A stretch of DNA of 64,000 bases from Opitutales bacterium (GTDB lineage: Bacteria > Verrucomicrobiota > Verrucomicrobiia > Opitutales > UBA2987), in contig CBDDEL010000013.1 in assembly GCA_965226885.1 (NCBI GenBank), forward strand, positions 128,001-192,000. The letters run 5' to 3'. The position numbers and the translations under genes were made by a program. Positions 1 through 64,000 of the stretch are shown here, one piece after another. The notes under the pieces were generated by a model. The model saw only the letters and a program-made list of their open reading frames with translations. It ran no database searches and was not told where the DNA came from. Position 1 is the stretch's first letter. The number at the start of each line of letters is the position of its first letter.

Positions 1-402
1 GTATAAAAACACTATAGGATTTTTCCTTCTGTCTGCAATCAAAATGGAGCCAGAGCCGTCACTCAACGAGGATAACGTTACAACCGGTACCGATTTTGTA
101 TTAAACAACTCTATCGCTCCATCGTATAATTTCGTTGAGCCAATATCCAAAATCATTGTGTTATTTTTATTAAAAACACGAATTCTACCATTTTCCCCGT
201 CATCAACTGAATGGGAAATTGTTGTTCCTCCTCCCGAATTCAATATGTCCAATCGTTTCGTTCGTAGTTGACTATAAGTTAAGAAAAACGGGGCAAGCGC
301 AACCCAAGCGCAGATAATAATTGCAAAAACGATAGCACTTCGTTTAAGTGCAGAATATTCTGACCGTAATTCAGCTATTTTTTTTGAATCGCTATTGCTC
401 AT
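1..402 (-). CDS. Hypothetical membrane-anchored protein, runs off the window's left end (island cargo)
   Basis: Read by hand (not in the ORF track): ATG at 402, MSNSDSKKIAELRSEYSALKRSAIVFAIIICAWVALAPFFLTYSQLRTKRLDILNSGGG..., open to base 1, with one N-terminal hydrophobic helix. Confidence 0.6.
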   Translation of the reverse strand, partial: MSNSDSKKIAELRSEYSALKRSAIVFAIIICAWVALAPFFLTYSQLRTKRLDILNSGGGTTISHSVDDGENGRIRVFNKNNTMILDIGSTKLYDGAIELFNTKSVPVVTLSSLSDGSGSILIADRRKNPIVFLY

Positions 403-437
403 CGGATTTCCTTTGTTTGAAATTTGTTTGTTAATTA

Positions 438-2265
438 GAGGCTGTCCCAAAAGGGTGATTTTTGCGAGGGCTTTTGATAGGCGCTCATTTTAGAGGTATT
501 TGCATTTGGGAGAGTATCAACTTTGCTCTCCTATGACGTTAGGATACTGGTTTTGGGGTCCGGTTGCCTGGTTTTCTTTGTATGAGCCGACAGTACGGCT
601 GTGAAAAAGTATTGTCCTTGCTTTTCCGCTCTCTAGGCCGCCGCTTTGGTTTTTAGTTCGTCTTGCTGGGCCAGCATCTTGGCTACTTTCCATAGGTTGT
701 GCGAGAGTACCGACCAGGCTACGCTGATCGAGCGGTTGGCAAAGCCTTTGCTGCGCAACCGCCCGGCCTGCCAGCGATTCTTCAATACCCCGATCCGCCC
801 TTCGGTGCTGGCCCGGCGCTTTTGCAATTGTCTGAACAGTGGTTCCTCCATCCGTTTTTTCAACTGCTTCGGATCGCGTGGACAGAGCGCGTCGTAGATT
901 CCCTCCTGGGCTAACTGCCGGCGGGCCCGCTGGGAGGCAAATCCCCGGTCCGCGCACATGGCCGCTATGGGTTCTTCCAGGTTGAAGCGGTTCTGTCTTT
1001 GCAAACTCTCTTGCATTTGTTCATTTTCGCTTGGAGTTCGGCTGCCGTAGAGTTTCCAGTCCAGCAGGTACCCTTCAACGCTTTCTCCCAAAAACAGGGT
1101 GTTGCCGAACTCGACCTCTTGGCCCGCTTTACCTCGCACAATCACCTGCACATCGAGTTCGTAAACACTCAAGACTTTCTCTGCGTTTTTCACCTGCCGG
1201 CCGCCAATGATCCGCTCGTGCGCCTGTTTGATGACCACCGGGATTTGCTCGCTCATGCGCTCCATCCGGGCGAGGATCTGTTGGACCTGTTTTTCGCTGT
1301 AATCGCTTTGCTCCCAGCAGGCTTGCAATAATTCCCGGTGACTGCGGGCATGCTCCCCGATCCGTTTGAGCAGCTTTTTCATCTGCCTCAAGATACCCTT
1401 GCGCTGCCGCGCGCTGTCCTTTCGCCGCCGGCTGTGGGTCATCTGTATGCACAGCCGATTCATCTGCCGAGCCAAGGGCTCCGGTTCGATCGGCATGCGA
1501 TGGCGCACACCGGCCTTCTCGCGGATCAGCCGGATCGCTTTGAGCAACGTGCCGGCTACATCCTTGAGTAATACCCAGTCCGTCGGCCAATGAATGTTAG
1601 CCTCCAAACAGGTGCCGTCGATCAGGCAAATGGTGGTGTCAATCGGCTTGTCCAATCCCACCTGCCGGGCCAGAAGGGCATCGCCCACCACCTCAGTCAA
1701 GGTCCGGTGCAAGGCCCTCAACTGCTCTTCGCTGAAAAACTTCGAGGCCCGCTCCAGGGTGCTTTTGGAGATGCCCCTGATGCCATCGATCTGCCGGACA
1801 CGGCAAAAGTCGGCCAACAGATCGCTGCTGCCCAGAGCCCGCGACAAATGCCGAAACGAAATCCCTCCGAGCAGACGGCCCAGCGTATCCATGCGCAGTG
1901 CCTTGATGGCAAAACTGGCCCGCTGCCGCCGGGCCTTTAGACCCATTGGCGGCCACCCCTCCAAGGCCAGCTCAATGGCCTGCGATTCCACCTCCGAGTC
2001 GATCAGCAGCCGATCGATTCGATCAATGGTGGCGCGGAAGTTATCGTAATCGAGGCACCGGTCGACCACAGTTAAAGCTGGACGCAGGAGGCATTGGATG
2101 GCTATATTTTTCATAGAAAGGGCATAGAAAGGGCTATATTGATTTTCGCTAACTCAATTATAGAACCCTTTTTTGGCCGGATCGAGCAAAAACTTGCTCT
2201 TTCCGGCTCTTTTTATCAACGTCATCCAGTTGACTATAAAATCTTTATATTTTTGGGACAGCCTC
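438..2265 (-). mobile_element. IS5-like insertion sequence, copy 1 (1828 bp)
   Basis: Terminal inverted repeats GAGGCTGTCCCAAAA / TTTTGGGACAGCCTC, flanked by TA on both sides. Near-identical copy at 31954-35356. Confidence 0.9.
633..2114 (-). CDS. DDE transposase, IS5-like/ISNCY type, 493 aa
   Basis: Motifs DGTCLEANIHWPTD, RGKAGQEVEFG, ADRGF and R..TEGRI; lies inside the TIRs. Confidence 0.88.
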   Translation of the reverse strand: MKNIAIQCLLRPALTVVDRCLDYDNFRATIDRIDRLLIDSEVESQAIELALEGWPPMGLKARRQRASFAIKALRMDTLGRLLGGISFRHLSRALGSSDLLADFCRVRQIDGIRGISKSTLERASKFFSEEQLRALHRTLTEVVGDALLARQVGLDKPIDTTICLIDGTCLEANIHWPTDWVLLKDVAGTLLKAIRLIREKAGVRHRMPIEPEPLARQMNRLCIQMTHSRRRKDSARQRKGILRQMKKLLKRIGEHARSHRELLQACWEQSDYSEKQVQQILARMERMSEQIPVVIKQAHERIIGGRQVKNAEKVLSVYELDVQVIVRGKAGQEVEFGNTLFLGESVEGYLLDWKLYGSRTPSENEQMQESLQRQNRFNLEEPIAAMCADRGFASQRARRQLAQEGIYDALCPRDPKQLKKRMEEPLFRQLQKRRASTEGRIGVLKNRWQAGRLRSKGFANRSISVAWSVLSHNLWKVAKMLAQQDELKTKAAA

Positions 2266-2428
2266 TAGGATAGCAATGCTCCGGGATCGGATAATCCCAG
2301 TAAAAGCATTATTTTACTTTTTTCTGGATTTCCCGGAAAAATCGGTTTTTACTCTTTTACTCTTTTTGCTGTATTAAAGAAAAAACCAAATTTTTTCGGG
2401 GGAGTTGCTGGCGACGGGAGCCCTCTTT

Positions 2429-2638
2429 TTATTTGTAAATTGCTGGTTCCTCCAATCTTTTCATGGCGTCTATAAGCGCGGTTCTGCGGTATAGGCGGCG
2501 CTTCCCCAGCTTGATTTCTGGGATCAGCTTTCGGTTCACGTAGTTTATGAAACCCTTCGGGGAAACGCCGATGAATTTCGCGGCTTGTGGTCTCCCCATG
2601 ATTTCTGGGACGGTTTGTATTTCAGCGTTCATTATCAA
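2429..2638 (-). CDS. Excisionase-like helix-turn-helix protein (HTH_17 type)
   Basis: QAAKFIGVSPK...NRKLIPEIKLGKRRLYRR pattern; same strand as, and downstream of, the integrase. Confidence 0.75.
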   Translation of the reverse strand: MIMNAEIQTVPEIMGRPQAAKFIGVSPKGFINYVNRKLIPEIKLGKRRLYRRTALIDAMKRLEEPAIYK

Positions 2639-2936
2639 CTGTATTTTGTCCTTTCTGTTCAGGTTCTTATTTGCTTATTCTGGGAGCAGCTACAAAATCC
2701 TACTCATAGTTTAGTCATAATGCTGGGCCCCAGTAAACCACCGCCAAGAAGGAACTTTGAGGATTTGCTTTCTTTTTATAATTACGGATAATTACGGCTA
2801 AAAACGTTAGCAATGGAGGACGATAACTATCTTATTATTAAAGTATTATGACATCTATCCCTTCTTTCGTGCAAAAGTGCAAAAGCGGGAGGTCCAACCC
2901 ATTCACAAAATCGGGCATTTTTTTACAAACAATGTC

Positions 2937-3409
2937 TTATTGGCAATTTGTGAATTCCCCCAGAACGAAATCCTTCAAGTCCATCTGCGGCGGCATTTTG
3001 GGACCGATGCCGATGCGGTAGCGGACAAAATCCTCCTCAAAGTAATCTAATACGTCCTCCAGGCCATTATTGTCTCCTGCCCCGCCGCCCACGGAAATTT
3101 TTACTCTCCCCAGATCGATCTGAATTTCGTCGCACGCCACCACCAAATCCACAGCGCAAATTTTATAATACCGGCAAACCGCTCCCAGGGGGCCGCCGTT
3201 GTCGTTCATATAGGTTGTGGGAACGACCAGGAGAACGCCTCTACCCTCGACTTCACAGCGGGCGACCCGGGCCTTCCAGCGCGATTCCTCCTTGAACTCC
3301 GCCCTCAACCGGTCAGCGCCGAAGCCTCCACCGCCGCACGTCCAATATTATGACGAGTGTGGCGGTATTTCAAACCGGGATTTCCCAAACCCGCGATGAG
3401 TGATATCAG
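2937..3409 (-). pseudogene. pth: Peptidyl-tRNA hydrolase remnant
   Basis: IAGLGNPGLKYRHTRHNIG lies in one frame (3409-~3320), then a frameshift into PTTYMN...RYRIGIG...DFVLGEF. GGHNG is changed to GDNNG, the C-terminus is truncated, and there is no in-frame start codon. Confidence 0.8.
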
Positions 3410-3464
3410 ATAATTGGGACACCCCCTAGAAAACTAGCAAATCTGTCGCCATGCCTATGTTCCA

Positions 3465-4769
3465 CTACCCAACAACCTTGGGAAACGCCACTAGCTTGCC
3501 GTCGATGCTCGCTGGGGTAATGGCAAAATATCTTTCGCCGTCCTTTTTGGTAGCGAGGGAGCGGTAGTGGTCAAAAAGAACTTGATCATCTCCTCGATGG
3601 CCCAGGAGAGCCGCCGTCCTTTGGGCATCCTGGGTTTTTGCGAACATATACGAACCGAATGAATGCCTCATCGAGTTCGTATGAGTCCCCTTCCAATCGG
3701 GGAAGCCCGCTAACACGCCCAGGACTTTGAATTTTTTCAATGCACCCGGAGGTGCAATTTTACCGGCTTTTCTTTCGACCAGGCGAAGCCATTGAAGGCA
3801 ATTTTCTTCCAGGTCGATATTCCTGAGCCGCCTTTTCTTGGCAATGGTGTGCGGGATGGTGGCTAATGTGTGCGGGATGGTGGCTAATTTCCTATCAAGG
3901 CTGATATGCCTCCAATCCAATTGGTTCAATTCACTTGAACGTATTCCGGCGAACAGGCCCAGGGCAACGTATGGTAGGAGTCCAAGGCCGGAAGGCTTTT
4001 CATTGCCCTTGTAATGCGTCTTGTGGGCCGTTCTGATAAGCCTTTGGGCTTCCTGTATGGTGAGAACGCAGGGTGGAATCCAATCCTCCTTTGGGATGGG
4101 GATTTTGTTTACGGGGTTGAGTGAAAGATACCCCTGGCCGATGGCATAATTAAAAAATGTGGACACACTGAGCCGGTAGTTTTTGCGACTCCTGGCGGAA
4201 AGCAATTGCATCCCCTTGAGCCAACCCTTGATCTCCTTTTGGGATATGTCCTTTACTTGGCTGTGCCCGAATGTGTTGGCAAATATGCCGAGCCGTGATC
4301 TAAGGTCTCTGAGGGAGCGTTCCCGCAGGTTCATGGTGGCTTTTTCCTCAAGGAATTGGGTGAGTAGGTCTTGAACCGTGATCTCCCCGGCTGGCGGTTT
4401 CAGATGCTTTACTGCGAATCTGGCCGCGCTGATAAGGCTGATCTCAGTTCCCTGTAGGATGTTGATGGCTTGTAAAGCTTCCTCCCTTTGGGGTGAGGTG
4501 AGGGCAAAGTGCCGTTCCCCGTATTGTTGTTTGCCGCTGAATTCCTGCTCCGCAAATTTGAAAGCGGCTTCTTTGGTGGGAAATTGCCGAAGTATCCTTT
4601 TTGTGCCTGAAACCCGCCTTGGAATGCAAACACGGTAGGAGCCGTTGTAATCCTTCCCAAGTGTCCGGTTGATAATCTCCCCAATAGTTATCTTACTTCC
4701 TTTGGGAAACTCCCAAACCTTCAGATTGGGATGTTTTTTCCTGTTATCATTCCTTGCCGTCATAGGCAT
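3465..4769 (-). CDS. Tyrosine recombinase / phage-type integrase
   Basis: GIRSSEL, SMRHSFGSY, LLGH and FDHY catalytic boxes; starts 125 bp from the tRNA 3' end. Confidence 0.9.
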   Translation of the reverse strand: MPMTARNDNRKKHPNLKVWEFPKGSKITIGEIINRTLGKDYNGSYRVCIPRRVSGTKRILRQFPTKEAAFKFAEQEFSGKQQYGERHFALTSPQREEALQAINILQGTEISLISAARFAVKHLKPPAGEITVQDLLTQFLEEKATMNLRERSLRDLRSRLGIFANTFGHSQVKDISQKEIKGWLKGMQLLSARSRKNYRLSVSTFFNYAIGQGYLSLNPVNKIPIPKEDWIPPCVLTIQEAQRLIRTAHKTHYKGNEKPSGLGLLPYVALGLFAGIRSSELNQLDWRHISLDRKLATIPHTLATIPHTIAKKRRLRNIDLEENCLQWLRLVERKAGKIAPPGALKKFKVLGVLAGFPDWKGTHTNSMRHSFGSYMFAKTQDAQRTAALLGHRGDDQVLFDHYRSLATKKDGERYFAITPASIDGKLVAFPKVVG

Positions 4770-4893
4770 TACTATGCCCTAAGATACCAGAAAAGCAAGG
4801 ATTATTTAAAGGAATTGTAAGGAGATTAAATATAAGAATAAGGAAATATATACATAACATATTGGATATAAATAATTTAACAGCTCTATAAAA

Positions 4894-4971
4894 TGGGGTG
4901 GCTGACGGGATTTGAACCCGCGACCCCCGGGACCACAACCCGGTACTCTAACCAACTGAGCTACAACCACC
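4894..4971 (-). tRNA. tRNA-His (GTG)
   Basis: Reverse complement GGTGGTTGTAGCTCAGTTGGTTAGAGTACCGGGTTGTGGTCCCGGGGGTCGCGGGTTCAAATCCCGTCAGCCACCCCA: anticodon GTG, G-1 base, encoded CCA. Confidence 0.95.
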
Positions 4972-5186
4972 ATTTGCTGCCTGCATTTCTATGCCTCGAG
5001 TCGTATGGTCGAGGAATAGTGTGAGGGGAATGTAATCAAGCGTTTCCCGGCCGGTTGTCAATACCTTCTCTGGATTTCATGATTAATGCGAATGGTGGTG
5101 GGTTTCCGCTTGCCGGTGGTTTTTATAGTGTTGAAATTGAAACGGAATCAGGTCCATTGAAATTTTTAATTTCATTTAATTTCATT

Positions 5187-5945
5187 ATGTGCGGAAGATA
5201 CACTTTAACGGCAAAGCGGGAGGAGCTGGCGCGAAAATTTTTGCTCAAGCCTGTCCGGCAGGAGGTTTTGCAGGATTTTAAGCCCCGCTTCAATATCGCG
5301 CCGAGCCAGCAGGTGGTGGCCATTTTGGAGGATGGCGAAAGTGACATTGAACGGGTGGCATGCCGGCGCAGGTGGGGGCTTGTGCCGTTTTGGGCCAAGG
5401 ATTTGAATAGTGGCTACAAAATGTTCAATGCCCGCAGTGAAACGGCGGCTGAAAAACCGGCTTTTCGGAATGCGGTCAAAAACCGGCGGTGTATTTTACC
5501 GGCCAGCGGTTTCTTCGAATGGCAGCGTGGAGATGGGCAAAAACCAAAAACGCCTTACTTTTTCTATCCCATTGACGGAGAGCCTCTTGCCATGGCCGGA
5601 TTGTGGGAAACTTGGAAGGATCCGGGGTCGGGCCCCGAAGGCAAGACTGTCAAGTCCTGCTGCATTTTGACGACCGGACCCAATTCAGTGATGGCGCCGA
5701 TTCACGACCGCATGCCGGTTTTTTTGGAAGAAAAGGATTTCGATTGCTGGTTAGACAGGAAAATGACCACACCGGAAAAGCTGAAGCCATTGTTCAAATC
5801 GTGCCGGGAGGATTTGTTGGGGCGCCGCCCGATTTCCACATTGGTCAACAGCGCCAAAAACGACGGTCCGGAAATTCTGGCGGAAATCGATCCGAAGACC
5901 GGCTATTTTGTTGAAGAACCCGACTTTGGAGATTTGTTCAAATAA
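5187..5945 (+). CDS. SOS response-associated peptidase (SRAP/YedK/HMCES family)
   Basis: Begins MCGRY (catalytic Cys2); RFNIAPSQ, NARSET, GFFEW and IHDRMP motifs. Start moved from 5055 to the ATG at 5187. Confidence 0.92.
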   Translation: MCGRYTLTAKREELARKFLLKPVRQEVLQDFKPRFNIAPSQQVVAILEDGESDIERVACRRRWGLVPFWAKDLNSGYKMFNARSETAAEKPAFRNAVKNRRCILPASGFFEWQRGDGQKPKTPYFFYPIDGEPLAMAGLWETWKDPGSGPEGKTVKSCCILTTGPNSVMAPIHDRMPVFLEEKDFDCWLDRKMTTPEKLKPLFKSCREDLLGRRPISTLVNSAKNDGPEILAEIDPKTGYFVEEPDFGDLFK

Positions 5946-6045
5946 ATCTGATTCAGGTCGCAAACAGCAGACTTGAAATTCTTTTGATTAGTTTGATAGC
6001 CTCAGTGCCTTGTGCCTTAATAAATTTTGGAACCACCCTATTGCC

Positions 6046-6264
6046 ATGCCTATCTACGAGTATCAGTGTGAGGATTGCGGCCATACCTTTGAAAAATTGG
6101 TGCGCTCTTCAACCAATTCCCAATGTCCGCAATGCCAAAGCAAAAACCTGGAAAAGATGTTTTCCACCTTTGCCGCCGGCGCCAGCTCGAGCGGCGGAGC
6201 TTCGGAATCCATGCCCGAATGCCGAACCTGTGGCATTCCTGGGGGACCATGCGGATTAAATTAA
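6046..6264 (+). CDS. FmdB-family zinc-ribbon protein
   Basis: MPIYEYQCEDCG...CPQCQS. Confidence 0.85.
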   Translation: MPIYEYQCEDCGHTFEKLVRSSTNSQCPQCQSKNLEKMFSTFAAGASSSGGASESMPECRTCGIPGGPCGLN

Positions 6265-7244
6265 ACCTCTTGCCAGGGAATTTGGCCGGAATCCTAAGAG
6301 GCTTGGCTTTTATTGGTTTGCTGGCGGGCCCAGTATCTTCCCTGATTGGCAAGGAACCTTCTTCACCGGTCAAAGAAACAGCGGCAGCGGCCGCGGCCCA
6401 TACCGCGAATAAAAATTCTGGTCAGGCCGAAGAAAACATTTCGTTTTCCGAGAAAAAACTCCTCGCCGTTGTTGCAAAACAGGAAGAGCTTTTGGCCCGA
6501 TACTCCGTCAAAAAGGAGTTGAGCCAATACGATATGGAAGATTTGCGATTTCGAGCCCGAAACCTGACTCAAGAATACGAATCCATCATAGCCGAATCCC
6601 CCGAGGACTTGATGCCCTACCTCCTCTATGGTAAATTTCTTAACCGGATCGGCCAGCAGGAGCACGCCGTGCGAATGTTTCTCAAAGCGGACGAGATTGA
6701 TCGCGGCGTGGCCGTGGTGAAACAGCAAATTGGTAATTACCTGGCCGAGATGGGGAAGTTCGAGGAGGCTCTCGGTTTTTTTATCCAGGCCATTTTGCTT
6801 AGCCCGGAAACGGCCCTATACCATTACCAGATGGCTGAACTGTTGAGTGTTTACAAGGAGAGTTTCATTGAGGAAAGAGTCTATTTCCGGGATGTTTTGG
6901 AATATGAAATGATGAAGTCTTTTTCCCAGGCGGTGCAGCTAGATCCCAAAAACCAGGATTTCAAAATGCGCTACGCCGAGAGCATCTATGACCTGGAAAA
7001 ACCCGATTGGGAACTGGCCTTGAGTTTGTGGGAGGAATTGCAGGAATCGGCCAGGACTTCTTTGATGAGGGAAGCGGCCAGCCTTCATCGGGCCAAAGTC
7101 ATCTCCAAGCTGGATCGCACCGAGGAGGCCAAGTCTCTGGCCGAGGCCGTCACCGATCCGGCATTAATCAACAGCCGCGACGAGCTTTTGGCGGAAATAC
7201 AGGCAATGGCTAAAGATAAACCTGAGGAAGTTGTTGTAAAATAG
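6249..7244 (+). CDS. TPR-repeat protein, probably exported
   Basis: N-terminal hydrophobic segment followed by TPR-like helices (YLLYGKFL, IGNYLAEMGKFEEAL). Confidence 0.7.
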   Translation: MRIKLNLLPGNLAGILRGLAFIGLLAGPVSSLIGKEPSSPVKETAAAAAAHTANKNSGQAEENISFSEKKLLAVVAKQEELLARYSVKKELSQYDMEDLRFRARNLTQEYESIIAESPEDLMPYLLYGKFLNRIGQQEHAVRMFLKADEIDRGVAVVKQQIGNYLAEMGKFEEALGFFIQAILLSPETALYHYQMAELLSVYKESFIEERVYFRDVLEYEMMKSFSQAVQLDPKNQDFKMRYAESIYDLEKPDWELALSLWEELQESARTSLMREAASLHRAKVISKLDRTEEAKSLAEAVTDPALINSRDELLAEIQAMAKDKPEEVVVK

Positions 7245-7246
7245 CG

Positions 7247-8164
7247 ATGAGACGAATCGGAATAATCGAAAACGAAAAAGAAGCCCGCAAATTCGGGGAT
7301 TATCTTTTCACGCTGGGTTACGAAAACCGGGTGGACGACTTCGACCACGGCTGGGCGGTCTGGATTGAGGACGAAGACAAGATCGAGGCGGCTGGTGTGG
7401 AAATCCGGGAGTTCATTAAAGATCCTGACAATCCCAAATTCAGCGGGGCAGAAGAGTCGGCTTCAAAAATACGCAAAAAAGTCCATCGGGAAGAAAAGCG
7501 GTGGCGGGGCATGCAAAAGGACCTGCGGGCGACATTCCACCAGATGGCCGGGATGCCACCGAAAGTGACTATGGCTATGATAATCATCAGCCTGGCGGTG
7601 GCTTTGCTGACAAAACTCGGTCAAGACAAAGCGGGCTCGGTTATGGCGTTGTTTTCCATCGCAACTTATGTTTTCGACGGTTTTTACATCAAATGGGAAG
7701 GCTTGAGCCAACTGGCCAGCGGCCAGATCTGGCGGTTGTTTACGCCCATGTTTATACACTTCGGAATGATACACCTCCTTTTTAATATGCTCTGGCTGCA
7801 CGATTTGGGGCGAATGATCGAGAGCCGTAAGGGGCATAAGTTTTTCATCTGGATGGTTCTGGCCGTAGCGGGTTTTTCCAATTTAGCCCAATATTTCACT
7901 AGCGGCCCAAATTTCGGAGGAATGTCCGGGGTGGTATACGGTTTGCTGGGATATGTCTGGATGAAAATGAAATTCCAGCCCGAGGAAGGTCTCTTCATCA
8001 GTTCGACCATTTTGTGGTTTATGATGGGTTGGCTGGTGCTTTGTTTTACCGGGGCGCTGGGCGCGGTTGCAAATACCGTCCACACCGTTGGCTTAGTGGT
8101 GGGACTCATTTTTGGCTACTTCCCAACGGCCCGTCAAAAGTGGCGGCGCGCCCGGCGCGGATAG
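7247..8164 (+). CDS. glpG: Rhomboid intramembrane serine protease (GlpG-like)
   Basis: WRLFTPMFIHFG, HLLFN, GMSGVVYG (catalytic Ser) and ANTVH (catalytic His); N-terminal soluble domain. Confidence 0.88.
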   Translation: MRRIGIIENEKEARKFGDYLFTLGYENRVDDFDHGWAVWIEDEDKIEAAGVEIREFIKDPDNPKFSGAEESASKIRKKVHREEKRWRGMQKDLRATFHQMAGMPPKVTMAMIIISLAVALLTKLGQDKAGSVMALFSIATYVFDGFYIKWEGLSQLASGQIWRLFTPMFIHFGMIHLLFNMLWLHDLGRMIESRKGHKFFIWMVLAVAGFSNLAQYFTSGPNFGGMSGVVYGLLGYVWMKMKFQPEEGLFISSTILWFMMGWLVLCFTGALGAVANTVHTVGLVVGLIFGYFPTARQKWRRARRG

Positions 8165-8181
8165 TTCTTACCTTGCCTTGA

Positions 8182-8616
8182 CTAACCGGAAAAGGATTCA
8201 GGTAAAATGAAAGTTCGTCTGGCCAGGCTGGAAAATAGAACTTCCGTCCGGTAATATCGGCTCAAGATGGAGTCCTGCCAGTTCAACAAATCGGAATTTT
8301 CTTCGGCAAACGTTTCCCAATCCATATTTCTATCGGGAGATGATTCCATCCGCTCTTCAACCAAAAATATGAAAGCCCAGGTGATGGTTTCGTGGTAGAG
8401 GTTCTCTTTGCCGTTGGCTCGGGCGAAGTTTTCTATGCCCCGCGAATACCGCGTCAGCGTCTCGGGAACGGTATAATTTTGCAAATACAGCCAGGACAGC
8501 CAGGCCAAACGGATATGGTCCCGATGGCGAAAATTCTCCGGGGCAAGCGTAGCATCCTCGAAGGCTCGAATGAATGCCTCGTCTTCATCCACGATAGTAT
8601 TTGTTGCGCAAATCAT
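8182..8616 (-). CDS. Conserved-looking hypothetical protein
   Basis: FRHRDHIRLAW and YHETITWAF motifs; probably co-transcribed with the upstream small gene. Confidence 0.65.
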   Translation of the reverse strand: MICATNTIVDEDEAFIRAFEDATLAPENFRHRDHIRLAWLSWLYLQNYTVPETLTRYSRGIENFARANGKENLYHETITWAFIFLVEERMESSPDRNMDWETFAEENSDLLNWQDSILSRYYRTEVLFSSLARRTFILPESFSG

Positions 8617-8664
8617 AGAAATACCTCCCTCCGTGGTTAAAAAATGAATTCAATTCGAGCAAGT

Positions 8665-8937
8665 TCACGACTCCTTTTCCAGAAGGCGGTGGCTAGCCTC
8701 CGAGCCGAGGTCCAGGCCGTAGATGCGCTTGAGGTCCGCGATTAGCTTCTGGGATTCATCGCCAAAAGGGCATTTCCCCTCGAAAACGTGCAAAATGATG
8801 CCCTCCAGCAGATCACCCAAGGTCATGTCATAATATTCCGCCAAAGCTTTTAGTACCTTCAGAATCCGTTTTTCAACGCGAATCCCGGTCTGCACACGTT
8901 CAACAATGAATTTCTCTTTTTTATCCGATTTTTTCAC
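8665..8937 (-). CDS. Small hypothetical protein, possibly a ribbon-helix-helix DNA binder
   Basis: VERVQTGIRVEKRILKVLKALAEYYDMTLGDLLEGI: a strand-helix-helix pattern. Confidence 0.65.
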   Translation of the reverse strand: MKKSDKKEKFIVERVQTGIRVEKRILKVLKALAEYYDMTLGDLLEGIILHVFEGKCPFGDESQKLIADLKRIYGLDLGSEASHRLLEKES

Positions 8938-9148
8938 AGCGATTTTATTGTTATTCAGTTATTAAAAGAGTATAAATATACATAAATACATATATATTTA
9001 ATAATGTCAAGCACGCGATGAAAAAAATATTCTCACAGAGAAACAGCGGCACAAAGATGAAAAGGGGGAATCTAAATGGATCCTTTTCCAAACCGCAGAT
9101 ATCTCTATTTTCTGCTTACCTAGGAAATGTAGCTATATAGAACCAAAC

Positions 9149-9973
9149 TCACGGGCTGTTGCCCCAGCGGAGTTTGGTTCTTACGAGGGTAAAGTGGGTG
9201 TAGCCTTTTTCCTGGATGAGGGGGAAGGTTTTTTTGGAGATGGTGATGGCGAGGGGAAATTCGCTCGAGGGGCAGTTCCAGGCTTTTCCGTCGATGCTCA
9301 CTTCTACCCGGCTCTGGCTTTCGTGCAGGCGGATTTGCAGGCGGGTGTCGTGATCGAAGATGACGCTGCGGTTGCTCAGGGTATGGGGGCAGATGGGCGT
9401 CATGGCGATGACTTTGGCCGCCGGGTGGACGAGGGGGCCGCCGGCGGAGAGGTTGTAGGCCGTCGATCCGGTCGGGGTGGCGAAAATAAGGCCGTCGCCA
9501 AAATAGTCGTTCACAACCTTTCCATCGGACAACACTTCCAGTTCCACCAGGCCGGGAGCGGCGCTTTTGATGACGATGTCGTTGAGGGCGATGGCAGCCC
9601 GGCCGCGTGAGTTGCGGCACTCCAGCATGGTGCGGGAGAATACGCGGTAATTTCCCTTGAGCAGCGAGGTGAACCGGGTTGGGGCTTCCTCTGCCGAGCA
9701 GGTGGCCAGGAATCCCAGTTTGCCCAGGTTGACGCCGATGACGGGAACCTGGTGGGCGACGGCTTGCTCGACAACCCCCAGGAGCGTGCCGTCCCCGCCG
9801 ATAACGCAGCAGGCTCCGGCCCCGCGCAGGAAGTTCCGGGGCAGGGGAAAGCGGGTGGTGAGCCGCGTGGCGACCCCCGCCTGGCGGGCCAGGGTTTTGA
9901 GGGAGTTGGCCAGCTCCGGCGCGCCGGGTTTGCCTTTGTTAACGACAAAGACGATGGACTGAATCGGTTTCAC
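9149..9973 (-). CDS. nadK: NAD(+) kinase
   Basis: GGDGT, GKLGFL, DGLIFATPTGSTAYNLSAGGP. Probable GTG start at 9973 (ORF is open to 10051). Confidence 0.93.
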   Translation of the reverse strand: MKPIQSIVFVVNKGKPGAPELANSLKTLARQAGVATRLTTRFPLPRNFLRGAGACCVIGGDGTLLGVVEQAVAHQVPVIGVNLGKLGFLATCSAEEAPTRFTSLLKGNYRVFSRTMLECRNSRGRAAIALNDIVIKSAAPGLVELEVLSDGKVVNDYFGDGLIFATPTGSTAYNLSAGGPLVHPAAKVIAMTPICPHTLSNRSVIFDHDTRLQIRLHESQSRVEVSIDGKAWNCPSSEFPLAITISKKTFPLIQEKGYTHFTLVRTKLRWGNSP

Positions 9974-10061
9974 GGCACTTTTATTAATTATTAAAAAATA
10001 GGCTCCAGGCCAAATGATTTTCTTAATTATTTCCCGTTTGGCAACTTTCAATATCCTGGCT

Positions 10062-10841
10062 TTAAGCGGCGGGGGTGGCCTTTTCTTTTTTCAGGGCCAG
10101 GAAAAACTCGATATTGCCACCGGCTCCGGTAATTAGGGATTCGGTGTGGGCCATTTCACGGCAATTGGGCAATTGTTGGGCGGCGAAATCCCGAATTTCC
10201 CGCAGCACACGCTCCCGAATTACAGGATCGCGGATAATGCCGCCCCCTTTGTCCGCTTCCTTTTTTTGGGCCTCGAATTGCGGTTTTACCAAAGCGATTA
10301 AATGGCCGCCCTCAGTCAAAAGAGGCCAGATGGCCGGAAGAACTTTACGCAGGGAAATAAAGGAAAGGTCGATCACGATTAGGTCGTAATGCGGTCGGGG
10401 AAGGTTTTTCGCCTCGAGATAACGGGCGTTAACTTTTTCCAGCGAAGTTACTCGGGGATCCCGGCGAAGTTTATCGTGCAACTGGCCGCGGCCGACATCG
10501 ACACAAACCGCGGTGGCGGCGCCCCGCTGTAGGAGGCAATCGGTAAATCCGCCGGTGGAAGCACCCACGTCGAGCACCGCCCGGCCTTTTACATCGAGTG
10601 GATATTGCTCGAGAAATCCTTCCAGTTTCTCACCGCCACGCCCGACAAAACGGGGTTGCTGGCGAAATGTCAGGGCGATGTCTGCGGGCACCGATTTGCC
10701 CGGCTTGTCGAGGATGCCGTGGGCCTCGCGGACATTCCCCGCCATGATGAACGCGCGGGACTGCGAGCGGGTGGGGCAGACACCCCGCTCCACCAGCAGC
10801 TCATCGAGCCGCAATTTCTTTTTTTTCTCCCGGGCTGCCAT
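10062..10841 (-). CDS. tlyA: TlyA-family rRNA 2'-O-methyltransferase
   Basis: S4-like N-terminus [32 protein letters not shown] and LVKPQFE. Confidence 0.93.
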
Positions 10842-10953
10842 AAAAACTTCGATTTCTCAATCCTCTCAGATTTCCGAAATTAGCCGGAAGTAGGAAAAAT
10901 AACACAAAATAAAGAAAAAATTAAATAATTATTGAAAATCAAGGCATTTATAC

Positions 10954-11019
10954 TTGACCACTGTGGGGCAAAATGTCAGAAAATGTCAAATAATGGTGTA
11001 TTCTCAATGGTGTATTCTC
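10954..11019 (+). promoter_or_regulatory. Putative dcw promoter with possible MraZ boxes
   Basis: TTGACC at 10954, followed by GTGGGG and ~10-bp-periodic AAAATGTCA repeats upstream of mraZ. Confidence 0.4.
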
Positions 11020-11029
11020 GATAAATAAA

Positions 11030-11479
11030 ATGAGCCATTGCGACACAGAGCCTTTCTACGTCGGCAACTACCGGCATCGGCTCGATGCCAAAAATCGAGT
11101 CACAATTCCTTCCAAATGGAGGTTTCGGGGTGACGATGCCGATATTTACTTGGCCTGGGCGCATCCAGACGGTTACGTGGCTGTATATCCGCCCCGGAAG
11201 GTGGAAGAATTTCGCCAGAAAATAAGAAATATCAGCGAAAGCGATCCGCGGGGCCAGAGAATATTGCGCCAGCTTTTCGGCCGTGCCCAACAATTCGGCT
11301 GCGACCGGCAGGGCAGAGTCAAGATACCCGACGACCTGGTGGAGAGAACCAGGCTGACTAAAGATGTGGCCCTGGTCGGCCTGGGGGAGACTTTTAACCT
11401 GTGGAGCGCCCAGCGTTACGAAGAAATGGAAAAGGAGGACTTCGATCTGCTGGCAGCCATGAGGGATTTTGGAATTTGA
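11030..11479 (+). CDS. mraZ: Transcriptional repressor MraZ
   Basis: Two AbrB-like repeats (LDAKNRVTIPSKWR, CDRQGRVKIP); heads the dcw cluster. Confidence 0.92.
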   Translation: MSHCDTEPFYVGNYRHRLDAKNRVTIPSKWRFRGDDADIYLAWAHPDGYVAVYPPRKVEEFRQKIRNISESDPRGQRILRQLFGRAQQFGCDRQGRVKIPDDLVERTRLTKDVALVGLGETFNLWSAQRYEEMEKEDFDLLAAMRDFGI

Positions 11480-11499
11480 TTTTATTCAGCCCCCTAAAC

Positions 11500-11556
11500 T
11501 AAACCACAATATCCGTGCTAAACCACAATATCCGTGCTAAACCACAATATCCGTGC
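11500..11556. repeat. Perfect 19-bp tandem repeat x3 (TAAACCACAATATCCGTGC)
   Basis: Three contiguous identical units in the mraZ-rsmH gap. Confidence 0.95.
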
Positions 11557-11784
11557 CTATGAAGTTGAACGATAAATTAAGAGCTAACGGGATACTTTAC
11601 TCAGGCGATGTGCGTCATTATTCGGAGTGGAATTTAGGCAGTCCTAAATTCCACGACGGCAAACCGGAGCAATCTTACGATTCGGCTCAATTCCTTCAAA
11701 AAACAACCAACAACCCCCTGTCCGTCTGCTGGAATACCTTTCTCAATGTCTTTCGTTCACATTGATTTCCTCCATCCTATCGCC

Positions 11785-13125
<1,341 letters not shown>

Positions 13126-13129
<4 letters not shown>

Positions 13130-14922
13130 ACAAAGCCTTCATATCCGCTTGGCGGCTCGGCCTGGTTGTCATGGTTGTCATGGCGGCCTTTGGCGGGATT
13201 TTCGGTCGTCTGTATTACCTGCATGTCTGGGAAAGCAAGGAATTGCAGAAAATCGCTGAAAACAACCGGCGAAAGCTGGAAATAAAGCACTCCCGGAGGG
13301 GGAACATTGTCGACATCCGGGGAAATCTATTGGCTTCCACCCGAACCGTGGTGGAGGTGGGTTTGGATCCACAGGCGGTTGAGCTGGAGGATGAGCCCAA
13401 GCTTCCCTTGCTGGCCTTTTATACGGGAATGCCGCTGGAGCAATTGCGGGAGCGATTCAATAAAAAAACCGTTTCATCGGACAATGAGTATGGGCGCCAG
13501 GTTCGCTTGATTCGCTGGAGCAAGATAGCGGACGCAGTTTCCGAGGACACCTATAAAAAGATTCTGGCCTTGCAGATGGCTGGAGTTTACGGCAATCGAA
13601 AATACGAACGCGTCTATCCGGGGCGTGAATTAGCTGCCCACCTCATGGGATTCCTCAACAAGGAAGGCCAATCCGTAGGCGGGGTGGAGGCTTATCTCGA
13701 TTTTTACCTGCGGGGTCAGGATGGCTGGTGGGAAACGGAAATGGACGGCCACAGGCAGGAAATGGCGCGGTTCCGGGCCCGGGAAGTCGAAGCGGTGGAT
13801 GGCCTCAACGTGGAAATGACTATTGATATAGTCGTGCAGAACATCATCGAAATGGAGATTGCCAACCTGGTTCGAGAATTTAACCCCCAATCGGCCACCA
13901 TCCTGGTCAGCGAACCGGCCACCGGATTCATTCTCGGTTTGGCCAATTATCCCTCTTTCGATCCCAACGCCTTCTGGCTTTATCCTGTTGATAGCCATCG
14001 CAACCGGGCCGCCACCGATATTCTGGAACCCGGTTCCACCTTCAAGATTGTGGCCTCCAGCGCCGCCCTCAATGAAAATCTGGTGACTCCTGAAAGTTTG
14101 TTTGATTGCGGGCGATCCAAGGCCGACTACCGAGGCCGTTTGATCAGCTTGCCGGAGGATTCCATTCCGCATGGAGTAATGACTGTCCATGACATAGTTT
14201 CCAAGTCGAGCAATCGGGGAGCGGCTCAACTGGGCATGCTTCTGGGCGCGGAAAAACTTTATAATTATGCGCGCGCTTTCGGCTTTGGTGAAAAAAGCGG
14301 ATTCAATCTCAGTCCCGAAACCAACGGCATGCTGCATGAAGTTTCCCTCTGGGACAGGCTCACCATCAGCCGTCTTCCCATGGGCCACGCGGTCGGGGCA
14401 ACGCCCCTGCAAATCCATTTCGCCATGTCAGTCATGGCTAACGGCGGAGTCCTCATGACCCCACGGGTGGCCCGGCGGGTTCTCGACCAAGAAGGACGTA
14501 CCGTGGTCAGTTTTCCCCCTCGGGCCAAACGCCGGGTGGTGCGCGCGAGCACGGCCCGCACCATGGCCGGTTTTTTAACCGACGCGGTCGGAATCGGAGG
14601 CACCGCTCCCCGCGCCGCCATTGCCGGTTATGAGGTCGCCGGAAAGACCGGGACAACGCAAAAAGTGATCGATGGAGAATATTCGCACAGCCACCATGTG
14701 GCAACATTCAGCGGTTTTTTTCCAGCTTCCCGTCCGCAATTGGTTATCACTGTGATTGTTGACGATCCCGAGTTACCCGGCACCGCTTACGGCGGGCGGG
14801 TGGCTGCGCCCGTATTCAAAAACGTGGCCAAACAGCTCATTCCCTACCTGGCCATTCAACCGCCATCTCCAATTGGAGAAACCCTCGCCTTCAAGGAAAA
14901 GACCCATGCCCGAAGTTTTTAG
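13126..14922 (+). CDS. ftsI: Class B penicillin-binding protein (FtsI/PBP3)
   Basis: EPGSTFK (SxxK), SSN (SxN) and KTGT motifs; N-terminal TM. Confidence 0.92.
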
Positions 14923-16495
14923 CGATTTAACTTTTTCCTCCTCTCCATCAGGCCTTCTTATGGCCGACCAGCAGGAAAATAACTCTGGTAACTTGATTTC
15001 ATCCCAATCGATGAAGCCGACTCTTGAAAAACTGTTTCATGGCATCCCCATTAAGGCTCAATGGGGCGATGGCGGCTGCCTGGTGAAAAGCATCGCCACG
15101 GATAGCCGCCGGGTCGTTCCTGGAGCCCTATTCTTCGCCCTCCCGGGTCTCAAAACGGATGGCAACAGTTTTATCCAGGAGGCCATCGAAAGAGGGGCCG
15201 GGGCCATTGTTTCAACCCATCCATCCACCCGTCGGGAGGAGTTTTGTTTCATACAGGTTGATGATATCGGCGGGGTTCTGGCCCGAATTGCGGGCAGGTT
15301 TTTTCAACATCCCGAACGCCATCTTGAGATGGCTGGGATAACCGGCACCAACGGCAAAACTACCGTAACCCATCTGGTCCACTATTTTTTAACCGTCGCC
15401 GGACTGCCTTCGGGAATGCTGGGCACGTTGAAATATGATTTGGGCGGTCGGACCTTGCCGGCCGGGCGGACAACCCCCGAATCGCCCGAAATTTACTCCA
15501 TGCTGGCGAAAATGCGCAATTATGGGTGCCGCCGGGCTGTCATGGAAGTGAGCTCACACGGTCTTCATCAACGGCGGGTGGAAGGGCTTCCCTACAAGAT
15601 CGCCGCCTTTTTAAACCTGACCCAGGACCATATCAATTACCACTCCACCATGGAGGCCTATTTTGAGGTCAAAGCGGGGCTATTTACTGGTCGGACCGGC
15701 CATATTCCGCAAATTGCCGTAGTCAATGTCAATGATCCCTTCGGGCGGCGGCTGGCGAAAAAAATTCCCACTGGTAGCCAGTTGATCACTTTCGGGGAGA
15801 GCCCCCGGGCCGATTATTGCGCCGTCAACCTGAATTTGAAAGCGGATGGAACCGCATTTAATCTAGAATGGGAAAACGAAACCATGCCGGTGGTTTCCCC
15901 GTTGTTGGGCCGCTATAATGTAAGCAATCTATTGGCCGCACTTGCCATTGGCCGCCACCTCGGTTGCGACCTTCCAAAAATGATCGAGTGTTTGCGGGAT
16001 TTCGGCGGGGTTCCCGGCCGCATGGAAAAGGTAGACGCCGGGCAGCCTTTCAATGTGCTGGTTGATTACGCCCACACCGACGATGCTTTGAAAAACGCCT
16101 TCGATATGCTGCGCCCTATTACGGCAAGAAGATTGCTGGCTGTTTTTGGTTGCGGTGGCGATCGCGACAGAAAGAAACGACCGCTCATGACGCAGGCGGT
16201 GATGGATCGTTGCGATTTTTGCTGGGCAACCTCTGACAATCCCCGCAGCGAATCCCCCGAAGCCATTTTCGAGGACATGAAGCCTGGCGTTATTGACCCC
16301 AGCGGCATCGAATTCGTGGAAGGGCGCAGGCGCGCCATCAGCCTGGCTCTGGACAATTGTAACCCCGGAGACTGTTTGCTGATCGCTGGCAAAGGCCACG
16401 AAACCTGCCAGGAAATCGCCGGATCGGTGCTGCCTTTCGACGACCGCCTGGTGGCCCTTGAACTTTTACAAAATAAAAGACTGATACAATCCTGA
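14906..16495 (+). CDS. murE: UDP-MurNAc-tripeptide synthetase MurE
   Basis: GTNGKTT, MEVSSH, DYAHT and DNPR (meso-DAP-type motif). Start position uncertain. Confidence 0.93.
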   Translation: MPEVFSDLTFSSSPSGLLMADQQENNSGNLISSQSMKPTLEKLFHGIPIKAQWGDGGCLVKSIATDSRRVVPGALFFALPGLKTDGNSFIQEAIERGAGAIVSTHPSTRREEFCFIQVDDIGGVLARIAGRFFQHPERHLEMAGITGTNGKTTVTHLVHYFLTVAGLPSGMLGTLKYDLGGRTLPAGRTTPESPEIYSMLAKMRNYGCRRAVMEVSSHGLHQRRVEGLPYKIAAFLNLTQDHINYHSTMEAYFEVKAGLFTGRTGHIPQIAVVNVNDPFGRRLAKKIPTGSQLITFGESPRADYCAVNLNLKADGTAFNLEWENETMPVVSPLLGRYNVSNLLAALAIGRHLGCDLPKMIECLRDFGGVPGRMEKVDAGQPFNVLVDYAHTDDALKNAFDMLRPITARRLLAVFGCGGDRDRKKRPLMTQAVMDRCDFCWATSDNPRSESPEAIFEDMKPGVIDPSGIEFVEGRRRAISLALDNCNPGDCLLIAGKGHETCQEIAGSVLPFDDRLVALELLQNKRLIQS

Positions 16496-16508
16496 ACCCA
16501 ATCGAGCC

Positions 16509-17930
16509 ATGCCTGAATACGATTCGAGACAATTAAGCGAGTGGGCCCAGTCCAAATGGAGGGGCAAAGTCTCTCGGACCATCACCGGATTTTCCATTGA
16601 CACCCGCAACCTGCAGCCGGGCGAATTGTTTGTTGCCCTTAAAACGCCGCGCAGGGACGGGCACGATTTTCTTGAATACGCCACACAGCGCGGGGCATCG
16701 GGGGCGATTGTTTCCAGAATCAACACCAGCATACGGCTGCCGCAGTTGCTGGTGGACGATCCCCTCGATGCCTTGCAATCTATCGCCGCCAAATGGCGGC
16801 AGCAATTCGATGGACCGGTCATCGGTGTCACCGGCACGGTGGGCAAAACTTCCACCGTGGAGCTGCTCGCTCTTCTGCTGGGAGAGGACGGAGTGCACCG
16901 CACGGAAGGCAATTTTAACAACCAGATCGGAGTGCCCTTGTCCCTGCTTGCGATTTTTCCGGACAGGCATCGTTGCGCCGTGGTGGAAGCCGGTTCCAGC
17001 GCTCCCGGAGAACTGGAGGTTCTGGCCAAAATCATTGATGCCACGGCCAGCCTCATAACCGGTATTACCCCCACCCATCTTGAGGGTTTCGGTACGGTCG
17101 AGCAGATTGCGCGCGAAAAGTCCTATCTCGGCTGTTATACGCGGCCGGACGGAACCGTTATTTTCCCTCATTATTGCACCCAATATTCCAGTTTCGATAA
17201 TTTTCCCGCTACATCTATTATCCTGGCGCCTGAAAATACATCGGGGCCGATCAATCTGCCCGCTTCCCAAGTGGTTTTCTGGAATGAAAATCGGGGCAGC
17301 CGGTCGGCCCGGGGCTGCCGCTTGACACTCAAGAAATTCCCCGAAGGAGAAAAGCATTTCGAATTGCCCCCGGTCAGTCCGGGGATGGTCTGCAATGCCG
17401 CTCTGGCCATTGTTATGGCGGAACAAATGGGGGTCGGCGACGAGAGCATTCAGGAAAGGCTCAACCGTTGGCGGCCGGCCCGCCTGCGCGGTGAAATCAT
17501 CCAGTATGGAAAGACCCTCTATTACGTCGATTGTTACAACGCCAGCCCCGCTTCCATGGTCGATGCCTTCGCCTCCTTCGAACTCAATATGCCGCCCGAA
17601 TTGGCGCGTCGCTATGTGCTCGGCTGCATGGCGGAATTGGGCGAGCAATCCCCCAATTTGCATATCGAGGTCGGCGAACAGCTGAAATTGCGCCCGCAGG
17701 ACAAAGTCATGATTTGCGGAACGGACGCATCCAGCTTACGCCAGGGTCTACTATACGCCGGCAACAGTGAGGATCAGGTTGTCATACTGGAATCTCCAGA
17801 AGACGCCCACGAAGAATTGGCCGGTTTCGACGGCGCCGTGCTTCTTAAGGGGAGCCGCACTTATCAACTGGAAAACCTCCTACCCGGCACGGAACTTAAT
17901 CTGGAGATTGAAAATAGAGAAGCATGTTGA
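16509..17930 (+). CDS. murF: UDP-MurNAc-pentapeptide synthetase MurF
   Basis: GTVGKTS, NFNNQIGVP, DCYNASP, LKGSR. Confidence 0.92.
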   Translation: MPEYDSRQLSEWAQSKWRGKVSRTITGFSIDTRNLQPGELFVALKTPRRDGHDFLEYATQRGASGAIVSRINTSIRLPQLLVDDPLDALQSIAAKWRQQFDGPVIGVTGTVGKTSTVELLALLLGEDGVHRTEGNFNNQIGVPLSLLAIFPDRHRCAVVEAGSSAPGELEVLAKIIDATASLITGITPTHLEGFGTVEQIAREKSYLGCYTRPDGTVIFPHYCTQYSSFDNFPATSIILAPENTSGPINLPASQVVFWNENRGSRSARGCRLTLKKFPEGEKHFELPPVSPGMVCNAALAIVMAEQMGVGDESIQERLNRWRPARLRGEIIQYGKTLYYVDCYNASPASMVDAFASFELNMPPELARRYVLGCMAELGEQSPNLHIEVGEQLKLRPQDKVMICGTDASSLRQGLLYAGNSEDQVVILESPEDAHEELAGFDGAVLLKGSRTYQLENLLPGTELNLEIENREAC

Positions 17931-19024
17931 GCTATCTGGCAGAGCTGGAAGAATGGTTCGGACCGTTTCGTCTTTTTAGTTATATCACATTGCGCAGTGT
18001 TTTGGCCGCGGGAACCGCCCTCCTACTCGGCTTTGCCCTGGCTCCCTGGCTGCTGAGGAAATTGCGTGCCTTCAATATTTCCCAAATTCTTCGGGAAACC
18101 TCAGAAGTGGGTGATCTCGCTGCCCTTCACGCCGGAAAAGAAGGCACCCCGACCATGGGTGGGTTTCTCATATTCGGGTCTATTATGGTCAGCTCATTTC
18201 TTTGGGCCCGGCCCAATATCTACGTCCTCACGGCGCTCTTTGCCTACACTGCTCTAACCATTCTTGGATTTGCCGACGATTACCTCAAAATTACACGCAA
18301 AAGCAGCGGCGGTCTTTCCAGCAGGGCCAAACTGTTCTGGCAGATGGCAGTCACTTTTGCCGTCCTCGCAGCCTTGCTCTTAAACGGCCAGTCCAACCTT
18401 CTAATGACGGAATTGTGGGTTCCCTTTGTCAAGGATCCCTTGATTCAGACGATGCCCCTCTGGTTCCTCGCGATTTTTCTTTTTCTCATCCTGGCTGGTT
18501 CCAGCAATGCCATCAACCTGACCGACGGGATCGACGGGCTGGCCATCGGATGCACCGTTACTGTGGCCCTGGTATACGGCATCATGGCTTATGCGGCGGG
18601 CCATTTAATCATTTCCGATTACCTGCTTATCAGCAATGTGCCCGGGTCGGGAGAACTGGCCGTCATCTGCGCTGCCATGGTCGGCGCCAGTCTGGCCTTT
18701 TTATGGTACAACGCCTACCCGGCCGAGGTCTTTATGGGCGACACTGGCTCGCTCGGCCTGGGCGGGTTGATTGGAATCATCGCATTTATGATTCACCAAC
18801 CCCTCACCCTGATCATCGTGGGTGGTATTTTTGTCATGGAGGCCCTGTCAGTAATCGTTCAGGTCGTGTCATACAAGACCCGTGGCAAGAGGGTCTTCCG
18901 CATGGCACCCATTCATCATCATTTTGAACTTAAAGGCTGGGCCGAAGCCAAAGTGGTAATAAGATTTTGGATATTGTCTTTGATTTTTGCCATTAGTGGT
19001 TTAGCAACATTAAAACTTCGTTGA
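17924..19024 (+). CDS. mraY: Phospho-MurNAc-pentapeptide transferase MraY
   Basis: GTPTMGG, NLTDGIDGL, FMGDTGS, MAPIHHHFEL. Confidence 0.96.
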   Translation: MLSYLAELEEWFGPFRLFSYITLRSVLAAGTALLLGFALAPWLLRKLRAFNISQILRETSEVGDLAALHAGKEGTPTMGGFLIFGSIMVSSFLWARPNIYVLTALFAYTALTILGFADDYLKITRKSSGGLSSRAKLFWQMAVTFAVLAALLLNGQSNLLMTELWVPFVKDPLIQTMPLWFLAIFLFLILAGSSNAINLTDGIDGLAIGCTVTVALVYGIMAYAAGHLIISDYLLISNVPGSGELAVICAAMVGASLAFLWYNAYPAEVFMGDTGSLGLGGLIGIIAFMIHQPLTLIIVGGIFVMEALSVIVQVVSYKTRGKRVFRMAPIHHHFELKGWAEAKVVIRFWILSLIFAISGLATLKLR

Positions 19025-20337
19025 ATCAAACTCACACATTGAAAACAGTTGCGCATAAATTCCTCGCAACCATAAGGCAGCCAGTGGCCGTATTGGGCGC
19101 CGGAGTGAGTGGAAAAGCTACCCAAGGCCTTCTGCGGCGATTGGGGTTGCCCTCCGTATTGTATGACCAACGCCCGGTCGAGGGAGCGAGGGGTGATTTT
19201 GGCCATGAACAGACCCGGAGCCATCGCCTGATTATTTACAGCCCCGGTTTTGCGCCCGACCACCCGTGGCTGCAAATGGCCCGGTCCGCTGGTTGTCTCT
19301 GTTTAGGCGAAATCGATTTCGCCTCACTGTTTTTCCACGGAGAGGTCATTGCCATAACGGGAACCAACGGTAAGACAACCTTGACCGAATTTCTGGCGGA
19401 GGCCTATCATAAAAACGGCCGCCGGGCCTTTGCGGTGGGCAATAACGGTCGCCCGCTGGCAACTGTGGCGGGGAGGAAAAATACCGAAAACAAACTGGCC
19501 GTATGCGAAGTAAGTTCGTTCCAGTCGGAGACTTTGCGTCATTTTCGCTGCAACGCTCTTCTGTGGTCCAATTTTCAGGAAGATCATCTCGACCGCCATT
19601 CATCCCTGGAAGGTTATTTCAAGGCCAAGTGGAACCTGGTCAATCGAATCGTGCGGGAAGATTCAGTTTTTGTGGCGGGGGAGAGCGTTTTTTCCGCCGC
19701 AAGGCGCTATGGATTTGAGTTGCCGCCGAGTGCTTCCATGGTTGAGGAAAAAGGAGAATCCTCCTGGCCCTTGCCGGTTGCATCCGCCTTCGCAGCCCCG
19801 CCCCAAGCCGCTAATTTAAGATTGGCCCGGCGATTCTGGAAACTTAAAGGACATCCGGAAAATGTTCTCAAGAATAGCACCGCTTCTTTTCCTGCCCGAA
19901 GGCACCGCTTAAACCACGTTTGCAAAATCCGCGGCGTATCTTTCTGGAATGATTCCAAGGCCACTAATTTTGCCTCCGCCCAGGCGGCTCTGGAATCATT
20001 TTCCGGTCCTGTCCATTGGATCGGCGGGGGCTGGAACGGCGGCGGCGCTTTGATTGCATTTGCACGCCATATGGCTCGGAAAACAAGAACTGCCTATCTC
20101 ATCGGCGACACCGCGCAAACCATCGCTGGGGAATTCAGCCGGGTATGTTCTGCGGCCCGCGTCTGCCGTAACCTGAAAGAAGCTGTGGCCGAAGCCATGC
20201 GGGCCGCCCGGCCGGGAGAATCTATCCTGTTCAGCCCTGGCTTTTCCAGCTTCGACATGTTCAAAAATTATGCCCATCGAGGAAAATGCTTTGAAAAAAC
20301 CGTTTTGGGTTTGAAGAAAATTCACCCAGGTTTTTAA
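19021..20337 (+). CDS. murD: UDP-MurNAc-L-Ala:D-Glu ligase MurD
   Basis: ITGTNGKTT, EVSSFQ, DHLDRH, NDSKATN, SPGFSSFD. Confidence 0.92.
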   Translation: MNQTHTLKTVAHKFLATIRQPVAVLGAGVSGKATQGLLRRLGLPSVLYDQRPVEGARGDFGHEQTRSHRLIIYSPGFAPDHPWLQMARSAGCLCLGEIDFASLFFHGEVIAITGTNGKTTLTEFLAEAYHKNGRRAFAVGNNGRPLATVAGRKNTENKLAVCEVSSFQSETLRHFRCNALLWSNFQEDHLDRHSSLEGYFKAKWNLVNRIVREDSVFVAGESVFSAARRYGFELPPSASMVEEKGESSWPLPVASAFAAPPQAANLRLARRFWKLKGHPENVLKNSTASFPARRHRLNHVCKIRGVSFWNDSKATNFASAQAALESFSGPVHWIGGGWNGGGALIAFARHMARKTRTAYLIGDTAQTIAGEFSRVCSAARVCRNLKEAVAEAMRAARPGESILFSPGFSSFDMFKNYAHRGKCFEKTVLGLKKIHPGF

Positions 20338-20365
20338 TTTCTCTATCACCTCCATCCGCACACCA

Positions 20366-21292
20366 ATGAAATTAATAAAAATCTTTGCCCTGGTCTTGAG
20401 CCTGCACCTACTCGCCATCTGTTTTCTCTTTGTTTTGCCCGGTTGCGCCACAACCGACAAGGAGTCTGCCGAGGCTGCCTCCAACGAAACTTCCACCCTT
20501 GGAACCGAAAGCGGCGATAGGGCCGCTCCACCCGCCGGAAGGGAGCTTCATCCGGATTTTAATGCCGGTTTGACCGATGCCGCTGAACCCACTGCCAGCC
20601 CACCCGCCGGAAGATACCCGCCCACCAGGCCCAGTTGGGATTTCCAGAGCGATACGACTGATGAACCTCCTCAGGAAATTCTCAAACCGGCCCCAAAAAC
20701 GCCGGAACCCGCTTATTCATCCAAACAAGAAGATGAGAAGGGTATCTTGATGCACTCAGTTCAATCCGGCGATACGTTGAGCCGAATTGCCCGAAAATAC
20801 GGAACCACGGTGGCGGAACTGAAAAGAGCCAACGCTCTGGAAAGCGACCTCATTCGGATAGGCGATACCCTCATAATATTGGGAGGCTCAGCCCCTCAGC
20901 GAAAAGGGCCGCCGCCCGCGGCCGCTCCTGCGAAAAAGAAATCGACCGCATTGGGTGAAGCTGTCCACATTGTGGTTTCGGGAGATACTCCCAGTGCAAT
21001 AGCGCGCCAATACGGCATGAGCGCGAGAGACCTCATGGAAATTAACCATATTTCCGACCCGACAAAACTGCAGATTGGCCAAAGGCTCCTTGTCCACAAA
21101 ACCGGGGGAGCGCCCGCCACCACTCCTCGATCCGCTTCGGCCATTCGTTATGATGCGGTGGAGGACAGTTCAACTCCTATTCCGGCTGACACTATGGACG
21201 AGCCTGAGCGCTCCCTTTTCGATGAGGAGGAAGACATCCCCGTCATCCCTCTGGACAACGATGAAGGCGTGGGGCAAGGCTCCACCGATTAA
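20366..21292 (+). CDS. Two-LysM peptidoglycan-binding protein, probable lipoprotein
   Basis: Two LysM repeats (HSVQSGDTLSRIARKYG, HIVVSGDTPSAIARQYG); signal peptide ending LPGC. Confidence 0.85.
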   Translation: MKLIKIFALVLSLHLLAICFLFVLPGCATTDKESAEAASNETSTLGTESGDRAAPPAGRELHPDFNAGLTDAAEPTASPPAGRYPPTRPSWDFQSDTTDEPPQEILKPAPKTPEPAYSSKQEDEKGILMHSVQSGDTLSRIARKYGTTVAELKRANALESDLIRIGDTLIILGGSAPQRKGPPPAAAPAKKKSTALGEAVHIVVSGDTPSAIARQYGMSARDLMEINHISDPTKLQIGQRLLVHKTGGAPATTPRSASAIRYDAVEDSSTPIPADTMDEPERSLFDEEEDIPVIPLDNDEGVGQGSTD

Positions 21293-21357
21293 CCTCAATA
21301 TTTTATTGGCCGGAGCCCCTCATTTACCATCTGTAAAAATTAACATTCTAAATAAAC

Positions 21358-22500
21358 ATGCAGGCTGGGCCAAGTTCAGGATGGTATTTAATTAAGCGCG
21401 ATGGGCCCATCTTTTTAATTCTTCTGGCCGTGGCCGGCCTGACCCATCTCGGTTTTATCATTCTATTCAGCGCTACCCAGGCTCACCTGGGCGGATTGAG
21501 CGCCATCGTCGGGAAGCAGGCTCTTTGGCTTATAATAGCCCTTCTGGCGGGAGGAACAACCGCGTTTCTGAATTTGGAAAACCTGCGCCCACTGGCCTGG
21601 CATCTGGCCGCATTGGTGGGCGCGCTTCTTTTGCTCGTGCTTTTGCCCGGAGTTGGCGTAATGGTTAACGGGGCCAGGCGCTGGCTCGATCTGGGTCCCA
21701 TCAATATGCAGGTTTCCGATCTTGCCAAAATTGCCATGATTTTTCTACTGGCCCATTATTTGGCCGCCAATCAGCGTTGCCTGGGTTCTTTTGCCAAGGG
21801 TTTTTTCATTCCCATGGCCATTGTCGGAACGGTTTTTCTGCTCGTTATGCTGGAGCCCGATTTCGGGACCGCTTTTCTTCTGGGTCTGGTTGGGTTCACC
21901 ATGCTATTCCTGGCCGGCGTCCGTTTGGCTTATCTTTTGCCGTCCCTCGGCCTGGGAGTTCTTTTCTTTGCTCTGGCCATAATGTTCGATCCCGTGCGGA
22001 TGAAGAGAATTACCTCTTTTCTCGATGTTGAGGCCCATAAAAGCGACGGCGCTTACCAGCTTTGGCAGGGCATCCTGGCCTTTGGGGCGGGCGGTCTCAA
22101 TGGGGTCGGTTTGGGTAACGGCCGCCAGCAGAATTCCTTTCTTCCAGAAGCTCACACCGATTTTATTTTTCCCATCATCGGGGAGGAGCTCGGCCTCTTA
22201 TTTTCGGCAGGAGTGGTCGCTTTGTTTCTTTTGATTTTCCTCTGCGGCCTGTGGAATCTTCGCAGAGCGCCCAATTTATTCCAATTTCTTTTAGCGGCCG
22301 GAGCCGTTATTATGATAACCTCTCAGGCACTCATCAATATCGGGGTGACCACCGGCTGTCTGCCGACCAAAGGAATGTCCCTGCCCTTTATCAGTTACGG
22401 CGGCTCCGGGTTGGTAGCGATGTTCATCCTGGTGGGGATTCTGATCAATTGCCTGCGAACCTGGGGCCAATCCCCATTACCTAAACCGGTAACGCTATGA
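21358..22500 (+). CDS. ftsW: SEDS peptidoglycan polymerase FtsW
   Basis: NGARRW, EPDFGT, LPEAHTDFIF, PFISYGGS. Confidence 0.94.
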   Translation: MQAGPSSGWYLIKRDGPIFLILLAVAGLTHLGFIILFSATQAHLGGLSAIVGKQALWLIIALLAGGTTAFLNLENLRPLAWHLAALVGALLLLVLLPGVGVMVNGARRWLDLGPINMQVSDLAKIAMIFLLAHYLAANQRCLGSFAKGFFIPMAIVGTVFLLVMLEPDFGTAFLLGLVGFTMLFLAGVRLAYLLPSLGLGVLFFALAIMFDPVRMKRITSFLDVEAHKSDGAYQLWQGILAFGAGGLNGVGLGNGRQQNSFLPEAHTDFIFPIIGEELGLLFSAGVVALFLLIFLCGLWNLRRAPNLFQFLLAAGAVIMITSQALINIGVTTGCLPTKGMSLPFISYGGSGLVAMFILVGILINCLRTWGQSPLPKPVTL

Positions 22501-23633
22501 GCAAATTCGTCATCGCCTGCGGGGGCACGGGAGGGCATTTATCGCCGGGCATATCGGTGGCCGAGCAATTATTGGACAGAGGTCACCATTGCTGGCTGAT
22601 TATCAGCAAAAAACAAGTCGATGCACGATTGATCCTTAATTACGGGCACCTTAATTCTATCCGTGCGCCCGGTTCCGGTTTTTCCCTGCGGCCCATGCTC
22701 TTCGTAAATTTCGCAATTCAACAATTCAAGTTGCTCATTTTCTCCTTCCGCTTCCTGCGCTCCATAAAACCCGATGCCATCATCGCATTTGGAGGCTTCA
22801 TGACCACTGGATTCACAATTTCCGGCTTTATTCTGGGCTGTCCCATTGCCCTGCATGAGGCCAACCGCAAACCCGGAAAAGCCGTTCGCTATCTGCGCGG
22901 CCTGGCCGATCGCCTTTATTTGCCTGAGGGTGTCCTCGTCACCGGCCTGCCGCCGGACGCTATCAAGCATTTCGGCCTGCCATTGCGCAAGGATATCAAT
23001 CCGATATCGAAAAAAGAGGCCCGAAAAAGCCTTAATGTTGAAATTGCCGGGCGGTTGCTGGTGGTGTTTGGGGGAAGCCAGGGAGCCCAAATTCTCAACG
23101 AGTGGGTGATGGAGCGGGCGGAGAGCCTGGCGGCCGAAGGTGTCAATATTTATTGCGTTACCGGATTGGGCAAAGGCGTGCAAAGCGTTTCCGAGTATCA
23201 GCTTCCGGATGGGCGCGTCATCAAGACTTATTTCATTCCTTTTTCCGATTGCATGAGCGCGGTTCTCTCCAGCGCCGACCTGGTTGTTTCCAGGGCCGGC
23301 GCCGGTTCCATTGCCGAACTCGAGCATTGCCGGGCCCCCTCCATACTGGTGCCGTTCCCTTATGCGGCGGACAACCATCAGTTGGCTAACGCCCGGTTTT
23401 TGGAGCAGCACGGCGGGTGCGTCGTCCTCGAGCAAAGCCGCCTCGCAACCTTGCAGGAGGAAGTTCTCGAACTCATTTACAATGACTGGCTGCTGGCGAA
23501 ATTCCGGCAGAACCTGGAGCGTATTGAGAGGGGTGTCTGCTCGAAAAAAATTGCCCAAGATTTGGAAAACCTGGCTGTCAACCTGCTCGGGCCGCAAAGA
23601 CCAAGGCGCCCCAAAATGCAAATGCCCGCATGA
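22497..23633 (+). CDS. murG: Glycosyltransferase MurG
   Basis: GGTGGH, GGSQGA, SRAGA, HQLANA. Confidence 0.94.
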   Translation: MSKFVIACGGTGGHLSPGISVAEQLLDRGHHCWLIISKKQVDARLILNYGHLNSIRAPGSGFSLRPMLFVNFAIQQFKLLIFSFRFLRSIKPDAIIAFGGFMTTGFTISGFILGCPIALHEANRKPGKAVRYLRGLADRLYLPEGVLVTGLPPDAIKHFGLPLRKDINPISKKEARKSLNVEIAGRLLVVFGGSQGAQILNEWVMERAESLAAEGVNIYCVTGLGKGVQSVSEYQLPDGRVIKTYFIPFSDCMSAVLSSADLVVSRAGAGSIAELEHCRAPSILVPFPYAADNHQLANARFLEQHGGCVVLEQSRLATLQEEVLELIYNDWLLAKFRQNLERIERGVCSKKIAQDLENLAVNLLGPQRPRRPKMQMPA

Positions 23634-25966
23634 AAACGAACGAAAATAACATTTTTATGCTTGGAGTTGGCGGTATGGGAATGACCCCGCTGGCGATTTA
23701 CCTACGGCAGATGGGTTGCCCGGTTTGCGGTTTCGATGACCATTTGCGTCCACCCGTTGGCGCCCTGCTGCGGAGTGCCGGGGTGGAGTGGATCGATTGC
23801 CCCGTTCTGCCCGAAAATACGGACAAGGTCGTTTACTCATCCGCCATTTCTGCCCAACACCCGTTATTGATAGATGCCTCCCGGCGCGGACTCCCCATGC
23901 TCCGGCGCGGAGAAATGATGGCCGAGGTTCTCGCTCCAAAGAAAGTTGTCGCGGTGGTGGGAAGTCACGGAAAAACCACCGCCGCGGCCCTCCTGGCGCA
24001 CTCCCTTTTGCGCAACCGATTCCCCTTCGGCTATATAGTGGGCGCACTTTTTGAGGGGGACGATTTGCTCCCCGCTCGTTATTCCAAAAGCGAATGGGTG
24101 GTCGCCGAAATCGATGAAAGCGACGGCACCATAGACCTTTTTCAGCCCGAAATTACGCTCGTTCTCAACCTGGACTGGGACCATGCGGACTTTTACACCA
24201 GCCTCCGCCAATTGGAGGAGACGTTTAAAGCGCTTGTGCAACGAACGAGGAAAGCCCTGTTTCTGCCCGCCAATTGCGAGAAATTGAATCGTTTATCCGC
24301 AAATGTGAGCATCGAGAAAATCCGCTTGGGCCCCGGCGGTGATTATCATTTCAATTTCATGGAAACGGGCAGCGGCTTTTTAAAATTGGGGCTGGGCGGG
24401 CGTTTCTCCGGGCAATCGGAATTGCTTCCGTTGGAAGCCTCTTTTAATGCGGAAAATGCTCTGGCCGCTCTCGCCGTCGGTCACTACCTGACTGCAGGAT
24501 CCCTGCAACCGGGCAGCCTGGAAAATTTCCCCGGAATCCGCAGGCGGCAGAAAAAGCTCTACGACTCCCAGAGATGTGTCGTTTTTGAAGATTACGCCCA
24601 CCATCCGCGGGAAATAGAAGCCATGATTCGGTTTGCCCATGATGTTTATTCGGATCGCAAACTTTGCATTGTATTTCAGCCGCATCGTTTTTCGCGGACG
24701 CTGCGCCTCAAAAAGGAACTGGCTCGTTCCCTTGAAGGAGCTGATGAACTCTTTCTCATGGATGTTTATGCGGCCAGTGAAGCTCCTCTGGTAGGAGGTT
24801 CCAGCGAGGACCTCATCGAATGTTTTGCCGAGGCCGAGGATTTATCCCCTCGGAAAATTTCCTCCTATTCCCGTTTGTCCTCTATTTTGAAGAAAGAAAT
24901 AGAAGAGCCATCCGTAATTCTTTTTCTGGGAGCTGGAAACATCGACCAATGGGCCGGCGCCTTTGTCAGGGAACTCCTTGAAGCTAAAGAACCCAAACTT
25001 GCGGAATTTACGCCCGACCCAATTCATAATAGCAATAGTAATTCCTGGTGGGAAAAATTGCGTTTGGTTGTCGATCCCGAGACCTCGCTATCGACCGGAG
25101 TCTCGCTTGCCGATAAAACGACCCTGCGGGTGGGCGGACCCGCTTTCTTTTACGCCGAACCTGCCGGTGTGGAAGATTTGAGTTTGCTCCTTAAAAGCGC
25201 CGCCATTCGATCTCTACCCGTTTATTTTTTGGGGCGAGGCTCAAACCTGCTCGTGCCCGACGACGGATTCGAGGGCCTTGTTATTCGGCTCAACCATCCT
25301 TCCTGGCGGACCATCGAACTGCTGGAGGGGGGCCGGCTGTGGGTGGGCGGCGGCGCCCGCTTGAAACAAATTTGCGGAGAAGCTTGCCGCCTCGGTTTGG
25401 CCGGGCTTGAGTTTCTGGAGGGAATTCCCGGATCCCTCGGTGGTTCCTTGCGGATGAACGCCGGGGCCATGGGCGGCTGGATTTTCGATGTCGTGGAGGA
25501 AGTCCAGTTCATGACCCTGGATGGCGTTTTGAAAACCCTCCCACGGGAGGAATTTCAGGTGGGTTACAGGGAATGTCGCGAACTTCTCCAAACGGTGGCT
25601 GTCGGGGCCATTTTGCGCACCCGTAACAATGCCTCTAGCGGCTCCATCAGGGCGACCTTGGAAGAGTTTTCACGGAAGCGGAAAAGCTCTCAGCCGAGGG
25701 AACCGAGCGTGGGCTGCATTTTTAAAAATCCAGAGGATTCCTATGCCGGAAGAATCATCGATGAACTCGGTTTGAAAGGTCTTCGCGTGGGAGAGGCGGA
25801 AGTGTCTCAAGTGCACGGAAATTTTATCATCAATCGGGGCGGCGCCACTTGTCTGGACGTGGTCAGCCTGATTCGCAATATCCGCCGGGAAGTGCAAAGG
25901 CGAACCGGCATCGAACTACAGCCCGAGGTCCTCCTCATGGGTAAAAGCTGGGAACAGATTTTATGA
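23630..25966 (+). CDS. murC-murB: Bifunctional MurC-MurB fusion
   Basis: N-terminal MurC (GVGGMGM, GSHGKTT, EIDESDG, DYAHHP, FQPHRF) and C-terminal MurB (TTLRVGG, GRGSNLL, GIPGSLGG..MNAGA, GCIFKNP, HGNFIIN) in one 778-aa ORF. Confidence 0.93.
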   Translation: MKTNENNIFMLGVGGMGMTPLAIYLRQMGCPVCGFDDHLRPPVGALLRSAGVEWIDCPVLPENTDKVVYSSAISAQHPLLIDASRRGLPMLRRGEMMAEVLAPKKVVAVVGSHGKTTAAALLAHSLLRNRFPFGYIVGALFEGDDLLPARYSKSEWVVAEIDESDGTIDLFQPEITLVLNLDWDHADFYTSLRQLEETFKALVQRTRKALFLPANCEKLNRLSANVSIEKIRLGPGGDYHFNFMETGSGFLKLGLGGRFSGQSELLPLEASFNAENALAALAVGHYLTAGSLQPGSLENFPGIRRRQKKLYDSQRCVVFEDYAHHPREIEAMIRFAHDVYSDRKLCIVFQPHRFSRTLRLKKELARSLEGADELFLMDVYAASEAPLVGGSSEDLIECFAEAEDLSPRKISSYSRLSSILKKEIEEPSVILFLGAGNIDQWAGAFVRELLEAKEPKLAEFTPDPIHNSNSNSWWEKLRLVVDPETSLSTGVSLADKTTLRVGGPAFFYAEPAGVEDLSLLLKSAAIRSLPVYFLGRGSNLLVPDDGFEGLVIRLNHPSWRTIELLEGGRLWVGGGARLKQICGEACRLGLAGLEFLEGIPGSLGGSLRMNAGAMGGWIFDVVEEVQFMTLDGVLKTLPREEFQVGYRECRELLQTVAVGAILRTRNNASSGSIRATLEEFSRKRKSSQPREPSVGCIFKNPEDSYAGRIIDELGLKGLRVGEAEVSQVHGNFIINRGGATCLDVVSLIRNIRREVQRRTGIELQPEVLLMGKSWEQIL

Positions 25967-25967
25967 A

Positions 25968-26906
25968 ATGAACGAGGATGTGCGCATAGCCGTTATTTTT
26001 GGCGGGCCCTCCGAAGAGCGCGAGGTTTCACTGGCCACCGGCCAAGCTGTGGCGGATGCTTTACGACATAATTTTGAAGTCGATCTCTTTGCAATTGAAG
26101 ACGACGCGTTACCGGTTGGACTCGATCCGGAACGGCATGTCGTTTTCCCTGCCTTGCACGGCCGGTTTGGGGAAGACGGCGGCATCCAGCAGTTGATGGA
26201 AGAGGCCGGTATCGCTTATGCCGGCACGGGCCCTGAAGGAAGCCGCCTATGTTTTGCCAAAGAAGAAACCAAGGCAAAAGTTGATGCCGCTGGTGTGCGG
26301 GTTGCGCCCGGTGTGTCCTTCACGGTTCCCGGTCCGGTTCCGGCGGCTGAGCGAATTTTGCAGCTGGGTCCTCCCTTCGTTCTCAAACCCGACCGGCAGG
26401 GAAGCAGCATCGATTTGCTCATGATCGACGGAGCGGACGAATTACATGGCATGTTCAGCCGCCTTCAACCCGGCCGATGGCTTTTGGAAAAGAAAATCGA
26501 GGGCCGGGAAATAACGGTTGGCATGCTCCGCAGAAAATCCCTCGGATTGGTCGAAATCCGGCCCCATGAGGGTTCTTACGATTATAGGCACAAATACACC
26601 AAGGGCCTTACCGAATATAATTTTCCGGCCCGGGTGGAGACAGCCGTCGAAATGGAAATCCGCCGGGCGGCAGAAATAGCTTACGCCGTTTGTGGTTGCC
26701 GCGATTTTGCCAGAATCGATTTTATGCTGAATGAGAAAAAAGAGAGTTATTTCCTTGAGATCAACACATTGCCCGGTCTCACTGCCACAAGCTTGCTTCC
26801 CATGAGCGCCTCCTGCGCCGGTTACGATTTTGTCCAACTGGCCCGTGAACTGGTGCTCCCTGCGCGGAAGCGCCATCTGTCCGCCACAGCCACCGTCAAA
26901 TCGTGA
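25968..26906 (+). CDS. ddl: D-alanine--D-alanine ligase
   Basis: GGPSEEREVS, LHGRFGEDG, YDYRHKY, LEINTLPG. Confidence 0.94.
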   Translation: MNEDVRIAVIFGGPSEEREVSLATGQAVADALRHNFEVDLFAIEDDALPVGLDPERHVVFPALHGRFGEDGGIQQLMEEAGIAYAGTGPEGSRLCFAKEETKAKVDAAGVRVAPGVSFTVPGPVPAAERILQLGPPFVLKPDRQGSSIDLLMIDGADELHGMFSRLQPGRWLLEKKIEGREITVGMLRRKSLGLVEIRPHEGSYDYRHKYTKGLTEYNFPARVETAVEMEIRRAAEIAYAVCGCRDFARIDFMLNEKKESYFLEINTLPGLTATSLLPMSASCAGYDFVQLARELVLPARKRHLSATATVKS

Positions 26907-27850
26907 AAAAGTATTCCTCCAAATCCAACCATTCTTCCGCCGCCTCGCGTACCTGGCGTACCATTGAGCAAAAAGGCGGTCGCAAAGCCGTGACTGATTT
27001 GGTCCGCAAGCGCAGACGCCGGGTTTATCTGAAAGCGCCGGCCGCATTTTTAGTGGTTATTCTTTTCATTTCGTCCTTGGCCACGGGAGTTTATTTTTTC
27101 CAGACTCATCGCGACGCGTTCAGGTTTTCGGGTCCTTCCGAACCCCTCAAATTAATTCATTTCGAAACTGACGGGGTGCTCACCCGGGATTGGTTCGCCG
27201 CTGCCGTGCCTATCGCCAGGGGGGCTAAATTAATGGACCTGGACATCCATCGGATCAAGGAAGACATGGAAAATTTCGGGCAGATAAAAGAAACCACCGT
27301 ATCCCGCAAATTTCCCCATGAATTGCATATAAGCGCTAGGGAAAGAGTTCCCGTATTGCGCGCCCGTGTTTCCACGGAAAGAGGAAGCAAACCCCAGGAA
27401 AGACTTATCTCTCGAGAGGGAGTGGTTTATCAAGGTATGGAATACCCGAGATCCCGGCTGGCTCATTTGCCTTATCTCGGAGGGGTTCGTTTTTCCCGCG
27501 GGCCAGAGGGCATAGAACCGGTTGGGAATATACGGGAACTGATTCGTCTTCTCACTTTAACCCGCACTCGTTTTCCGGAGATTTACGATGACTGGAAAGT
27601 GGCTTCCCTGCAACAACCGGGCAATGCCCTCGGAGTGGACCAGGCATTGATAACCATTAAAAGCCGAAACGTTAAGGAGGTTGTCTTTACACCGCCTGAC
27701 TTTGAGTGGCAGTTAGGACAGCTTGAGCAAATTATTGAACATTCCAGCCAGCGAGGTATTCGCGTCATTAAAAGAATCGATCTCTCCCTGGGAGATCAGG
27801 TGGTGGTTCAGGATTTTCCGGACCTGCGGCGAAAAAGGTTCCGCAATTGA
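26903..27850 (+). CDS. ftsQ: Cell division protein FtsQ/DivIB
   Basis: Basic N-terminus, one TM, POTRA-like region ending VSRKFPHELHI..RERVP; syntenic position. Confidence 0.8.
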   Translation: MKKYSSKSNHSSAASRTWRTIEQKGGRKAVTDLVRKRRRRVYLKAPAAFLVVILFISSLATGVYFFQTHRDAFRFSGPSEPLKLIHFETDGVLTRDWFAAAVPIARGAKLMDLDIHRIKEDMENFGQIKETTVSRKFPHELHISARERVPVLRARVSTERGSKPQERLISREGVVYQGMEYPRSRLAHLPYLGGVRFSRGPEGIEPVGNIRELIRLLTLTRTRFPEIYDDWKVASLQQPGNALGVDQALITIKSRNVKEVVFTPPDFEWQLGQLEQIIEHSSQRGIRVIKRIDLSLGDQVVVQDFPDLRRKRFRN

Positions 27851-27876
27851 AGGATGCTTATTAAATTTAAAAACTT

Positions 27877-29085
27877 ATGGCTTATAACAAAGTAATCGCC
27901 GCGGTAGAGATTGGAACTTCCAAAGTGGTTGTGCTGGCCGGGGAAATCATCGGCGGCCGCAGCCTGAACATTATCGGGATGGGTCAATCGACCGCCAGGG
28001 GGGTGAAAAAAGGTGAGATTGTCGATTTTCGGGCTGCCAGCGATTGCACTTGCGCCGCTATCATTTCTGCCGAAAAAAATGCCGGAGTAACGATTGAAGG
28101 CGTTTATCTGGCCCAAAGCGGCCGTCATCTGGAAGGTTTTTTTGACAAGGGGGAAATTTCCGTTAGTTCGCATGATGGCCAGGTGCGGAAATCCGATATC
28201 GACCATGTTGTGGAAAACGCCAAACGTAAAGAAGTGCCTGCCGGGCGTGTTTATATCCACCATATCAGGAACGGTTTTTTTCTTGATGGACGACCGGTGG
28301 ACGACCCCTATCAAATGAAAGGGGACAGGCTTGAGGTGGGCTACTGGCATGTGCATGGAGACGAAAGGAAGGTAACCGACAACATCCACGTTATCAACGG
28401 GTTCGGTCTGCGGGTCGAGGATATGATTGTTTCCGGCATTGCCTCAGGTTCCATGGTCGTGGAAGAGGCGGAAAAAACCAATGGTGCGCTCCTGCTGGAC
28501 ATTGGTTGCGGAACCACCGATTACGTTCTCTATCGTAACGGCGTTATTCAACGCACGGGCGTTATTTGTGTCGGCGGCGCTCATCTGACAAACGATTTAT
28601 CGCTTGGTTTGCGCGTAAATCCCAAACATGCCGAAAACCTCAAACGTGAGTTCGGCAACGCCACCCTCGAACTGGAAGACCCGGCGGAAAAAGTCTGGCT
28701 CATCGGCGACCTCACGATAGGAGACCGGGCCATTCCGAGGAAGGCCATCTGCCAGATTTTGAATGCCCGCATGGAGGAATTGTTCAATATTTTGAAAAAA
28801 GAGCTTGGTTCCTCTATCACCAGTCATGAACTACCAGGAGGCATAGTATTAACCGGTGGCGTTTCCCGTTTGTCCAATTTAGCCGATCTCGCCTCGAAGA
28901 TATTTGAATTGCCGGCCCGCATCGGGGAAAATCCAAGCTGGGTGCGTGAAGATTTGCGTGATCCGGAATACAGCTGTGTGCTCGGGCTGCTTTATTACGG
29001 TCTGACGGCCGAACGTTCGGAAGAGGAGGGTAAACCGAAGGCCGGCATCCTCGGTAAAATGACCCGGTTGTTTAATATATCCTGA
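27877..29085 (+). CDS. ftsA: Cell division protein FtsA
   Basis: EIGTSKV, DIGCGTT, VLTGG and a C-terminal amphipathic helix. Confidence 0.93.
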   Translation: MAYNKVIAAVEIGTSKVVVLAGEIIGGRSLNIIGMGQSTARGVKKGEIVDFRAASDCTCAAIISAEKNAGVTIEGVYLAQSGRHLEGFFDKGEISVSSHDGQVRKSDIDHVVENAKRKEVPAGRVYIHHIRNGFFLDGRPVDDPYQMKGDRLEVGYWHVHGDERKVTDNIHVINGFGLRVEDMIVSGIASGSMVVEEAEKTNGALLLDIGCGTTDYVLYRNGVIQRTGVICVGGAHLTNDLSLGLRVNPKHAENLKREFGNATLELEDPAEKVWLIGDLTIGDRAIPRKAICQILNARMEELFNILKKELGSSITSHELPGGIVLTGGVSRLSNLADLASKIFELPARIGENPSWVREDLRDPEYSCVLGLLYYGLTAERSEEEGKPKAGILGKMTRLFNIS

Positions 29086-29108
29086 AATTCCTGACCGAAA
29101 TATTAAAA

Positions 29109-30395
29109 ATGACGCTTGAAAATCTCTCCATAGCCGAAAATTCGGAGGAAAATATAAGGATCAAAATCATCGGGGTGGGCGGAGCCGGCAATAATGCCGT
29201 GGACCGACTCAAGCTGGATAATTTGAGCAATGTCAACCTCGCCGTGGTCAATACCGACGGGCAGGTATTGGCCCAATCACCACTGGCAGAAAAACTACTC
29301 ATCGGTGGTAAGGTCACCCGTGGCCTGGGTGCTGGAGGCGAGGCCGATCTGGGCCGACAGGCGGCTTTGGAGGATCGCGAAAGTCTGCGTAGGATTGTTG
29401 ATGGAGTGGACCTTGTTTTCCTTCTAGGCGGTCTGGGCGGCGGCACCGGTAGCGGGGCGTTGCCCTTGCTTGCTGAAACTGCGGTCGAGCAAGGCGCTCT
29501 CGTCATCTCTTTTATCACCATGCCTTTCACTCTGGAAGGAGAACGGCGCCTGCGTCAGGCTGAAGAAAGCCTCACGGCTTTGCGTAATAATTGTCATGCC
29601 GTCATAGACCTGCCTAACGATATATTACTTCAGCAAGTCGAGGAAGACGCCACTGTTCTGGAAGCGTTTGCCATTGCCGATGAGTGGATCAACCGCGGAG
29701 TGCGATCCATTTGGGATCTCATCCATAAAACAGGGCTGATCAATATCGACTTTGCCACACTTCGCAAATCCTTCCATCTTCGCGGTGGAAAAACTCTCTT
29801 CGGCTTGGGCCGGGGGGAAGGCGGTGATTATGTCAATAAAGCGATTAACGATCTCATGCTTTGTCCGTTACTGCATACACCCGGTTATGCCCGGCGGACC
29901 GACAATCTTATTGTCAACCTAACCGGTGGCGCCGATCTGACCCTAACCAAAATCAACGAAGTTATAGCTGTCATGGTCGAAAAATTCGGCAGCAAAGAAA
30001 ACACCGTTATCGGGGCCGTTATTGATGAAAGTCTGCAAAACACCCTCGATATCTGCGTCATCGGAATGACCGATGTGGAAAATAATCGTGGTTTCATGAA
30101 AACCTCAACTTCTACCTCGACGGTAACGGCAAAATCCGCATTTGAAAAAAGAAGCCCCGCCGTGATTGGTCAGCCTGCCGTCAACGCTCTTGATGCGCAG
30201 GGCAGGCCGAAGAAAATCCACCAGTCAAAACTCAAACCGCGGAAAAGTAAAAAAGGCAAAGGACAGCCCGAGTTCGAATTTACACGAACGGAAGAGCAGA
30301 GAGGCTATTTCGAAACAACCGAACGCAATCTCTACGATGGCGAAGACCTTGATGTACCTACCTATCTGAGACACGGCATCAAGATTATTCTTTAA
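29109..30395 (+). CDS. ftsZ: Cell division protein FtsZ
   Basis: GVGGAGNN, GGGTGSG tubulin signature, INIDFA, C-terminal DLDVPTYLR. Confidence 0.96.
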   Translation: MTLENLSIAENSEENIRIKIIGVGGAGNNAVDRLKLDNLSNVNLAVVNTDGQVLAQSPLAEKLLIGGKVTRGLGAGGEADLGRQAALEDRESLRRIVDGVDLVFLLGGLGGGTGSGALPLLAETAVEQGALVISFITMPFTLEGERRLRQAEESLTALRNNCHAVIDLPNDILLQQVEEDATVLEAFAIADEWINRGVRSIWDLIHKTGLINIDFATLRKSFHLRGGKTLFGLGRGEGGDYVNKAINDLMLCPLLHTPGYARRTDNLIVNLTGGADLTLTKINEVIAVMVEKFGSKENTVIGAVIDESLQNTLDICVIGMTDVENNRGFMKTSTSTSTVTAKSAFEKRSPAVIGQPAVNALDAQGRPKKIHQSKLKPRKSKKGKGQPEFEFTRTEEQRGYFETTERNLYDGEDLDVPTYLRHGIKIIL

Positions 30396-32099
30396 TCTGT
30401 TCCAACTGTTTGAACCAATCCTCTTTATCCTAACGTATAAATTAACTCGGTCACATTGCCAGCACCGGGAAAAAGAAGGAAGAAGATAACGCAGGTCCTT
30501 CAAAAAAGAATCAGCCCAATCAGGCTCAGGCTGCATAAAATCAATAAAACGGTCAAGGCCCGCCTCTCCTGCTCTGTCAATCTCGAGGGCATAAATTTGA
30601 AGATTAATAAGGGGTTTACCTATTATCTTAAAAAATAGCTAATTTAAGAGTGTTCTGACAATGAAATTCTCCTGAATTAATTTCAGTGTCGCGATTTAAT
30701 TTTCAAATGCAAATGCAAATCAATATATTTTAATTATTAAAACGCTTGCTTATCTTCATAACAGATATTTTATTATGAATTTTAAAAATGCAAAACTATC
30801 AAGATTACCAGAAGTACCTGCAAAGGGGAAAATCCGGCGCCACAACTGCCAATGAGCAAGCAATGAGCAAGCTTGGTGTCGCTATTTTGCCGCCGAAAAA
30901 TATACCGGGAGCGGTTGTATTGTGGAATGGGGGTGTTGGATGGGCTCGCTAACGAGCTCCACCTGTGAAGGATTACCGGAAAACCCTAGGATAGGTAATG
31001 ATCGTTTTTATTATGTCTATGATCTTTTTGAATGAATAAAATTTTTTGATATTATGGCTAAAGACGGCCCTCATAGTGGAAAATTCAAACCGGGAGATTG
31101 TTTCTATTCCTATTTCTGCGACTTAATGAGTTTACACAAAGATTACCTCAATATAATAAAAAGCGATCTTAATAAAGAAAAATGGCATGGAGCCAGAATC
31201 GAGTTAGCCCGGATATTTCATGAAGGGTAAAGTTTGGCTCGTTATTGCTATTGGAGATGGATTTCTTTGTATTTTGAGCAGATCGTCTTGATTTTTAGGT
31301 GTTTTTCAGGGTGTAGAGACACTGCCCCCTTTCCCCCATTGGTTCGGTAGTGCCGGGGGCAGCACCAATGCACCCTTTAGGTTGGCACCAATCGGCGGGC
31401 CGCATGGTTGAAAAGACTGGCCCAAGGATAACTCTCACTTAGGTGAAAGTGAATCGTTCGGGTGTTGCGCACGATGACCGCTCCGATCTTGATTAATTTG
31501 AGCCGCAGGGTGTGGCATTGGGCCCGCGCCCACTTCGTCCCTTTTAAGGCTAACCGGCGCATGGCTTCCATCAAGGTGTAGGCCAGCGCCGACAAGAGCA
31601 ATCGCCACTGATTGGCCCACCATTGATGGGCGCTGGTGCGCTCGCTGAACAATTGCATCTGTTCCTTGATGCGGTTCTCCATTTCACCGCGGCCACAGTA
31701 TACCTTGTCGTAAAGCTCCTGGGGATCGCCCGGCAGGTTCGTCACCACGAAGCGCGGGTTGGACCCCTGTGCGGTGTGTTCGGCTTTATGGATGACCAAC
31801 CGCAGCCATCGCCACGAATCGGCAGCATAGACGAAGTCCTGGAATAACCGTTGTTTTTTACCCCTTAGTTCGAACCATTCTTTGGCCTGCTTTTGCAACT
31901 GCTGGGCGTCTTGCTGCAAGCGTGCATTGCGAGCCATCCCCACGATGTAACTAGAGGCTGTCCCAAAAATATAAAGATTTTATAGTCAACTGGATGACGT
32001 TGGATGACGTTGATAAAAAGAGCCGGAAAGAGCAAGTTTTTGCTCGATCCGGCCAAAAAAGGGTTCTATAATTGAGTTAGCGAAAATCAATATAGCTAG

Positions 32100-33667
32100 C
32101 CCGGATATTTCGTAAAAAAAGTATCGTTGATATGCTTAACTGCTGATATACAGCAGGATAGATCAATAATTAAAGCAATATCAGCGATGACAAAGGGTAA
32201 ACAATTAAAGCTACAGTTGACAAGGGTAAAAGGCCGCCGTGTGCGGGTTGATTTCAAGGGCGGAGAGGTTACTTCGGATGCCGGACTGCTTTTGATCCGG
32301 GAAGTGGATCGGCAGTTGGGCTTGACCGAACGAGCGGCCCGACAGTTAGTGGACAGACGGCAGAAGGGCAAAGTACGCCATGAGGTATTGGGGATGCTGC
32401 GGCAGCGCGTTTACGGGCTGGTGGCGGGCTATGAGGATTTGAACGACTTTGATACCCTGCGCCACGATCCATTGTTAGCAAACGGTAACGGGGCGCATTG
32501 AAACGTTGGCCAGCGCGCCGACTTTGTGTCGTTTTGAAAACGGGCAGGATCGGCGGGCGGCCTTTGCGGTAAACGAGCTGTTGGTCGAACAGTTCATGGG
32601 CTCCTTTGCCGAGGAACCCGAAGAGATCATCCTGGACTTTGACGCCACCGACAATCCGGTGCACGGGCTCCAGGAGGGACGTTTTTTCCACGGTTATTAT
32701 GATCATTACTGTTTTCTGCCGCTATATGTTTTTTGCGGTGATCAGCTGCTGGTGGCCTACCTGCGGCCGAGCAAGATCGATGCCAGCAAGCATGCCGGGG
32801 CCATCCTCAAATTGCTGGTTAAACGGATTCGCCAAAGCTGGCCCCGTACGCGGATTATTTGGCGCGCCGACAGTGGATTTTGTCGAGACCGGATACTCTC
32901 TTGGTGCGACCGCAACGAAGTTAGTTACATCGTGGGGATGGCTCGCAATGCACGCTTGCAGCAAGACGCCCAGCAGTTGCAAAAGCAGGCCAAAGAATGG
33001 TTCGAACTAAGGGGTAAAAAACAACGGTTATTCCAGGACTTCGTCTATGCTGCCGATTCGTGGCGATGGCTGCGGTTGGTCATCCATAAAGCCGAACACA
33101 CCGCACAGGGGTCCAACCCGCGCTTCGTGGTGACGAACCTGCCGGGCGATCCCCAGGAGCTTTACGACAAGGTATACTGTGGCCGCGGTGAAATGGAGAA
33201 CCGAATCAAGGAACAGATGCAATTGTTCAGCGAGCGCACCAGCGCCCATCAATGGTGGGCCAATCAGTGGCGATTGCTCTTGTCGGCGCTGGCCTACACC
33301 TTGATGGAAGCCATGCGCCGGTTAGCCTTAAAAGGGACGAAGTGGGCGCGGGCCCAATGCCACACCCTGCGGCTCAAATTAATCAAGATCGGAGCGGTCA
33401 TCGTGCGCAACACCCGAACGATTCACTTTCACCTAAGTGAGAGTTATCCTTGGGCCAGTCTTTTCAACCATGCGGCCCGCCGATTGGTGCCAACCTAAAG
33501 GGTGCATTGGTGCTGCCCCCGGCACTACCGAACCAATGGGGGAAAGGGGGCAGTGTCTCTACACCCTGAAAAACACCTAAAAATCAAGACGATCTGCTCA
33601 AAATACAAAGAAATCCATCTCCAATAGCAATAACGAGCCAAACTTTACCCTTCATGAAATATCCGGG
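32100..33667 (+). mobile_element. IS1380-family element, copy B (1568 bp)
   Basis: TIRs CCCGGATATTTC / GAAATATCCGGG with a 4-bp CTAG target duplication. Confidence 0.92.
32187..33498 (+). pseudogene. IS1380 transposase, copy B, with +1 frameshift
   Basis: Extra A at ~32477 (TTGTTAGCAA versus TTGTTGCAA in copies A and C) splits the ORF into 32127-32501 and 32506-33498. Confidence 0.85.
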
Positions 33668-33679
33668 CTAGCCCTTTCT

Positions 33680-35161
33680 ATGAAAAATATAGCCATCCAA
33701 TGCCTCCTGCGTCCAGCTTTAACTGTGGTCGACCGGTGCCTCGATTACGATAACTTCCGCGCCACCATTGATCGAATCGATCGGCTGCTGATCGACTCGG
33801 AGGTGGAATCGCAGGCCATTGAGCTGGCCTTGGAGGGGTGGCCGCCAATGGGTCTAAAGGCCCGGCGGCAGCGGGCCAGTTTTGCCATCAAGGCACTGCG
33901 CATGGATACGCTGGGCCGTCTGCTCGGAGGGATTTCGTTTCGGCATTTGTCGCGGGCTCTGGGCAGCAGCGATCTGTTGGCCGACTTTTGCCGTGTCCGG
34001 CAGATCGATGGCATCAGGGGCATCTCCAAAAGCACCCTGGAGCGGGCCTCGAAGTTTTTCAGCGAAGAGCAGTTGAGGGCCTTGCACCGGACCTTGACTG
34101 AGGTGGTGGGCGATGCCCTTCTGGCCCGGCAGGTGGGATTGGACAAGCCGATTGACACCACCATTTGCCTGATCGACGGCACCTGTTTGGAGGCTAACAT
34201 TCATTGGCCGACGGACTGGGTATTACTCAAGGATGTAGCCGGCACGTTGCTCAAAGCGATCCGGCTGATCCGCGAGAAGGCCGGTGTGCGCCATCGCATG
34301 CCGATCGAACCGGAGCCCTTGGCTCGGCAGATGAATCGGCTGTGCATACAGATGACCCACAGCCGGCGGCGAAAGGACAGCGCGCGGCAGCGCAAGGGTA
34401 TCTTGAGGCAGATGAAAAAGCTGCTCAAACGGATCGGGGAGCATGCCCGCAGTCACCGGGAATTATTGCAAGCCTGCTGGGAGCAAAGCGATTACAGCGA
34501 AAAACAGGTCCAACAGATCCTCGCCCGGATGGAGCGCATGAGCGAGCAAATCCCGGTGGTCATCAAACAGGCGCACGAGCGGATCATTGGCGGCCGCCAG
34601 GTGAAAAACGCAGAGAAAGTCTTGAGTGTTTACGAACTCGATGTGCAGGTGATTGTGCGAGGTAAAGCGGGCCAAGAGGTCGAGTTCGGCAACACCCTGT
34701 TTTTGGGAGAAAGCGTTGAAGGGTACCTGCTGGACTGGAAACTCTACGGCAGCCGAACTCCAAGCGAAAATGAACAAATGCAAGAGAGTTTGCAAAGACA
34801 GAACCGCTTCAACCTGGAAGAACCCATAGCGGCCATGTGCGCGGACCGGGGATTTGCCTCCCAGCGGGCCCGCCGGCAGTTAGCCCAGGAGGGAATCTAC
34901 GACGCGCTCTGTCCACGCGATCCGAAGCAGTTGAAAAACCGGATGGAGGAACCACTGTTCAGACAATTGCAAAAGCGCCGGGCCAGCACCGAAGGGCGGA
35001 TCGGGGTATTGAAGAATCGCTGGCAGGCCGGGCGGTTGCGCAGCAAAGGCTTTGCCAACCGCTCGATCAGCGTAGCCTGGTCGGTACTCTCGCACAACCT
35101 ATGGAAAGTAGCCAAGATGCTGGCCCAGCAAGACGAACTAAAAACCAAAGCGGCGGCCTAG
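33680..35161 (+). CDS. DDE transposase, IS5-like, copy 2 (intact ORF)
   Basis: 493 aa; differs from copy 1 only by KQLKNR versus KQLKKR among the differences I noticed. Confidence 0.88.
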   Translation: MKNIAIQCLLRPALTVVDRCLDYDNFRATIDRIDRLLIDSEVESQAIELALEGWPPMGLKARRQRASFAIKALRMDTLGRLLGGISFRHLSRALGSSDLLADFCRVRQIDGIRGISKSTLERASKFFSEEQLRALHRTLTEVVGDALLARQVGLDKPIDTTICLIDGTCLEANIHWPTDWVLLKDVAGTLLKAIRLIREKAGVRHRMPIEPEPLARQMNRLCIQMTHSRRRKDSARQRKGILRQMKKLLKRIGEHARSHRELLQACWEQSDYSEKQVQQILARMERMSEQIPVVIKQAHERIIGGRQVKNAEKVLSVYELDVQVIVRGKAGQEVEFGNTLFLGESVEGYLLDWKLYGSRTPSENEQMQESLQRQNRFNLEEPIAAMCADRGFASQRARRQLAQEGIYDALCPRDPKQLKNRMEEPLFRQLQKRRASTEGRIGVLKNRWQAGRLRSKGFANRSISVAWSVLSHNLWKVAKMLAQQDELKTKAAA

Positions 35162-36805
35162 AGAGCGGAAAAGCAAGGACAATACTTTTTCACAGCCGTA
35201 CTGTCGGCTCATACAAAGAAAACCAGGCAACCGGACCCCAAAACCAGTATCCTAACGTCATAGGAGAGCAAAGTTGATACTCTCCCAAATGCAAATACCT
35301 CTAAAATGAGCGCCTATCAAAAGCCCTCGCAAAAATCACCCTTTTGGGACAGCCTCTAACTAACTTCGTTGCGGTCGCACCAAGAGAGTATCCGGTCTCG
35401 ACAAAATCCACTGTCGGCGCGCCAAATAATCCGCGTACGGGGCCAGCTTTGGCGAATCCGTTTAACCAGCAATTTGAGGATGGCCCCGGCATGCTTGCTG
35501 GCATCGATCTTGCTCGGCCGCAGGTAGGCCACCAGCAGCTGATCACCGCAAAAAACATATAGCGGCAGAAAACAGTAATGATCATAATAACCGTGGAAAA
35601 AACGTCCCTCCTGGAGCCCGTGCACCGGATTGTCGGTGGCGTCAAAGTCCAGGATGATCTCTTCGGGTTCCTCGGCAAAGGAGCCCATGAACTGTTCGAC
35701 CAACAGCTCGTTTACCGCAAAGGCCGCCCGCCGATCCTGCCCGTTTTCAAAACGACACAAAGTCGGCGCGCTGGCCAACGTTTCAATGCGCCCCGTTACC
35801 GTTTGCAACAATGGCTCGTGGCGCAGGGTATCAAAGTCGTTCAAATCCTCATAGCCCGCCACCAGCCCGTAAACGCGCTGCCGCAGCATCCCCAATACCT
35901 CATGGCGTACTTTGCCCTTCTGCCGTTTGTCCACTAACTGTCGGGCCGCTCGTTCGGTCAAGCCCAACTGCCGATCCACTTCCCGGATCAAAAGCAGTCC
36001 GGCATCCGAAGTAACCTCTCCGCCCTTGAAATCAACCCGCACACGGCGGCCTTTTACCCTTGTCAACTGTAGCTTTAATTATTTACCTTTTGTCATCGCT
36101 GATATTGCTTTAATTATTGATCTATCCTGCTGTATATCAGCAGTTAAGCATATCAACGATACTTTTTTTACGAAATATCCGGGTTAATCATTAACGATGC
36201 GGTTAAGTCTATCAATATCGGCAAGTCGGCAAGAATCGGCAAGAATGTATTCAAGGAATTTGTGCCATTTTTGATTCCGGGTAAAGGCTACATGGCCAAC
36301 CAGGATTATCTTTGGGCGAGCACATCGTTTTTACATATATTCATGTATCTTCTTCGTGACAGTTTTTCCTATGTATATCAGGTTGCTCATTCTTCTATGG
36401 TCATTTTTCGATGTATAAATGAGGTTTCATATGATTTGGAATCATTATCGAAATTGAAAATCGATATGGATCTTATAAACGAAACTTTTGATTGGAGCGA
36501 ATACACCATGAAAGATGTGGACCCACGTTTATTGTATCTTTGTCGCGCCTTCGCATTTCATATAACAGGTTTCAAAGACCACGCAAAATATTATTACCGG
36601 AAAAATAAATTGTATGAAGAAGGGTCCAATCAATTCTACAATATTCAACTGAAGATGCTCCAACAAAGGTGGGCTGACGATTTTTTGCAACCATCCAATT
36701 AGGGTAGGCGGGGAGGGAGAGAATATTTTGTGGGCTTTATCTGCGGAATGCGAATGTAGAAATTAAAAATGTAAATAACAAAGGGACTTGACCTCTGGGC
36801 ACCGC

Positions 36806-37086
36806 AAGTTGGCGAACAGAACTTGCAGGCAAAATGTGCTGGTCAGACCGGTATAGCCAACGCTCTTGTTTTGGCAATATTTCCATTTTCCGGAATTTGA
36901 AAAAAAAGATGCCGCTGGAGGCGAAGGGCATTTTATCATCCAGGCTGATAGAGTCGGGAATAGAGAGAACATCGAAAAGATCTCCAAATTGGAAGTTGGC
37001 GAACGGAACCTGCGGGCAAAATGTGCTGGTCAGACCGGTATGGCCAATGCTCTTTTTTTGGCAATATTTTCATTTGCCGGAATTTG
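36806..37086. repeat. Imperfect 94-bp direct repeat (36806-36899 and 36993-37086), each copy carrying an operator-like box
   Basis: AAGTTGGCGAAC...CAAAATGTGCTGGTCAGACCGGTAT.GCCAA...CCGGAATTTG occurs twice, with a 187-bp period. Confidence 0.9.
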
Positions 37087-37175
37087 CAGAAAGACATTGC
37101 CGGGACTGTGGGATTTTTTTTCTGCGCTGATGAAGTCAGGATTGGAAAAAAACAAAAAGTTAACGAAATAGGGCG

Positions 37176-37228
37176 TTGACAAACCTATTTTGCTGCGCAA
37201 ATTAAACTGGTCATACCGGTAAGACCAG
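37176..37228 (+). promoter_or_regulatory. Sigma70-type promoter with a FadR/GntR-type operator
   Basis: TTGACA at 37176, weak -10 near 37198, and the near-palindrome CTGGTCATACCGGTAAGACCAG at 37207-37228 (two TGGTnnnACC-like boxes). Confidence 0.7.
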
Positions 37229-37297
37229 CTTTGTTTTTGACCTGTTTTCCTTTTCTTTATTATTTGGCGAATCTTTTTTTCTTGGAGGGGTTGATTA

Positions 37298-38002
37298 ATG
37301 ATTTATACTCGACAGAAATCTTCTATTGCACGGGAAACTTTCGATTTCATTGCGGATCGAATTCGGGGGGGTCGCTATGCCCCGGGCGACAAGTTGCCGG
37401 GGGAGCGGTCGTTGGCCAGGCAACTGAGGGTGGGCCGCAATTCCGTGCGGGAGGCCATCCGGCGGCTGGAAACGGCTGGATTGCTGGAAACCCGGCAGGG
37501 GTTGGGATCTTTTGTCAAAGATCCTAGCGGGGAAATCCTGCAAACTGCCTTGATTTCCAATTTTCTGACCGATACGGCCATTCAGGAAAAACTGTTCGAT
37601 CTTCGCCTCATTATTGAAGTTGAGGCCACCGTCAGGGCAGTTCAATGTATCACGCCCGAGCAATTGCAGGATTTACGCCGTTTTCATGAATTGGTGGAAA
37701 AGTGCAGCGCCCGCGGCGATATCGATGGAATGATCGTGGCCGATTTTGAGTTTCACCGCCAGCTTTTGGTGGCCACGGGCAATGATATTTTGGTCAACCT
37801 GATGGATGGCATTATGGACCTGTTGCGGGAGATGCGGCGGGTGGGGGCTGAAATACCGGAATTGCTTTCGGAAAGAATATCGAGCCATCGAGCCATTATC
37901 AAGGCCATTGAAAATGGAGACGGTGAGGCAGCCCGCAGAGCCATGAAAGAACATCTCGAAGGTGTATTCAAAAGGGTAAAATCAATCCGGGAAGATAAAT
38001 GA
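37298..38002 (+). CDS. GntR/FadR-family transcriptional regulator
   Basis: PGDKLPGERSLARQLRVGRNSVREA winged HTH; FCD domain (ADFEFH, ATGN, H..I..AI). Confidence 0.93.
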   Translation: MIYTRQKSSIARETFDFIADRIRGGRYAPGDKLPGERSLARQLRVGRNSVREAIRRLETAGLLETRQGLGSFVKDPSGEILQTALISNFLTDTAIQEKLFDLRLIIEVEATVRAVQCITPEQLQDLRRFHELVEKCSARGDIDGMIVADFEFHRQLLVATGNDILVNLMDGIMDLLREMRRVGAEIPELLSERISSHRAIIKAIENGDGEAARRAMKEHLEGVFKRVKSIREDK

Positions 38003-38024
38003 CCGATGGCGAGGCGATTTGCTG

Positions 38025-38912
38025 ATGAGGGCGTTTGAATACTTCGAGCCCGCTACTTTGTTGGAAGCGGCGGCATTGCTTGAGCGCTATAACGGGCGGG
38101 CCAGCATCCTGGCCGGCGGAACCGATTTGCTGGTTGAAATCAAGGAGCGGATTCGGCTGCCGGACATTGTTATCAACATCAAAAAAGTTCCCGGCCTCGA
38201 CTATTTAAGCTACGATTCCGAAAAGGGTTTGAAGATCGGGTCTCTGGCTACCCTGCGGGAGGTGGAGGTATCCCCTTTGGTGAAGGAAAAATACGCCGGC
38301 CTCTACCGGGCGGCCAGGGAATTGGGGTCGATCCAGGTGCGTAACCGGGCCACCGTGGCGGGAAACATTTGCCGGGCCTCGCCATCGGCCGACACCCTGC
38401 CGCCTTTGATCGCCGATAACGCTGTCATACAAACATTCTGTCCCAATGGGTCGCGGTCGGTTCCTTTGGAAAACTTTTTTACCGGTCCCGGGAAAACGAT
38501 CCTTGGGGAAGGGGAAATATTAACCGAAATCACGGTTCCCAGCCCACCGCCCCATACGGGCAAGGTTTACCTAAAACTGGGCCGCCGGGCGGCCATGGAA
38601 CTGGCCACTGTGGGGGTGGCCGTCAACCTAACGGTGAAGGGGAAACTCTGCCGCCAGGTATGCATCGTATTGGGAGCGGTGGCCCCGACGCCCCTGCGCG
38701 CGACCGAGGCTGAGAACGTCTTATTGGGTAAGGAATTAACGGATGAAGCGCTGGAAAAGGCGGCCCAGTGTGCCCGCCACCAAAGCCGGCCCATCTCCGA
38801 TGTGCGTGGCAGCGCGGATTATAGGCGGGAAATGGTGGGGGTCTTAACCCGTCGAGCCCTCCGCATGGCTTGGACGGCGGCGGAAAATGATAATTTGGAT
38901 AAATCGTCATGA
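38025..38912 (+). CDS. Xanthine dehydrogenase-family FAD-binding subunit
   Basis: AGGTDL, QVRNRATVAGNI, SPSAD, PISDVRGSADYR. Confidence 0.93.
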   Translation: MRAFEYFEPATLLEAAALLERYNGRASILAGGTDLLVEIKERIRLPDIVINIKKVPGLDYLSYDSEKGLKIGSLATLREVEVSPLVKEKYAGLYRAARELGSIQVRNRATVAGNICRASPSADTLPPLIADNAVIQTFCPNGSRSVPLENFFTGPGKTILGEGEILTEITVPSPPPHTGKVYLKLGRRAAMELATVGVAVNLTVKGKLCRQVCIVLGAVAPTPLRATEAENVLLGKELTDEALEKAAQCARHQSRPISDVRGSADYRREMVGVLTRRALRMAWTAAENDNLDKSS

Positions 38913-39394
38913 AGCACATTGTTTCAACAACGATTAACGGAGAGCGACGCGAATTGGCCATTGAGCCGTTCCGCAGTTTGCTCGACGTATTGCGCAACGA
39001 AGCGGAACTAACTGGTTCTAAAAAAGGCTGCGATGTGGGCGACTGTGGAGCCTGCACCGTAATTCTTGACGGGAAGACGGTAAATTCATGCCTCGTTCTG
39101 GGGGTGGAGATCGACGGGCTCGAGTTGACGACAATTGAAGGGTTGGCCGATGAGACTGCGCCGGGCGCCCCATTGCATCCTCTACAGGAGAGCCTTCTCC
39201 AGCATGGGGGGGCGCAGTGCGGGTTTTGCACTCCGGGGATTCTCATGGCGGCCAAGACATTGCTCGATGAAAATCCGCACCCGACCGAAGAAGAGGCGCG
39301 CTTTGCCATTGCGGGCAATCTCTGCCGCTGCACGGGCTACACCAAAATCATTGATGCCATCGTAAATACCCCAGTTGCGGAGGCTACTCCATGA
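38909..39394 (+). CDS. Xanthine dehydrogenase-family 2Fe-2S subunit
   Basis: GCDVGDCGACT...SC and QCGFCTPG...NLCRCTGY. Confidence 0.95.
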   Translation: MKHIVSTTINGERRELAIEPFRSLLDVLRNEAELTGSKKGCDVGDCGACTVILDGKTVNSCLVLGVEIDGLELTTIEGLADETAPGAPLHPLQESLLQHGGAQCGFCTPGILMAAKTLLDENPHPTEEEARFAIAGNLCRCTGYTKIIDAIVNTPVAEATP

Positions 39395-41715
39395 CGCCCA
39401 CAACCGTATTGGAAGCCAAACCTCCCAGTTTGCCCGTTGAGCAGGCAACGGGGGACGGCCTGTCCGTGGTTCACACCAGCCCGCCTCGAATCGACGGGTT
39501 GGAGAAAGTTACCGGTTCGGCTCTCTATGCGGCGGATTACACTCTGCCGGGAATGCTTTATGGAAAAATTCTGCGTAGCGAACAGGCCCATGCCAGGATT
39601 CTAAAAATCGATAAAAGCAAAGCCCTCGCTCTGGAGGGTGTGAAGGCAGTCATCACGCACGAGGACACGCCGAAAGTCCTGCACCCCGGGGCTCCGGCTC
39701 CACGAGTCGGACAACTCGTTGCCGATCAATACGTTCTGGCGGGAAAAGCCCGCTATGCGGGCGACGGCATCGCGGCCGTGGCGGCCACGACCGAGGAAAT
39801 CGCGGAGGAAGCACTCCAATTGTTACAGGTCGATTACGAACCACTCCCGGCTGTTTTCGATACCAATGAGGCCATGAAACCGAATGCTCCCAGCATTCAC
39901 GGCACGGCGGGAAACTTGGTTGGGCCGCCCTTCATCATCGAGCGGGGCGATGTCGAAAAAGGATTTGCCGAGGCGGAAACGATTTTTGAAGCCTATTATG
40001 AAACCGGAAGGCCGGTTCCCTGCTACATGGAGCCCAATGCCTGTCTCTGCCGGTTCGATCGCGGTGGCAAACTGACCATCTGGAGTTCGACCCAGTGCGC
40101 TTTCATGGTCAGGGGCATCTTGAGCCAGGTGCTGGACATTCCAGCCCACGATGTGCGAGTCATTGTCGAGCACATGGGCGGAGGTTTCGGGGCCAAGCAG
40201 GACCTTTACCAGCACGAATTCGTTTGCGCCATCCTGGCTCGTGAGACCCGCCGACCGGTCAAAATGGAATATACCCGCAAGGAAAGTTTTCTGGGCGGCC
40301 GCACCCGGCATCCCACCCGGATTTACCTGAAACAAGGCTTGGCCAAAGACGGCACGCTGACCGCCAGGGAAGCCCGCTACGTTTCCGATACCGGCGGTTA
40401 TGCTTCCCATGGCCTGGGGATCACCGCGGTGGGCTGCCTCGATATCGCCTCCCTTTACCGGTGCGAGGAACACCTTAAAATTGAAGGAATCTCCGTTTAT
40501 ACAAACAACCCCATTTCCGGGGCTTATAGGGGTTTCGGGGCGGTGCAGTCCTATTTTGCCCTGGAAACCCAAATCGACGAAATGGCGGCGGCGCGGGGCG
40601 AAGACCCGATCGATTTCAGGCTCAGGAATGTTGTTGGAGATGGCGACCTGAGCCCTTCCGAGCACAAGATCCGGGGCGATGGTTTGGCCGCTTGTTTGAA
40701 AAGGGGAGTCGTGGAAACGAATTGGCATGAACGTAAGAAATCTGCACTGCCGGGGCATGGATACCTCAGGCGAGGTTGGGGTGTGGCGACCGAGATGCAC
40801 AGCAGCGGCGCCTATCCGGACATCGTTGAGCAGTCCAATGCGGTCGCTAAAATGAACGAGGACGGCACCCTGAACCTCTTGATCGGAATGGCCGATCTGG
40901 GCACCGGAACCCGCACCATGGCGGCTCAAATTGCGGCCGAGGTTTTGGGTGTGCCGCTCGAGGATATAAGCGTGATCGATGGCGATACCGATGTGGCACC
41001 CTTCGATATCGGGGCCTATGCCAGCCGCACCACCTTTGTGGGGGGCGGGGCGGTCCTCAAGGCGGCCAAACATCTTAAACGGCAGTTGTTGGAATTGGCC
41101 TCGAAGAGGATGAATGTCCCCTGGGAAGAAATAATCTTGGGCGGAGGCCGGGCATTTGTGAAGCGCTCGCCCGATCGAGGAATGGCAATCAGAGACCTGG
41201 TGGCGGGAGAGGGTGGACGCCCGCCCCGGACCCTCATCGGCCAGGGAAACAACGAGCCCACCGTGGCCTACTCTTTCGGGGCCCATTTCGCGGAGGTGGA
41301 AGTGGACATTGAAACGGGGCAAATCCGGGTTTTGCAGGTGGTGGCGGTCCATGAAATCGGCCGGGCGATCAACCCTATTGCCGTGGCCGGTCAAATCGAA
41401 GGCGGCATACAGCAGGGATTCGGGCATGCCCTGACCGAAGATTTTATTATCGATAAAAAAACGGGACGGGCCTTGAATCCGAGTTTCGTCGATTACAAGA
41501 TGCCCCTGGCTCTGGACATGCCCAAAATAAAAACCATCATTCTGGAGGAATATCCCGACCCCGGCGGACCGTTCGGAGCCAAAGGCATCGGGGAAGACCC
41601 CATCATCCCTATCGGCCCGGCCATTGGCAACGCCGTTTACGACGCCACCGGGGTCCGCATGAGGGAACTTCCCATCACACCGGAAAAATTTCTTAAGGCG
41701 TTGGCAAAAATCTAA
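39391..41715 (+). CDS. Xanthine dehydrogenase-family molybdopterin-binding subunit (substrate unknown)
   Basis: GGGFGAK, AYRGFG, GAYASR, GQIEGG and AKGIGE (catalytic Glu). Confidence 0.93.
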   Translation: MTPTTVLEAKPPSLPVEQATGDGLSVVHTSPPRIDGLEKVTGSALYAADYTLPGMLYGKILRSEQAHARILKIDKSKALALEGVKAVITHEDTPKVLHPGAPAPRVGQLVADQYVLAGKARYAGDGIAAVAATTEEIAEEALQLLQVDYEPLPAVFDTNEAMKPNAPSIHGTAGNLVGPPFIIERGDVEKGFAEAETIFEAYYETGRPVPCYMEPNACLCRFDRGGKLTIWSSTQCAFMVRGILSQVLDIPAHDVRVIVEHMGGGFGAKQDLYQHEFVCAILARETRRPVKMEYTRKESFLGGRTRHPTRIYLKQGLAKDGTLTAREARYVSDTGGYASHGLGITAVGCLDIASLYRCEEHLKIEGISVYTNNPISGAYRGFGAVQSYFALETQIDEMAAARGEDPIDFRLRNVVGDGDLSPSEHKIRGDGLAACLKRGVVETNWHERKKSALPGHGYLRRGWGVATEMHSSGAYPDIVEQSNAVAKMNEDGTLNLLIGMADLGTGTRTMAAQIAAEVLGVPLEDISVIDGDTDVAPFDIGAYASRTTFVGGGAVLKAAKHLKRQLLELASKRMNVPWEEIILGGGRAFVKRSPDRGMAIRDLVAGEGGRPPRTLIGQGNNEPTVAYSFGAHFAEVEVDIETGQIRVLQVVAVHEIGRAINPIAVAGQIEGGIQQGFGHALTEDFIIDKKTGRALNPSFVDYKMPLALDMPKIKTIILEEYPDPGGPFGAKGIGEDPIIPIGPAIGNAVYDATGVRMRELPITPEKFLKALAKI

Positions 41716-41745
41716 TAATCCATACAAAAAGACTGAAATAAATTT

Positions 41746-42627
41746 ATGAAACCACCCATTATTGATTGTTTAACCCATATCAGCCGGGGGGCTGATGATG
41801 TTGTCGGATGGGGGCCACGGTTTTTGGCCGAGGACCTGATCGCGCAAATGGACGCTCCCCGGAAAATTCTAGGCGAATCCGCCCGAATCGACCAATCAAT
41901 CGTTTTTCCCGCCCTTGGGGAGACGGTTCCCACCTCCGAATTATCTTTCGGGGAGCAACACGAATATGTGCTCGCAAGTGTGCGCAAATACCCCGACCGG
42001 CTGATAGGAGGGGCCATCATCCACGCCCGGCTGTGGAACGACGATGTGGCTGGCCAACTGGAGTCGATGGTGCGGGAGGATAATTTCCGGATGCTTTATA
42101 TTCATCCATCCTTTCATAAATACTGGCTGCCAATTTCCACTCCCAGCGAGAGCGAGGGGTCGAAGCAGTTGCTCTATCCGGTATTCGAGTTTGCCCGCAA
42201 GTGGTCGTTGCCGGTTTTATTGCATACCGGCGAGCCTCCCTATGGATTGCCCGCGACTGTTGAATTCGTGGCCGGTGAATTTCCCGATGTGAGCATGATC
42301 ATCGCCCACATGGGGACCCAGGGGGTGGTTTACACCCTGGAGTCCCTGCTGGTGGCCCAGAATCACCCCAATGTTTTGCTGGAAACCAGTTTTACGCAAT
42401 GCCACATGCTCATTGAGAGCGTTCATTCGCTGGGCTCCGAGCGGGTGCTGTTCGGCAGCAATTGCCCACCCATGGAGCCGACCCAGCAGCTTATGACGGT
42501 GGAGGAGTCCCTCACCCTGGCCCCGCCCATTGGCATGAGTCTCTCTTTTGACAACACCCGCAAAGTGCTCGGCGGGAATCTTGCCGGGCTGATCCAAAAA
42601 ACCGATACGGCAGTAGCCCAACATTAG
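41746..42627 (+). CDS. Amidohydrolase_2-family protein, paralog 1 (degenerate metal site)
   Basis: IIDCLTH, LHTG, IAHMG, FGSNCP, LGGNLA. Confidence 0.8.
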   Translation: MKPPIIDCLTHISRGADDVVGWGPRFLAEDLIAQMDAPRKILGESARIDQSIVFPALGETVPTSELSFGEQHEYVLASVRKYPDRLIGGAIIHARLWNDDVAGQLESMVREDNFRMLYIHPSFHKYWLPISTPSESEGSKQLLYPVFEFARKWSLPVLLHTGEPPYGLPATVEFVAGEFPDVSMIIAHMGTQGVVYTLESLLVAQNHPNVLLETSFTQCHMLIESVHSLGSERVLFGSNCPPMEPTQQLMTVEESLTLAPPIGMSLSFDNTRKVLGGNLAGLIQKTDTAVAQH

Positions 42628-42642
42628 GAAATATTTTTTATC

Positions 42643-43521
42643 ATGTCTCGTATAATTATAGATTCGCACAACCACATTATTAACCACCGGGAGCCCGTCT
42701 GGGGCTGGGGGCCGCGTTTTACAGGGGACGACCTCATCGCCACCATGGACCGGGACTACGATGTCATGGGGGAAATACGGCACGTTGCAAAAGCCGTTAC
42801 TATGGGATCGCTGGGGATCACCGCACTGGGCGACTACACGATGGCGGAAGCGCATCAATATGTTCGCCAGTGCGTGCAGGAACATTCCGATCGCCTTTAC
42901 CTGAACGCCGTTTACAATCCCCGAATCTGGAGCGTCGATGAGTTGAACCAGGTGGACCAGTGGGTCGAGGATTCCAACCTGGTCATGCTCAAACTGCACC
43001 CGACGATGCACAATTTCCTGTTGCCCATGGGTAATCCTTATCCTGGCCGGGAGACCACCAAACTGGTTTTTCCCCTTTTTGAGAAAGCCCGCCAGTTGGG
43101 AGTGCCGGTCATGATCCACATGGGCGAGCCGCCCCACTCCAACCCCTCATCCATCGATCCGATTGCCCAGGAATTTCCCGATGTGCCGATCATCATTGCC
43201 CATTCGGGAGCGAATAACGAAATCAGCTACGCACTGGCGGCGACCATCGTGGCGCGGCACAACGACAATGTCTTTTTAGGCACCAGTTGGGTGCAGCCGT
43301 TGGATCTGAGCGAGATGTATTACGCCGTTGGGCCGAGCAAAATCATTTTTGAGAGCGATTGTGCGCCGCAATCGATGGGCCACCAGATGCGCCAGGTGAT
43401 CAACCTGCACCTGCCTCCGCCCCTGGGTGTGGGCGCCTCTGCCGATGAGGTTTATGAAATGATCGGGGGCAACATCGCCCGTTTGTGCAAAATCCCGGTG
43501 GGAGAGCCCGTTGGGGCCTGA
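42643..43521 (+). CDS. Amidohydrolase_2-family metal-dependent hydrolase, paralog 2
   Basis: IIDSHNH, LKLHP, IHMG, IAHSG, FESDC, IGGNIA. Confidence 0.85.
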   Translation: MSRIIIDSHNHIINHREPVWGWGPRFTGDDLIATMDRDYDVMGEIRHVAKAVTMGSLGITALGDYTMAEAHQYVRQCVQEHSDRLYLNAVYNPRIWSVDELNQVDQWVEDSNLVMLKLHPTMHNFLLPMGNPYPGRETTKLVFPLFEKARQLGVPVMIHMGEPPHSNPSSIDPIAQEFPDVPIIIAHSGANNEISYALAATIVARHNDNVFLGTSWVQPLDLSEMYYAVGPSKIIFESDCAPQSMGHQMRQVINLHLPPPLGVGASADEVYEMIGGNIARLCKIPVGEPVGA

Positions 43522-43531
43522 GTTTATAATT

Positions 43532-44536
43532 GTGAAAAAAGACTTTTGGCAGTCAGGCTTCCTGTTCTTGGCAAGCTTCCTCTTGATGGCCTTGGCCGGA
43601 GGGTGCTCCGGCGGGGTTGAAAAGAAAGGCGATGCCGATGTTTTCATGGTCGGTTTGCTTAGCCCGGGACCCGTCAACGGGCAAGGCTGGACACAGATTG
43701 CCTATGAGGCTCTACTAAAGATTGAGAAAGAATTGGGGGCGCAAATCAGCTATGTGGAGGTGGAGCAATCGCCGGCCTTGTTCGAGCGGGCCTTTCGCGA
43801 TTATGCCAGCCAGGGTTATCAGATGGTCCTCGGTCACGGTTTTGAATTTCAGGATTCGGCCCTCACGGTGGCGAAAGATTTTCCCGACACCTGGTTCTTC
43901 ATTTCCAGCAGCAAAATTCGGGAGGGCAATGTCATTGGGGTGGACACCGATTCGAGCCAGCCCTTTTACCTGATGGGAATCATAGCGGCCAAAATGGGCA
44001 AAGCCGCCGGGCTGATCGGGGGGGTGGAAATACCGCCCATCACCAACGCATTTATCGGATTCACCAATGGGGTTCGCAGCATCGACCCCTCTTTTCCCAT
44101 CAGCACCACTTATTTGGGCAGTTGGACCGATGCCGCGGCAGCCAAGGAAGCGGCCTTCAGCATGATAGGGGAGGGGGCCGATTTTATCATACCGGACGCC
44201 GATGCTGCTGGTTCCGGCGTTTACCAGGCCCTTAAGGAGACCGGCCCCGGCTATTGGTCTTTCGGAATCTACAACGATTTCACCTCACAGGCCCCGGACA
44301 ATATGATCGGCAACTATTTCAACGATTACGGGCAAGGTTTGGTCAATATTGCCCGGCAGGTGCAGGAGGGTAGTTTTGCGATTGAATCGAATATCGTATT
44401 CGGGGTTAAGGACGAAGACGTGATCTGGGTTGAGTTTGAAGAGGGCAGGGTGCCTGCCGATGTGTTGGAACTGGTGGAAGCCGCCAGGCAGGAGATCATT
44501 GCCGGTAAAATCGATACCTTGGCGCCCAACCATTGA
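43532..44536 (+). CDS. BMP-family ABC transporter substrate-binding lipoprotein (nucleoside/purine type)
   Basis: Lipobox LAGGC; GHGFEF, AKDFPDTWF and YLGSWTDAAAAKEAA motifs. GTG start at 43532. Confidence 0.88.
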   Translation: MKKDFWQSGFLFLASFLLMALAGGCSGGVEKKGDADVFMVGLLSPGPVNGQGWTQIAYEALLKIEKELGAQISYVEVEQSPALFERAFRDYASQGYQMVLGHGFEFQDSALTVAKDFPDTWFFISSSKIREGNVIGVDTDSSQPFYLMGIIAAKMGKAAGLIGGVEIPPITNAFIGFTNGVRSIDPSFPISTTYLGSWTDAAAAKEAAFSMIGEGADFIIPDADAAGSGVYQALKETGPGYWSFGIYNDFTSQAPDNMIGNYFNDYGQGLVNIARQVQEGSFAIESNIVFGVKDEDVIWVEFEEGRVPADVLELVEAARQEIIAGKIDTLAPNH

Positions 44537-45663
44537 AAAGGGAAACTGTGGACGCCAGGGATGCGGAAAGTGCACAGGATATGCCGTCAAATCAGCCGGA
44601 ACCAAAAAATTTTCCCCCTCCGATTAAGATCCTGCGTTCTGCCGGGCGAATCGTTGCTCTGCCCACGGCTGCCGTGGGCATTGCGTTGGCGGCAGGAGCG
44701 ATCCTGCTCTTGTCGGCGGGATTTTCTCCACTCAAGGCCTACGGGGTGATGGGGTATGGGGCTTTCGGTACGGTCAACAACCTGGCGGAGACGCTTCTCA
44801 AATCTACGCCCTTGATCTTGATCGGTTCGGGGCTGGCGGTGGCCTTTCGCAGCGGCATGTGGAATATAGGGGCCGAAGGCCAACTCTATGCCGGAGCGGT
44901 GGCGGCCACTCTGGCGGGGACTGTTTTTTCGGATCTGCCCGCAGTCCTCCTGGTTCCTTTGGTTTTGATTTCCGGTATGGCCGGCGGCGCTGTGTGGGGC
45001 GGACTGGCCGGATTTTTCAAGGTGCGGTTCGGCGCCAGCGAAATAGTCACCACCATCATGCTCAATTTCCTGGCCATCATTGCCACCAGCTATTTGGTGA
45101 CCGGGCCGATGATTGAGGAAGTGGGTAAATTTCCGCAAACGGCACAAATCGCGGAAGCGGCCCGGCTTCCCCGCATCTTGTTGCCGACCCGCCTCCATAT
45201 TGGTTTCATCCTGGCCTTGGCCGTCTCCCTGGCGACCTATGTGCTGCTTTTCAAGTCCAGCCGCGGCTATGCCCTGCGCACCGTTGGGATAAGCCCGGAT
45301 GCGGCGCGCTATGCCGGCATCAATGTGGGCGCGGGCCTCCTCACCGCCATGGCTATCAGCGGCGGGGCGGCGGGATTGGCCGGGGCCGTAGAAATAACCG
45401 GTTTAACCTATCGGCTTTATCAGGAGATTTCTCCCGGTTACGGTTTTGACGGGATCGCCGTCGCCCTTTTGGCCAACAACAATCCCCTGGGGGTCATCTT
45501 CACTGGTATTCTCTTTGGGGCCTTGCGCTCCGGTTCCGAAGTCATGCAGATGAATGCCCAGGTGCCCGCCGTCCTGGTTTCCGTCATCCAGGGGGCGGTT
45601 TTGCTTTCGGCGGCAGCTTTCGGAGTATTTCGAATCACCGTGGCGGATCCACATAAGGAGTAG
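44533..45663 (+). CDS. Nucleoside-type ABC transporter permease 1
   Basis: WNIGAEGQ, EIVTTIMLN, GYGFDGIAVALL. Confidence 0.92.
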   Translation: MKRETVDARDAESAQDMPSNQPEPKNFPPPIKILRSAGRIVALPTAAVGIALAAGAILLLSAGFSPLKAYGVMGYGAFGTVNNLAETLLKSTPLILIGSGLAVAFRSGMWNIGAEGQLYAGAVAATLAGTVFSDLPAVLLVPLVLISGMAGGAVWGGLAGFFKVRFGASEIVTTIMLNFLAIIATSYLVTGPMIEEVGKFPQTAQIAEAARLPRILLPTRLHIGFILALAVSLATYVLLFKSSRGYALRTVGISPDAARYAGINVGAGLLTAMAISGGAAGLAGAVEITGLTYRLYQEISPGYGFDGIAVALLANNNPLGVIFTGILFGALRSGSEVMQMNAQVPAVLVSVIQGAVLLSAAAFGVFRITVADPHKE

Positions 45664-45669
45664 TTGAAA

Positions 45670-46608
45670 ATGGAACCGCTGGCCATAATTGCATTTCTCG
45701 CTGCGGTGCTGGGGGCTGCCTGGAGGCTGGCCACTCCTTTCATCTATACATCGTTGGGAGAAGTATTTTCAGAGCGGGCCGGAGTATTGAATATCGGGCT
45801 CGAGGGCGTCATGCTGATCGGAGCTTTCAACGCATTTGCCATCGCCTTTTTTACGGGCAGCCCTTTTCTCGGTCTGGCGGCCGCTTTGGCCGCCGGATTG
45901 CTCTGCGGGCTGCTCTTCGCATTTTTGACCGTAACCGTGCGGGCCAACCAAATCGTGGTGGGGGCAGCCTTCAACCTGGCCGGTCTCGGTTTGACCAGTT
46001 TTCTTTACCGGTCCGTGTTTTCCGGGCGCATGGAGACGGCCCGGGAATACGTTTCCTTCGTTCCCATCGAAATACCATTCTTAAGCCGTTTGCCATTTTT
46101 CGGTGAAATTTTCTTTCGGCAAAATTTGATCGTTTACGCCACCCCGCTGGTGGTTTTGGCGGGCGCCTTCATCCTTTACCGGACCGCCTTCGGCCTCTCC
46201 CTCAGGGCCGTCGGAGAACACCCGCGAACGGTCGATGCGGCGGGATTGAAAGTGAGCTTGATCCGCTATTGTGGTGTTTTAACCGGTTGCGGATTGGCGG
46301 CCATGGGTGGCGCTTATTTGACAATTGCTCACACTAACCAGTTTAACGAGGGCATCACCTCGGGCCGTGGATTTATTGCCCTGGCGGTGGTCGTTATCGG
46401 ACGTTGGTCTCCCTGGGGCGCATTCTTCGTTTCCCTTTTGTTTGGATTTTTTTACGCCCTTCAATTGAGGCTGCAAGCGGTCTCCTCCATAACGATACCC
46501 TACCAGTTTCTGCAAGCCTTGCCCTACCTGCTGACTTTGCTTGTATTCGTCGTTCTGCGCAAACGAACCGCCCCGCCCGCCGCGCTGGGCGTTCCCTACA
46601 AATCATGA
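45670..46608 (+). CDS. Nucleoside-type ABC transporter permease 2
   Basis: SERAGVLNIGLEG, LRAVGEHP, GRGFIALA, PAALGVPY. Confidence 0.92.
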   Translation: MEPLAIIAFLAAVLGAAWRLATPFIYTSLGEVFSERAGVLNIGLEGVMLIGAFNAFAIAFFTGSPFLGLAAALAAGLLCGLLFAFLTVTVRANQIVVGAAFNLAGLGLTSFLYRSVFSGRMETAREYVSFVPIEIPFLSRLPFFGEIFFRQNLIVYATPLVVLAGAFILYRTAFGLSLRAVGEHPRTVDAAGLKVSLIRYCGVLTGCGLAAMGGAYLTIAHTNQFNEGITSGRGFIALAVVVIGRWSPWGAFFVSLLFGFFYALQLRLQAVSSITIPYQFLQALPYLLTLLVFVVLRKRTAPPAALGVPYKS

Positions 46609-46631
46609 CTTGAAATTGTGGCACAGTCGTT

Positions 46632-48164
46632 ATGAGTGAAGTTTTTCTCAAATTGGATAAAATCGTCAAAAGTTTTCCCGGTGTAAAGGCTAACCGCGGG
46701 ATCAGCCTGGAAGTCGGGAAAGGGAAAATTCATGCTTTGCTGGGTGAAAACGGCGCCGGCAAGACGGTTCTTATGAGCATCGTCTATGGGCTCCACCAAC
46801 CCGATTCCGGGAGCATTGTTTATCGCGGCGAACCTGTTGCCATCCATTCTCCCAAAGACGCCATCAAAAGAGGCATCGGCATGGTCCATCAACACTTTAT
46901 GCTGGTTCCAACCCTGACGGTGGCGGAAAATATCGTTCTGGGACAATACCCGCCCTGGAAGGTTTTGCGGGAAATGGGTAAAGTGGAATCGAGAATCGAG
47001 GAGTTGAGCCAGAAATTCGGGCTGAAAATCGATCCTCGCGCTCCCGTGCATCGTCTTTCGGTGGGGGAACAGCAAAGGGTGGAAATTTTGAAGGCTCTTT
47101 ATCAGGGCGTGGACCTGCTCATTCTCGATGAACCGACGGCCGTGCTTACCCCTCAGGAAACGGATGGGCTTTTGAACTTTTTGAAAGAAATGACTGGGCG
47201 CGGATTGACCGTTATTTTCATCACCCACAAGCTGGACGAGGTTATGCGGGCGAGCGACCGGGTAACGGTATTGCGCGACGGCCGGGAGGTTGCCATGGTG
47301 CAAACGGCGGAAACCAATCCGCGCGCGCTGGCCCGGCTTATGGTGGGGCGGGAGGTTTTTCTGGAACCTCCGTCGAGAGAGGGAACGGTGGGTAAAAATA
47401 TCCTTTCGGTGAAAAACCTGACGGTCAACGACGAGCGGGGTTTGCCGGCTGTAAGGGATATAACTTTTGAGGTGAAAAGCGGGGAAATCGTTGGCATTGC
47501 CGGGGTGTCCGGGAATGGACAGAGTGAACTGGCCTTGGCTCTAGCCGGATTGAGGCCCGTTTCAAGCGGCCAAATTTATTTTCTCGACACCCCGGCGACT
47601 AACCTGCTTCCGCGAAAATTGAGCCGCCTGGGGCTCGCCCATGTGCCCGAAGACCGGCACAAAATGGGAATCGTGCTGCCTTTCACGGTGGCGGAAAATT
47701 TTATTTTGCACGATTTCGGCGATCCGCCATTTGCCCGGAACGGATTTTTGCGTTCGGGGTTAATTCGCCGCCACGCCAGGAAGCTGGCCCAAAAATATGC
47801 CGTTCGCCATAGCGCGGTGGATCAGGAGATCGGCCAGCTTTCGGGCGGAAACCAGCAGAAGGTGGTCGTTGCTAGGGAATTGCAGCGCAGCCCGCGTCTC
47901 CTGTTGGTCAACGAGCCGACCCGAGGGATCGATATCGGGGCCACCGAATTTGTCCGCCGGCAAATAGCGGCGGCCCGCGATGCAGGATCGGCCGTGCTGC
48001 TTATATCTTCGGACTTGGAGGAATTGTTTGCCCTCAGCGACCGTTTACTCATTTTTTATGAAGGAAAAATTGTCGGCCAAACCCCCGCAAATAACGAACT
48101 TATCGAGGAAATCGGTTTGATGATGGCGGGCCATAAAATCGAAAATTATGCGCCTGAAAACTGA
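46632..48164 (+). CDS. ABC transporter ATP-binding protein with two ABC domains (nucleoside/sugar type)
   Basis: GENGAGKT, VHQHFML, LDEPT, LSGGNQQK. Confidence 0.94.
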   Translation: MSEVFLKLDKIVKSFPGVKANRGISLEVGKGKIHALLGENGAGKTVLMSIVYGLHQPDSGSIVYRGEPVAIHSPKDAIKRGIGMVHQHFMLVPTLTVAENIVLGQYPPWKVLREMGKVESRIEELSQKFGLKIDPRAPVHRLSVGEQQRVEILKALYQGVDLLILDEPTAVLTPQETDGLLNFLKEMTGRGLTVIFITHKLDEVMRASDRVTVLRDGREVAMVQTAETNPRALARLMVGREVFLEPPSREGTVGKNILSVKNLTVNDERGLPAVRDITFEVKSGEIVGIAGVSGNGQSELALALAGLRPVSSGQIYFLDTPATNLLPRKLSRLGLAHVPEDRHKMGIVLPFTVAENFILHDFGDPPFARNGFLRSGLIRRHARKLAQKYAVRHSAVDQEIGQLSGGNQQKVVVARELQRSPRLLLVNEPTRGIDIGATEFVRRQIAAARDAGSAVLLISSDLEELFALSDRLLIFYEGKIVGQTPANNELIEEIGLMMAGHKIENYAPEN

Positions 48165-48230
48165 AATCGGCTTTATTTTGTTCTCTTGCTCCTGGCCATT
48201 AAACAAGCTACTAATTGGATTAGCTTAGAC

Positions 48231-48824
48231 GTGAAACGATTAATTATAGGCATTACCGGCGCCAGCGGCGTTATTTATGGAATTCGTTTATTGGAAATTT
48301 TGCGGGAAACGCAAGAGGTGCATACCCACCTTGCCATTAGCAATGCCGGTAAGCGCACCATTCTCCTGGAAACGGATTTTTCAATTGCCGGGGTGGAAGC
48401 GCTGGCCGACGAAGTAATTGCCATTGGCGACATCGCCGCCAACATCTGCTCCGGCTCTTTTAAGACCTACGGCATGATTGTGGCGCCCTGCTCGATTCAT
48501 TCCCTTTCCGGAATCGCTCATTCCGTGTGCGATAATCTGATCCTCAGGGCGGCCGATGTGGTCTTGAAAGACAGGCGGAAATTACTTCTTTTAGTGCGCG
48601 AAACACCCTTGCACCGGGGTCATATTGAACTAATGGAGCGTGCCGCCAAATTGGGGGCCATCATCATGCCGCCGGTTCCCGCCTTTTATCATCGTCCGAA
48701 AAAGTTGGACGATATCATCAACCAAACGGCCAACCGCGCACTAGACCTGATGGATATCGAATTGGATGAGGATTTGTATGAACGCTGGCAAGGCCCTGGG
48801 CAGTCACAAGAACCTAAAAGTTAA
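48231..48824 (+). CDS. ubiX: Flavin prenyltransferase UbiX family
   Basis: GITGASG, SGSF, RAADV.LK, RETP, PPVPAFY. Confidence 0.93.
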   Translation: MKRLIIGITGASGVIYGIRLLEILRETQEVHTHLAISNAGKRTILLETDFSIAGVEALADEVIAIGDIAANICSGSFKTYGMIVAPCSIHSLSGIAHSVCDNLILRAADVVLKDRRKLLLLVRETPLHRGHIELMERAAKLGAIIMPPVPAFYHRPKKLDDIINQTANRALDLMDIELDEDLYERWQGPGQSQEPKS

Positions 48825-48838
48825 AGGAAGATTGATCG

Positions 48839-50191
48839 ATGGCATCACTGAGAACTTTTCTCGAAACTCTTTCCGAAGATGAGATACTGCGCTTCGAAGA
48901 GCCGATGGAACTGGATTATACTCCGACCGCGCTGGCTCTGGAATTGGGGAAAGAGCAGAAATTTCCCATGCTTTGGTTTGAGCAGCCCAATGGCTTCGAT
49001 ATGCCGGTAGTGGCCAATATTTTTGCTAACAGAGACCGCATTGCCCGTATCGCCGGGGCGCCTGATGCGGCCAGTTTCAACGAAACCTGGCTGCGGGCGG
49101 AAAATAATCCCGTTTCGCCTCGTCTTGTCGATTCCGGTCCCGCCCAGGAGTTGGTTTTCATCGGCGACGAGGTGGATGTGCGGACGCTTCCCATCAGCCG
49201 CCATTTTCAGGCCGACGCCGGGCGCTACATCGGCTCCGGCATATTGATCTGCAAAGACCCTGACACAGGCGTGCGCAACCTCAGCTACCAGCGTTTGCAG
49301 TTGAAGGGCAAAGACCGCTTTGGGGCCAGCTTGCACTCCAGGGCCCATATATGGGATCACTTGATTCGCTCGCAGAAACGGGGCAAAAATCTTGAGGTGG
49401 CGGTGGTTATCGGGGCGCATCCGGCTATTTATCTGGCGGCCGCCGCCAAGGTGGCCATGGAGGTGGATGAGCTGGACATTGCGGGCGGGCTTTTGGGGAA
49501 ACCGGTCGATCTCGTAAAATGCCGCACTATCGATATAGAGGTTCCAGCCGAGGCCGAGATCGTCATCGAGGGCGAATTGCTGGCCGATGCGAGTGAGGAC
49601 GAGGGCCCCTACGGTGAATACACCGGCTACTCAACTTACCGATCAACCCGCAATGTATTCGTCGTCAAGGCGGTCACCCGGCGAGAGAAACCGATTTATC
49701 TGGACATCATTCCGGGTAATTCGAGCGAACATCTATTGCTTGGCCGCTGTGCCAAGGAAGCGCATGTATTCAATCGGCTGAAGGAGGTCGTGGCGGGGGT
49801 CAAGGCCATTAATTACCCCAAGTCGGGAACTCATTTTCACGCCTACATCTCCCTCCAAAAAGGGGCCGAGGGGCAGGCCCGGCACGCCATCATGCTTTTG
49901 TTCGGTTTGGATTCCTATCTGAAACTAGTCATCGCCGTCGATGAGGACATCGATATTTACAACGTGGAGGATATTCTCTGGGCTTTGGCTACCCGATTTC
50001 AGGCCGACACCGATTTGTTTGTCGTGCCCAAAGTATTTTGCAATCGACTCGACCCTTCCGCCGTCGATGGCATGTCCGCCAAGTTGGGCATTGACGCGAC
50101 GCTGCCGCCAGATTTCGAGGCGGAGCGAATCGCTCTTCCCGCGGAGGCATTGGAGAGGGCTCGTTCGGCTTTGGCGAAATTGCTGGTTTGA
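48839..50191 (+). CDS. UbiD-family prFMN-dependent (de)carboxylase, probably not the quinone-pathway enzyme
   Basis: DAGRY, NLSYQRLQ, EGPYGEY catalytic motif, VDEDIDI, WALATRFQ, KLGIDAT. Confidence 0.92.
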   Translation: MASLRTFLETLSEDEILRFEEPMELDYTPTALALELGKEQKFPMLWFEQPNGFDMPVVANIFANRDRIARIAGAPDAASFNETWLRAENNPVSPRLVDSGPAQELVFIGDEVDVRTLPISRHFQADAGRYIGSGILICKDPDTGVRNLSYQRLQLKGKDRFGASLHSRAHIWDHLIRSQKRGKNLEVAVVIGAHPAIYLAAAAKVAMEVDELDIAGGLLGKPVDLVKCRTIDIEVPAEAEIVIEGELLADASEDEGPYGEYTGYSTYRSTRNVFVVKAVTRREKPIYLDIIPGNSSEHLLLGRCAKEAHVFNRLKEVVAGVKAINYPKSGTHFHAYISLQKGAEGQARHAIMLLFGLDSYLKLVIAVDEDIDIYNVEDILWALATRFQADTDLFVVPKVFCNRLDPSAVDGMSAKLGIDATLPPDFEAERIALPAEALERARSALAKLLV

Positions 50192-50199
50192 GGACCTAA

Positions 50200-51766
50200 C
50201 CCGGATATTTCATGAAGGGTAAAGTTTGGCTCGTTATTGCTATTGGAGATGGATTTCTTTGTATTTTGGGCGGATCGTCTTGATTTTGAGGTGTTTTTCA
50301 GGGTGTAGAGACACTTCCCCCTTTCCCCCATTGGTTCGGTAGCGCCGGGGGCAGCGCCAATGCGCCCTTTAGGTTGGCACCAACCGGCGGGCCGCATGGT
50401 TGAAAAGACTGGCCCATGGATAACTTTCACTTAGGTGAAAGTGAATCGTTCGGGTGTTGCGCACGATTACCGCTCCGATCTTGATTAATTTTAGCCGTAG
50501 ACTGTGGCATTGGAGACGCGCCCACTTCGTCCCTTTTAATGCGAACCGGCGCAAGGCTTCCATCAAGGTGTAGGCCAGCCCCGACAAGAGCAATCGCCAC
50601 TGGTTGGCCCACCATTTATGCGCGCTGGTGCGTTCGCTGAACAATTGCATCTGTTCCTTGATCCGGTTCTCCATCTCACCGCGGCCACAGTATACTTTGT
50701 CGTAAAGCTCTTGGGGATCGCCCTGCAGGTTCGTCACCACGAAGCGCGGGTTGGACCCCTGTGCGGTGTGTTCGGCTTTGTGGATGATAAGGCGTTGGCG
50801 CCGCCACGATTTTGCCCCATACTCGAAGTGCTGAAACAGCCGTTGCTTTTTGCCGCTACCCTCGAACCATTGTTTGGCTTGCTCCTGCAACTGCCGGGCC
50901 GCTTGCTGCAAGCGTGCATGGCGGGCCGTTCCCACTATAAAATAAACCTCGTTGCGCTCGCACCACGAGAGAATCCGATCCCGGCAGAATCCGCTGTCGG
51001 CACGCCAAATAATCCGCGTATGGGGCCAGCTTTGGCGAATCCGTTTAACCAGCAATTTGAGGATGGCCCCGGCATGCTTGCTCGCATCGATCTTGCTGGG
51101 CCGCAGGTAGGCCACCAGAAGCTGATCGCCGCAAAAAACATACAGCGGCAAAAAACAGTAATGATCATAATAACCGTGGAAAAAACGTCCCTCCTGGAGC
51201 CCGTGCACCGGATTGTCGGTGGCGTCAAAGTCCAGGATGATCTCTTCGGGTTCCTCGGCAAAGGATCCGATGAACTGTTCGACCAGCAACTCGTTCAGGG
51301 CAAAGGCTGCCCGCCGATCCTGCCCGTTTTCAAAACGACACAAAGTCGGCGCGCTGGCCAACGCTTCAGTGCGCCCCGTTACCGTTTGCAACAAAGGATC
51401 GCGGCGCAGGGTGTCAAAGTCGTTCAAATCCTCATAGCCCGCCCCCAGCCCGTAAACGCGCTGCCGGATCATGGCCAGCATCTCATGGCGCACTTTGCCC
51501 TTCTGCCGTTTGTCTACTAATTGCCGGGCCGCTTGCTCGGTCAAGCCCAACCGCCGATCCACTTCCCGGATCAAAAGCAGCCCGGCATCCGAAGTAACCT
51601 CACCGCCCTTAAAATCAACCCGCACACGGCGGCCTTTTACCCTTGTCAACTGTAGTTCTAATTGTTTACTTTTTGTCATCGCTGATATTGCTTTAATGTT
51701 TAATCTATCCTGCTGTATATCAGCAGATAAGCATATCAGCGATACTTTTTTTATGAAATTTCCGGG
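50200..51766 (-). mobile_element. IS1380-family element, copy C (1567 bp, diverged isoform)
   Basis: TIRs CCCGGATATTTCAT / ATGAAATTTCCGGG with CTAA on both flanks. Confidence 0.92.
50369..51679 (-). CDS. IS1380-family transposase (intact, 436 aa)
   Basis: TSDAGLLL, GYEDLND, LDFDATD, RADSGF, Y..RGEMENRIKE. Confidence 0.93.
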   Translation of the reverse strand: MTKSKQLELQLTRVKGRRVRVDFKGGEVTSDAGLLLIREVDRRLGLTEQAARQLVDKRQKGKVRHEMLAMIRQRVYGLGAGYEDLNDFDTLRRDPLLQTVTGRTEALASAPTLCRFENGQDRRAAFALNELLVEQFIGSFAEEPEEIILDFDATDNPVHGLQEGRFFHGYYDHYCFLPLYVFCGDQLLVAYLRPSKIDASKHAGAILKLLVKRIRQSWPHTRIIWRADSGFCRDRILSWCERNEVYFIVGTARHARLQQAARQLQEQAKQWFEGSGKKQRLFQHFEYGAKSWRRQRLIIHKAEHTAQGSNPRFVVTNLQGDPQELYDKVYCGRGEMENRIKEQMQLFSERTSAHKWWANQWRLLLSGLAYTLMEALRRFALKGTKWARLQCHSLRLKLIKIGAVIVRNTRTIHFHLSESYPWASLFNHAARRLVPT

Positions 51767-52714
51767 CTAAGGGACAATCCGAGTGCCCGTTTCTCCGATT
51801 AGGGCGCGCTCGATATTTTCCGGATCGGTAATAATGGCCTCTTTGCCGCCTCGTTCCAGAAAATGGATGGCGGCTTCAATTTTCGGGGCCATGCTGCCGC
51901 CGGCGAAATGAATCCCTTCGGCCAGGTATTGTTTAGCCTCGGCCAGGGTCATGCGGTCGATCCACTGCTGGTTCGGTTTGCCGAAATGCAAGGCCACTTT
52001 TTCCACCGCGGTGCTGACAATAAAGAGTTCAGCGCCGATTTCATTGGCCAAGAGCGCGCTGGCGTGGTCCTTGTCAATGACGGCGGCCACCCCTTGGAGG
52101 TAGCCATCTTCATTCGCCACCACGGGGATGCCTCCACCTCCAGCCGCAATTACCACGAAACCATCCTCAATGAGTTTTTTAATGGCCTCCACTTCGACGA
52201 TACGGATGGGTTTGGGGGAGGCTACTACCCGCCGCCAACCCCGCCCGGCGTCCTCCATCACATGCCATCCGTCCAACTCCCGGCGTCTCTCCGCAATCTC
52301 TTTGTCCATGAATGAACCGATGGGTTTGGAGGGGGTTTGAAAACCGGGATCGTCGCGCGATACTTCCACTTGGGTTACCACCGTGACGGCTTTTTTATCC
52401 AGACCGAATTCCTTGAATTCATTGTATAGGTTTTGCTGGAGAGAGTAGCCGATGGAGCCCTGGGAATTGGCACCGCACACCTCCAGGGGCACTTCGTGCA
52501 ATTCATGCAACGACAGCTCCGAACGCCGCAGCATGAAACCTACCTGAGGGCCGTTGCCGTGGGCGATGACCACATCCCATCCATCCTTGATCATGGAAAC
52601 GATATGATCGCAGGTCTCCTTGGCTGCGATGTATTGATCCCTTACGGTTTGGTGAAATTTATCTTTGATCAGCGAATTTCCACCGATCGCCACAACGGCG
52701 ATTTTTTTGGCCAT
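51767..52714 (-). CDS. arcC: Carbamate kinase (ArcC/YqeA family)
   Basis: AIGGNSL, HGNGPQVG, PSKPIG, WRRVVASP, GGGGIPV, AVIDKD, GSMAPK. Confidence 0.93.
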   Translation of the reverse strand: MAKKIAVVAIGGNSLIKDKFHQTVRDQYIAAKETCDHIVSMIKDGWDVVIAHGNGPQVGFMLRRSELSLHELHEVPLEVCGANSQGSIGYSLQQNLYNEFKEFGLDKKAVTVVTQVEVSRDDPGFQTPSKPIGSFMDKEIAERRRELDGWHVMEDAGRGWRRVVASPKPIRIVEVEAIKKLIEDGFVVIAAGGGGIPVVANEDGYLQGVAAVIDKDHASALLANEIGAELFIVSTAVEKVALHFGKPNQQWIDRMTLAEAKQYLAEGIHFAGGSMAPKIEAAIHFLERGGKEAIITDPENIERALIGETGTRIVP

Positions 52715-52845
52715 AATTGCCTCCTTTTATCCTGTCATTGGCATTGAACAACTAATAAACAGAATGATCGGACATTTGCTCTGGTCCCGTGTTAGGGGGA
52801 AGAGCAAAATTCCAATCCTTCCAAGTCCAGCGAATTTTACCCTGA

Positions 52846-53823
52846 CTAATTCATGGTCAGGGCCATTACCGCCTTTTGCGCGTGCAGTCGATTCTCCGCC
52901 TGGTCGAAAACGACTGATTGAGGCCCATCGATGACGCTGTCGCTAACTTCCACGTTTCTGTCTGCAGGGAGAGGATGCATGTAAATAGCGTCCGGGTCGG
53001 CCATGGCCATACGACGCTCGTCCGTGATCCAGTCCTTATATTTGTCGATGATGCGGGCGCCTTCTTCATCATCGGTGGTGGTGTTCATGGCACCCCAGCT
53101 TTTCGCATAGACGATATCGCTTCCCTTAATGCCAGCTTCAAAATCGTCCATCACTTCCAGGCTGCCGCGGTGTTTGCGGGCGTTTTCCTGGGCTTGTTCG
53201 ACGATGTGGGGCATGAGATTGAACTCGGGCGGGTGCACCAGGCGCACGTTCATGCCGTAGCGGGTCAAGAGCAGGATGAGGCTTTGCGGTACGCTCATCG
53301 GTTTTTGATAACTGGCCGCGTAGGCCCAGCTAACCGTGATCGTTTTACCCCGGGGATCGCCCTTCTTTTCCATGATCGTTTGCAGGTCTGCCAGAATCTG
53401 GAAGGGGTGATAGGTTTCGCACTGCATATTTAGTACCGGCACCCGGCAGGCTTCGGCCGCCCAGCGCAGGTATTGCGTGCCCACACCCCAATCGCAGTGG
53501 CGAATGGCCAACCCATCGGTGTAGCGGCCCAGGATTTCGCCGATTTCCCTTGTCCCGTCGCCATGGGAGATCTGGGTGGACGAACTGGCCAAAAACATGC
53601 CATGACCGCCAAGCTGGGCCATCCCCGCTTCGAAAGAAGACCGGGTCCGCGTGCTGGAGAAAAAGAAGAGCATAGTCAGCACCTTGTCCCTCAGATAGGC
53701 ATGAGGCAGCCCCAGGGCTCTTTTCCTTTTCAGGTCTACCGCCACGTCCATGACTGTATCGATTTCTTCTTTAGTCCATTCCTGTGTCGTGATCATGTCA
53801 CGACCTCTTAAATAAGTCTGCAT
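52846..53823 (-). CDS. Non-canonical (YgeW-like, knotted-type) carbamoyltransferase
   Basis: SSTRTR, HPFQILAD, SWAYAASYQKPMSVPQS, YAKSWG and HPLPAD; lacks the SMG ornithine-binding loop of ArgF/ArcB. Confidence 0.8.
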   Translation of the reverse strand: MQTYLRGRDMITTQEWTKEEIDTVMDVAVDLKRKRALGLPHAYLRDKVLTMLFFFSSTRTRSSFEAGMAQLGGHGMFLASSSTQISHGDGTREIGEILGRYTDGLAIRHCDWGVGTQYLRWAAEACRVPVLNMQCETYHPFQILADLQTIMEKKGDPRGKTITVSWAYAASYQKPMSVPQSLILLLTRYGMNVRLVHPPEFNLMPHIVEQAQENARKHRGSLEVMDDFEAGIKGSDIVYAKSWGAMNTTTDDEEGARIIDKYKDWITDERRMAMADPDAIYMHPLPADRNVEVSDSVIDGPQSVVFDQAENRLHAQKAVMALTMN

Positions 53824-53845
53824 CAGTTTAGTCCTATGTTATTTT

Positions 53846-53873
53846 AAAAAATCAAAGACGGCTTTCGCCGCCT
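53846..53873 (-). terminator. Terminator-like hairpin just upstream of the carbamoyltransferase
   Basis: Minus strand AGGCGGC-GAAA-GCCGTCT followed by TTGATTTTTT. Confidence 0.45.
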
Positions 53874-53995
53874 CCTTTCTGAAAAGAAAATCCTGTTTAT
53901 GACAAAGAAATCAAAGCAAGCCAATTAATTTCACTAATATTTAAGAAAACCACTACCGTGATTGAAAAATGGAGCCTCTTTGGCGGCCTTGTTTT

Positions 53996-55324
53996 TCATG
54001 CCCCGCGGAGCGGCAGCCGTGATTCAGCTGGTTGTTCGGCAGGGGACAGGCTCCACACAGTCTTTCCGGCCACTACGGTGTGGATAACCTTGCCCTTGAG
54101 CTTTTGTCCGTTCCAGGGGGAATTGGCCGAGCGGCTCTGGTAGTCTTCAGGGTTTGCCGTCCATTCCAGATTGGGATCAAAAATCGTAATGTCGGCATCG
54201 GCGCCGGGACTGAGCGCACCTTTGTCCAGTTTTAAAACAGCCGCCGGTTTATGGGTGAGAAGAGACAGGAGAAAAGACAGGTCGCAGTGACCGCCTTGCA
54301 CCAGGGTTTGCAGGCAGACCGCAAGCGCTGTTTCCAGGCCGATAATGCCAAATGGAGCGTAATCGAATTCGCGATCTTTTTCGTAATCGGTATGTGGGGC
54401 GTGATCGGTCGCAATACAGTCCAGGGTGCCGTCGAGCAAGCCGCCGATGAGCGCCTGGCGATCCTCCTCCGTACGCAGGGGTGGATTCATCTTGAAATTC
54501 ACATCGTAAGTTTTCAGGCCATCATCCGTTAGCGAAATATGATGCGGTGAAGCCTCCGCCGTGATGCGGATGCCCCGCTGCTTGGCCCGCCGGATGACAT
54601 CGACCGCATAGGCGGAGGTGATGTGCTGCAAATGAATGTGAGCGCCGCTGTAGGCCGAAAGGATGACATCCCGCGATACGATAATGTCCTCACCTGAATT
54701 GGGCCAGCCACGCAGGCCGTAGCGGATCGAGTTTACCCCTTCGTTCATGACGCCTCCTTCGGTCAAGGCTGCATCCTGGCAATGATCCATCACACAGAGA
54801 TCGAACATTTTGGCATACTCGACCGCCCGCCGCATTAATTCCGTATTTTGCACACAATCGCCGTCGTCCGTGATTGCGATTACGCCGGCTCGCTGTAGAG
54901 AACCGGTGGGGGCCAGCAGCTTGCCCTCGCGCCTGACCGTAATGCAGCCCGTCGGGTAAACATTGACTACCGCCTCGCGTGCGATGGCGTCCTTGATGTA
55001 CTGGATGGTTCCGGCATTGTCGGCCGGGGGCGAGGTATTGGGCATGCAGACGACTGTGGTGAACCCGCCGGCGGCTGCGGCGCGGGTCCCGCTGCCAATA
55101 TTTTCCTTGTGAGTTTGTCCCGGTTCCCTCAGGTGGACATGGATATCGACAAACCCCGGGCAGACGACCAGCCCACCCGCATCGACACGCCGGGCCGATT
55201 GCTTCTGTTCCTCGCTCAGTTCCGCCACAATTTTCCCCTCAACCGCGAAGACATCCCCGGTTTCATCCCTATTGTTTGCCGGATCGATGACCCGCCCGCC
55301 GCTTATCCAAAGTATGTCGCTCAT
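53996..55324 (-). CDS. pyrC: Dihydroorotase
   Basis: DIHVHLREPG, MPNT, KMNPPLR, ATDHAPH, PFGIIGLE. Confidence 0.94.
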   Translation of the reverse strand: MSDILWISGGRVIDPANNRDETGDVFAVEGKIVAELSEEQKQSARRVDAGGLVVCPGFVDIHVHLREPGQTHKENIGSGTRAAAAGGFTTVVCMPNTSPPADNAGTIQYIKDAIAREAVVNVYPTGCITVRREGKLLAPTGSLQRAGVIAITDDGDCVQNTELMRRAVEYAKMFDLCVMDHCQDAALTEGGVMNEGVNSIRYGLRGWPNSGEDIIVSRDVILSAYSGAHIHLQHITSAYAVDVIRRAKQRGIRITAEASPHHISLTDDGLKTYDVNFKMNPPLRTEEDRQALIGGLLDGTLDCIATDHAPHTDYEKDREFDYAPFGIIGLETALAVCLQTLVQGGHCDLSFLLSLLTHKPAAVLKLDKGALSPGADADITIFDPNLEWTANPEDYQSRSANSPWNGQKLKGKVIHTVVAGKTVWSLSPAEQPAESRLPLRGA

Positions 55325-55334
55325 ATTATATTAA

Positions 55335-56297
55335 TTAAATTACCTCTTCACTGCTTACCGGATGCACCGCACTGGCGCACAGGTAGAGAACCGCCATGCG
55401 GCAGACGATGCCGTTGGTGACTTGCTCAAGGATGACGGAGTTGTCCGAATCGGCCAGTTTGGAGTCGATTTCCACTCCGCGGTTGATGGGTCCCGGGTGC
55501 ATGATGATGGTCCCCGGCTTGAGCCACGAGGCTCGCATGGCATTGAGGCCGAACATGCTCGTGTATTCCCCCAGAGATGGAAAATGGGTGGAGGTTTGCC
55601 GCTCGTGCTGGATGCGCAAAAGCATGAGGGCATCGGTGTCGATCAAGGCGCTCTTGAGGTCGTGGGAGACTTCCACCCCCATGGCGCTGAAATACTCCGG
55701 CACCAGTGTGGAGGGACCCACCAGGGTCACCTTGGCGCCAAGTTTCTGCATCGCCAAAATATTGGACCGGGCCACCCGGCTGAACAGGATGTCCCCCAGA
55801 ATGGTCACTTTTTTTCCCGTAAAATCACTGCCCCAGCGTTCCCGTAGGGTAAAGCAGTCCAGCAGCGCCTGGGTGGGGTGGGCATGGGCGCCGTCTCCCG
55901 CATTGATAACCGGAATGTCGATAATTTTACTCAGGTAATAAGAAGAACCGGCGGCGGAGTGGCGCATGACAAGCAAATCGGCATCCAGAGCGACGATGTT
56001 GCGGGCCGTATCGCGCAGCGTTTCCCCCTTCACCAGGCTGCTCGCCGAGGCCGCAATGAAGATGCTATCGGCGCTCAGCCGTGAAGCCGCGATTTCAAAA
56101 GATACCCGTGTCCGTGTGCTCGGTTCCATGAACAGGTTGACCACGGTTTTCCCCCTTAATGACGGCAATTTTTTCTGCGATCTGCCAAGCGTTTGCTTGA
56201 ATGAGGAGGCCAGTTTGAATATGGTTTCCAACTCATCCGGCGTGACATCCTCGATAGAGATAAAGTCTTTATGCGTCCAGCTACTGCTCAAAATCAT
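55335..56297 (-). CDS. pyrB: Aspartate carbamoyltransferase, catalytic subunit
   Basis: EPSTRTR, KGETL, HPTQALLD, RIQHER, HPGPINRGVEI. Confidence 0.95.
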   Translation of the reverse strand: MILSSSWTHKDFISIEDVTPDELETIFKLASSFKQTLGRSQKKLPSLRGKTVVNLFMEPSTRTRVSFEIAASRLSADSIFIAASASSLVKGETLRDTARNIVALDADLLVMRHSAAGSSYYLSKIIDIPVINAGDGAHAHPTQALLDCFTLRERWGSDFTGKKVTILGDILFSRVARSNILAMQKLGAKVTLVGPSTLVPEYFSAMGVEVSHDLKSALIDTDALMLLRIQHERQTSTHFPSLGEYTSMFGLNAMRASWLKPGTIIMHPGPINRGVEIDSKLADSDNSVILEQVTNGIVCRMAVLYLCASAVHPVSSEEVI

Positions 56298-56830
56298 GTT
56301 CCGTAAATCGTTAAAAAATTTTCACCAGCCTCATCGGCCTGCATGGAAAGCACCACCTTTTGTTCCGGTGTCGTCATCTCTGTAAAACCAATATAATCGG
56401 GTTGGATGGGCAGGCGCCGGTTGCCGCGGTCGCACAGGATCGCCAACTCCACCAGGGCCGGGCGGCCCTGGTCGAAAATTTCATTGAGGGCGGCCCGCGC
56501 GGTGCGCCCCGTAAAGAGCACATCATCGACCAGGATAACCGTAGCCCCTTCGATATCGAAAGGCAGCTCCGTGCGCTCGGTTGGGTTCGGTATCGGCTTG
56601 CGCCCGATATCGTCGCGGTGAAAGGCCACATTGACCGTGCCATGGGCGACGGGACGACTCAAATTGTCCGATAGACCCTGCGCAATCCGATGGCCGAGGG
56701 CGATCCCACCGTCTGCAATACTGGCCACAACCAGTTTTTCGGTCTCACGGTGGCGTTTGCAGATGGCTTGGACGAGGCTTTCGACAGCCTCCTGAATTTC
56801 CACGCTCTCAATCCGCTTAACTTCCTTCAT
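56294..56830 (-). CDS. pyrR: PyrR (pyr regulator / uracil phosphoribosyltransferase)
   Basis: FHRDDI, VILVDDVLFTGRT, DRGNRRLPIQPDY. Start taken at MKEVK (56830). Confidence 0.9.
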   Translation of the reverse strand: MKEVKRIESVEIQEAVESLVQAICKRHRETEKLVVASIADGGIALGHRIAQGLSDNLSRPVAHGTVNVAFHRDDIGRKPIPNPTERTELPFDIEGATVILVDDVLFTGRTARAALNEIFDQGRPALVELAILCDRGNRRLPIQPDYIGFTEMTTPEQKVVLSMQADEAGENFLTIYGT

Positions 56831-57128
56831 CAATTCGGCGGCAGATAATTGGGAGATATTATTCTCCAGCGCAATAGGATTTTCAAAAATTTTATTCACA
56901 GCTAAATTTACCCACAAAATCAGTTCCTCAGCACCGCCCCCCATCGCCCCCCATGGCATGGGCGATCCGTTTCAAGCCACACCATACCATAAATTCCCAA
57001 AACCGTCAATGGATAGGTTGGCTCCGTTTGATGCGTTTGAATAAACTTCAAAAAAAATACCAAAAACCACCAAATTGCGCCAAAATGTCCCACCAAAAAC
57101 AAATCCCCTTACCGCTCCCTCGCATTTT

Positions 57129-57930
57129 GGTAGTGTATAAAAAAAGAATGTTATTTTGTATTTTTAGCTGTACAAATAGCGTTAGGCAGTTTATTCTTAG
57201 TGCATGGTTACTAAAATTATTAATTGTCGGCACTGTGGAAGTGAAAATATCATTAAATTTGGCAAGACGCCCAACCATAAACAGCGCTACCGCTGCCATG
57301 ATTGTGGTAAACAAAGCCGCGAAAACCCCACAGTGAAATACACCGAAGAGCAAAAAGAAATGATCCTTCGAGTCTATCAGGAACGCAGCAGTCTACGCGG
57401 TTTACAGCGCGCCTTCGGGGTGAGTCCCAACACCGTTTTGAGTTGGTTAAAAAAAACGACAATCGCTGCGACCGCTCAAAAGCACGATTCTTGCGGCCCG
57501 CCGCCATGATGTCATTGAACTGGACGAACTGTGGTCTTTTGTGGGGCGCAAGAGCGATGCCCAATGGGTTTGGATCGCTCTTTGCCGACGCACCCGTCAA
57601 ATCCTCTCCTATGCCATTGGGCCTCGGGATTGGTATCGTTGCCGGGAACTTTACGAGCGTCTGCCACGGGCCTACAAAAGATGTGCCACCTACAGCGACT
57701 TTTGGAGCACTTATGATGAAGTCTTTCCTCATAACCGATCCGTGGGAAAAGAAACCGGTGAAACGGCCCATGTGGAACGATGGAACAATACCCTGCGCCA
57801 ACGACTGGGTCGTCTCACACGCAAAACCCTCTCCTTTTCCAAGCTTAAGAGTATGCATGAAACCTGTCTGAGACTTTTCATTCATCAATATAATCAAGAA
57901 TTAGCCACCATTCCTACTTAATACACTACC
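57129..57930 (+). mobile_element. IS1-family element, copy 1 (802 bp)
   Basis: TIRs GGTAGTGTAT / ATACACTACC; perfect 8-bp target duplication CGCATTTT. Confidence 0.93.
57204..57921 (+). CDS. IS1 transposase InsA (57204-57509) plus InsB (to 57921), joined across an A8 run
   Basis: CRHCGS...YRCHDCG zinc ribbon and HTH; ELDELWSFVG, SDFW and VERWNNTLR DDE motifs; A8 run at 57449-57456. Confidence 0.85.
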
Positions 57931-58225
57931 CGCATTTTTTGGTGGAATGAGCTGTTCTCAACACGTTTATTCAATAATCCCTCGGTATATAATCCCTTTT
58001 TAATTTCCCTACCGATTTGATCGAAAATAACAAAGGATAAGATTGCCAGATCACATTGAAAGCAGAAAAATGGATCGATATATAAGAAAGTAGCGATTTC
58101 CTACGATTATGAATGTTCATAGGGGAAAAATCGTCTAATCTCAAAGAGGTGTGTAAACGCCGGGGAAAAACCGGTACGGTAAAGAGGGCGCTTTAAAACC
58201 GGTACGCTTATCCTAGAAAGGAGGA

Positions 58226-59731
58226 GTGTATCGAGATATGAAGCAATGGACAAGAGTGCGGCACAAAGTGCTGCGGGACAAGCAGAGCAAGCGCTCTGTA
58301 ATGCGAGAAGAGGGACTGCACTGGGAGACCCTGGGAAAGATGCTGGCCTATTCCCAGCCGCCGGGATACCGGCGCAAGAAGAGGCGAGAGCGCAAGATCG
58401 ATCCGTATGTGGGCTGGATCGAGGAGGTGCTCAAAGCGGACCGGAACGTGCCCAAGAAGCAGCGCCATACGGCCAAACGGATCTACCAGCGTTTGGGTCG
58501 GGAGAAGGGCTACCAAGGGGGCTACACGGCGGTCAAGGAGGTGGTGGCCGAGCTGCGAGCGAGGCGGCGGGAAGTGTTCGTGCCGCTGGAGCACCGCCCC
58601 GGGGAGGGACAGGTGGACTTCGGTCATGCCCTGGTGAAGGAGGCGGGGCAATTGCGTAGGCGGCCATTTTTTGCCATGAGCCTGCCCTACAGCGATGCCT
58701 TTTTCGTGCAGGTGTTCGAACGGGAGTGCACGGAGAGCTTCTGGGAGGGGCACCTGCGAGCTTTTGAGTTTTTCGGGGCGGTGCCCCGGCGCATCAGCTA
58801 TGACAACTCGAAGGTGGCGGTGGGTAAGATTATCGGTTCGCGTGAACGCAAGCTGACCGACGGGTTTCTGCAGCTACAGAGCCATTACCTGTTCGAGGAA
58901 CACTTCTGTCTGCCCGCCCGGCCCAACGAGAAGGGCGTGGTCGAGGGGATCGTGCGTTATGCCCGGGCCAACTTCCTGGTACCGGTACCGCAGGTTCGGG
59001 ACCTGGAGGAACTCAACGCAAAGCTGTTGGAGGCATGTGAGCGGGACATGGAGCGTAAATTACGCGGGAAAAGGGCGGTGAAAAAGGAACTGCTGGCCGA
59101 GGAGCGCGCCGTCATGCTGGCGTTGCCGCCCATACCCTTTGAAGCGAGCCGCAAACGCTCGACCTGCGTCAGCAGCCTCTCGCTGGTGCGCTTCGAGTGC
59201 AACGACTATTCGGTGCCGGTGCGCTGCGCCCACCATCCGGTGGTGGTGGAAGGGTCCTGTCGGCAGGTGGTGATCTTCTGTGGGGGCCAAGAGGTGGCCC
59301 GGCACCGCCGCATTTGGGATAAAGAGCAAGTCTCTTTCGAGCCGGTGCACTACCTGGCTTTGCTGGAGAAAAAACCGGGCGCTTTGGACTTCGCCCGCCC
59401 ACTCTCGGGCTGGCAGTTGCCGCAGTGCCTGCAGGTCCTCAGACGCCGGCTCGAAAGCCAATGCGGGGGCGAAGGCACCCGGGAGTATATCCGGGTGCTG
59501 CGGCTGTTGGAGAAACACCCCATGGCGGCCTTGCAGCAGGCCGTCGTCTCGGCCCTGCGGGGGGGGGGACTGACTCGTGAGGCCATCGCCCAGTATCTCT
59601 ATCCTCAGGAAGACTACGGGAGCAGAACCTTCCGGCTGGACGGCCATCCACACCTGCGTCACGTCCGTGTGGCCGCCCCTGACCTCGGTGCCTACAGCGA
59701 ACTGCTCAAGATTCCAGGAGGGGCTTTATGA
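58226..59731 (+). CDS. istA: IS21 transposase IstA
   Basis: QVDFG, YDN, EKGVVE, YSVP. Confidence 0.93.
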   Translation: MYRDMKQWTRVRHKVLRDKQSKRSVMREEGLHWETLGKMLAYSQPPGYRRKKRRERKIDPYVGWIEEVLKADRNVPKKQRHTAKRIYQRLGREKGYQGGYTAVKEVVAELRARRREVFVPLEHRPGEGQVDFGHALVKEAGQLRRRPFFAMSLPYSDAFFVQVFERECTESFWEGHLRAFEFFGAVPRRISYDNSKVAVGKIIGSRERKLTDGFLQLQSHYLFEEHFCLPARPNEKGVVEGIVRYARANFLVPVPQVRDLEELNAKLLEACERDMERKLRGKRAVKKELLAEERAVMLALPPIPFEASRKRSTCVSSLSLVRFECNDYSVPVRCAHHPVVVEGSCRQVVIFCGGQEVARHRRIWDKEQVSFEPVHYLALLEKKPGALDFARPLSGWQLPQCLQVLRRRLESQCGGEGTREYIRVLRLLEKHPMAALQQAVVSALRGGGLTREAIAQYLYPQEDYGSRTFRLDGHPHLRHVRVAAPDLGAYSELLKIPGGAL

Positions 59732-60495
59732 AGGAAGAAAAAAACCAGCTGCTGTTACACCATCACCTCAAGAAACTGAAGTTGCCCACCATCCTGCGCG
59801 AATGGCCGGCGGTGGCCGCGGCTTGTTCCCGGGACCGGCTCGATTACGCCGCCTTTTTGTTGCATCTGGTCGAACGGGAGCTCATTGAACGCGAACAGCG
59901 GGCCGCCCAGCGGCGGATCAGAAACGCCCGTTTCCCCGTGCTCAAGACCCTCGAGAGCTTCGCCTTTGAAGCGCAGCCCTCGATCAACGAAGCGCTCATC
60001 CGAGAGCTCATGCGCGGGGAGTATGTCGACCAGCGCGAAAACGTGCTGCTCCTCGGTAACGCCGGTACCGGTAAAACGCACCTGGCCACCGCCCTGGGCT
60101 TTGCCGCCTGTGCCCAGGGCCGGCGGATCCGTTTCTTCGGGGTCACCGCCCTGGTTACCCATATGCTCGAGCAACGCGACAACCACGACCTGCAGCGCTT
60201 CATGAAGCAACTCGAAAGGCTCGACCTACTCATCCTCGACGAACTCGGTTACGTCCCTTTTTCCAAGACCGGTTCCGAACTGCTCTTCGACGTGGTCAGC
60301 CGCGCTTACGAGCGCACCAGTCTCATCGTCACCACCAACCTGCCCTTTGAGAACTGGATCGAAGTGCTCGGTTCCGAACGGCTCACCGGAGCTCTGCTGG
60401 ACCGACTCACCCATCGGGTGCATATCCTCGAAGCCAACGGGCAAAGCTACCGCTTGCGCGATGCTCGACGCCGTCGCCGTGGCACAAAACAATAA
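59728..60495 (+). CDS. istB: IS21 AAA+ helper ATPase IstB
   Basis: GNAGTGKT Walker A, LILDELGY Walker B, ALLDRLTH. Confidence 0.95.
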   Translation: MKEEKNQLLLHHHLKKLKLPTILREWPAVAAACSRDRLDYAAFLLHLVERELIEREQRAAQRRIRNARFPVLKTLESFAFEAQPSINEALIRELMRGEYVDQRENVLLLGNAGTGKTHLATALGFAACAQGRRIRFFGVTALVTHMLEQRDNHDLQRFMKQLERLDLLILDELGYVPFSKTGSELLFDVVSRAYERTSLIVTTNLPFENWIEVLGSERLTGALLDRLTHRVHILEANGQSYRLRDARRRRRGTKQ

Positions 60496-60668
60496 ACGCC
60501 TTGGGCCCGGCTCGTCGGCCTCCGGCCTCCTCACCGACCCCAAGCCAATCCCCAAAACCAACTCCCAAACCCTAAACCTTGACGTACCTGCAATTACTAA
60601 CCTAAACCTTATTCCAAGCGTACCGGTTTTACCCCGACCCCCGTACCGGTTTCATCCCGGCGTTTACA

Positions 60669-60856
60669 GTAGGCATAATGCGGCTATTATCGTTAGTATT
60701 GCTGCTTGGTCCGCCTTTCTTTGTTCCATGGATTACAAATATACGGTGAGGGATGAACAGAGGACTCTCAGGAAACTTTTCCTTTAGCATCTTATTATGC
60801 TTTCGATAGTCGCTCGCTGCTTTTCCGAAATCTACTTTCATTTTTTTGGTCATCAT
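60669..60856 (-). pseudogene. Probable internally deleted SAM-methyltransferase remnant
   Basis: MKVDFGKAASDYRKH (resembles an N-terminus) is directly fused to MLKEKFPESPLFIPHRIFVI (resembles a C-terminus); no SAM-binding core remains. Confidence 0.45.
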
Positions 60857-61005
60857 ATTGCAGGCTGCCTCTACGCAGCCCGTGATTGAGTATCCATAAA
60901 ATTTTGGCCTAATTTTGCAAGTAAGTTTGTAGTCCTTGGGCGAAGAAGAGGATTTTTCTGTTTCCCAAAATTCAAATCCTATCTCAAAGATCAGGGGTTT
61001 TATTC

Positions 61006-62172
61006 TTAACGTTTGTTGGCTTTGAAGAGGAGCCTGAGGCCGAGGGTTTGGAAGAGGAGGTTGGGGAGCCAGATGAGGAGGTCGGGGCGCAGGGCGGGTT
61101 CATTTTCCAGCCATCCGACCATGATGATGAGGAAATAGTAGGTCATGGCCAGGACGAGGGCCAGGGCGACGTTGGCGTAGGTCTCCCGGCGGCCCACGCG
61201 CACTCCCAGGGGTATGCCGATCATGGCCAGGGACAACACGGAAAAGGCCATGGCAAAATTTTTCTGGATGCGCAGTTGTATCTTTATTTTTTCCTTTTTG
61301 GTTTTTTGTATTTCCTCCGGCGGCGTTTCCGGGATTCGCTGAAGCCGTTCCAGTTCCTCCGCGTAGGTGTTTTTGCGTTCCAGCAAAGTGGTGAGGTTGA
61401 GGGCGGCAAGGCTCACGTACTGGCGCTTGCAGCCCAAAAGCCGATCCAGCGGCAGCCGCAGCCGGGTTTCCCGGAATGAAGCGGTGGGGCGGATGGCTTG
61501 CATGTCCTCGGGCCGGTTTTCGCTGCGCAGTTCCGCGGTGGCGTTTTTCAATGTGAGGATGAGCGTGTCGGTTGCCTCCTCGTAGTCGAATCGCCCCGAT
61601 TGGGCGCGCAGAATGCGCAGGGCGCGATACTCGTCATCCAACTCCCAAATCCACAAGTCGCTCAGTTCACGGCCTTCCTTGGAGTTCACGTAGAGAACGT
61701 AGCCGGGGAAATCTTTGATGAAAGTTCGCTCGACGATGAAACGCAGCGGATCTTCGCGGACCAGGTTATTGAGGATGCTTTTAAAATGAGCCCTGGCCTC
61801 CGGGGCGTAGCGGTTGTTGATGACCAGAGAGAGGAACACACCGATCAGGGCGACCGCGAAAAGGGAGGCCGACAACCTCCAGAGCGATATACCGGCCGAT
61901 TTGAAAGCGATAATTTCCCGCCCCGCCGACAGTCTGCCCAAAACCATCAGAATGCCGGTCAAAATACCCAGAGGCAGGGCATAGGAAACGACATAAGGGA
62001 TCAAGAGAAGGAGCAGGTCGGCAAACATCCCGCCGGTCAACCGGCCGGCAGCGAGCAGGCCGATGATCTCCTTCAAGGCGTTTCCGGCCAGCAAGACAAA
62101 TACGAACAGGCCAACAGCCGAGACCGAACAAAGAATGACGGATTGGAAAATGTAGCGATGGATCAGTTTCAA
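61006..62172 (-). CDS. lptF: LptF/LptG-family LPS export permease
   Basis: LIHRYI, ALP...GRLSAGREIIAFKSAGIS, GIPLG, WLPN; 3+3 TM layout. Confidence 0.85.
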   Translation of the reverse strand: MKLIHRYIFQSVILCSVSAVGLFVFVLLAGNALKEIIGLLAAGRLTGGMFADLLLLLIPYVVSYALPLGILTGILMVLGRLSAGREIIAFKSAGISLWRLSASLFAVALIGVFLSLVINNRYAPEARAHFKSILNNLVREDPLRFIVERTFIKDFPGYVLYVNSKEGRELSDLWIWELDDEYRALRILRAQSGRFDYEEATDTLILTLKNATAELRSENRPEDMQAIRPTASFRETRLRLPLDRLLGCKRQYVSLAALNLTTLLERKNTYAEELERLQRIPETPPEEIQKTKKEKIKIQLRIQKNFAMAFSVLSLAMIGIPLGVRVGRRETYANVALALVLAMTYYFLIIMVGWLENEPALRPDLLIWLPNLLFQTLGLRLLFKANKR

Positions 62173-62304
62173 ACTTGAAGCCGGGGCTGGTTGTTCATTA
62201 GAACTTTGGACAATCTAAAATTTTAAGAGAACGGGTTAATTGCTTAATCAGGATTGACCGACAAAACAAGCCTTCACCTTCTAAACGCATTTGCGCCAAT
62301 CGCC

Positions 62305-62739
62305 ATGAAAATCTCCATCGGTTCCGACCACGCCGGATATGAATACAAGGAAGCTATTAAAATAATGCTTTCAAAATTGGGCCACGAGGTGGTGGATTTC
62401 GGGACCGGGAGCCCTGAATCGGTCGATTACCCGAAATTTATCCGGCCCGCGGCGGAGGCGGTGGCCAATGGCGATTGCGAAAGGGGGATCGTCCTGGGCG
62501 GTTCGGGAAATGGGGAGGCCATGTGCGCCAACCGGCTGCGGTCCATTCGATGCGCCTTATGCTGGAATGAGGAATCCGCCAGGCTCTCCCGCCGGCATAA
62601 CAATGCCAATATGCTTTCCCTTGGCGAGCGCATGATGGACCTCGATACCGCCCTGGCCATCGTCCGCGTTTGGCTCGACACGGAGTTTGAAGGCGGCCGG
62701 CACGTGGGCCGCATCGCCTTGCTCGATGAAAATAGCTAG
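62305..62739 (+). CDS. rpiB: Ribose-5-phosphate isomerase B
   Basis: GSDHAG, DYP, GGSGNGE, HNNAN, FEGGRH. Confidence 0.94.
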   Translation: MKISIGSDHAGYEYKEAIKIMLSKLGHEVVDFGTGSPESVDYPKFIRPAAEAVANGDCERGIVLGGSGNGEAMCANRLRSIRCALCWNEESARLSRRHNNANMLSLGERMMDLDTALAIVRVWLDTEFEGGRHVGRIALLDENS

Positions 62740-63381
62740 AGGACGATGATGAAGTTGGCGAGGCGGAGCAAACGCTCAGCCCAACGCTTTTTGTAATCGA
62801 TGGCCATGCCCAGGTCGTAGACCTCAATTCCTTCGCCGGCCAGTCCTGCGATCATTTCCAATTGGGCCAAATTACCCGGACTACAGGCAGCATAATGGCC
62901 GTCATAACCCATTTGGAAACCCCGGTAGGTTTTTCCCAGGATGCCACCGGCGGTATAGGCGATATCGGCGCCTTCGGTATTTTGCCCGAATACGACCCTC
63001 AGGCAGCCTTTGGCGGCCGCTCTTTGAAAAAGTTCCCGGTAAAAATGGCGATGGTCCTGGAGCAGAAATACGCTCTCTCCCGCTTCCTGTTTCCAGGATA
63101 GCTTTTCTATCTTCAGGATACGATCGAAGATCGAATCACCATCCGATCCTGCTGCGATATATTGGAAGCGAAGCCCGGCTTTTTCGGCCTTTCGTTTAAT
63201 CGATCTCGTGGCAGCCCTGAAATGAGCGCTGCGGCGGCTCAGGTATCCATTGAGCCCGCCTTCGAGAGACGCTTGCAAGCAATCGATGCCGGGAAAAGAC
63301 CATTGCTGCCGAAATTTCTCCCGCTGGTTTCGGATCAGGCCGTGCAGGGGAGAGAACATTGGAATGCCGCTTAAAATCAGG
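62736..63381 (-). pseudogene. GNAT-family (CelD/BcsL-like) acetyltransferase, 5' part cut off by IS1
   Basis: SWK, GYD..YAACSPG and YDLG...YKKRW motifs; the reading frame runs into the IS1 end at 63382. Confidence 0.7.
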
Positions 63382-64000
63382 GGTAGTGTATTAAGTAGGA
63401 ATGGTGGCTAATTCTTGATTATATTGATGAATGAAAAGTCTCAGACAGGTTTCATGCATACTCTTAAGCTTGGAAAAGGAGAGGGTTTTGCGTGTGAAAC
63501 GACCCAGTCGTTGGCGCAGGGTATTGTTCCATCGTTCCACATGGGCCGTTTCACCGGTTTCTTTTCCCACGGATCGGTTATGAGGAAAGACTTCATCATA
63601 AGTGCTCCAAAAGTCGCTGTAGGTGGCACATCTTTTGTAGGCCCGTGGCAGACGCTCGTAAAGTTCCCGGCAACGATACCAATCCCGAGGCCCAATGGCA
63701 TAGGAGAGAATTTGACGGGTGCGTCGGCAAAGAGCGATCCAAACCCATTGGGCATCGCTCTTGCGCCCCACAAAAGACCACAGTTCGTCCAGTTCAATGA
63801 CATCATGGCGGCGGGCCGCAAGAATCGTGCTTTTGAGCGGTCGCAGCGATTGTCGTTTTTTTTAACCAACTCAAAACGGTGTTGGGACTCACCCCGAAGG
63901 CGCGCTGTAAACCGCGTAGACTGCTGCGTTCCTGATAGACTCGAAGGATCATTTCTTTTTGCTCTTCGGTGTATTTCACTGTGGGGTTTTCGCGGCTTTG
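63382..64000 (-). mobile_element. IS1-family element, copy 2 (partial, runs off the window); InsB part at 63391-63771
   Basis: Reverse complement of copy 1 from TIR GGTAGTGTAT; near-identical sequence. Confidence 0.93.

Follow-up and report, generated by a model that had tools for sequence, protein, structure and literature searches.

The window, by which we mean the whole 64,000-nucleotide stretch analysed here, contains at 37298-50191 (+ strand) a block of twelve ORFs in one direction which, judged from its sequence, is a distant variant of the lumazine-to-xanthine pathway first published in 2025, and which probably serves an O2-independent conversion of a pteridine to a purine. The published system is 'cluster I' of Cupriavidus sp. 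LA-1 (Doi, Maeda & Takaya 2025; PMC12391406), described as degrading lumazine and 7-hydroxypterin. According to that paper, lumazine is converted to 7-HL, 6,7-DHL, xanthine-8-carboxylate and finally xanthine by lumazine dehydrogenase (LuDH; LA1_0145-0147), a three-subunit Mo dehydrogenase, dihydroxylumazine isomerase (DHLI; alpha/beta, LA1_0152/0151), a two-subunit ring-contracting isomerase of family PF04909, the UbiD-type xanthine-8-carboxylate decarboxylase XCDC (LA1_0150) and UbiX (LA1_0144). The window and LA-1 share a three-subunit XOR-family dehydrogenase, adjacent PF04909 paralogues, UbiD plus UbiX and O2-independent chemistry. They differ in that the window has a BMP ABC importer instead of an NCS2 permease, lacks a COG0523 GTPase and has no pterin deaminase in its cassette, and in that no riboswitch was found at or above the Rfam gathering threshold. 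The features of the window are as follows.

36806-36910 and 36993-37097, + strand: 105-nt direct repeat, two copies, 89% identical
37208-37227, no strand assigned: predicted GntR/FadR-type operator (palindrome and conservation)
37298-38002, + strand: GntR-family regulator, FadR subfamily (GntR, PF00392, HTH, 71 bits; FCD, PF07729, 104.6 bits)
38019-38912, + strand: Mo-hydroxylase FAD subunit, LuDH M-like (FAD_binding_5, CO_deh_flav_C; identity to cluster genes)
38909-39394, + strand: Mo-hydroxylase [2Fe-2S] subunit, LuDH S-like (Fer2_2, Fer2; identity to cluster genes)
39391-41715, + strand: Mo-hydroxylase molybdopterin subunit, LuDH L-like (Ald_Xan_dh_C, MoCoBD_1, MoCoBD_2; identity, tree)
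41746-42627, + strand: PF04909 (Amidohydro_2) 'alpha-like' subunit, metal site defective (Leu9, Asn239)
42643-43521, + strand: PF04909 (Amidohydro_2) 'beta-like' catalytic subunit, candidate ring-contracting isomerase (His9, His11 and Asp239 intact)
43511-44536, + strand: BMP-family substrate-binding protein (Bmp, PF02608; signal peptide, likely lipobox …MALAGGC)
44533-45663 and 45664-46608, + strand: two ABC permeases (both BPD_transp_2, PF02653)
46632-48164, + strand: ABC ATPase with two nucleotide-binding domains (double ABC_tran)
48186-48824, + strand: UbiX flavin prenyltransferase, prFMN synthase (Flavoprotein; NF004685)
48839-50191, + strand: UbiD-family decarboxylase, candidate xanthine-8-carboxylate decarboxylase (UbiD_N, UbiD, UbiD_C; TIGR00148)
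50369-51679, - strand: IS transposase (DDE_Tnp_1_4), between ubiD and a carbamate kinase gene, outside the operon system

Four junctions within the block overlap and the gaps measure at most 30 nt. The preliminary description had seen here twelve packed, co-directional genes behind a FadR-type regulator and operator, which the ORFs, the Pfam matches and the conserved palindrome bear out, and had remarked on the lack of uricase, oxygenase and quinone genes, none of which we found within the 12-gene block. The neighbourhood search that it proposed, based on 78 loci fetched with the window UbiD, recovered the PF04909 (amidohydrolase-2, AH2) pair together with a window-type UbiD in 10 loci from two phyla, so that the arrangement is not due to chance. 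Most relatives of the pair are Chloroflexota, and within Verrucomicrobiota, as sampled, it is confined to one genus (4/4 other species of it, 0/426 other genomes). Hosts of the variant are Verrucomicrobiota and Chloroflexota, whereas the main text of PMC12391406 names only Proteobacteria and Actinomycetota. The IS transposase is missing at the equivalent spot in four other loci; it is a secondary insertion and no part of the system.

On the reading that we favour, the BMP-type ABC system would bring in a pteridine base, for which lumazine, 7-hydroxylumazine and close pterins are the likeliest candidates, and the Mo enzyme would place water-derived oxygen on C7 and C6, giving 6,7-dihydroxylumazine (2,4,6,7-tetrahydroxypteridine). 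A heteromer of the competent beta-like and the defective alpha-like PF04909 subunits would then attack the C7 amide and contract the pyrazine ring to an imidazole, yielding xanthine-8-carboxylate, which UbiD, loaded with prFMN from UbiX, would decarboxylate to xanthine. The GntR/FCD repressor would hold TGGT-N3-ACC palindromes until a pathway ligand frees them. The general scheme put forward earlier (import of an N-heterocycle, water-based Mo hydroxylation, reworking of the ring by the PF04909 proteins and decarboxylation by prFMN-dependent UbiD, all without O2) appears to hold, and pterin was among the alternative substrates listed with it; a pteridine is now the favoured reading. The proposed ring contraction is the reaction of tetrahydroxypteridine cycloisomerase (tetrahydroxypteridine to xanthine-8-carboxylate), which PMC12391406 cites as known from bacteria but lacking an assigned gene, and this activity has never been tied to the branch found in the window. 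Gene content, Mo-enzyme orthology, PF04909 homology and metal-site state, co-occurrence and operator conservation rest on data; the chemistry of each step, heteromer formation, what the binding protein takes up and what becomes of the product are inferences.

A chromid of Cupriavidus campinensis has the exact LA-1 gene order (0152 to 0143), and the window genes match its cluster at 58% identity (879 bits) for the molybdopterin subunit (L), 59% for the FAD subunit (M), 60% for the [2Fe-2S] subunit (S), 50% for UbiX, 43% for UbiD and 28-32% for the AH2 proteins. Identities to the S. medicae cluster, in which a GntR regulator precedes the M-S-L genes as in the window, are 54% (M), 64% (S) and 58% (UbiX). 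Three genomes yield 13-25 XOR matches apiece, and in all of them the best match of the L subunit is the lumazine-type cluster gene (58-63% identity, vs 38-41% for the second-best match). In the tree, the window L groups with all cluster-linked L subunits, apart from its four paralogues in the same genome (support 99). By these comparisons, the Mo-enzyme subunits of the window are orthologous to those of LuDH. The preliminary description had named gene-for-gene orthology to a characterised pathway as an argument against its own reading; such orthology applies to the Mo enzyme and UbiX, but for the PF04909 pair and UbiD the homology is only distant.

The two genes earlier called amidohydrolases are indeed paired, but by Pfam they belong to PF04909 rather than to the classical cyclic amidohydrolases. 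Among characterised proteins their nearest relative appears to be two-subunit DHLI (28-33% identity, E 1e-37 to 1e-40). Matched to DHLI beta from the clusters of S. medicae and Caballeronia, the beta-like subunit reaches 29.5-30% identity (E 1e-36 to 1e-37). Against solved structures, E-values are 6.6e-6 and 5.6e-4 for the single sequences and 1.4e-7 for a 46-sequence profile. True DHLI beta is far better conserved, being 85-100% identical in 96 of 97 plasmid records (71% in the remaining one) and still 61-70% identical in Chloroflexota and Hadesarchaea, and for this reason we regard the window pair as a separate family, the substrate of which may differ from that of DHLI. In the window and the published cluster alike, a defective PF04909 subunit comes first and a competent one second, with the ligands intact only in the latter. 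The lesions are different: LA-1-type alpha has lost both His and kept the Asp, whereas the alpha-like subunit has lost the first His of HxH (Leu9) and the Asp ligand (Asn239), both replacements being invariant in 11/11 sequences from two phyla. The AU test rejects the best tree uniting the alphas (delta lnL 71.4), and on this phylogeny the metal-defective alpha-like subunit is the product of a duplication independent of DHLI alpha. The COG0523 Zn-chaperone GTPase, which according to PMC12391406 always accompanies DHLI beta, is absent from 10/10 variant loci, and no homologue was found in the genome of the window. The window-type and paper-type isomerases are mostly mutually exclusive, since nine of ten genomes checked have one type only (4/5 variant-type Chloroflexota, 5/5 paper-type); the exception is a Caldilineaceae genome whose variant cluster lacks a Mo enzyme, and its possession of both types argues against full redundancy.

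That genome and the depth of the family split, at ~30% identity, could also suggest the same chemistry on a pteridine other than that of DHLI, for example 6,7-dihydroxypterin (leucopterin) or a 6-/7-substituted pteridine. In the 2-amino series, 6,7-dihydroxypterin would yield guanine-8-carboxylate and then guanine with no deaminase required, in keeping with a cassette that lacks one and with a host HGPRT that would salvage guanine directly; moreover, PMC12391406 reports that DHLI does not take 6,7-dihydroxypterin (<0.1 U/mg) while LuDH oxidises pterins. We nevertheless consider a different pteridine unlikely, as the one-type genomes fit replacement better than specialisation, one Chloroflexota variant cluster does have a pterin/8-oxoguanine-type deaminase (an 8-oxoguanine deaminase family gene directly 3' of ubiD; 633 bits, cut-off 532), and no particular substituent is indicated by the sequence.

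The window ubiX (NF004685, 258.7 bits, cut-off 188) and ubiD (TIGR00148, 332 bits, cut-off 244.85) are the sole UbiX and UbiD genes found in the genome. In a UbiD phylogeny of the kind proposed in the preliminary description, built without HmfF, the published XCDC type branches closest outside the window clade among the sequences sampled (SH-aLRT 84-90). The window UbiD, 43% identical to the C. campinensis protein, thus belongs to a clade that is sister to the published one. In 13 of the 78 loci, a window-clade UbiD occurs together with paper-type DHLI and LuDH. Identity of these UbiDs is 65-69% for the 12 loci from bacteria and 51% for the one from Hadesarchaea, and the accompanying DHLI beta is 84-91% identical to that of S. 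medicae in 11 proteobacterial loci and 61-68% in the other two. Two of these genomes have just one further UbiD-family gene, which in Rhodoplanes is quinone-type. Going by this co-occurrence, members of the window UbiD clade stand in for the published type of decarboxylase next to genuine DHLI genes, in Rhodoplanes among others. A further 22 of the 78 loci have the clade in an unrelated setting, with an NMT1-type ABC importer and a TRZ/ATZ-type deaminase, and clade membership alone therefore leaves the substrate unfixed.

The best solved relative of the window UbiD is 6h6v (327 bits, residues 34-434), which, like 6h6x, carries a generic PDB title and which we take to be the 2,5-furandicarboxylate decarboxylase HmfF of Pelotomaculum thermopropionicum; the two proteins have the UbiD fold in common, as well as a prFMN-dependent chemistry directed at heteroaromatic acids. 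Decarboxylases and lactonases also occur in PF04909, and the transporter parts score best against NCBIfam 'putative B6 ABC transporter' models, albeit below cut-off. These observations would fit catabolism of a different heteroaromatic acid with N or O in the ring, for instance furandicarboxylate or a (di)carboxylate of pyridine, pyrazine or quinoxaline, with the PF04909 proteins as decarboxylases or lactonases and UbiD acting in an HmfF-like manner. Such a role is improbable given the LuDH-type Mo enzyme, the occurrence of the competent/defective PF04909 pairing in DHLI, and the lack in the operon of the furoyl-CoA synthetase (CoA ligase) and hydratase of furoate pathways. Related clusters also have neighbours with links to purines or pterins, with an IMP dehydrogenase gene within the cassette in 2/10 variant loci, and XCDC is reported in PMC12391406 to have no activity on furoate or furandicarboxylate.

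The best solved relatives of the BMP protein (99-104 bits) are 7x0r ('Lbp'), 3s99 ('basic membrane lipoprotein') and 6pi5 ('atrazine periplasmic binding protein'), of the base-binding BMP/PnrA family; they share its PF02608 fold at low identity. Our searches, which were directed at other questions, brought up no BMP protein that binds a pteridine. Similarity to the nucleoside binder TmpC (2fqw) is lower, at 53 bits, than to the 3s99/6pi5 group, and, as in base-binding BMP systems, the ABC partners are a pair of permeases and a fused ATPase. This resemblance, together with a superficial fit of the gene families, was in line with the earlier reading of the operon as the clostridial 'xanthinase' route (Rabinowitz; genes by Tong et al. 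2023, as cited in PMC12507026), in which a purine is oxidised to xanthine and the latter is opened by hydrolysis to 4-ureido- and then 4-amino-imidazole-5-carboxylate for decarboxylation by UbiD. Judged by the chemistry of the route, the likeness extends to O2 independence, an imidazole carboxylate and a decarboxylation, but that reading is not supported and is highly improbable: xanthine is not a substrate of the LA-1 LuDH (<0.1 U/mg; PMC12391406), the supposed hydrolases are homologous to DHLI and in one of them the metal site is incomplete, and genes for aminoimidazole deamination, imidazolone hydrolysis and formiminoglycine handling are absent in or next to the operon. For the same reasons (a LuDH-orthologous Mo enzyme, DHLI-homologous PF04909 proteins and the missing later clostridial genes), a purine is most likely the product of the window operon, whereas it is consumed in the clostridial route.

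As to the fate of this purine, the genome yielded no uricase, HIU hydrolase or OHCU decarboxylase and no purF, purM, purL, purQ, purC, purE or purD, whereas HGPRT and purH are present; together with the IMP dehydrogenase gene of 2/10 variant cassettes, these findings favour salvage. An Xpt-type xanthine phosphoribosyltransferase was also not found, which speaks against it. In a relative the genes for de novo synthesis form a cluster, so that a single gap in the assembly could account for their absence here, and a MAG of the same genus does carry purF and purM, on a contig of 4.9 kb. A host that apparently can neither synthesise nor degrade purines would probably use the operon for purine salvage, although salvage rather than burning of the product is a weaker point, which we put at about an even chance.

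Finally, the operator-type 20-bp palindrome TGGTCATACCGGTAAGACCA at 37208-37227 lies 71 nt 5' of the gntR start, just downstream of a TTGACA hexamer at ~37178 that was read by eye and is not listed by the promoter scan. The perfect palindrome has only two sites in the 5.48-Mb genome, this being one of them, and each copy of the 105-nt repeat contains an operator-like palindrome with one mismatch to the motif (36840-36859 and 37027-37046). The gntR copies heading Chloroflexota clusters encode proteins 48-55% identical to the window GntR. We regard the operator upstream of gntR, predicted from its motif, as real: the motif recurs ~50 nt 5' of gntR in 4/4 Chloroflexota loci with the regulator, and also upstream of gntR in a same-genus relative.

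All twelve ORFs that the preliminary description had listed as co-directional are present on the + strand from 37298 to 50191, with overlaps of 4 or 11 nt at four junctions and a widest gap of 30 nt. By Pfam and NCBIfam models, a regulator with GntR and FCD domains comes first. The three subunits of an enzyme of the xanthine oxidoreductase (XOR) family follow (FAD, 2Fe-2S and molybdopterin), then two amidohydrolase-2 (PF04909) proteins of 293 and 292 aa. An importer is next: its Bmp-family binding protein carries a signal peptide and probably a lipobox, and a fused double ATPase and two permeases complete it. UbiX and a UbiD-family decarboxylase close the operon. The locus is real and conserved. 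Our preferred reading is a variant of the pathway from pteridine to xanthine, described only recently, with a chemistry predicted from sequence throughout. That pathway was reported by Doi, Maeda and Takaya in 2025 for a lumazine-induced gene cluster in Cupriavidus sp. LA-1 (PMC12391406). Its lumazine dehydrogenase (LuDH), a three-subunit XOR-family enzyme that fails to oxidise xanthine, uses water and NAD+ to form 7-hydroxy- and then 6,7-dihydroxylumazine; an alpha2beta2 PF04909 isomerase (DHLI) contracts the ring to give xanthine-8-carboxylate, its beta subunit having Zn ligands and its alpha subunit being without the two His yet required; and a UbiD decarboxylase (XCDC) together with UbiX yields xanthine. 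According to the same paper, the LA-1 cluster carries, alongside a pterin deaminase gene, genes for permeases and regulators. Its GTP-binding protein raises the activity of DHLI and is described as "always" present with orthologues of DHLI beta, and the pathway serves aerobic soil Proteobacteria as a carbon-source route (PMC12391406). Our bridge to the LA-1 genes consists of clusters of the same type in a plasmid collection, from Burkholderia sp. RPE67, Sinorhizobium medicae and Cupriavidus campinensis; the C. campinensis order (alpha, beta, UbiD, NCS2 permease, a gap, XorM, XorS, XorL, UbiX, GTPase) is that of the LA-1 numbering from 0152 to 0143. Compared with the LA-1 cluster, the enzyme kit of the window's operon is the same, and what sets the variant apart is a distinct, second isomerase family with an independent pseudo-subunit, a UbiD from another clade, an ABC importer where LA-1 has a permease, no chaperone GTPase, and a host context that points to purine salvage. 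The main text of PMC12391406 names Proteobacteria and Actinomycetota as hosts and does not mention ABC transporters; "Verrucomicrobi" and "Chloroflex" occur in its searchable supplements in 16S tables only, and its picture-only distribution figures may depict such clusters. Full-text searches on the compounds and enzymes of the pathway returned as relevant only the 2025 paper, plus a 2026 deaminase paper.

The operon encodes a three-subunit XOR enzyme of LuDH type, a mark of LA-1 cluster I, with subunits that are 58% (XorL, 879 bits), 59% (XorM) and 60% (XorS) identical to those of the C. campinensis cluster, and 57%, 54% and 64% identical to those of S. medicae. No NCBIfam equivalog cut-off is reached by the large subunit, the best model being XdhA (670 vs a cut-off of 780). 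Of five XOR large-subunit genes that the genome of the window carries, the cassette copy is the top match of the S. medicae cluster gene (57%, 873 bits; runner-up 36%, 402 bits). The reverse test in three genomes with lumazine-type clusters gives 13–25 matches each to the window's XorL, the top one always being the in-cluster gene (58–63%, 945–1081 bits; next 38–41%). A quick tree of 15 large subunits splits the 11 cluster-linked sequences from the four paralogues of the window's genome at a starred branch (99*). Taken together, these data argue that the gene is orthologous to the cluster-linked LuDH genes of the published type. We also considered whether a second Mo enzyme, on contig C15, is the canonical xanthine dehydrogenase of a purine cluster; its neighbours are unrelated and the idea is unsupported.

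This orthology, a PF04909 pair homologous to DHLI and the lack of downstream genes in or beside the operon all counter the preliminary assignment of the operon to a clostridial type of purine ring opening. For that route, PMC12507026 credits the genes to Tong et al. 2023, and a 2012 genome paper has them as then still to be found. None of the papers that our search covered assigns a UbiD to aminoimidazole-carboxylate decarboxylation.

The two PF04909 proteins of the window, alpha-like (41746–42627) and beta-like (42643–43521), are 36% identical to each other. In the alpha-like protein, the HxH motif has Leu for its first His, and the Asp ligand is replaced by Asn; the beta-like protein keeps His9, His11 and Asp239. 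Both metal-site states are invariant in 11/11 sequences from Opitutales and Chloroflexota, and the defective-site paralogue lies directly upstream of the beta-like gene in all 11 clusters with the window-type pair (variant clusters). The published-type alpha differs from the window's in having lost both His and kept the Asp. The window proteins are 28–32% identical to their C. campinensis and S. medicae counterparts, and the beta-like protein, 29.5–30% identical to DHLI beta and in a separate clade (100/100*), is a homologue of DHLI beta but not a demonstrable orthologue of LA1_0151. DHLI beta itself is 85–100% identical in 96 of 97 plasmid records (71% in the remaining one) and still 61–70% identical in Ardenticatenaceae, Caldilineaceae and Hadesarchaea MAGs. 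Given this strong conservation, an identity of ~30% indicates that the window pair is a distinct family. A 46-row quick tree and a careful tree of 21 of those rows agree in placing window-type alpha and beta in one group (100/100*) and in nesting the published-type alpha among published-type betas. An AU test rejects the best tree with all alphas together (delta lnL 71.4, p ~3e-98), a group that was named after the quick tree had been seen. By these trees and the AU test, the defective partner subunit arose twice, which suggests that a heteromer is mechanistically needed and not a historical accident. A database search gave 120 clusters in all. Its 115 best matches share 51–93% identity, and those with a named source come mostly from Chloroflexota MAGs; no functional name is attached to any of the 115. 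Searches of solved structures, with single sequences and with a 46-sequence profile, gave weak matches only, to the uncharacterised 3irs and 3cjp.

The two isomerase types largely exclude each other, with published-type DHLI absent from four of five variant-type Chloroflexota genomes and the variant pair found in none of five published-type genomes. This distribution mostly fits replacement of one family by the other. A Caldilineaceae MAG (G431; loci L006 and L124) has both types, possibly as a binning artefact: its variant cluster holds GntR, alpha, beta, BMP ABC and UbiD genes without a Mo enzyme, and its second cluster combines XorM/S/L with one published-type beta and an importer of BMP-like type. 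As this genome has both, the isomerase types may differ in specificity.

UbiD and UbiX are each the sole family member found in the window's genome. UbiX is 50% identical to its C. campinensis counterpart and 58% to that of the S. medicae cluster; UbiD is 43% identical to both cluster UbiDs and falls in a sister clade. The best solved UbiD relative is 6h6v (327 bits; next 190 bits). The HmfF/HmfG furandicarboxylate system has a furoyl-CoA synthetase, a hydratase and an HMF oxidoreductase in its context, which is lacking here: neither the operon nor its flanks carry a gene of the AMP-binding, ECH or GMC type. The distant UbiD loci L067, L069 and L071 have CoA-ligase, TRAP or TctC contexts and are not hmf clusters. 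A quinone-pathway UbiD is dismissed by 179.5 bits against NF008175 (cut-off 788) and 224.3 against TIGR03701 (cut-off 495.9).

A neighbourhood survey of 78 loci fetched with the window's UbiD shows three main contexts. In context A (10/78 loci; 3 Opitutales, 7 Chloroflexota), UbiD occurs with the window-type PF04909 pair, along with a LuDH-like enzyme at 8 and a BMP importer at 9 of the 10 loci, the exceptions being mostly at contig ends. In context B (13/78; 7 Rhodoplanes, 4 other Alphaproteobacteria, 1 Ardenticatenaceae, 1 Hadesarchaea), a UbiD of the same clade takes the place of XCDC beside published-type DHLI and LuDH. Its identity to the window's UbiD is 65–69% at the 12 bacterial loci, against 51% at the Hadesarchaea locus. 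Here, DHLI beta shares 84–91% identity with that of S. medicae at the 11 proteobacterial loci, against 61–68% at the other two, LuDH is 74–78% identical where fetched, and the GTPase is present in 5/13 loci. In context C (22/78; UbiD 57–71% identical), UbiD heads a conserved operon, in which it is joined by an NMT1/THI5-type binding protein, ABC ATPase and permease components and an aminohydrolase of TRZ/ATZ type, and no XOR or PF04909 gene is found at these loci.

Loci with context C
L007, L012, L013, L015, L016, L024, L025, L029–L033, L038, L041, L043: ~10000–15000 of each, UbiD-headed operon
L045, L047, L049, L051, L052, L060, L065: ~10000–15000 of each, UbiD-headed operon

The context C operon may handle a carboxylated amino-heterocycle, for example a pterin carboxylate. 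As context C shares the clade, clade membership of UbiD alone does not fix the substrate. The 74-row quick UbiD tree, which omits seven loci with short or interrupted matches, recovers the window clade (99*). Its nearest outgroup is the Hadesarchaea sequence (SH-aLRT 90), followed by the published XCDC type (84), and contexts A, B and C interleave within the clade. Rhodoplanes serenus and the Ardenticatenaceae MAG have two UbiD-family genes each, one being the in-cluster clade member and the second only 27–34% identical, with the Rhodoplanes copy scoring best against the quinone-type model. With just two UbiD genes in each of these genomes, the window-type UbiD is their only candidate for decarboxylating the DHLI product. 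The Rhodoplanes clusters (L019–L023 at ~18650; L022 and L048 at ~16550) also show a weak NMT1-like match (28–31%) between the XorS and XorL genes.

The COG0523 GTPase (LA1_0143 type) is found at none of the 10 variant loci, and the window's genome has no tblastn match to it at E<1e-8, the sole PF02492 match being partial (23 bits); the version in the window seems to work without a Zn-chaperone GTPase. Pfam detects no pterin deaminase in the operon. An unlinked gene of the 8-oxoguanine-deaminase family lies on another contig of the genome (505 bits, below the cut-off of 532), and one Chloroflexota variant cluster (L064, 11421–14326) has a gene of this family directly after ubiD. The L064 cluster also carries YqeB-type (selenium-dependent Mo-hydroxylase maturation) and CofC-like genes.

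As to the fate of the purine, the window's genome, which is 96% complete, was searched for uricase, HIU hydrolase and OHCU decarboxylase without a match; it encodes HGPRT (190 bits vs a cut-off of 150), and an Xpt-type enzyme was not found in it. PurH is present, purM has no match and purF has GlmS-like partial matches only; in all, purF, purM, purL, purQ, purC, purE and purD were not found in this genome. Queries by tblastn with pur proteins of a same-family genome, with purQ, purF and purM of a same-genus MAG and with an alphaproteobacterial purC gave no real match. In the same-family genome, purL-purM-purQ-purC-purE-purF-purD-purN lie in one 10-kb stretch, so that one gap in the assembly could conceal clustered pur genes. 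Of the genus's four other species, three have no purF or purM above cut-off; the fourth has both on a 4.9-kb contig. An IMP dehydrogenase gene lies inside the cassette in two Chloroflexota variant clusters (L011, 11400–12860; L010, 3579–5036). Together, the absence of recognisable urate catabolism, the presence of HGPRT, the pur genes not found and the IMP dehydrogenase in cassettes suggest that the purine product is salvaged, and the genus may be a purine auxotroph.

A bolder version of the pteridine-to-xanthine reading, to which we give only a slim chance, is that the pair is an independently evolved, chaperone-free, two-subunit ring-contracting isomerase with a specificity other than that of DHLI (for example leucopterin to guanine-8-carboxylate). 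One Opitutales genus, lacking urate catabolism and no longer capable of de novo purine synthesis, would have acquired the cassette for O2-free pteridine-to-purine salvage. If true, this genus would make purines from environmental pteridines, i.e. breakdown products of folate and pigments, as salvage and not catabolism. The preferred reading by itself places the same pathway logic in Verrucomicrobiota and Chloroflexota, with a second, very distant family of ring-contracting enzyme, and gives enzymologists a natural second sequence family for work on isomerase mechanism and specificity. If the product is salvaged, pteridines would count as a natural purine source.

The variant beta subunit occurs in 4/4 other species of the same genus, in 0/4 other genera of the same family, in 0/22 other genomes of the same order and in 0/400 genomes of an evenly drawn sample of the phylum, a distribution that suggests acquisition of the cassette by one Opitutales genus. 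Most relatives are in Chloroflexota, and the trees do not nest Opitutales inside Chloroflexota. In the closest same-genus genome (G409, contig C27; locus L122), the alpha-like gene has one in-frame TGA, an insertion sequence (IS) lies ≤~350 nt upstream of gntR and there is no operator match at that place; this cassette may be decaying, or the assembly may be in error.

In the window, one neighbour of the cassette is the dcw cluster (ftsZ end at 30395); the other, on the opposite strand, is a pyrR-pyrB-pyrC-carbamoyltransferase-carbamate kinase operon. The carbamate kinase is an arcC equivalog (367.6 bits vs a cut-off of 358.25) and the carbamoyltransferase is below every NCBIfam cut-off (OTC subfamily, 261 vs 306); these two genes adjoin the cassette in four relatives and have no evident link to it. 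The window has a heavy IS load, with several DDE_Tnp_1_4 copies or fragments, an IS21 istA/istB pair and a repeated ~800-nt segment.

Features of the window around the operon
4897–4970, - strand: tRNA gene, the sole Rfam match at gathering threshold
31377–36066, 50369–51679, 58226–60495; also ~436–2269 and 57124–57937 / 63382–64000: IS regions
33680–35161: 493-aa ORF of a DDE_Tnp_1 element with two copies in the window
36806–37097 (within): 105-nt direct repeat, two copies 89% identical, each with a one-mismatch operator-like palindrome
37208–37227: predicted operator, 20-bp palindrome TGGTCATACCGGTAAGACCA, from motif conservation
51767–53823, - strand: carbamate kinase and carbamoyltransferase, after pyrR-pyrB-pyrC in one apparent operon

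The flanking IS genes raised the possibility of a composite transposon carrying the cassette, which we reject on finding that four related Opitutales contigs run from ubiD straight into the carbamate kinase/pyr genes without an IS. As related Opitutales are without them at these spots, the IS copies flanking the cassette are later insertions. In a same-genus genome gntR lies ~750 nt from ftsZ. By these comparisons, the cassette is a stable chromosomal feature of the lineage.

FadR-subfamily operators follow a palindromic consensus of the TNGT-N-ACNA type. The regulator has the GntR HTH N-terminal and FCD C-terminal domains of this subfamily as well as a palindromic operator. No riboswitch was found in the window by Rfam at the gathering threshold. 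Three operator-like palindromes lie upstream of gntR at a spacing of ~185 nt, two of them inside the 105-nt direct repeat; the control region may have been duplicated in tandem, or a repressor may bind these sites cooperatively. The operator motif occurs 19 times in the 5.48-Mb genome with ≤2 mismatches, and two sites are perfect, that of the window being one. The second perfect site, TGGTCCTACCGGTAGGACCA, is on another contig (G000:C16:215396; ~position 6396 of locus L119), flanked on one side by a CUT2-type ABC transporter and on the other by a gene for a peptidase of family S58 (DmpA-type), neither with an obvious link, and could mark a second regulon member or be the site of another GntR.
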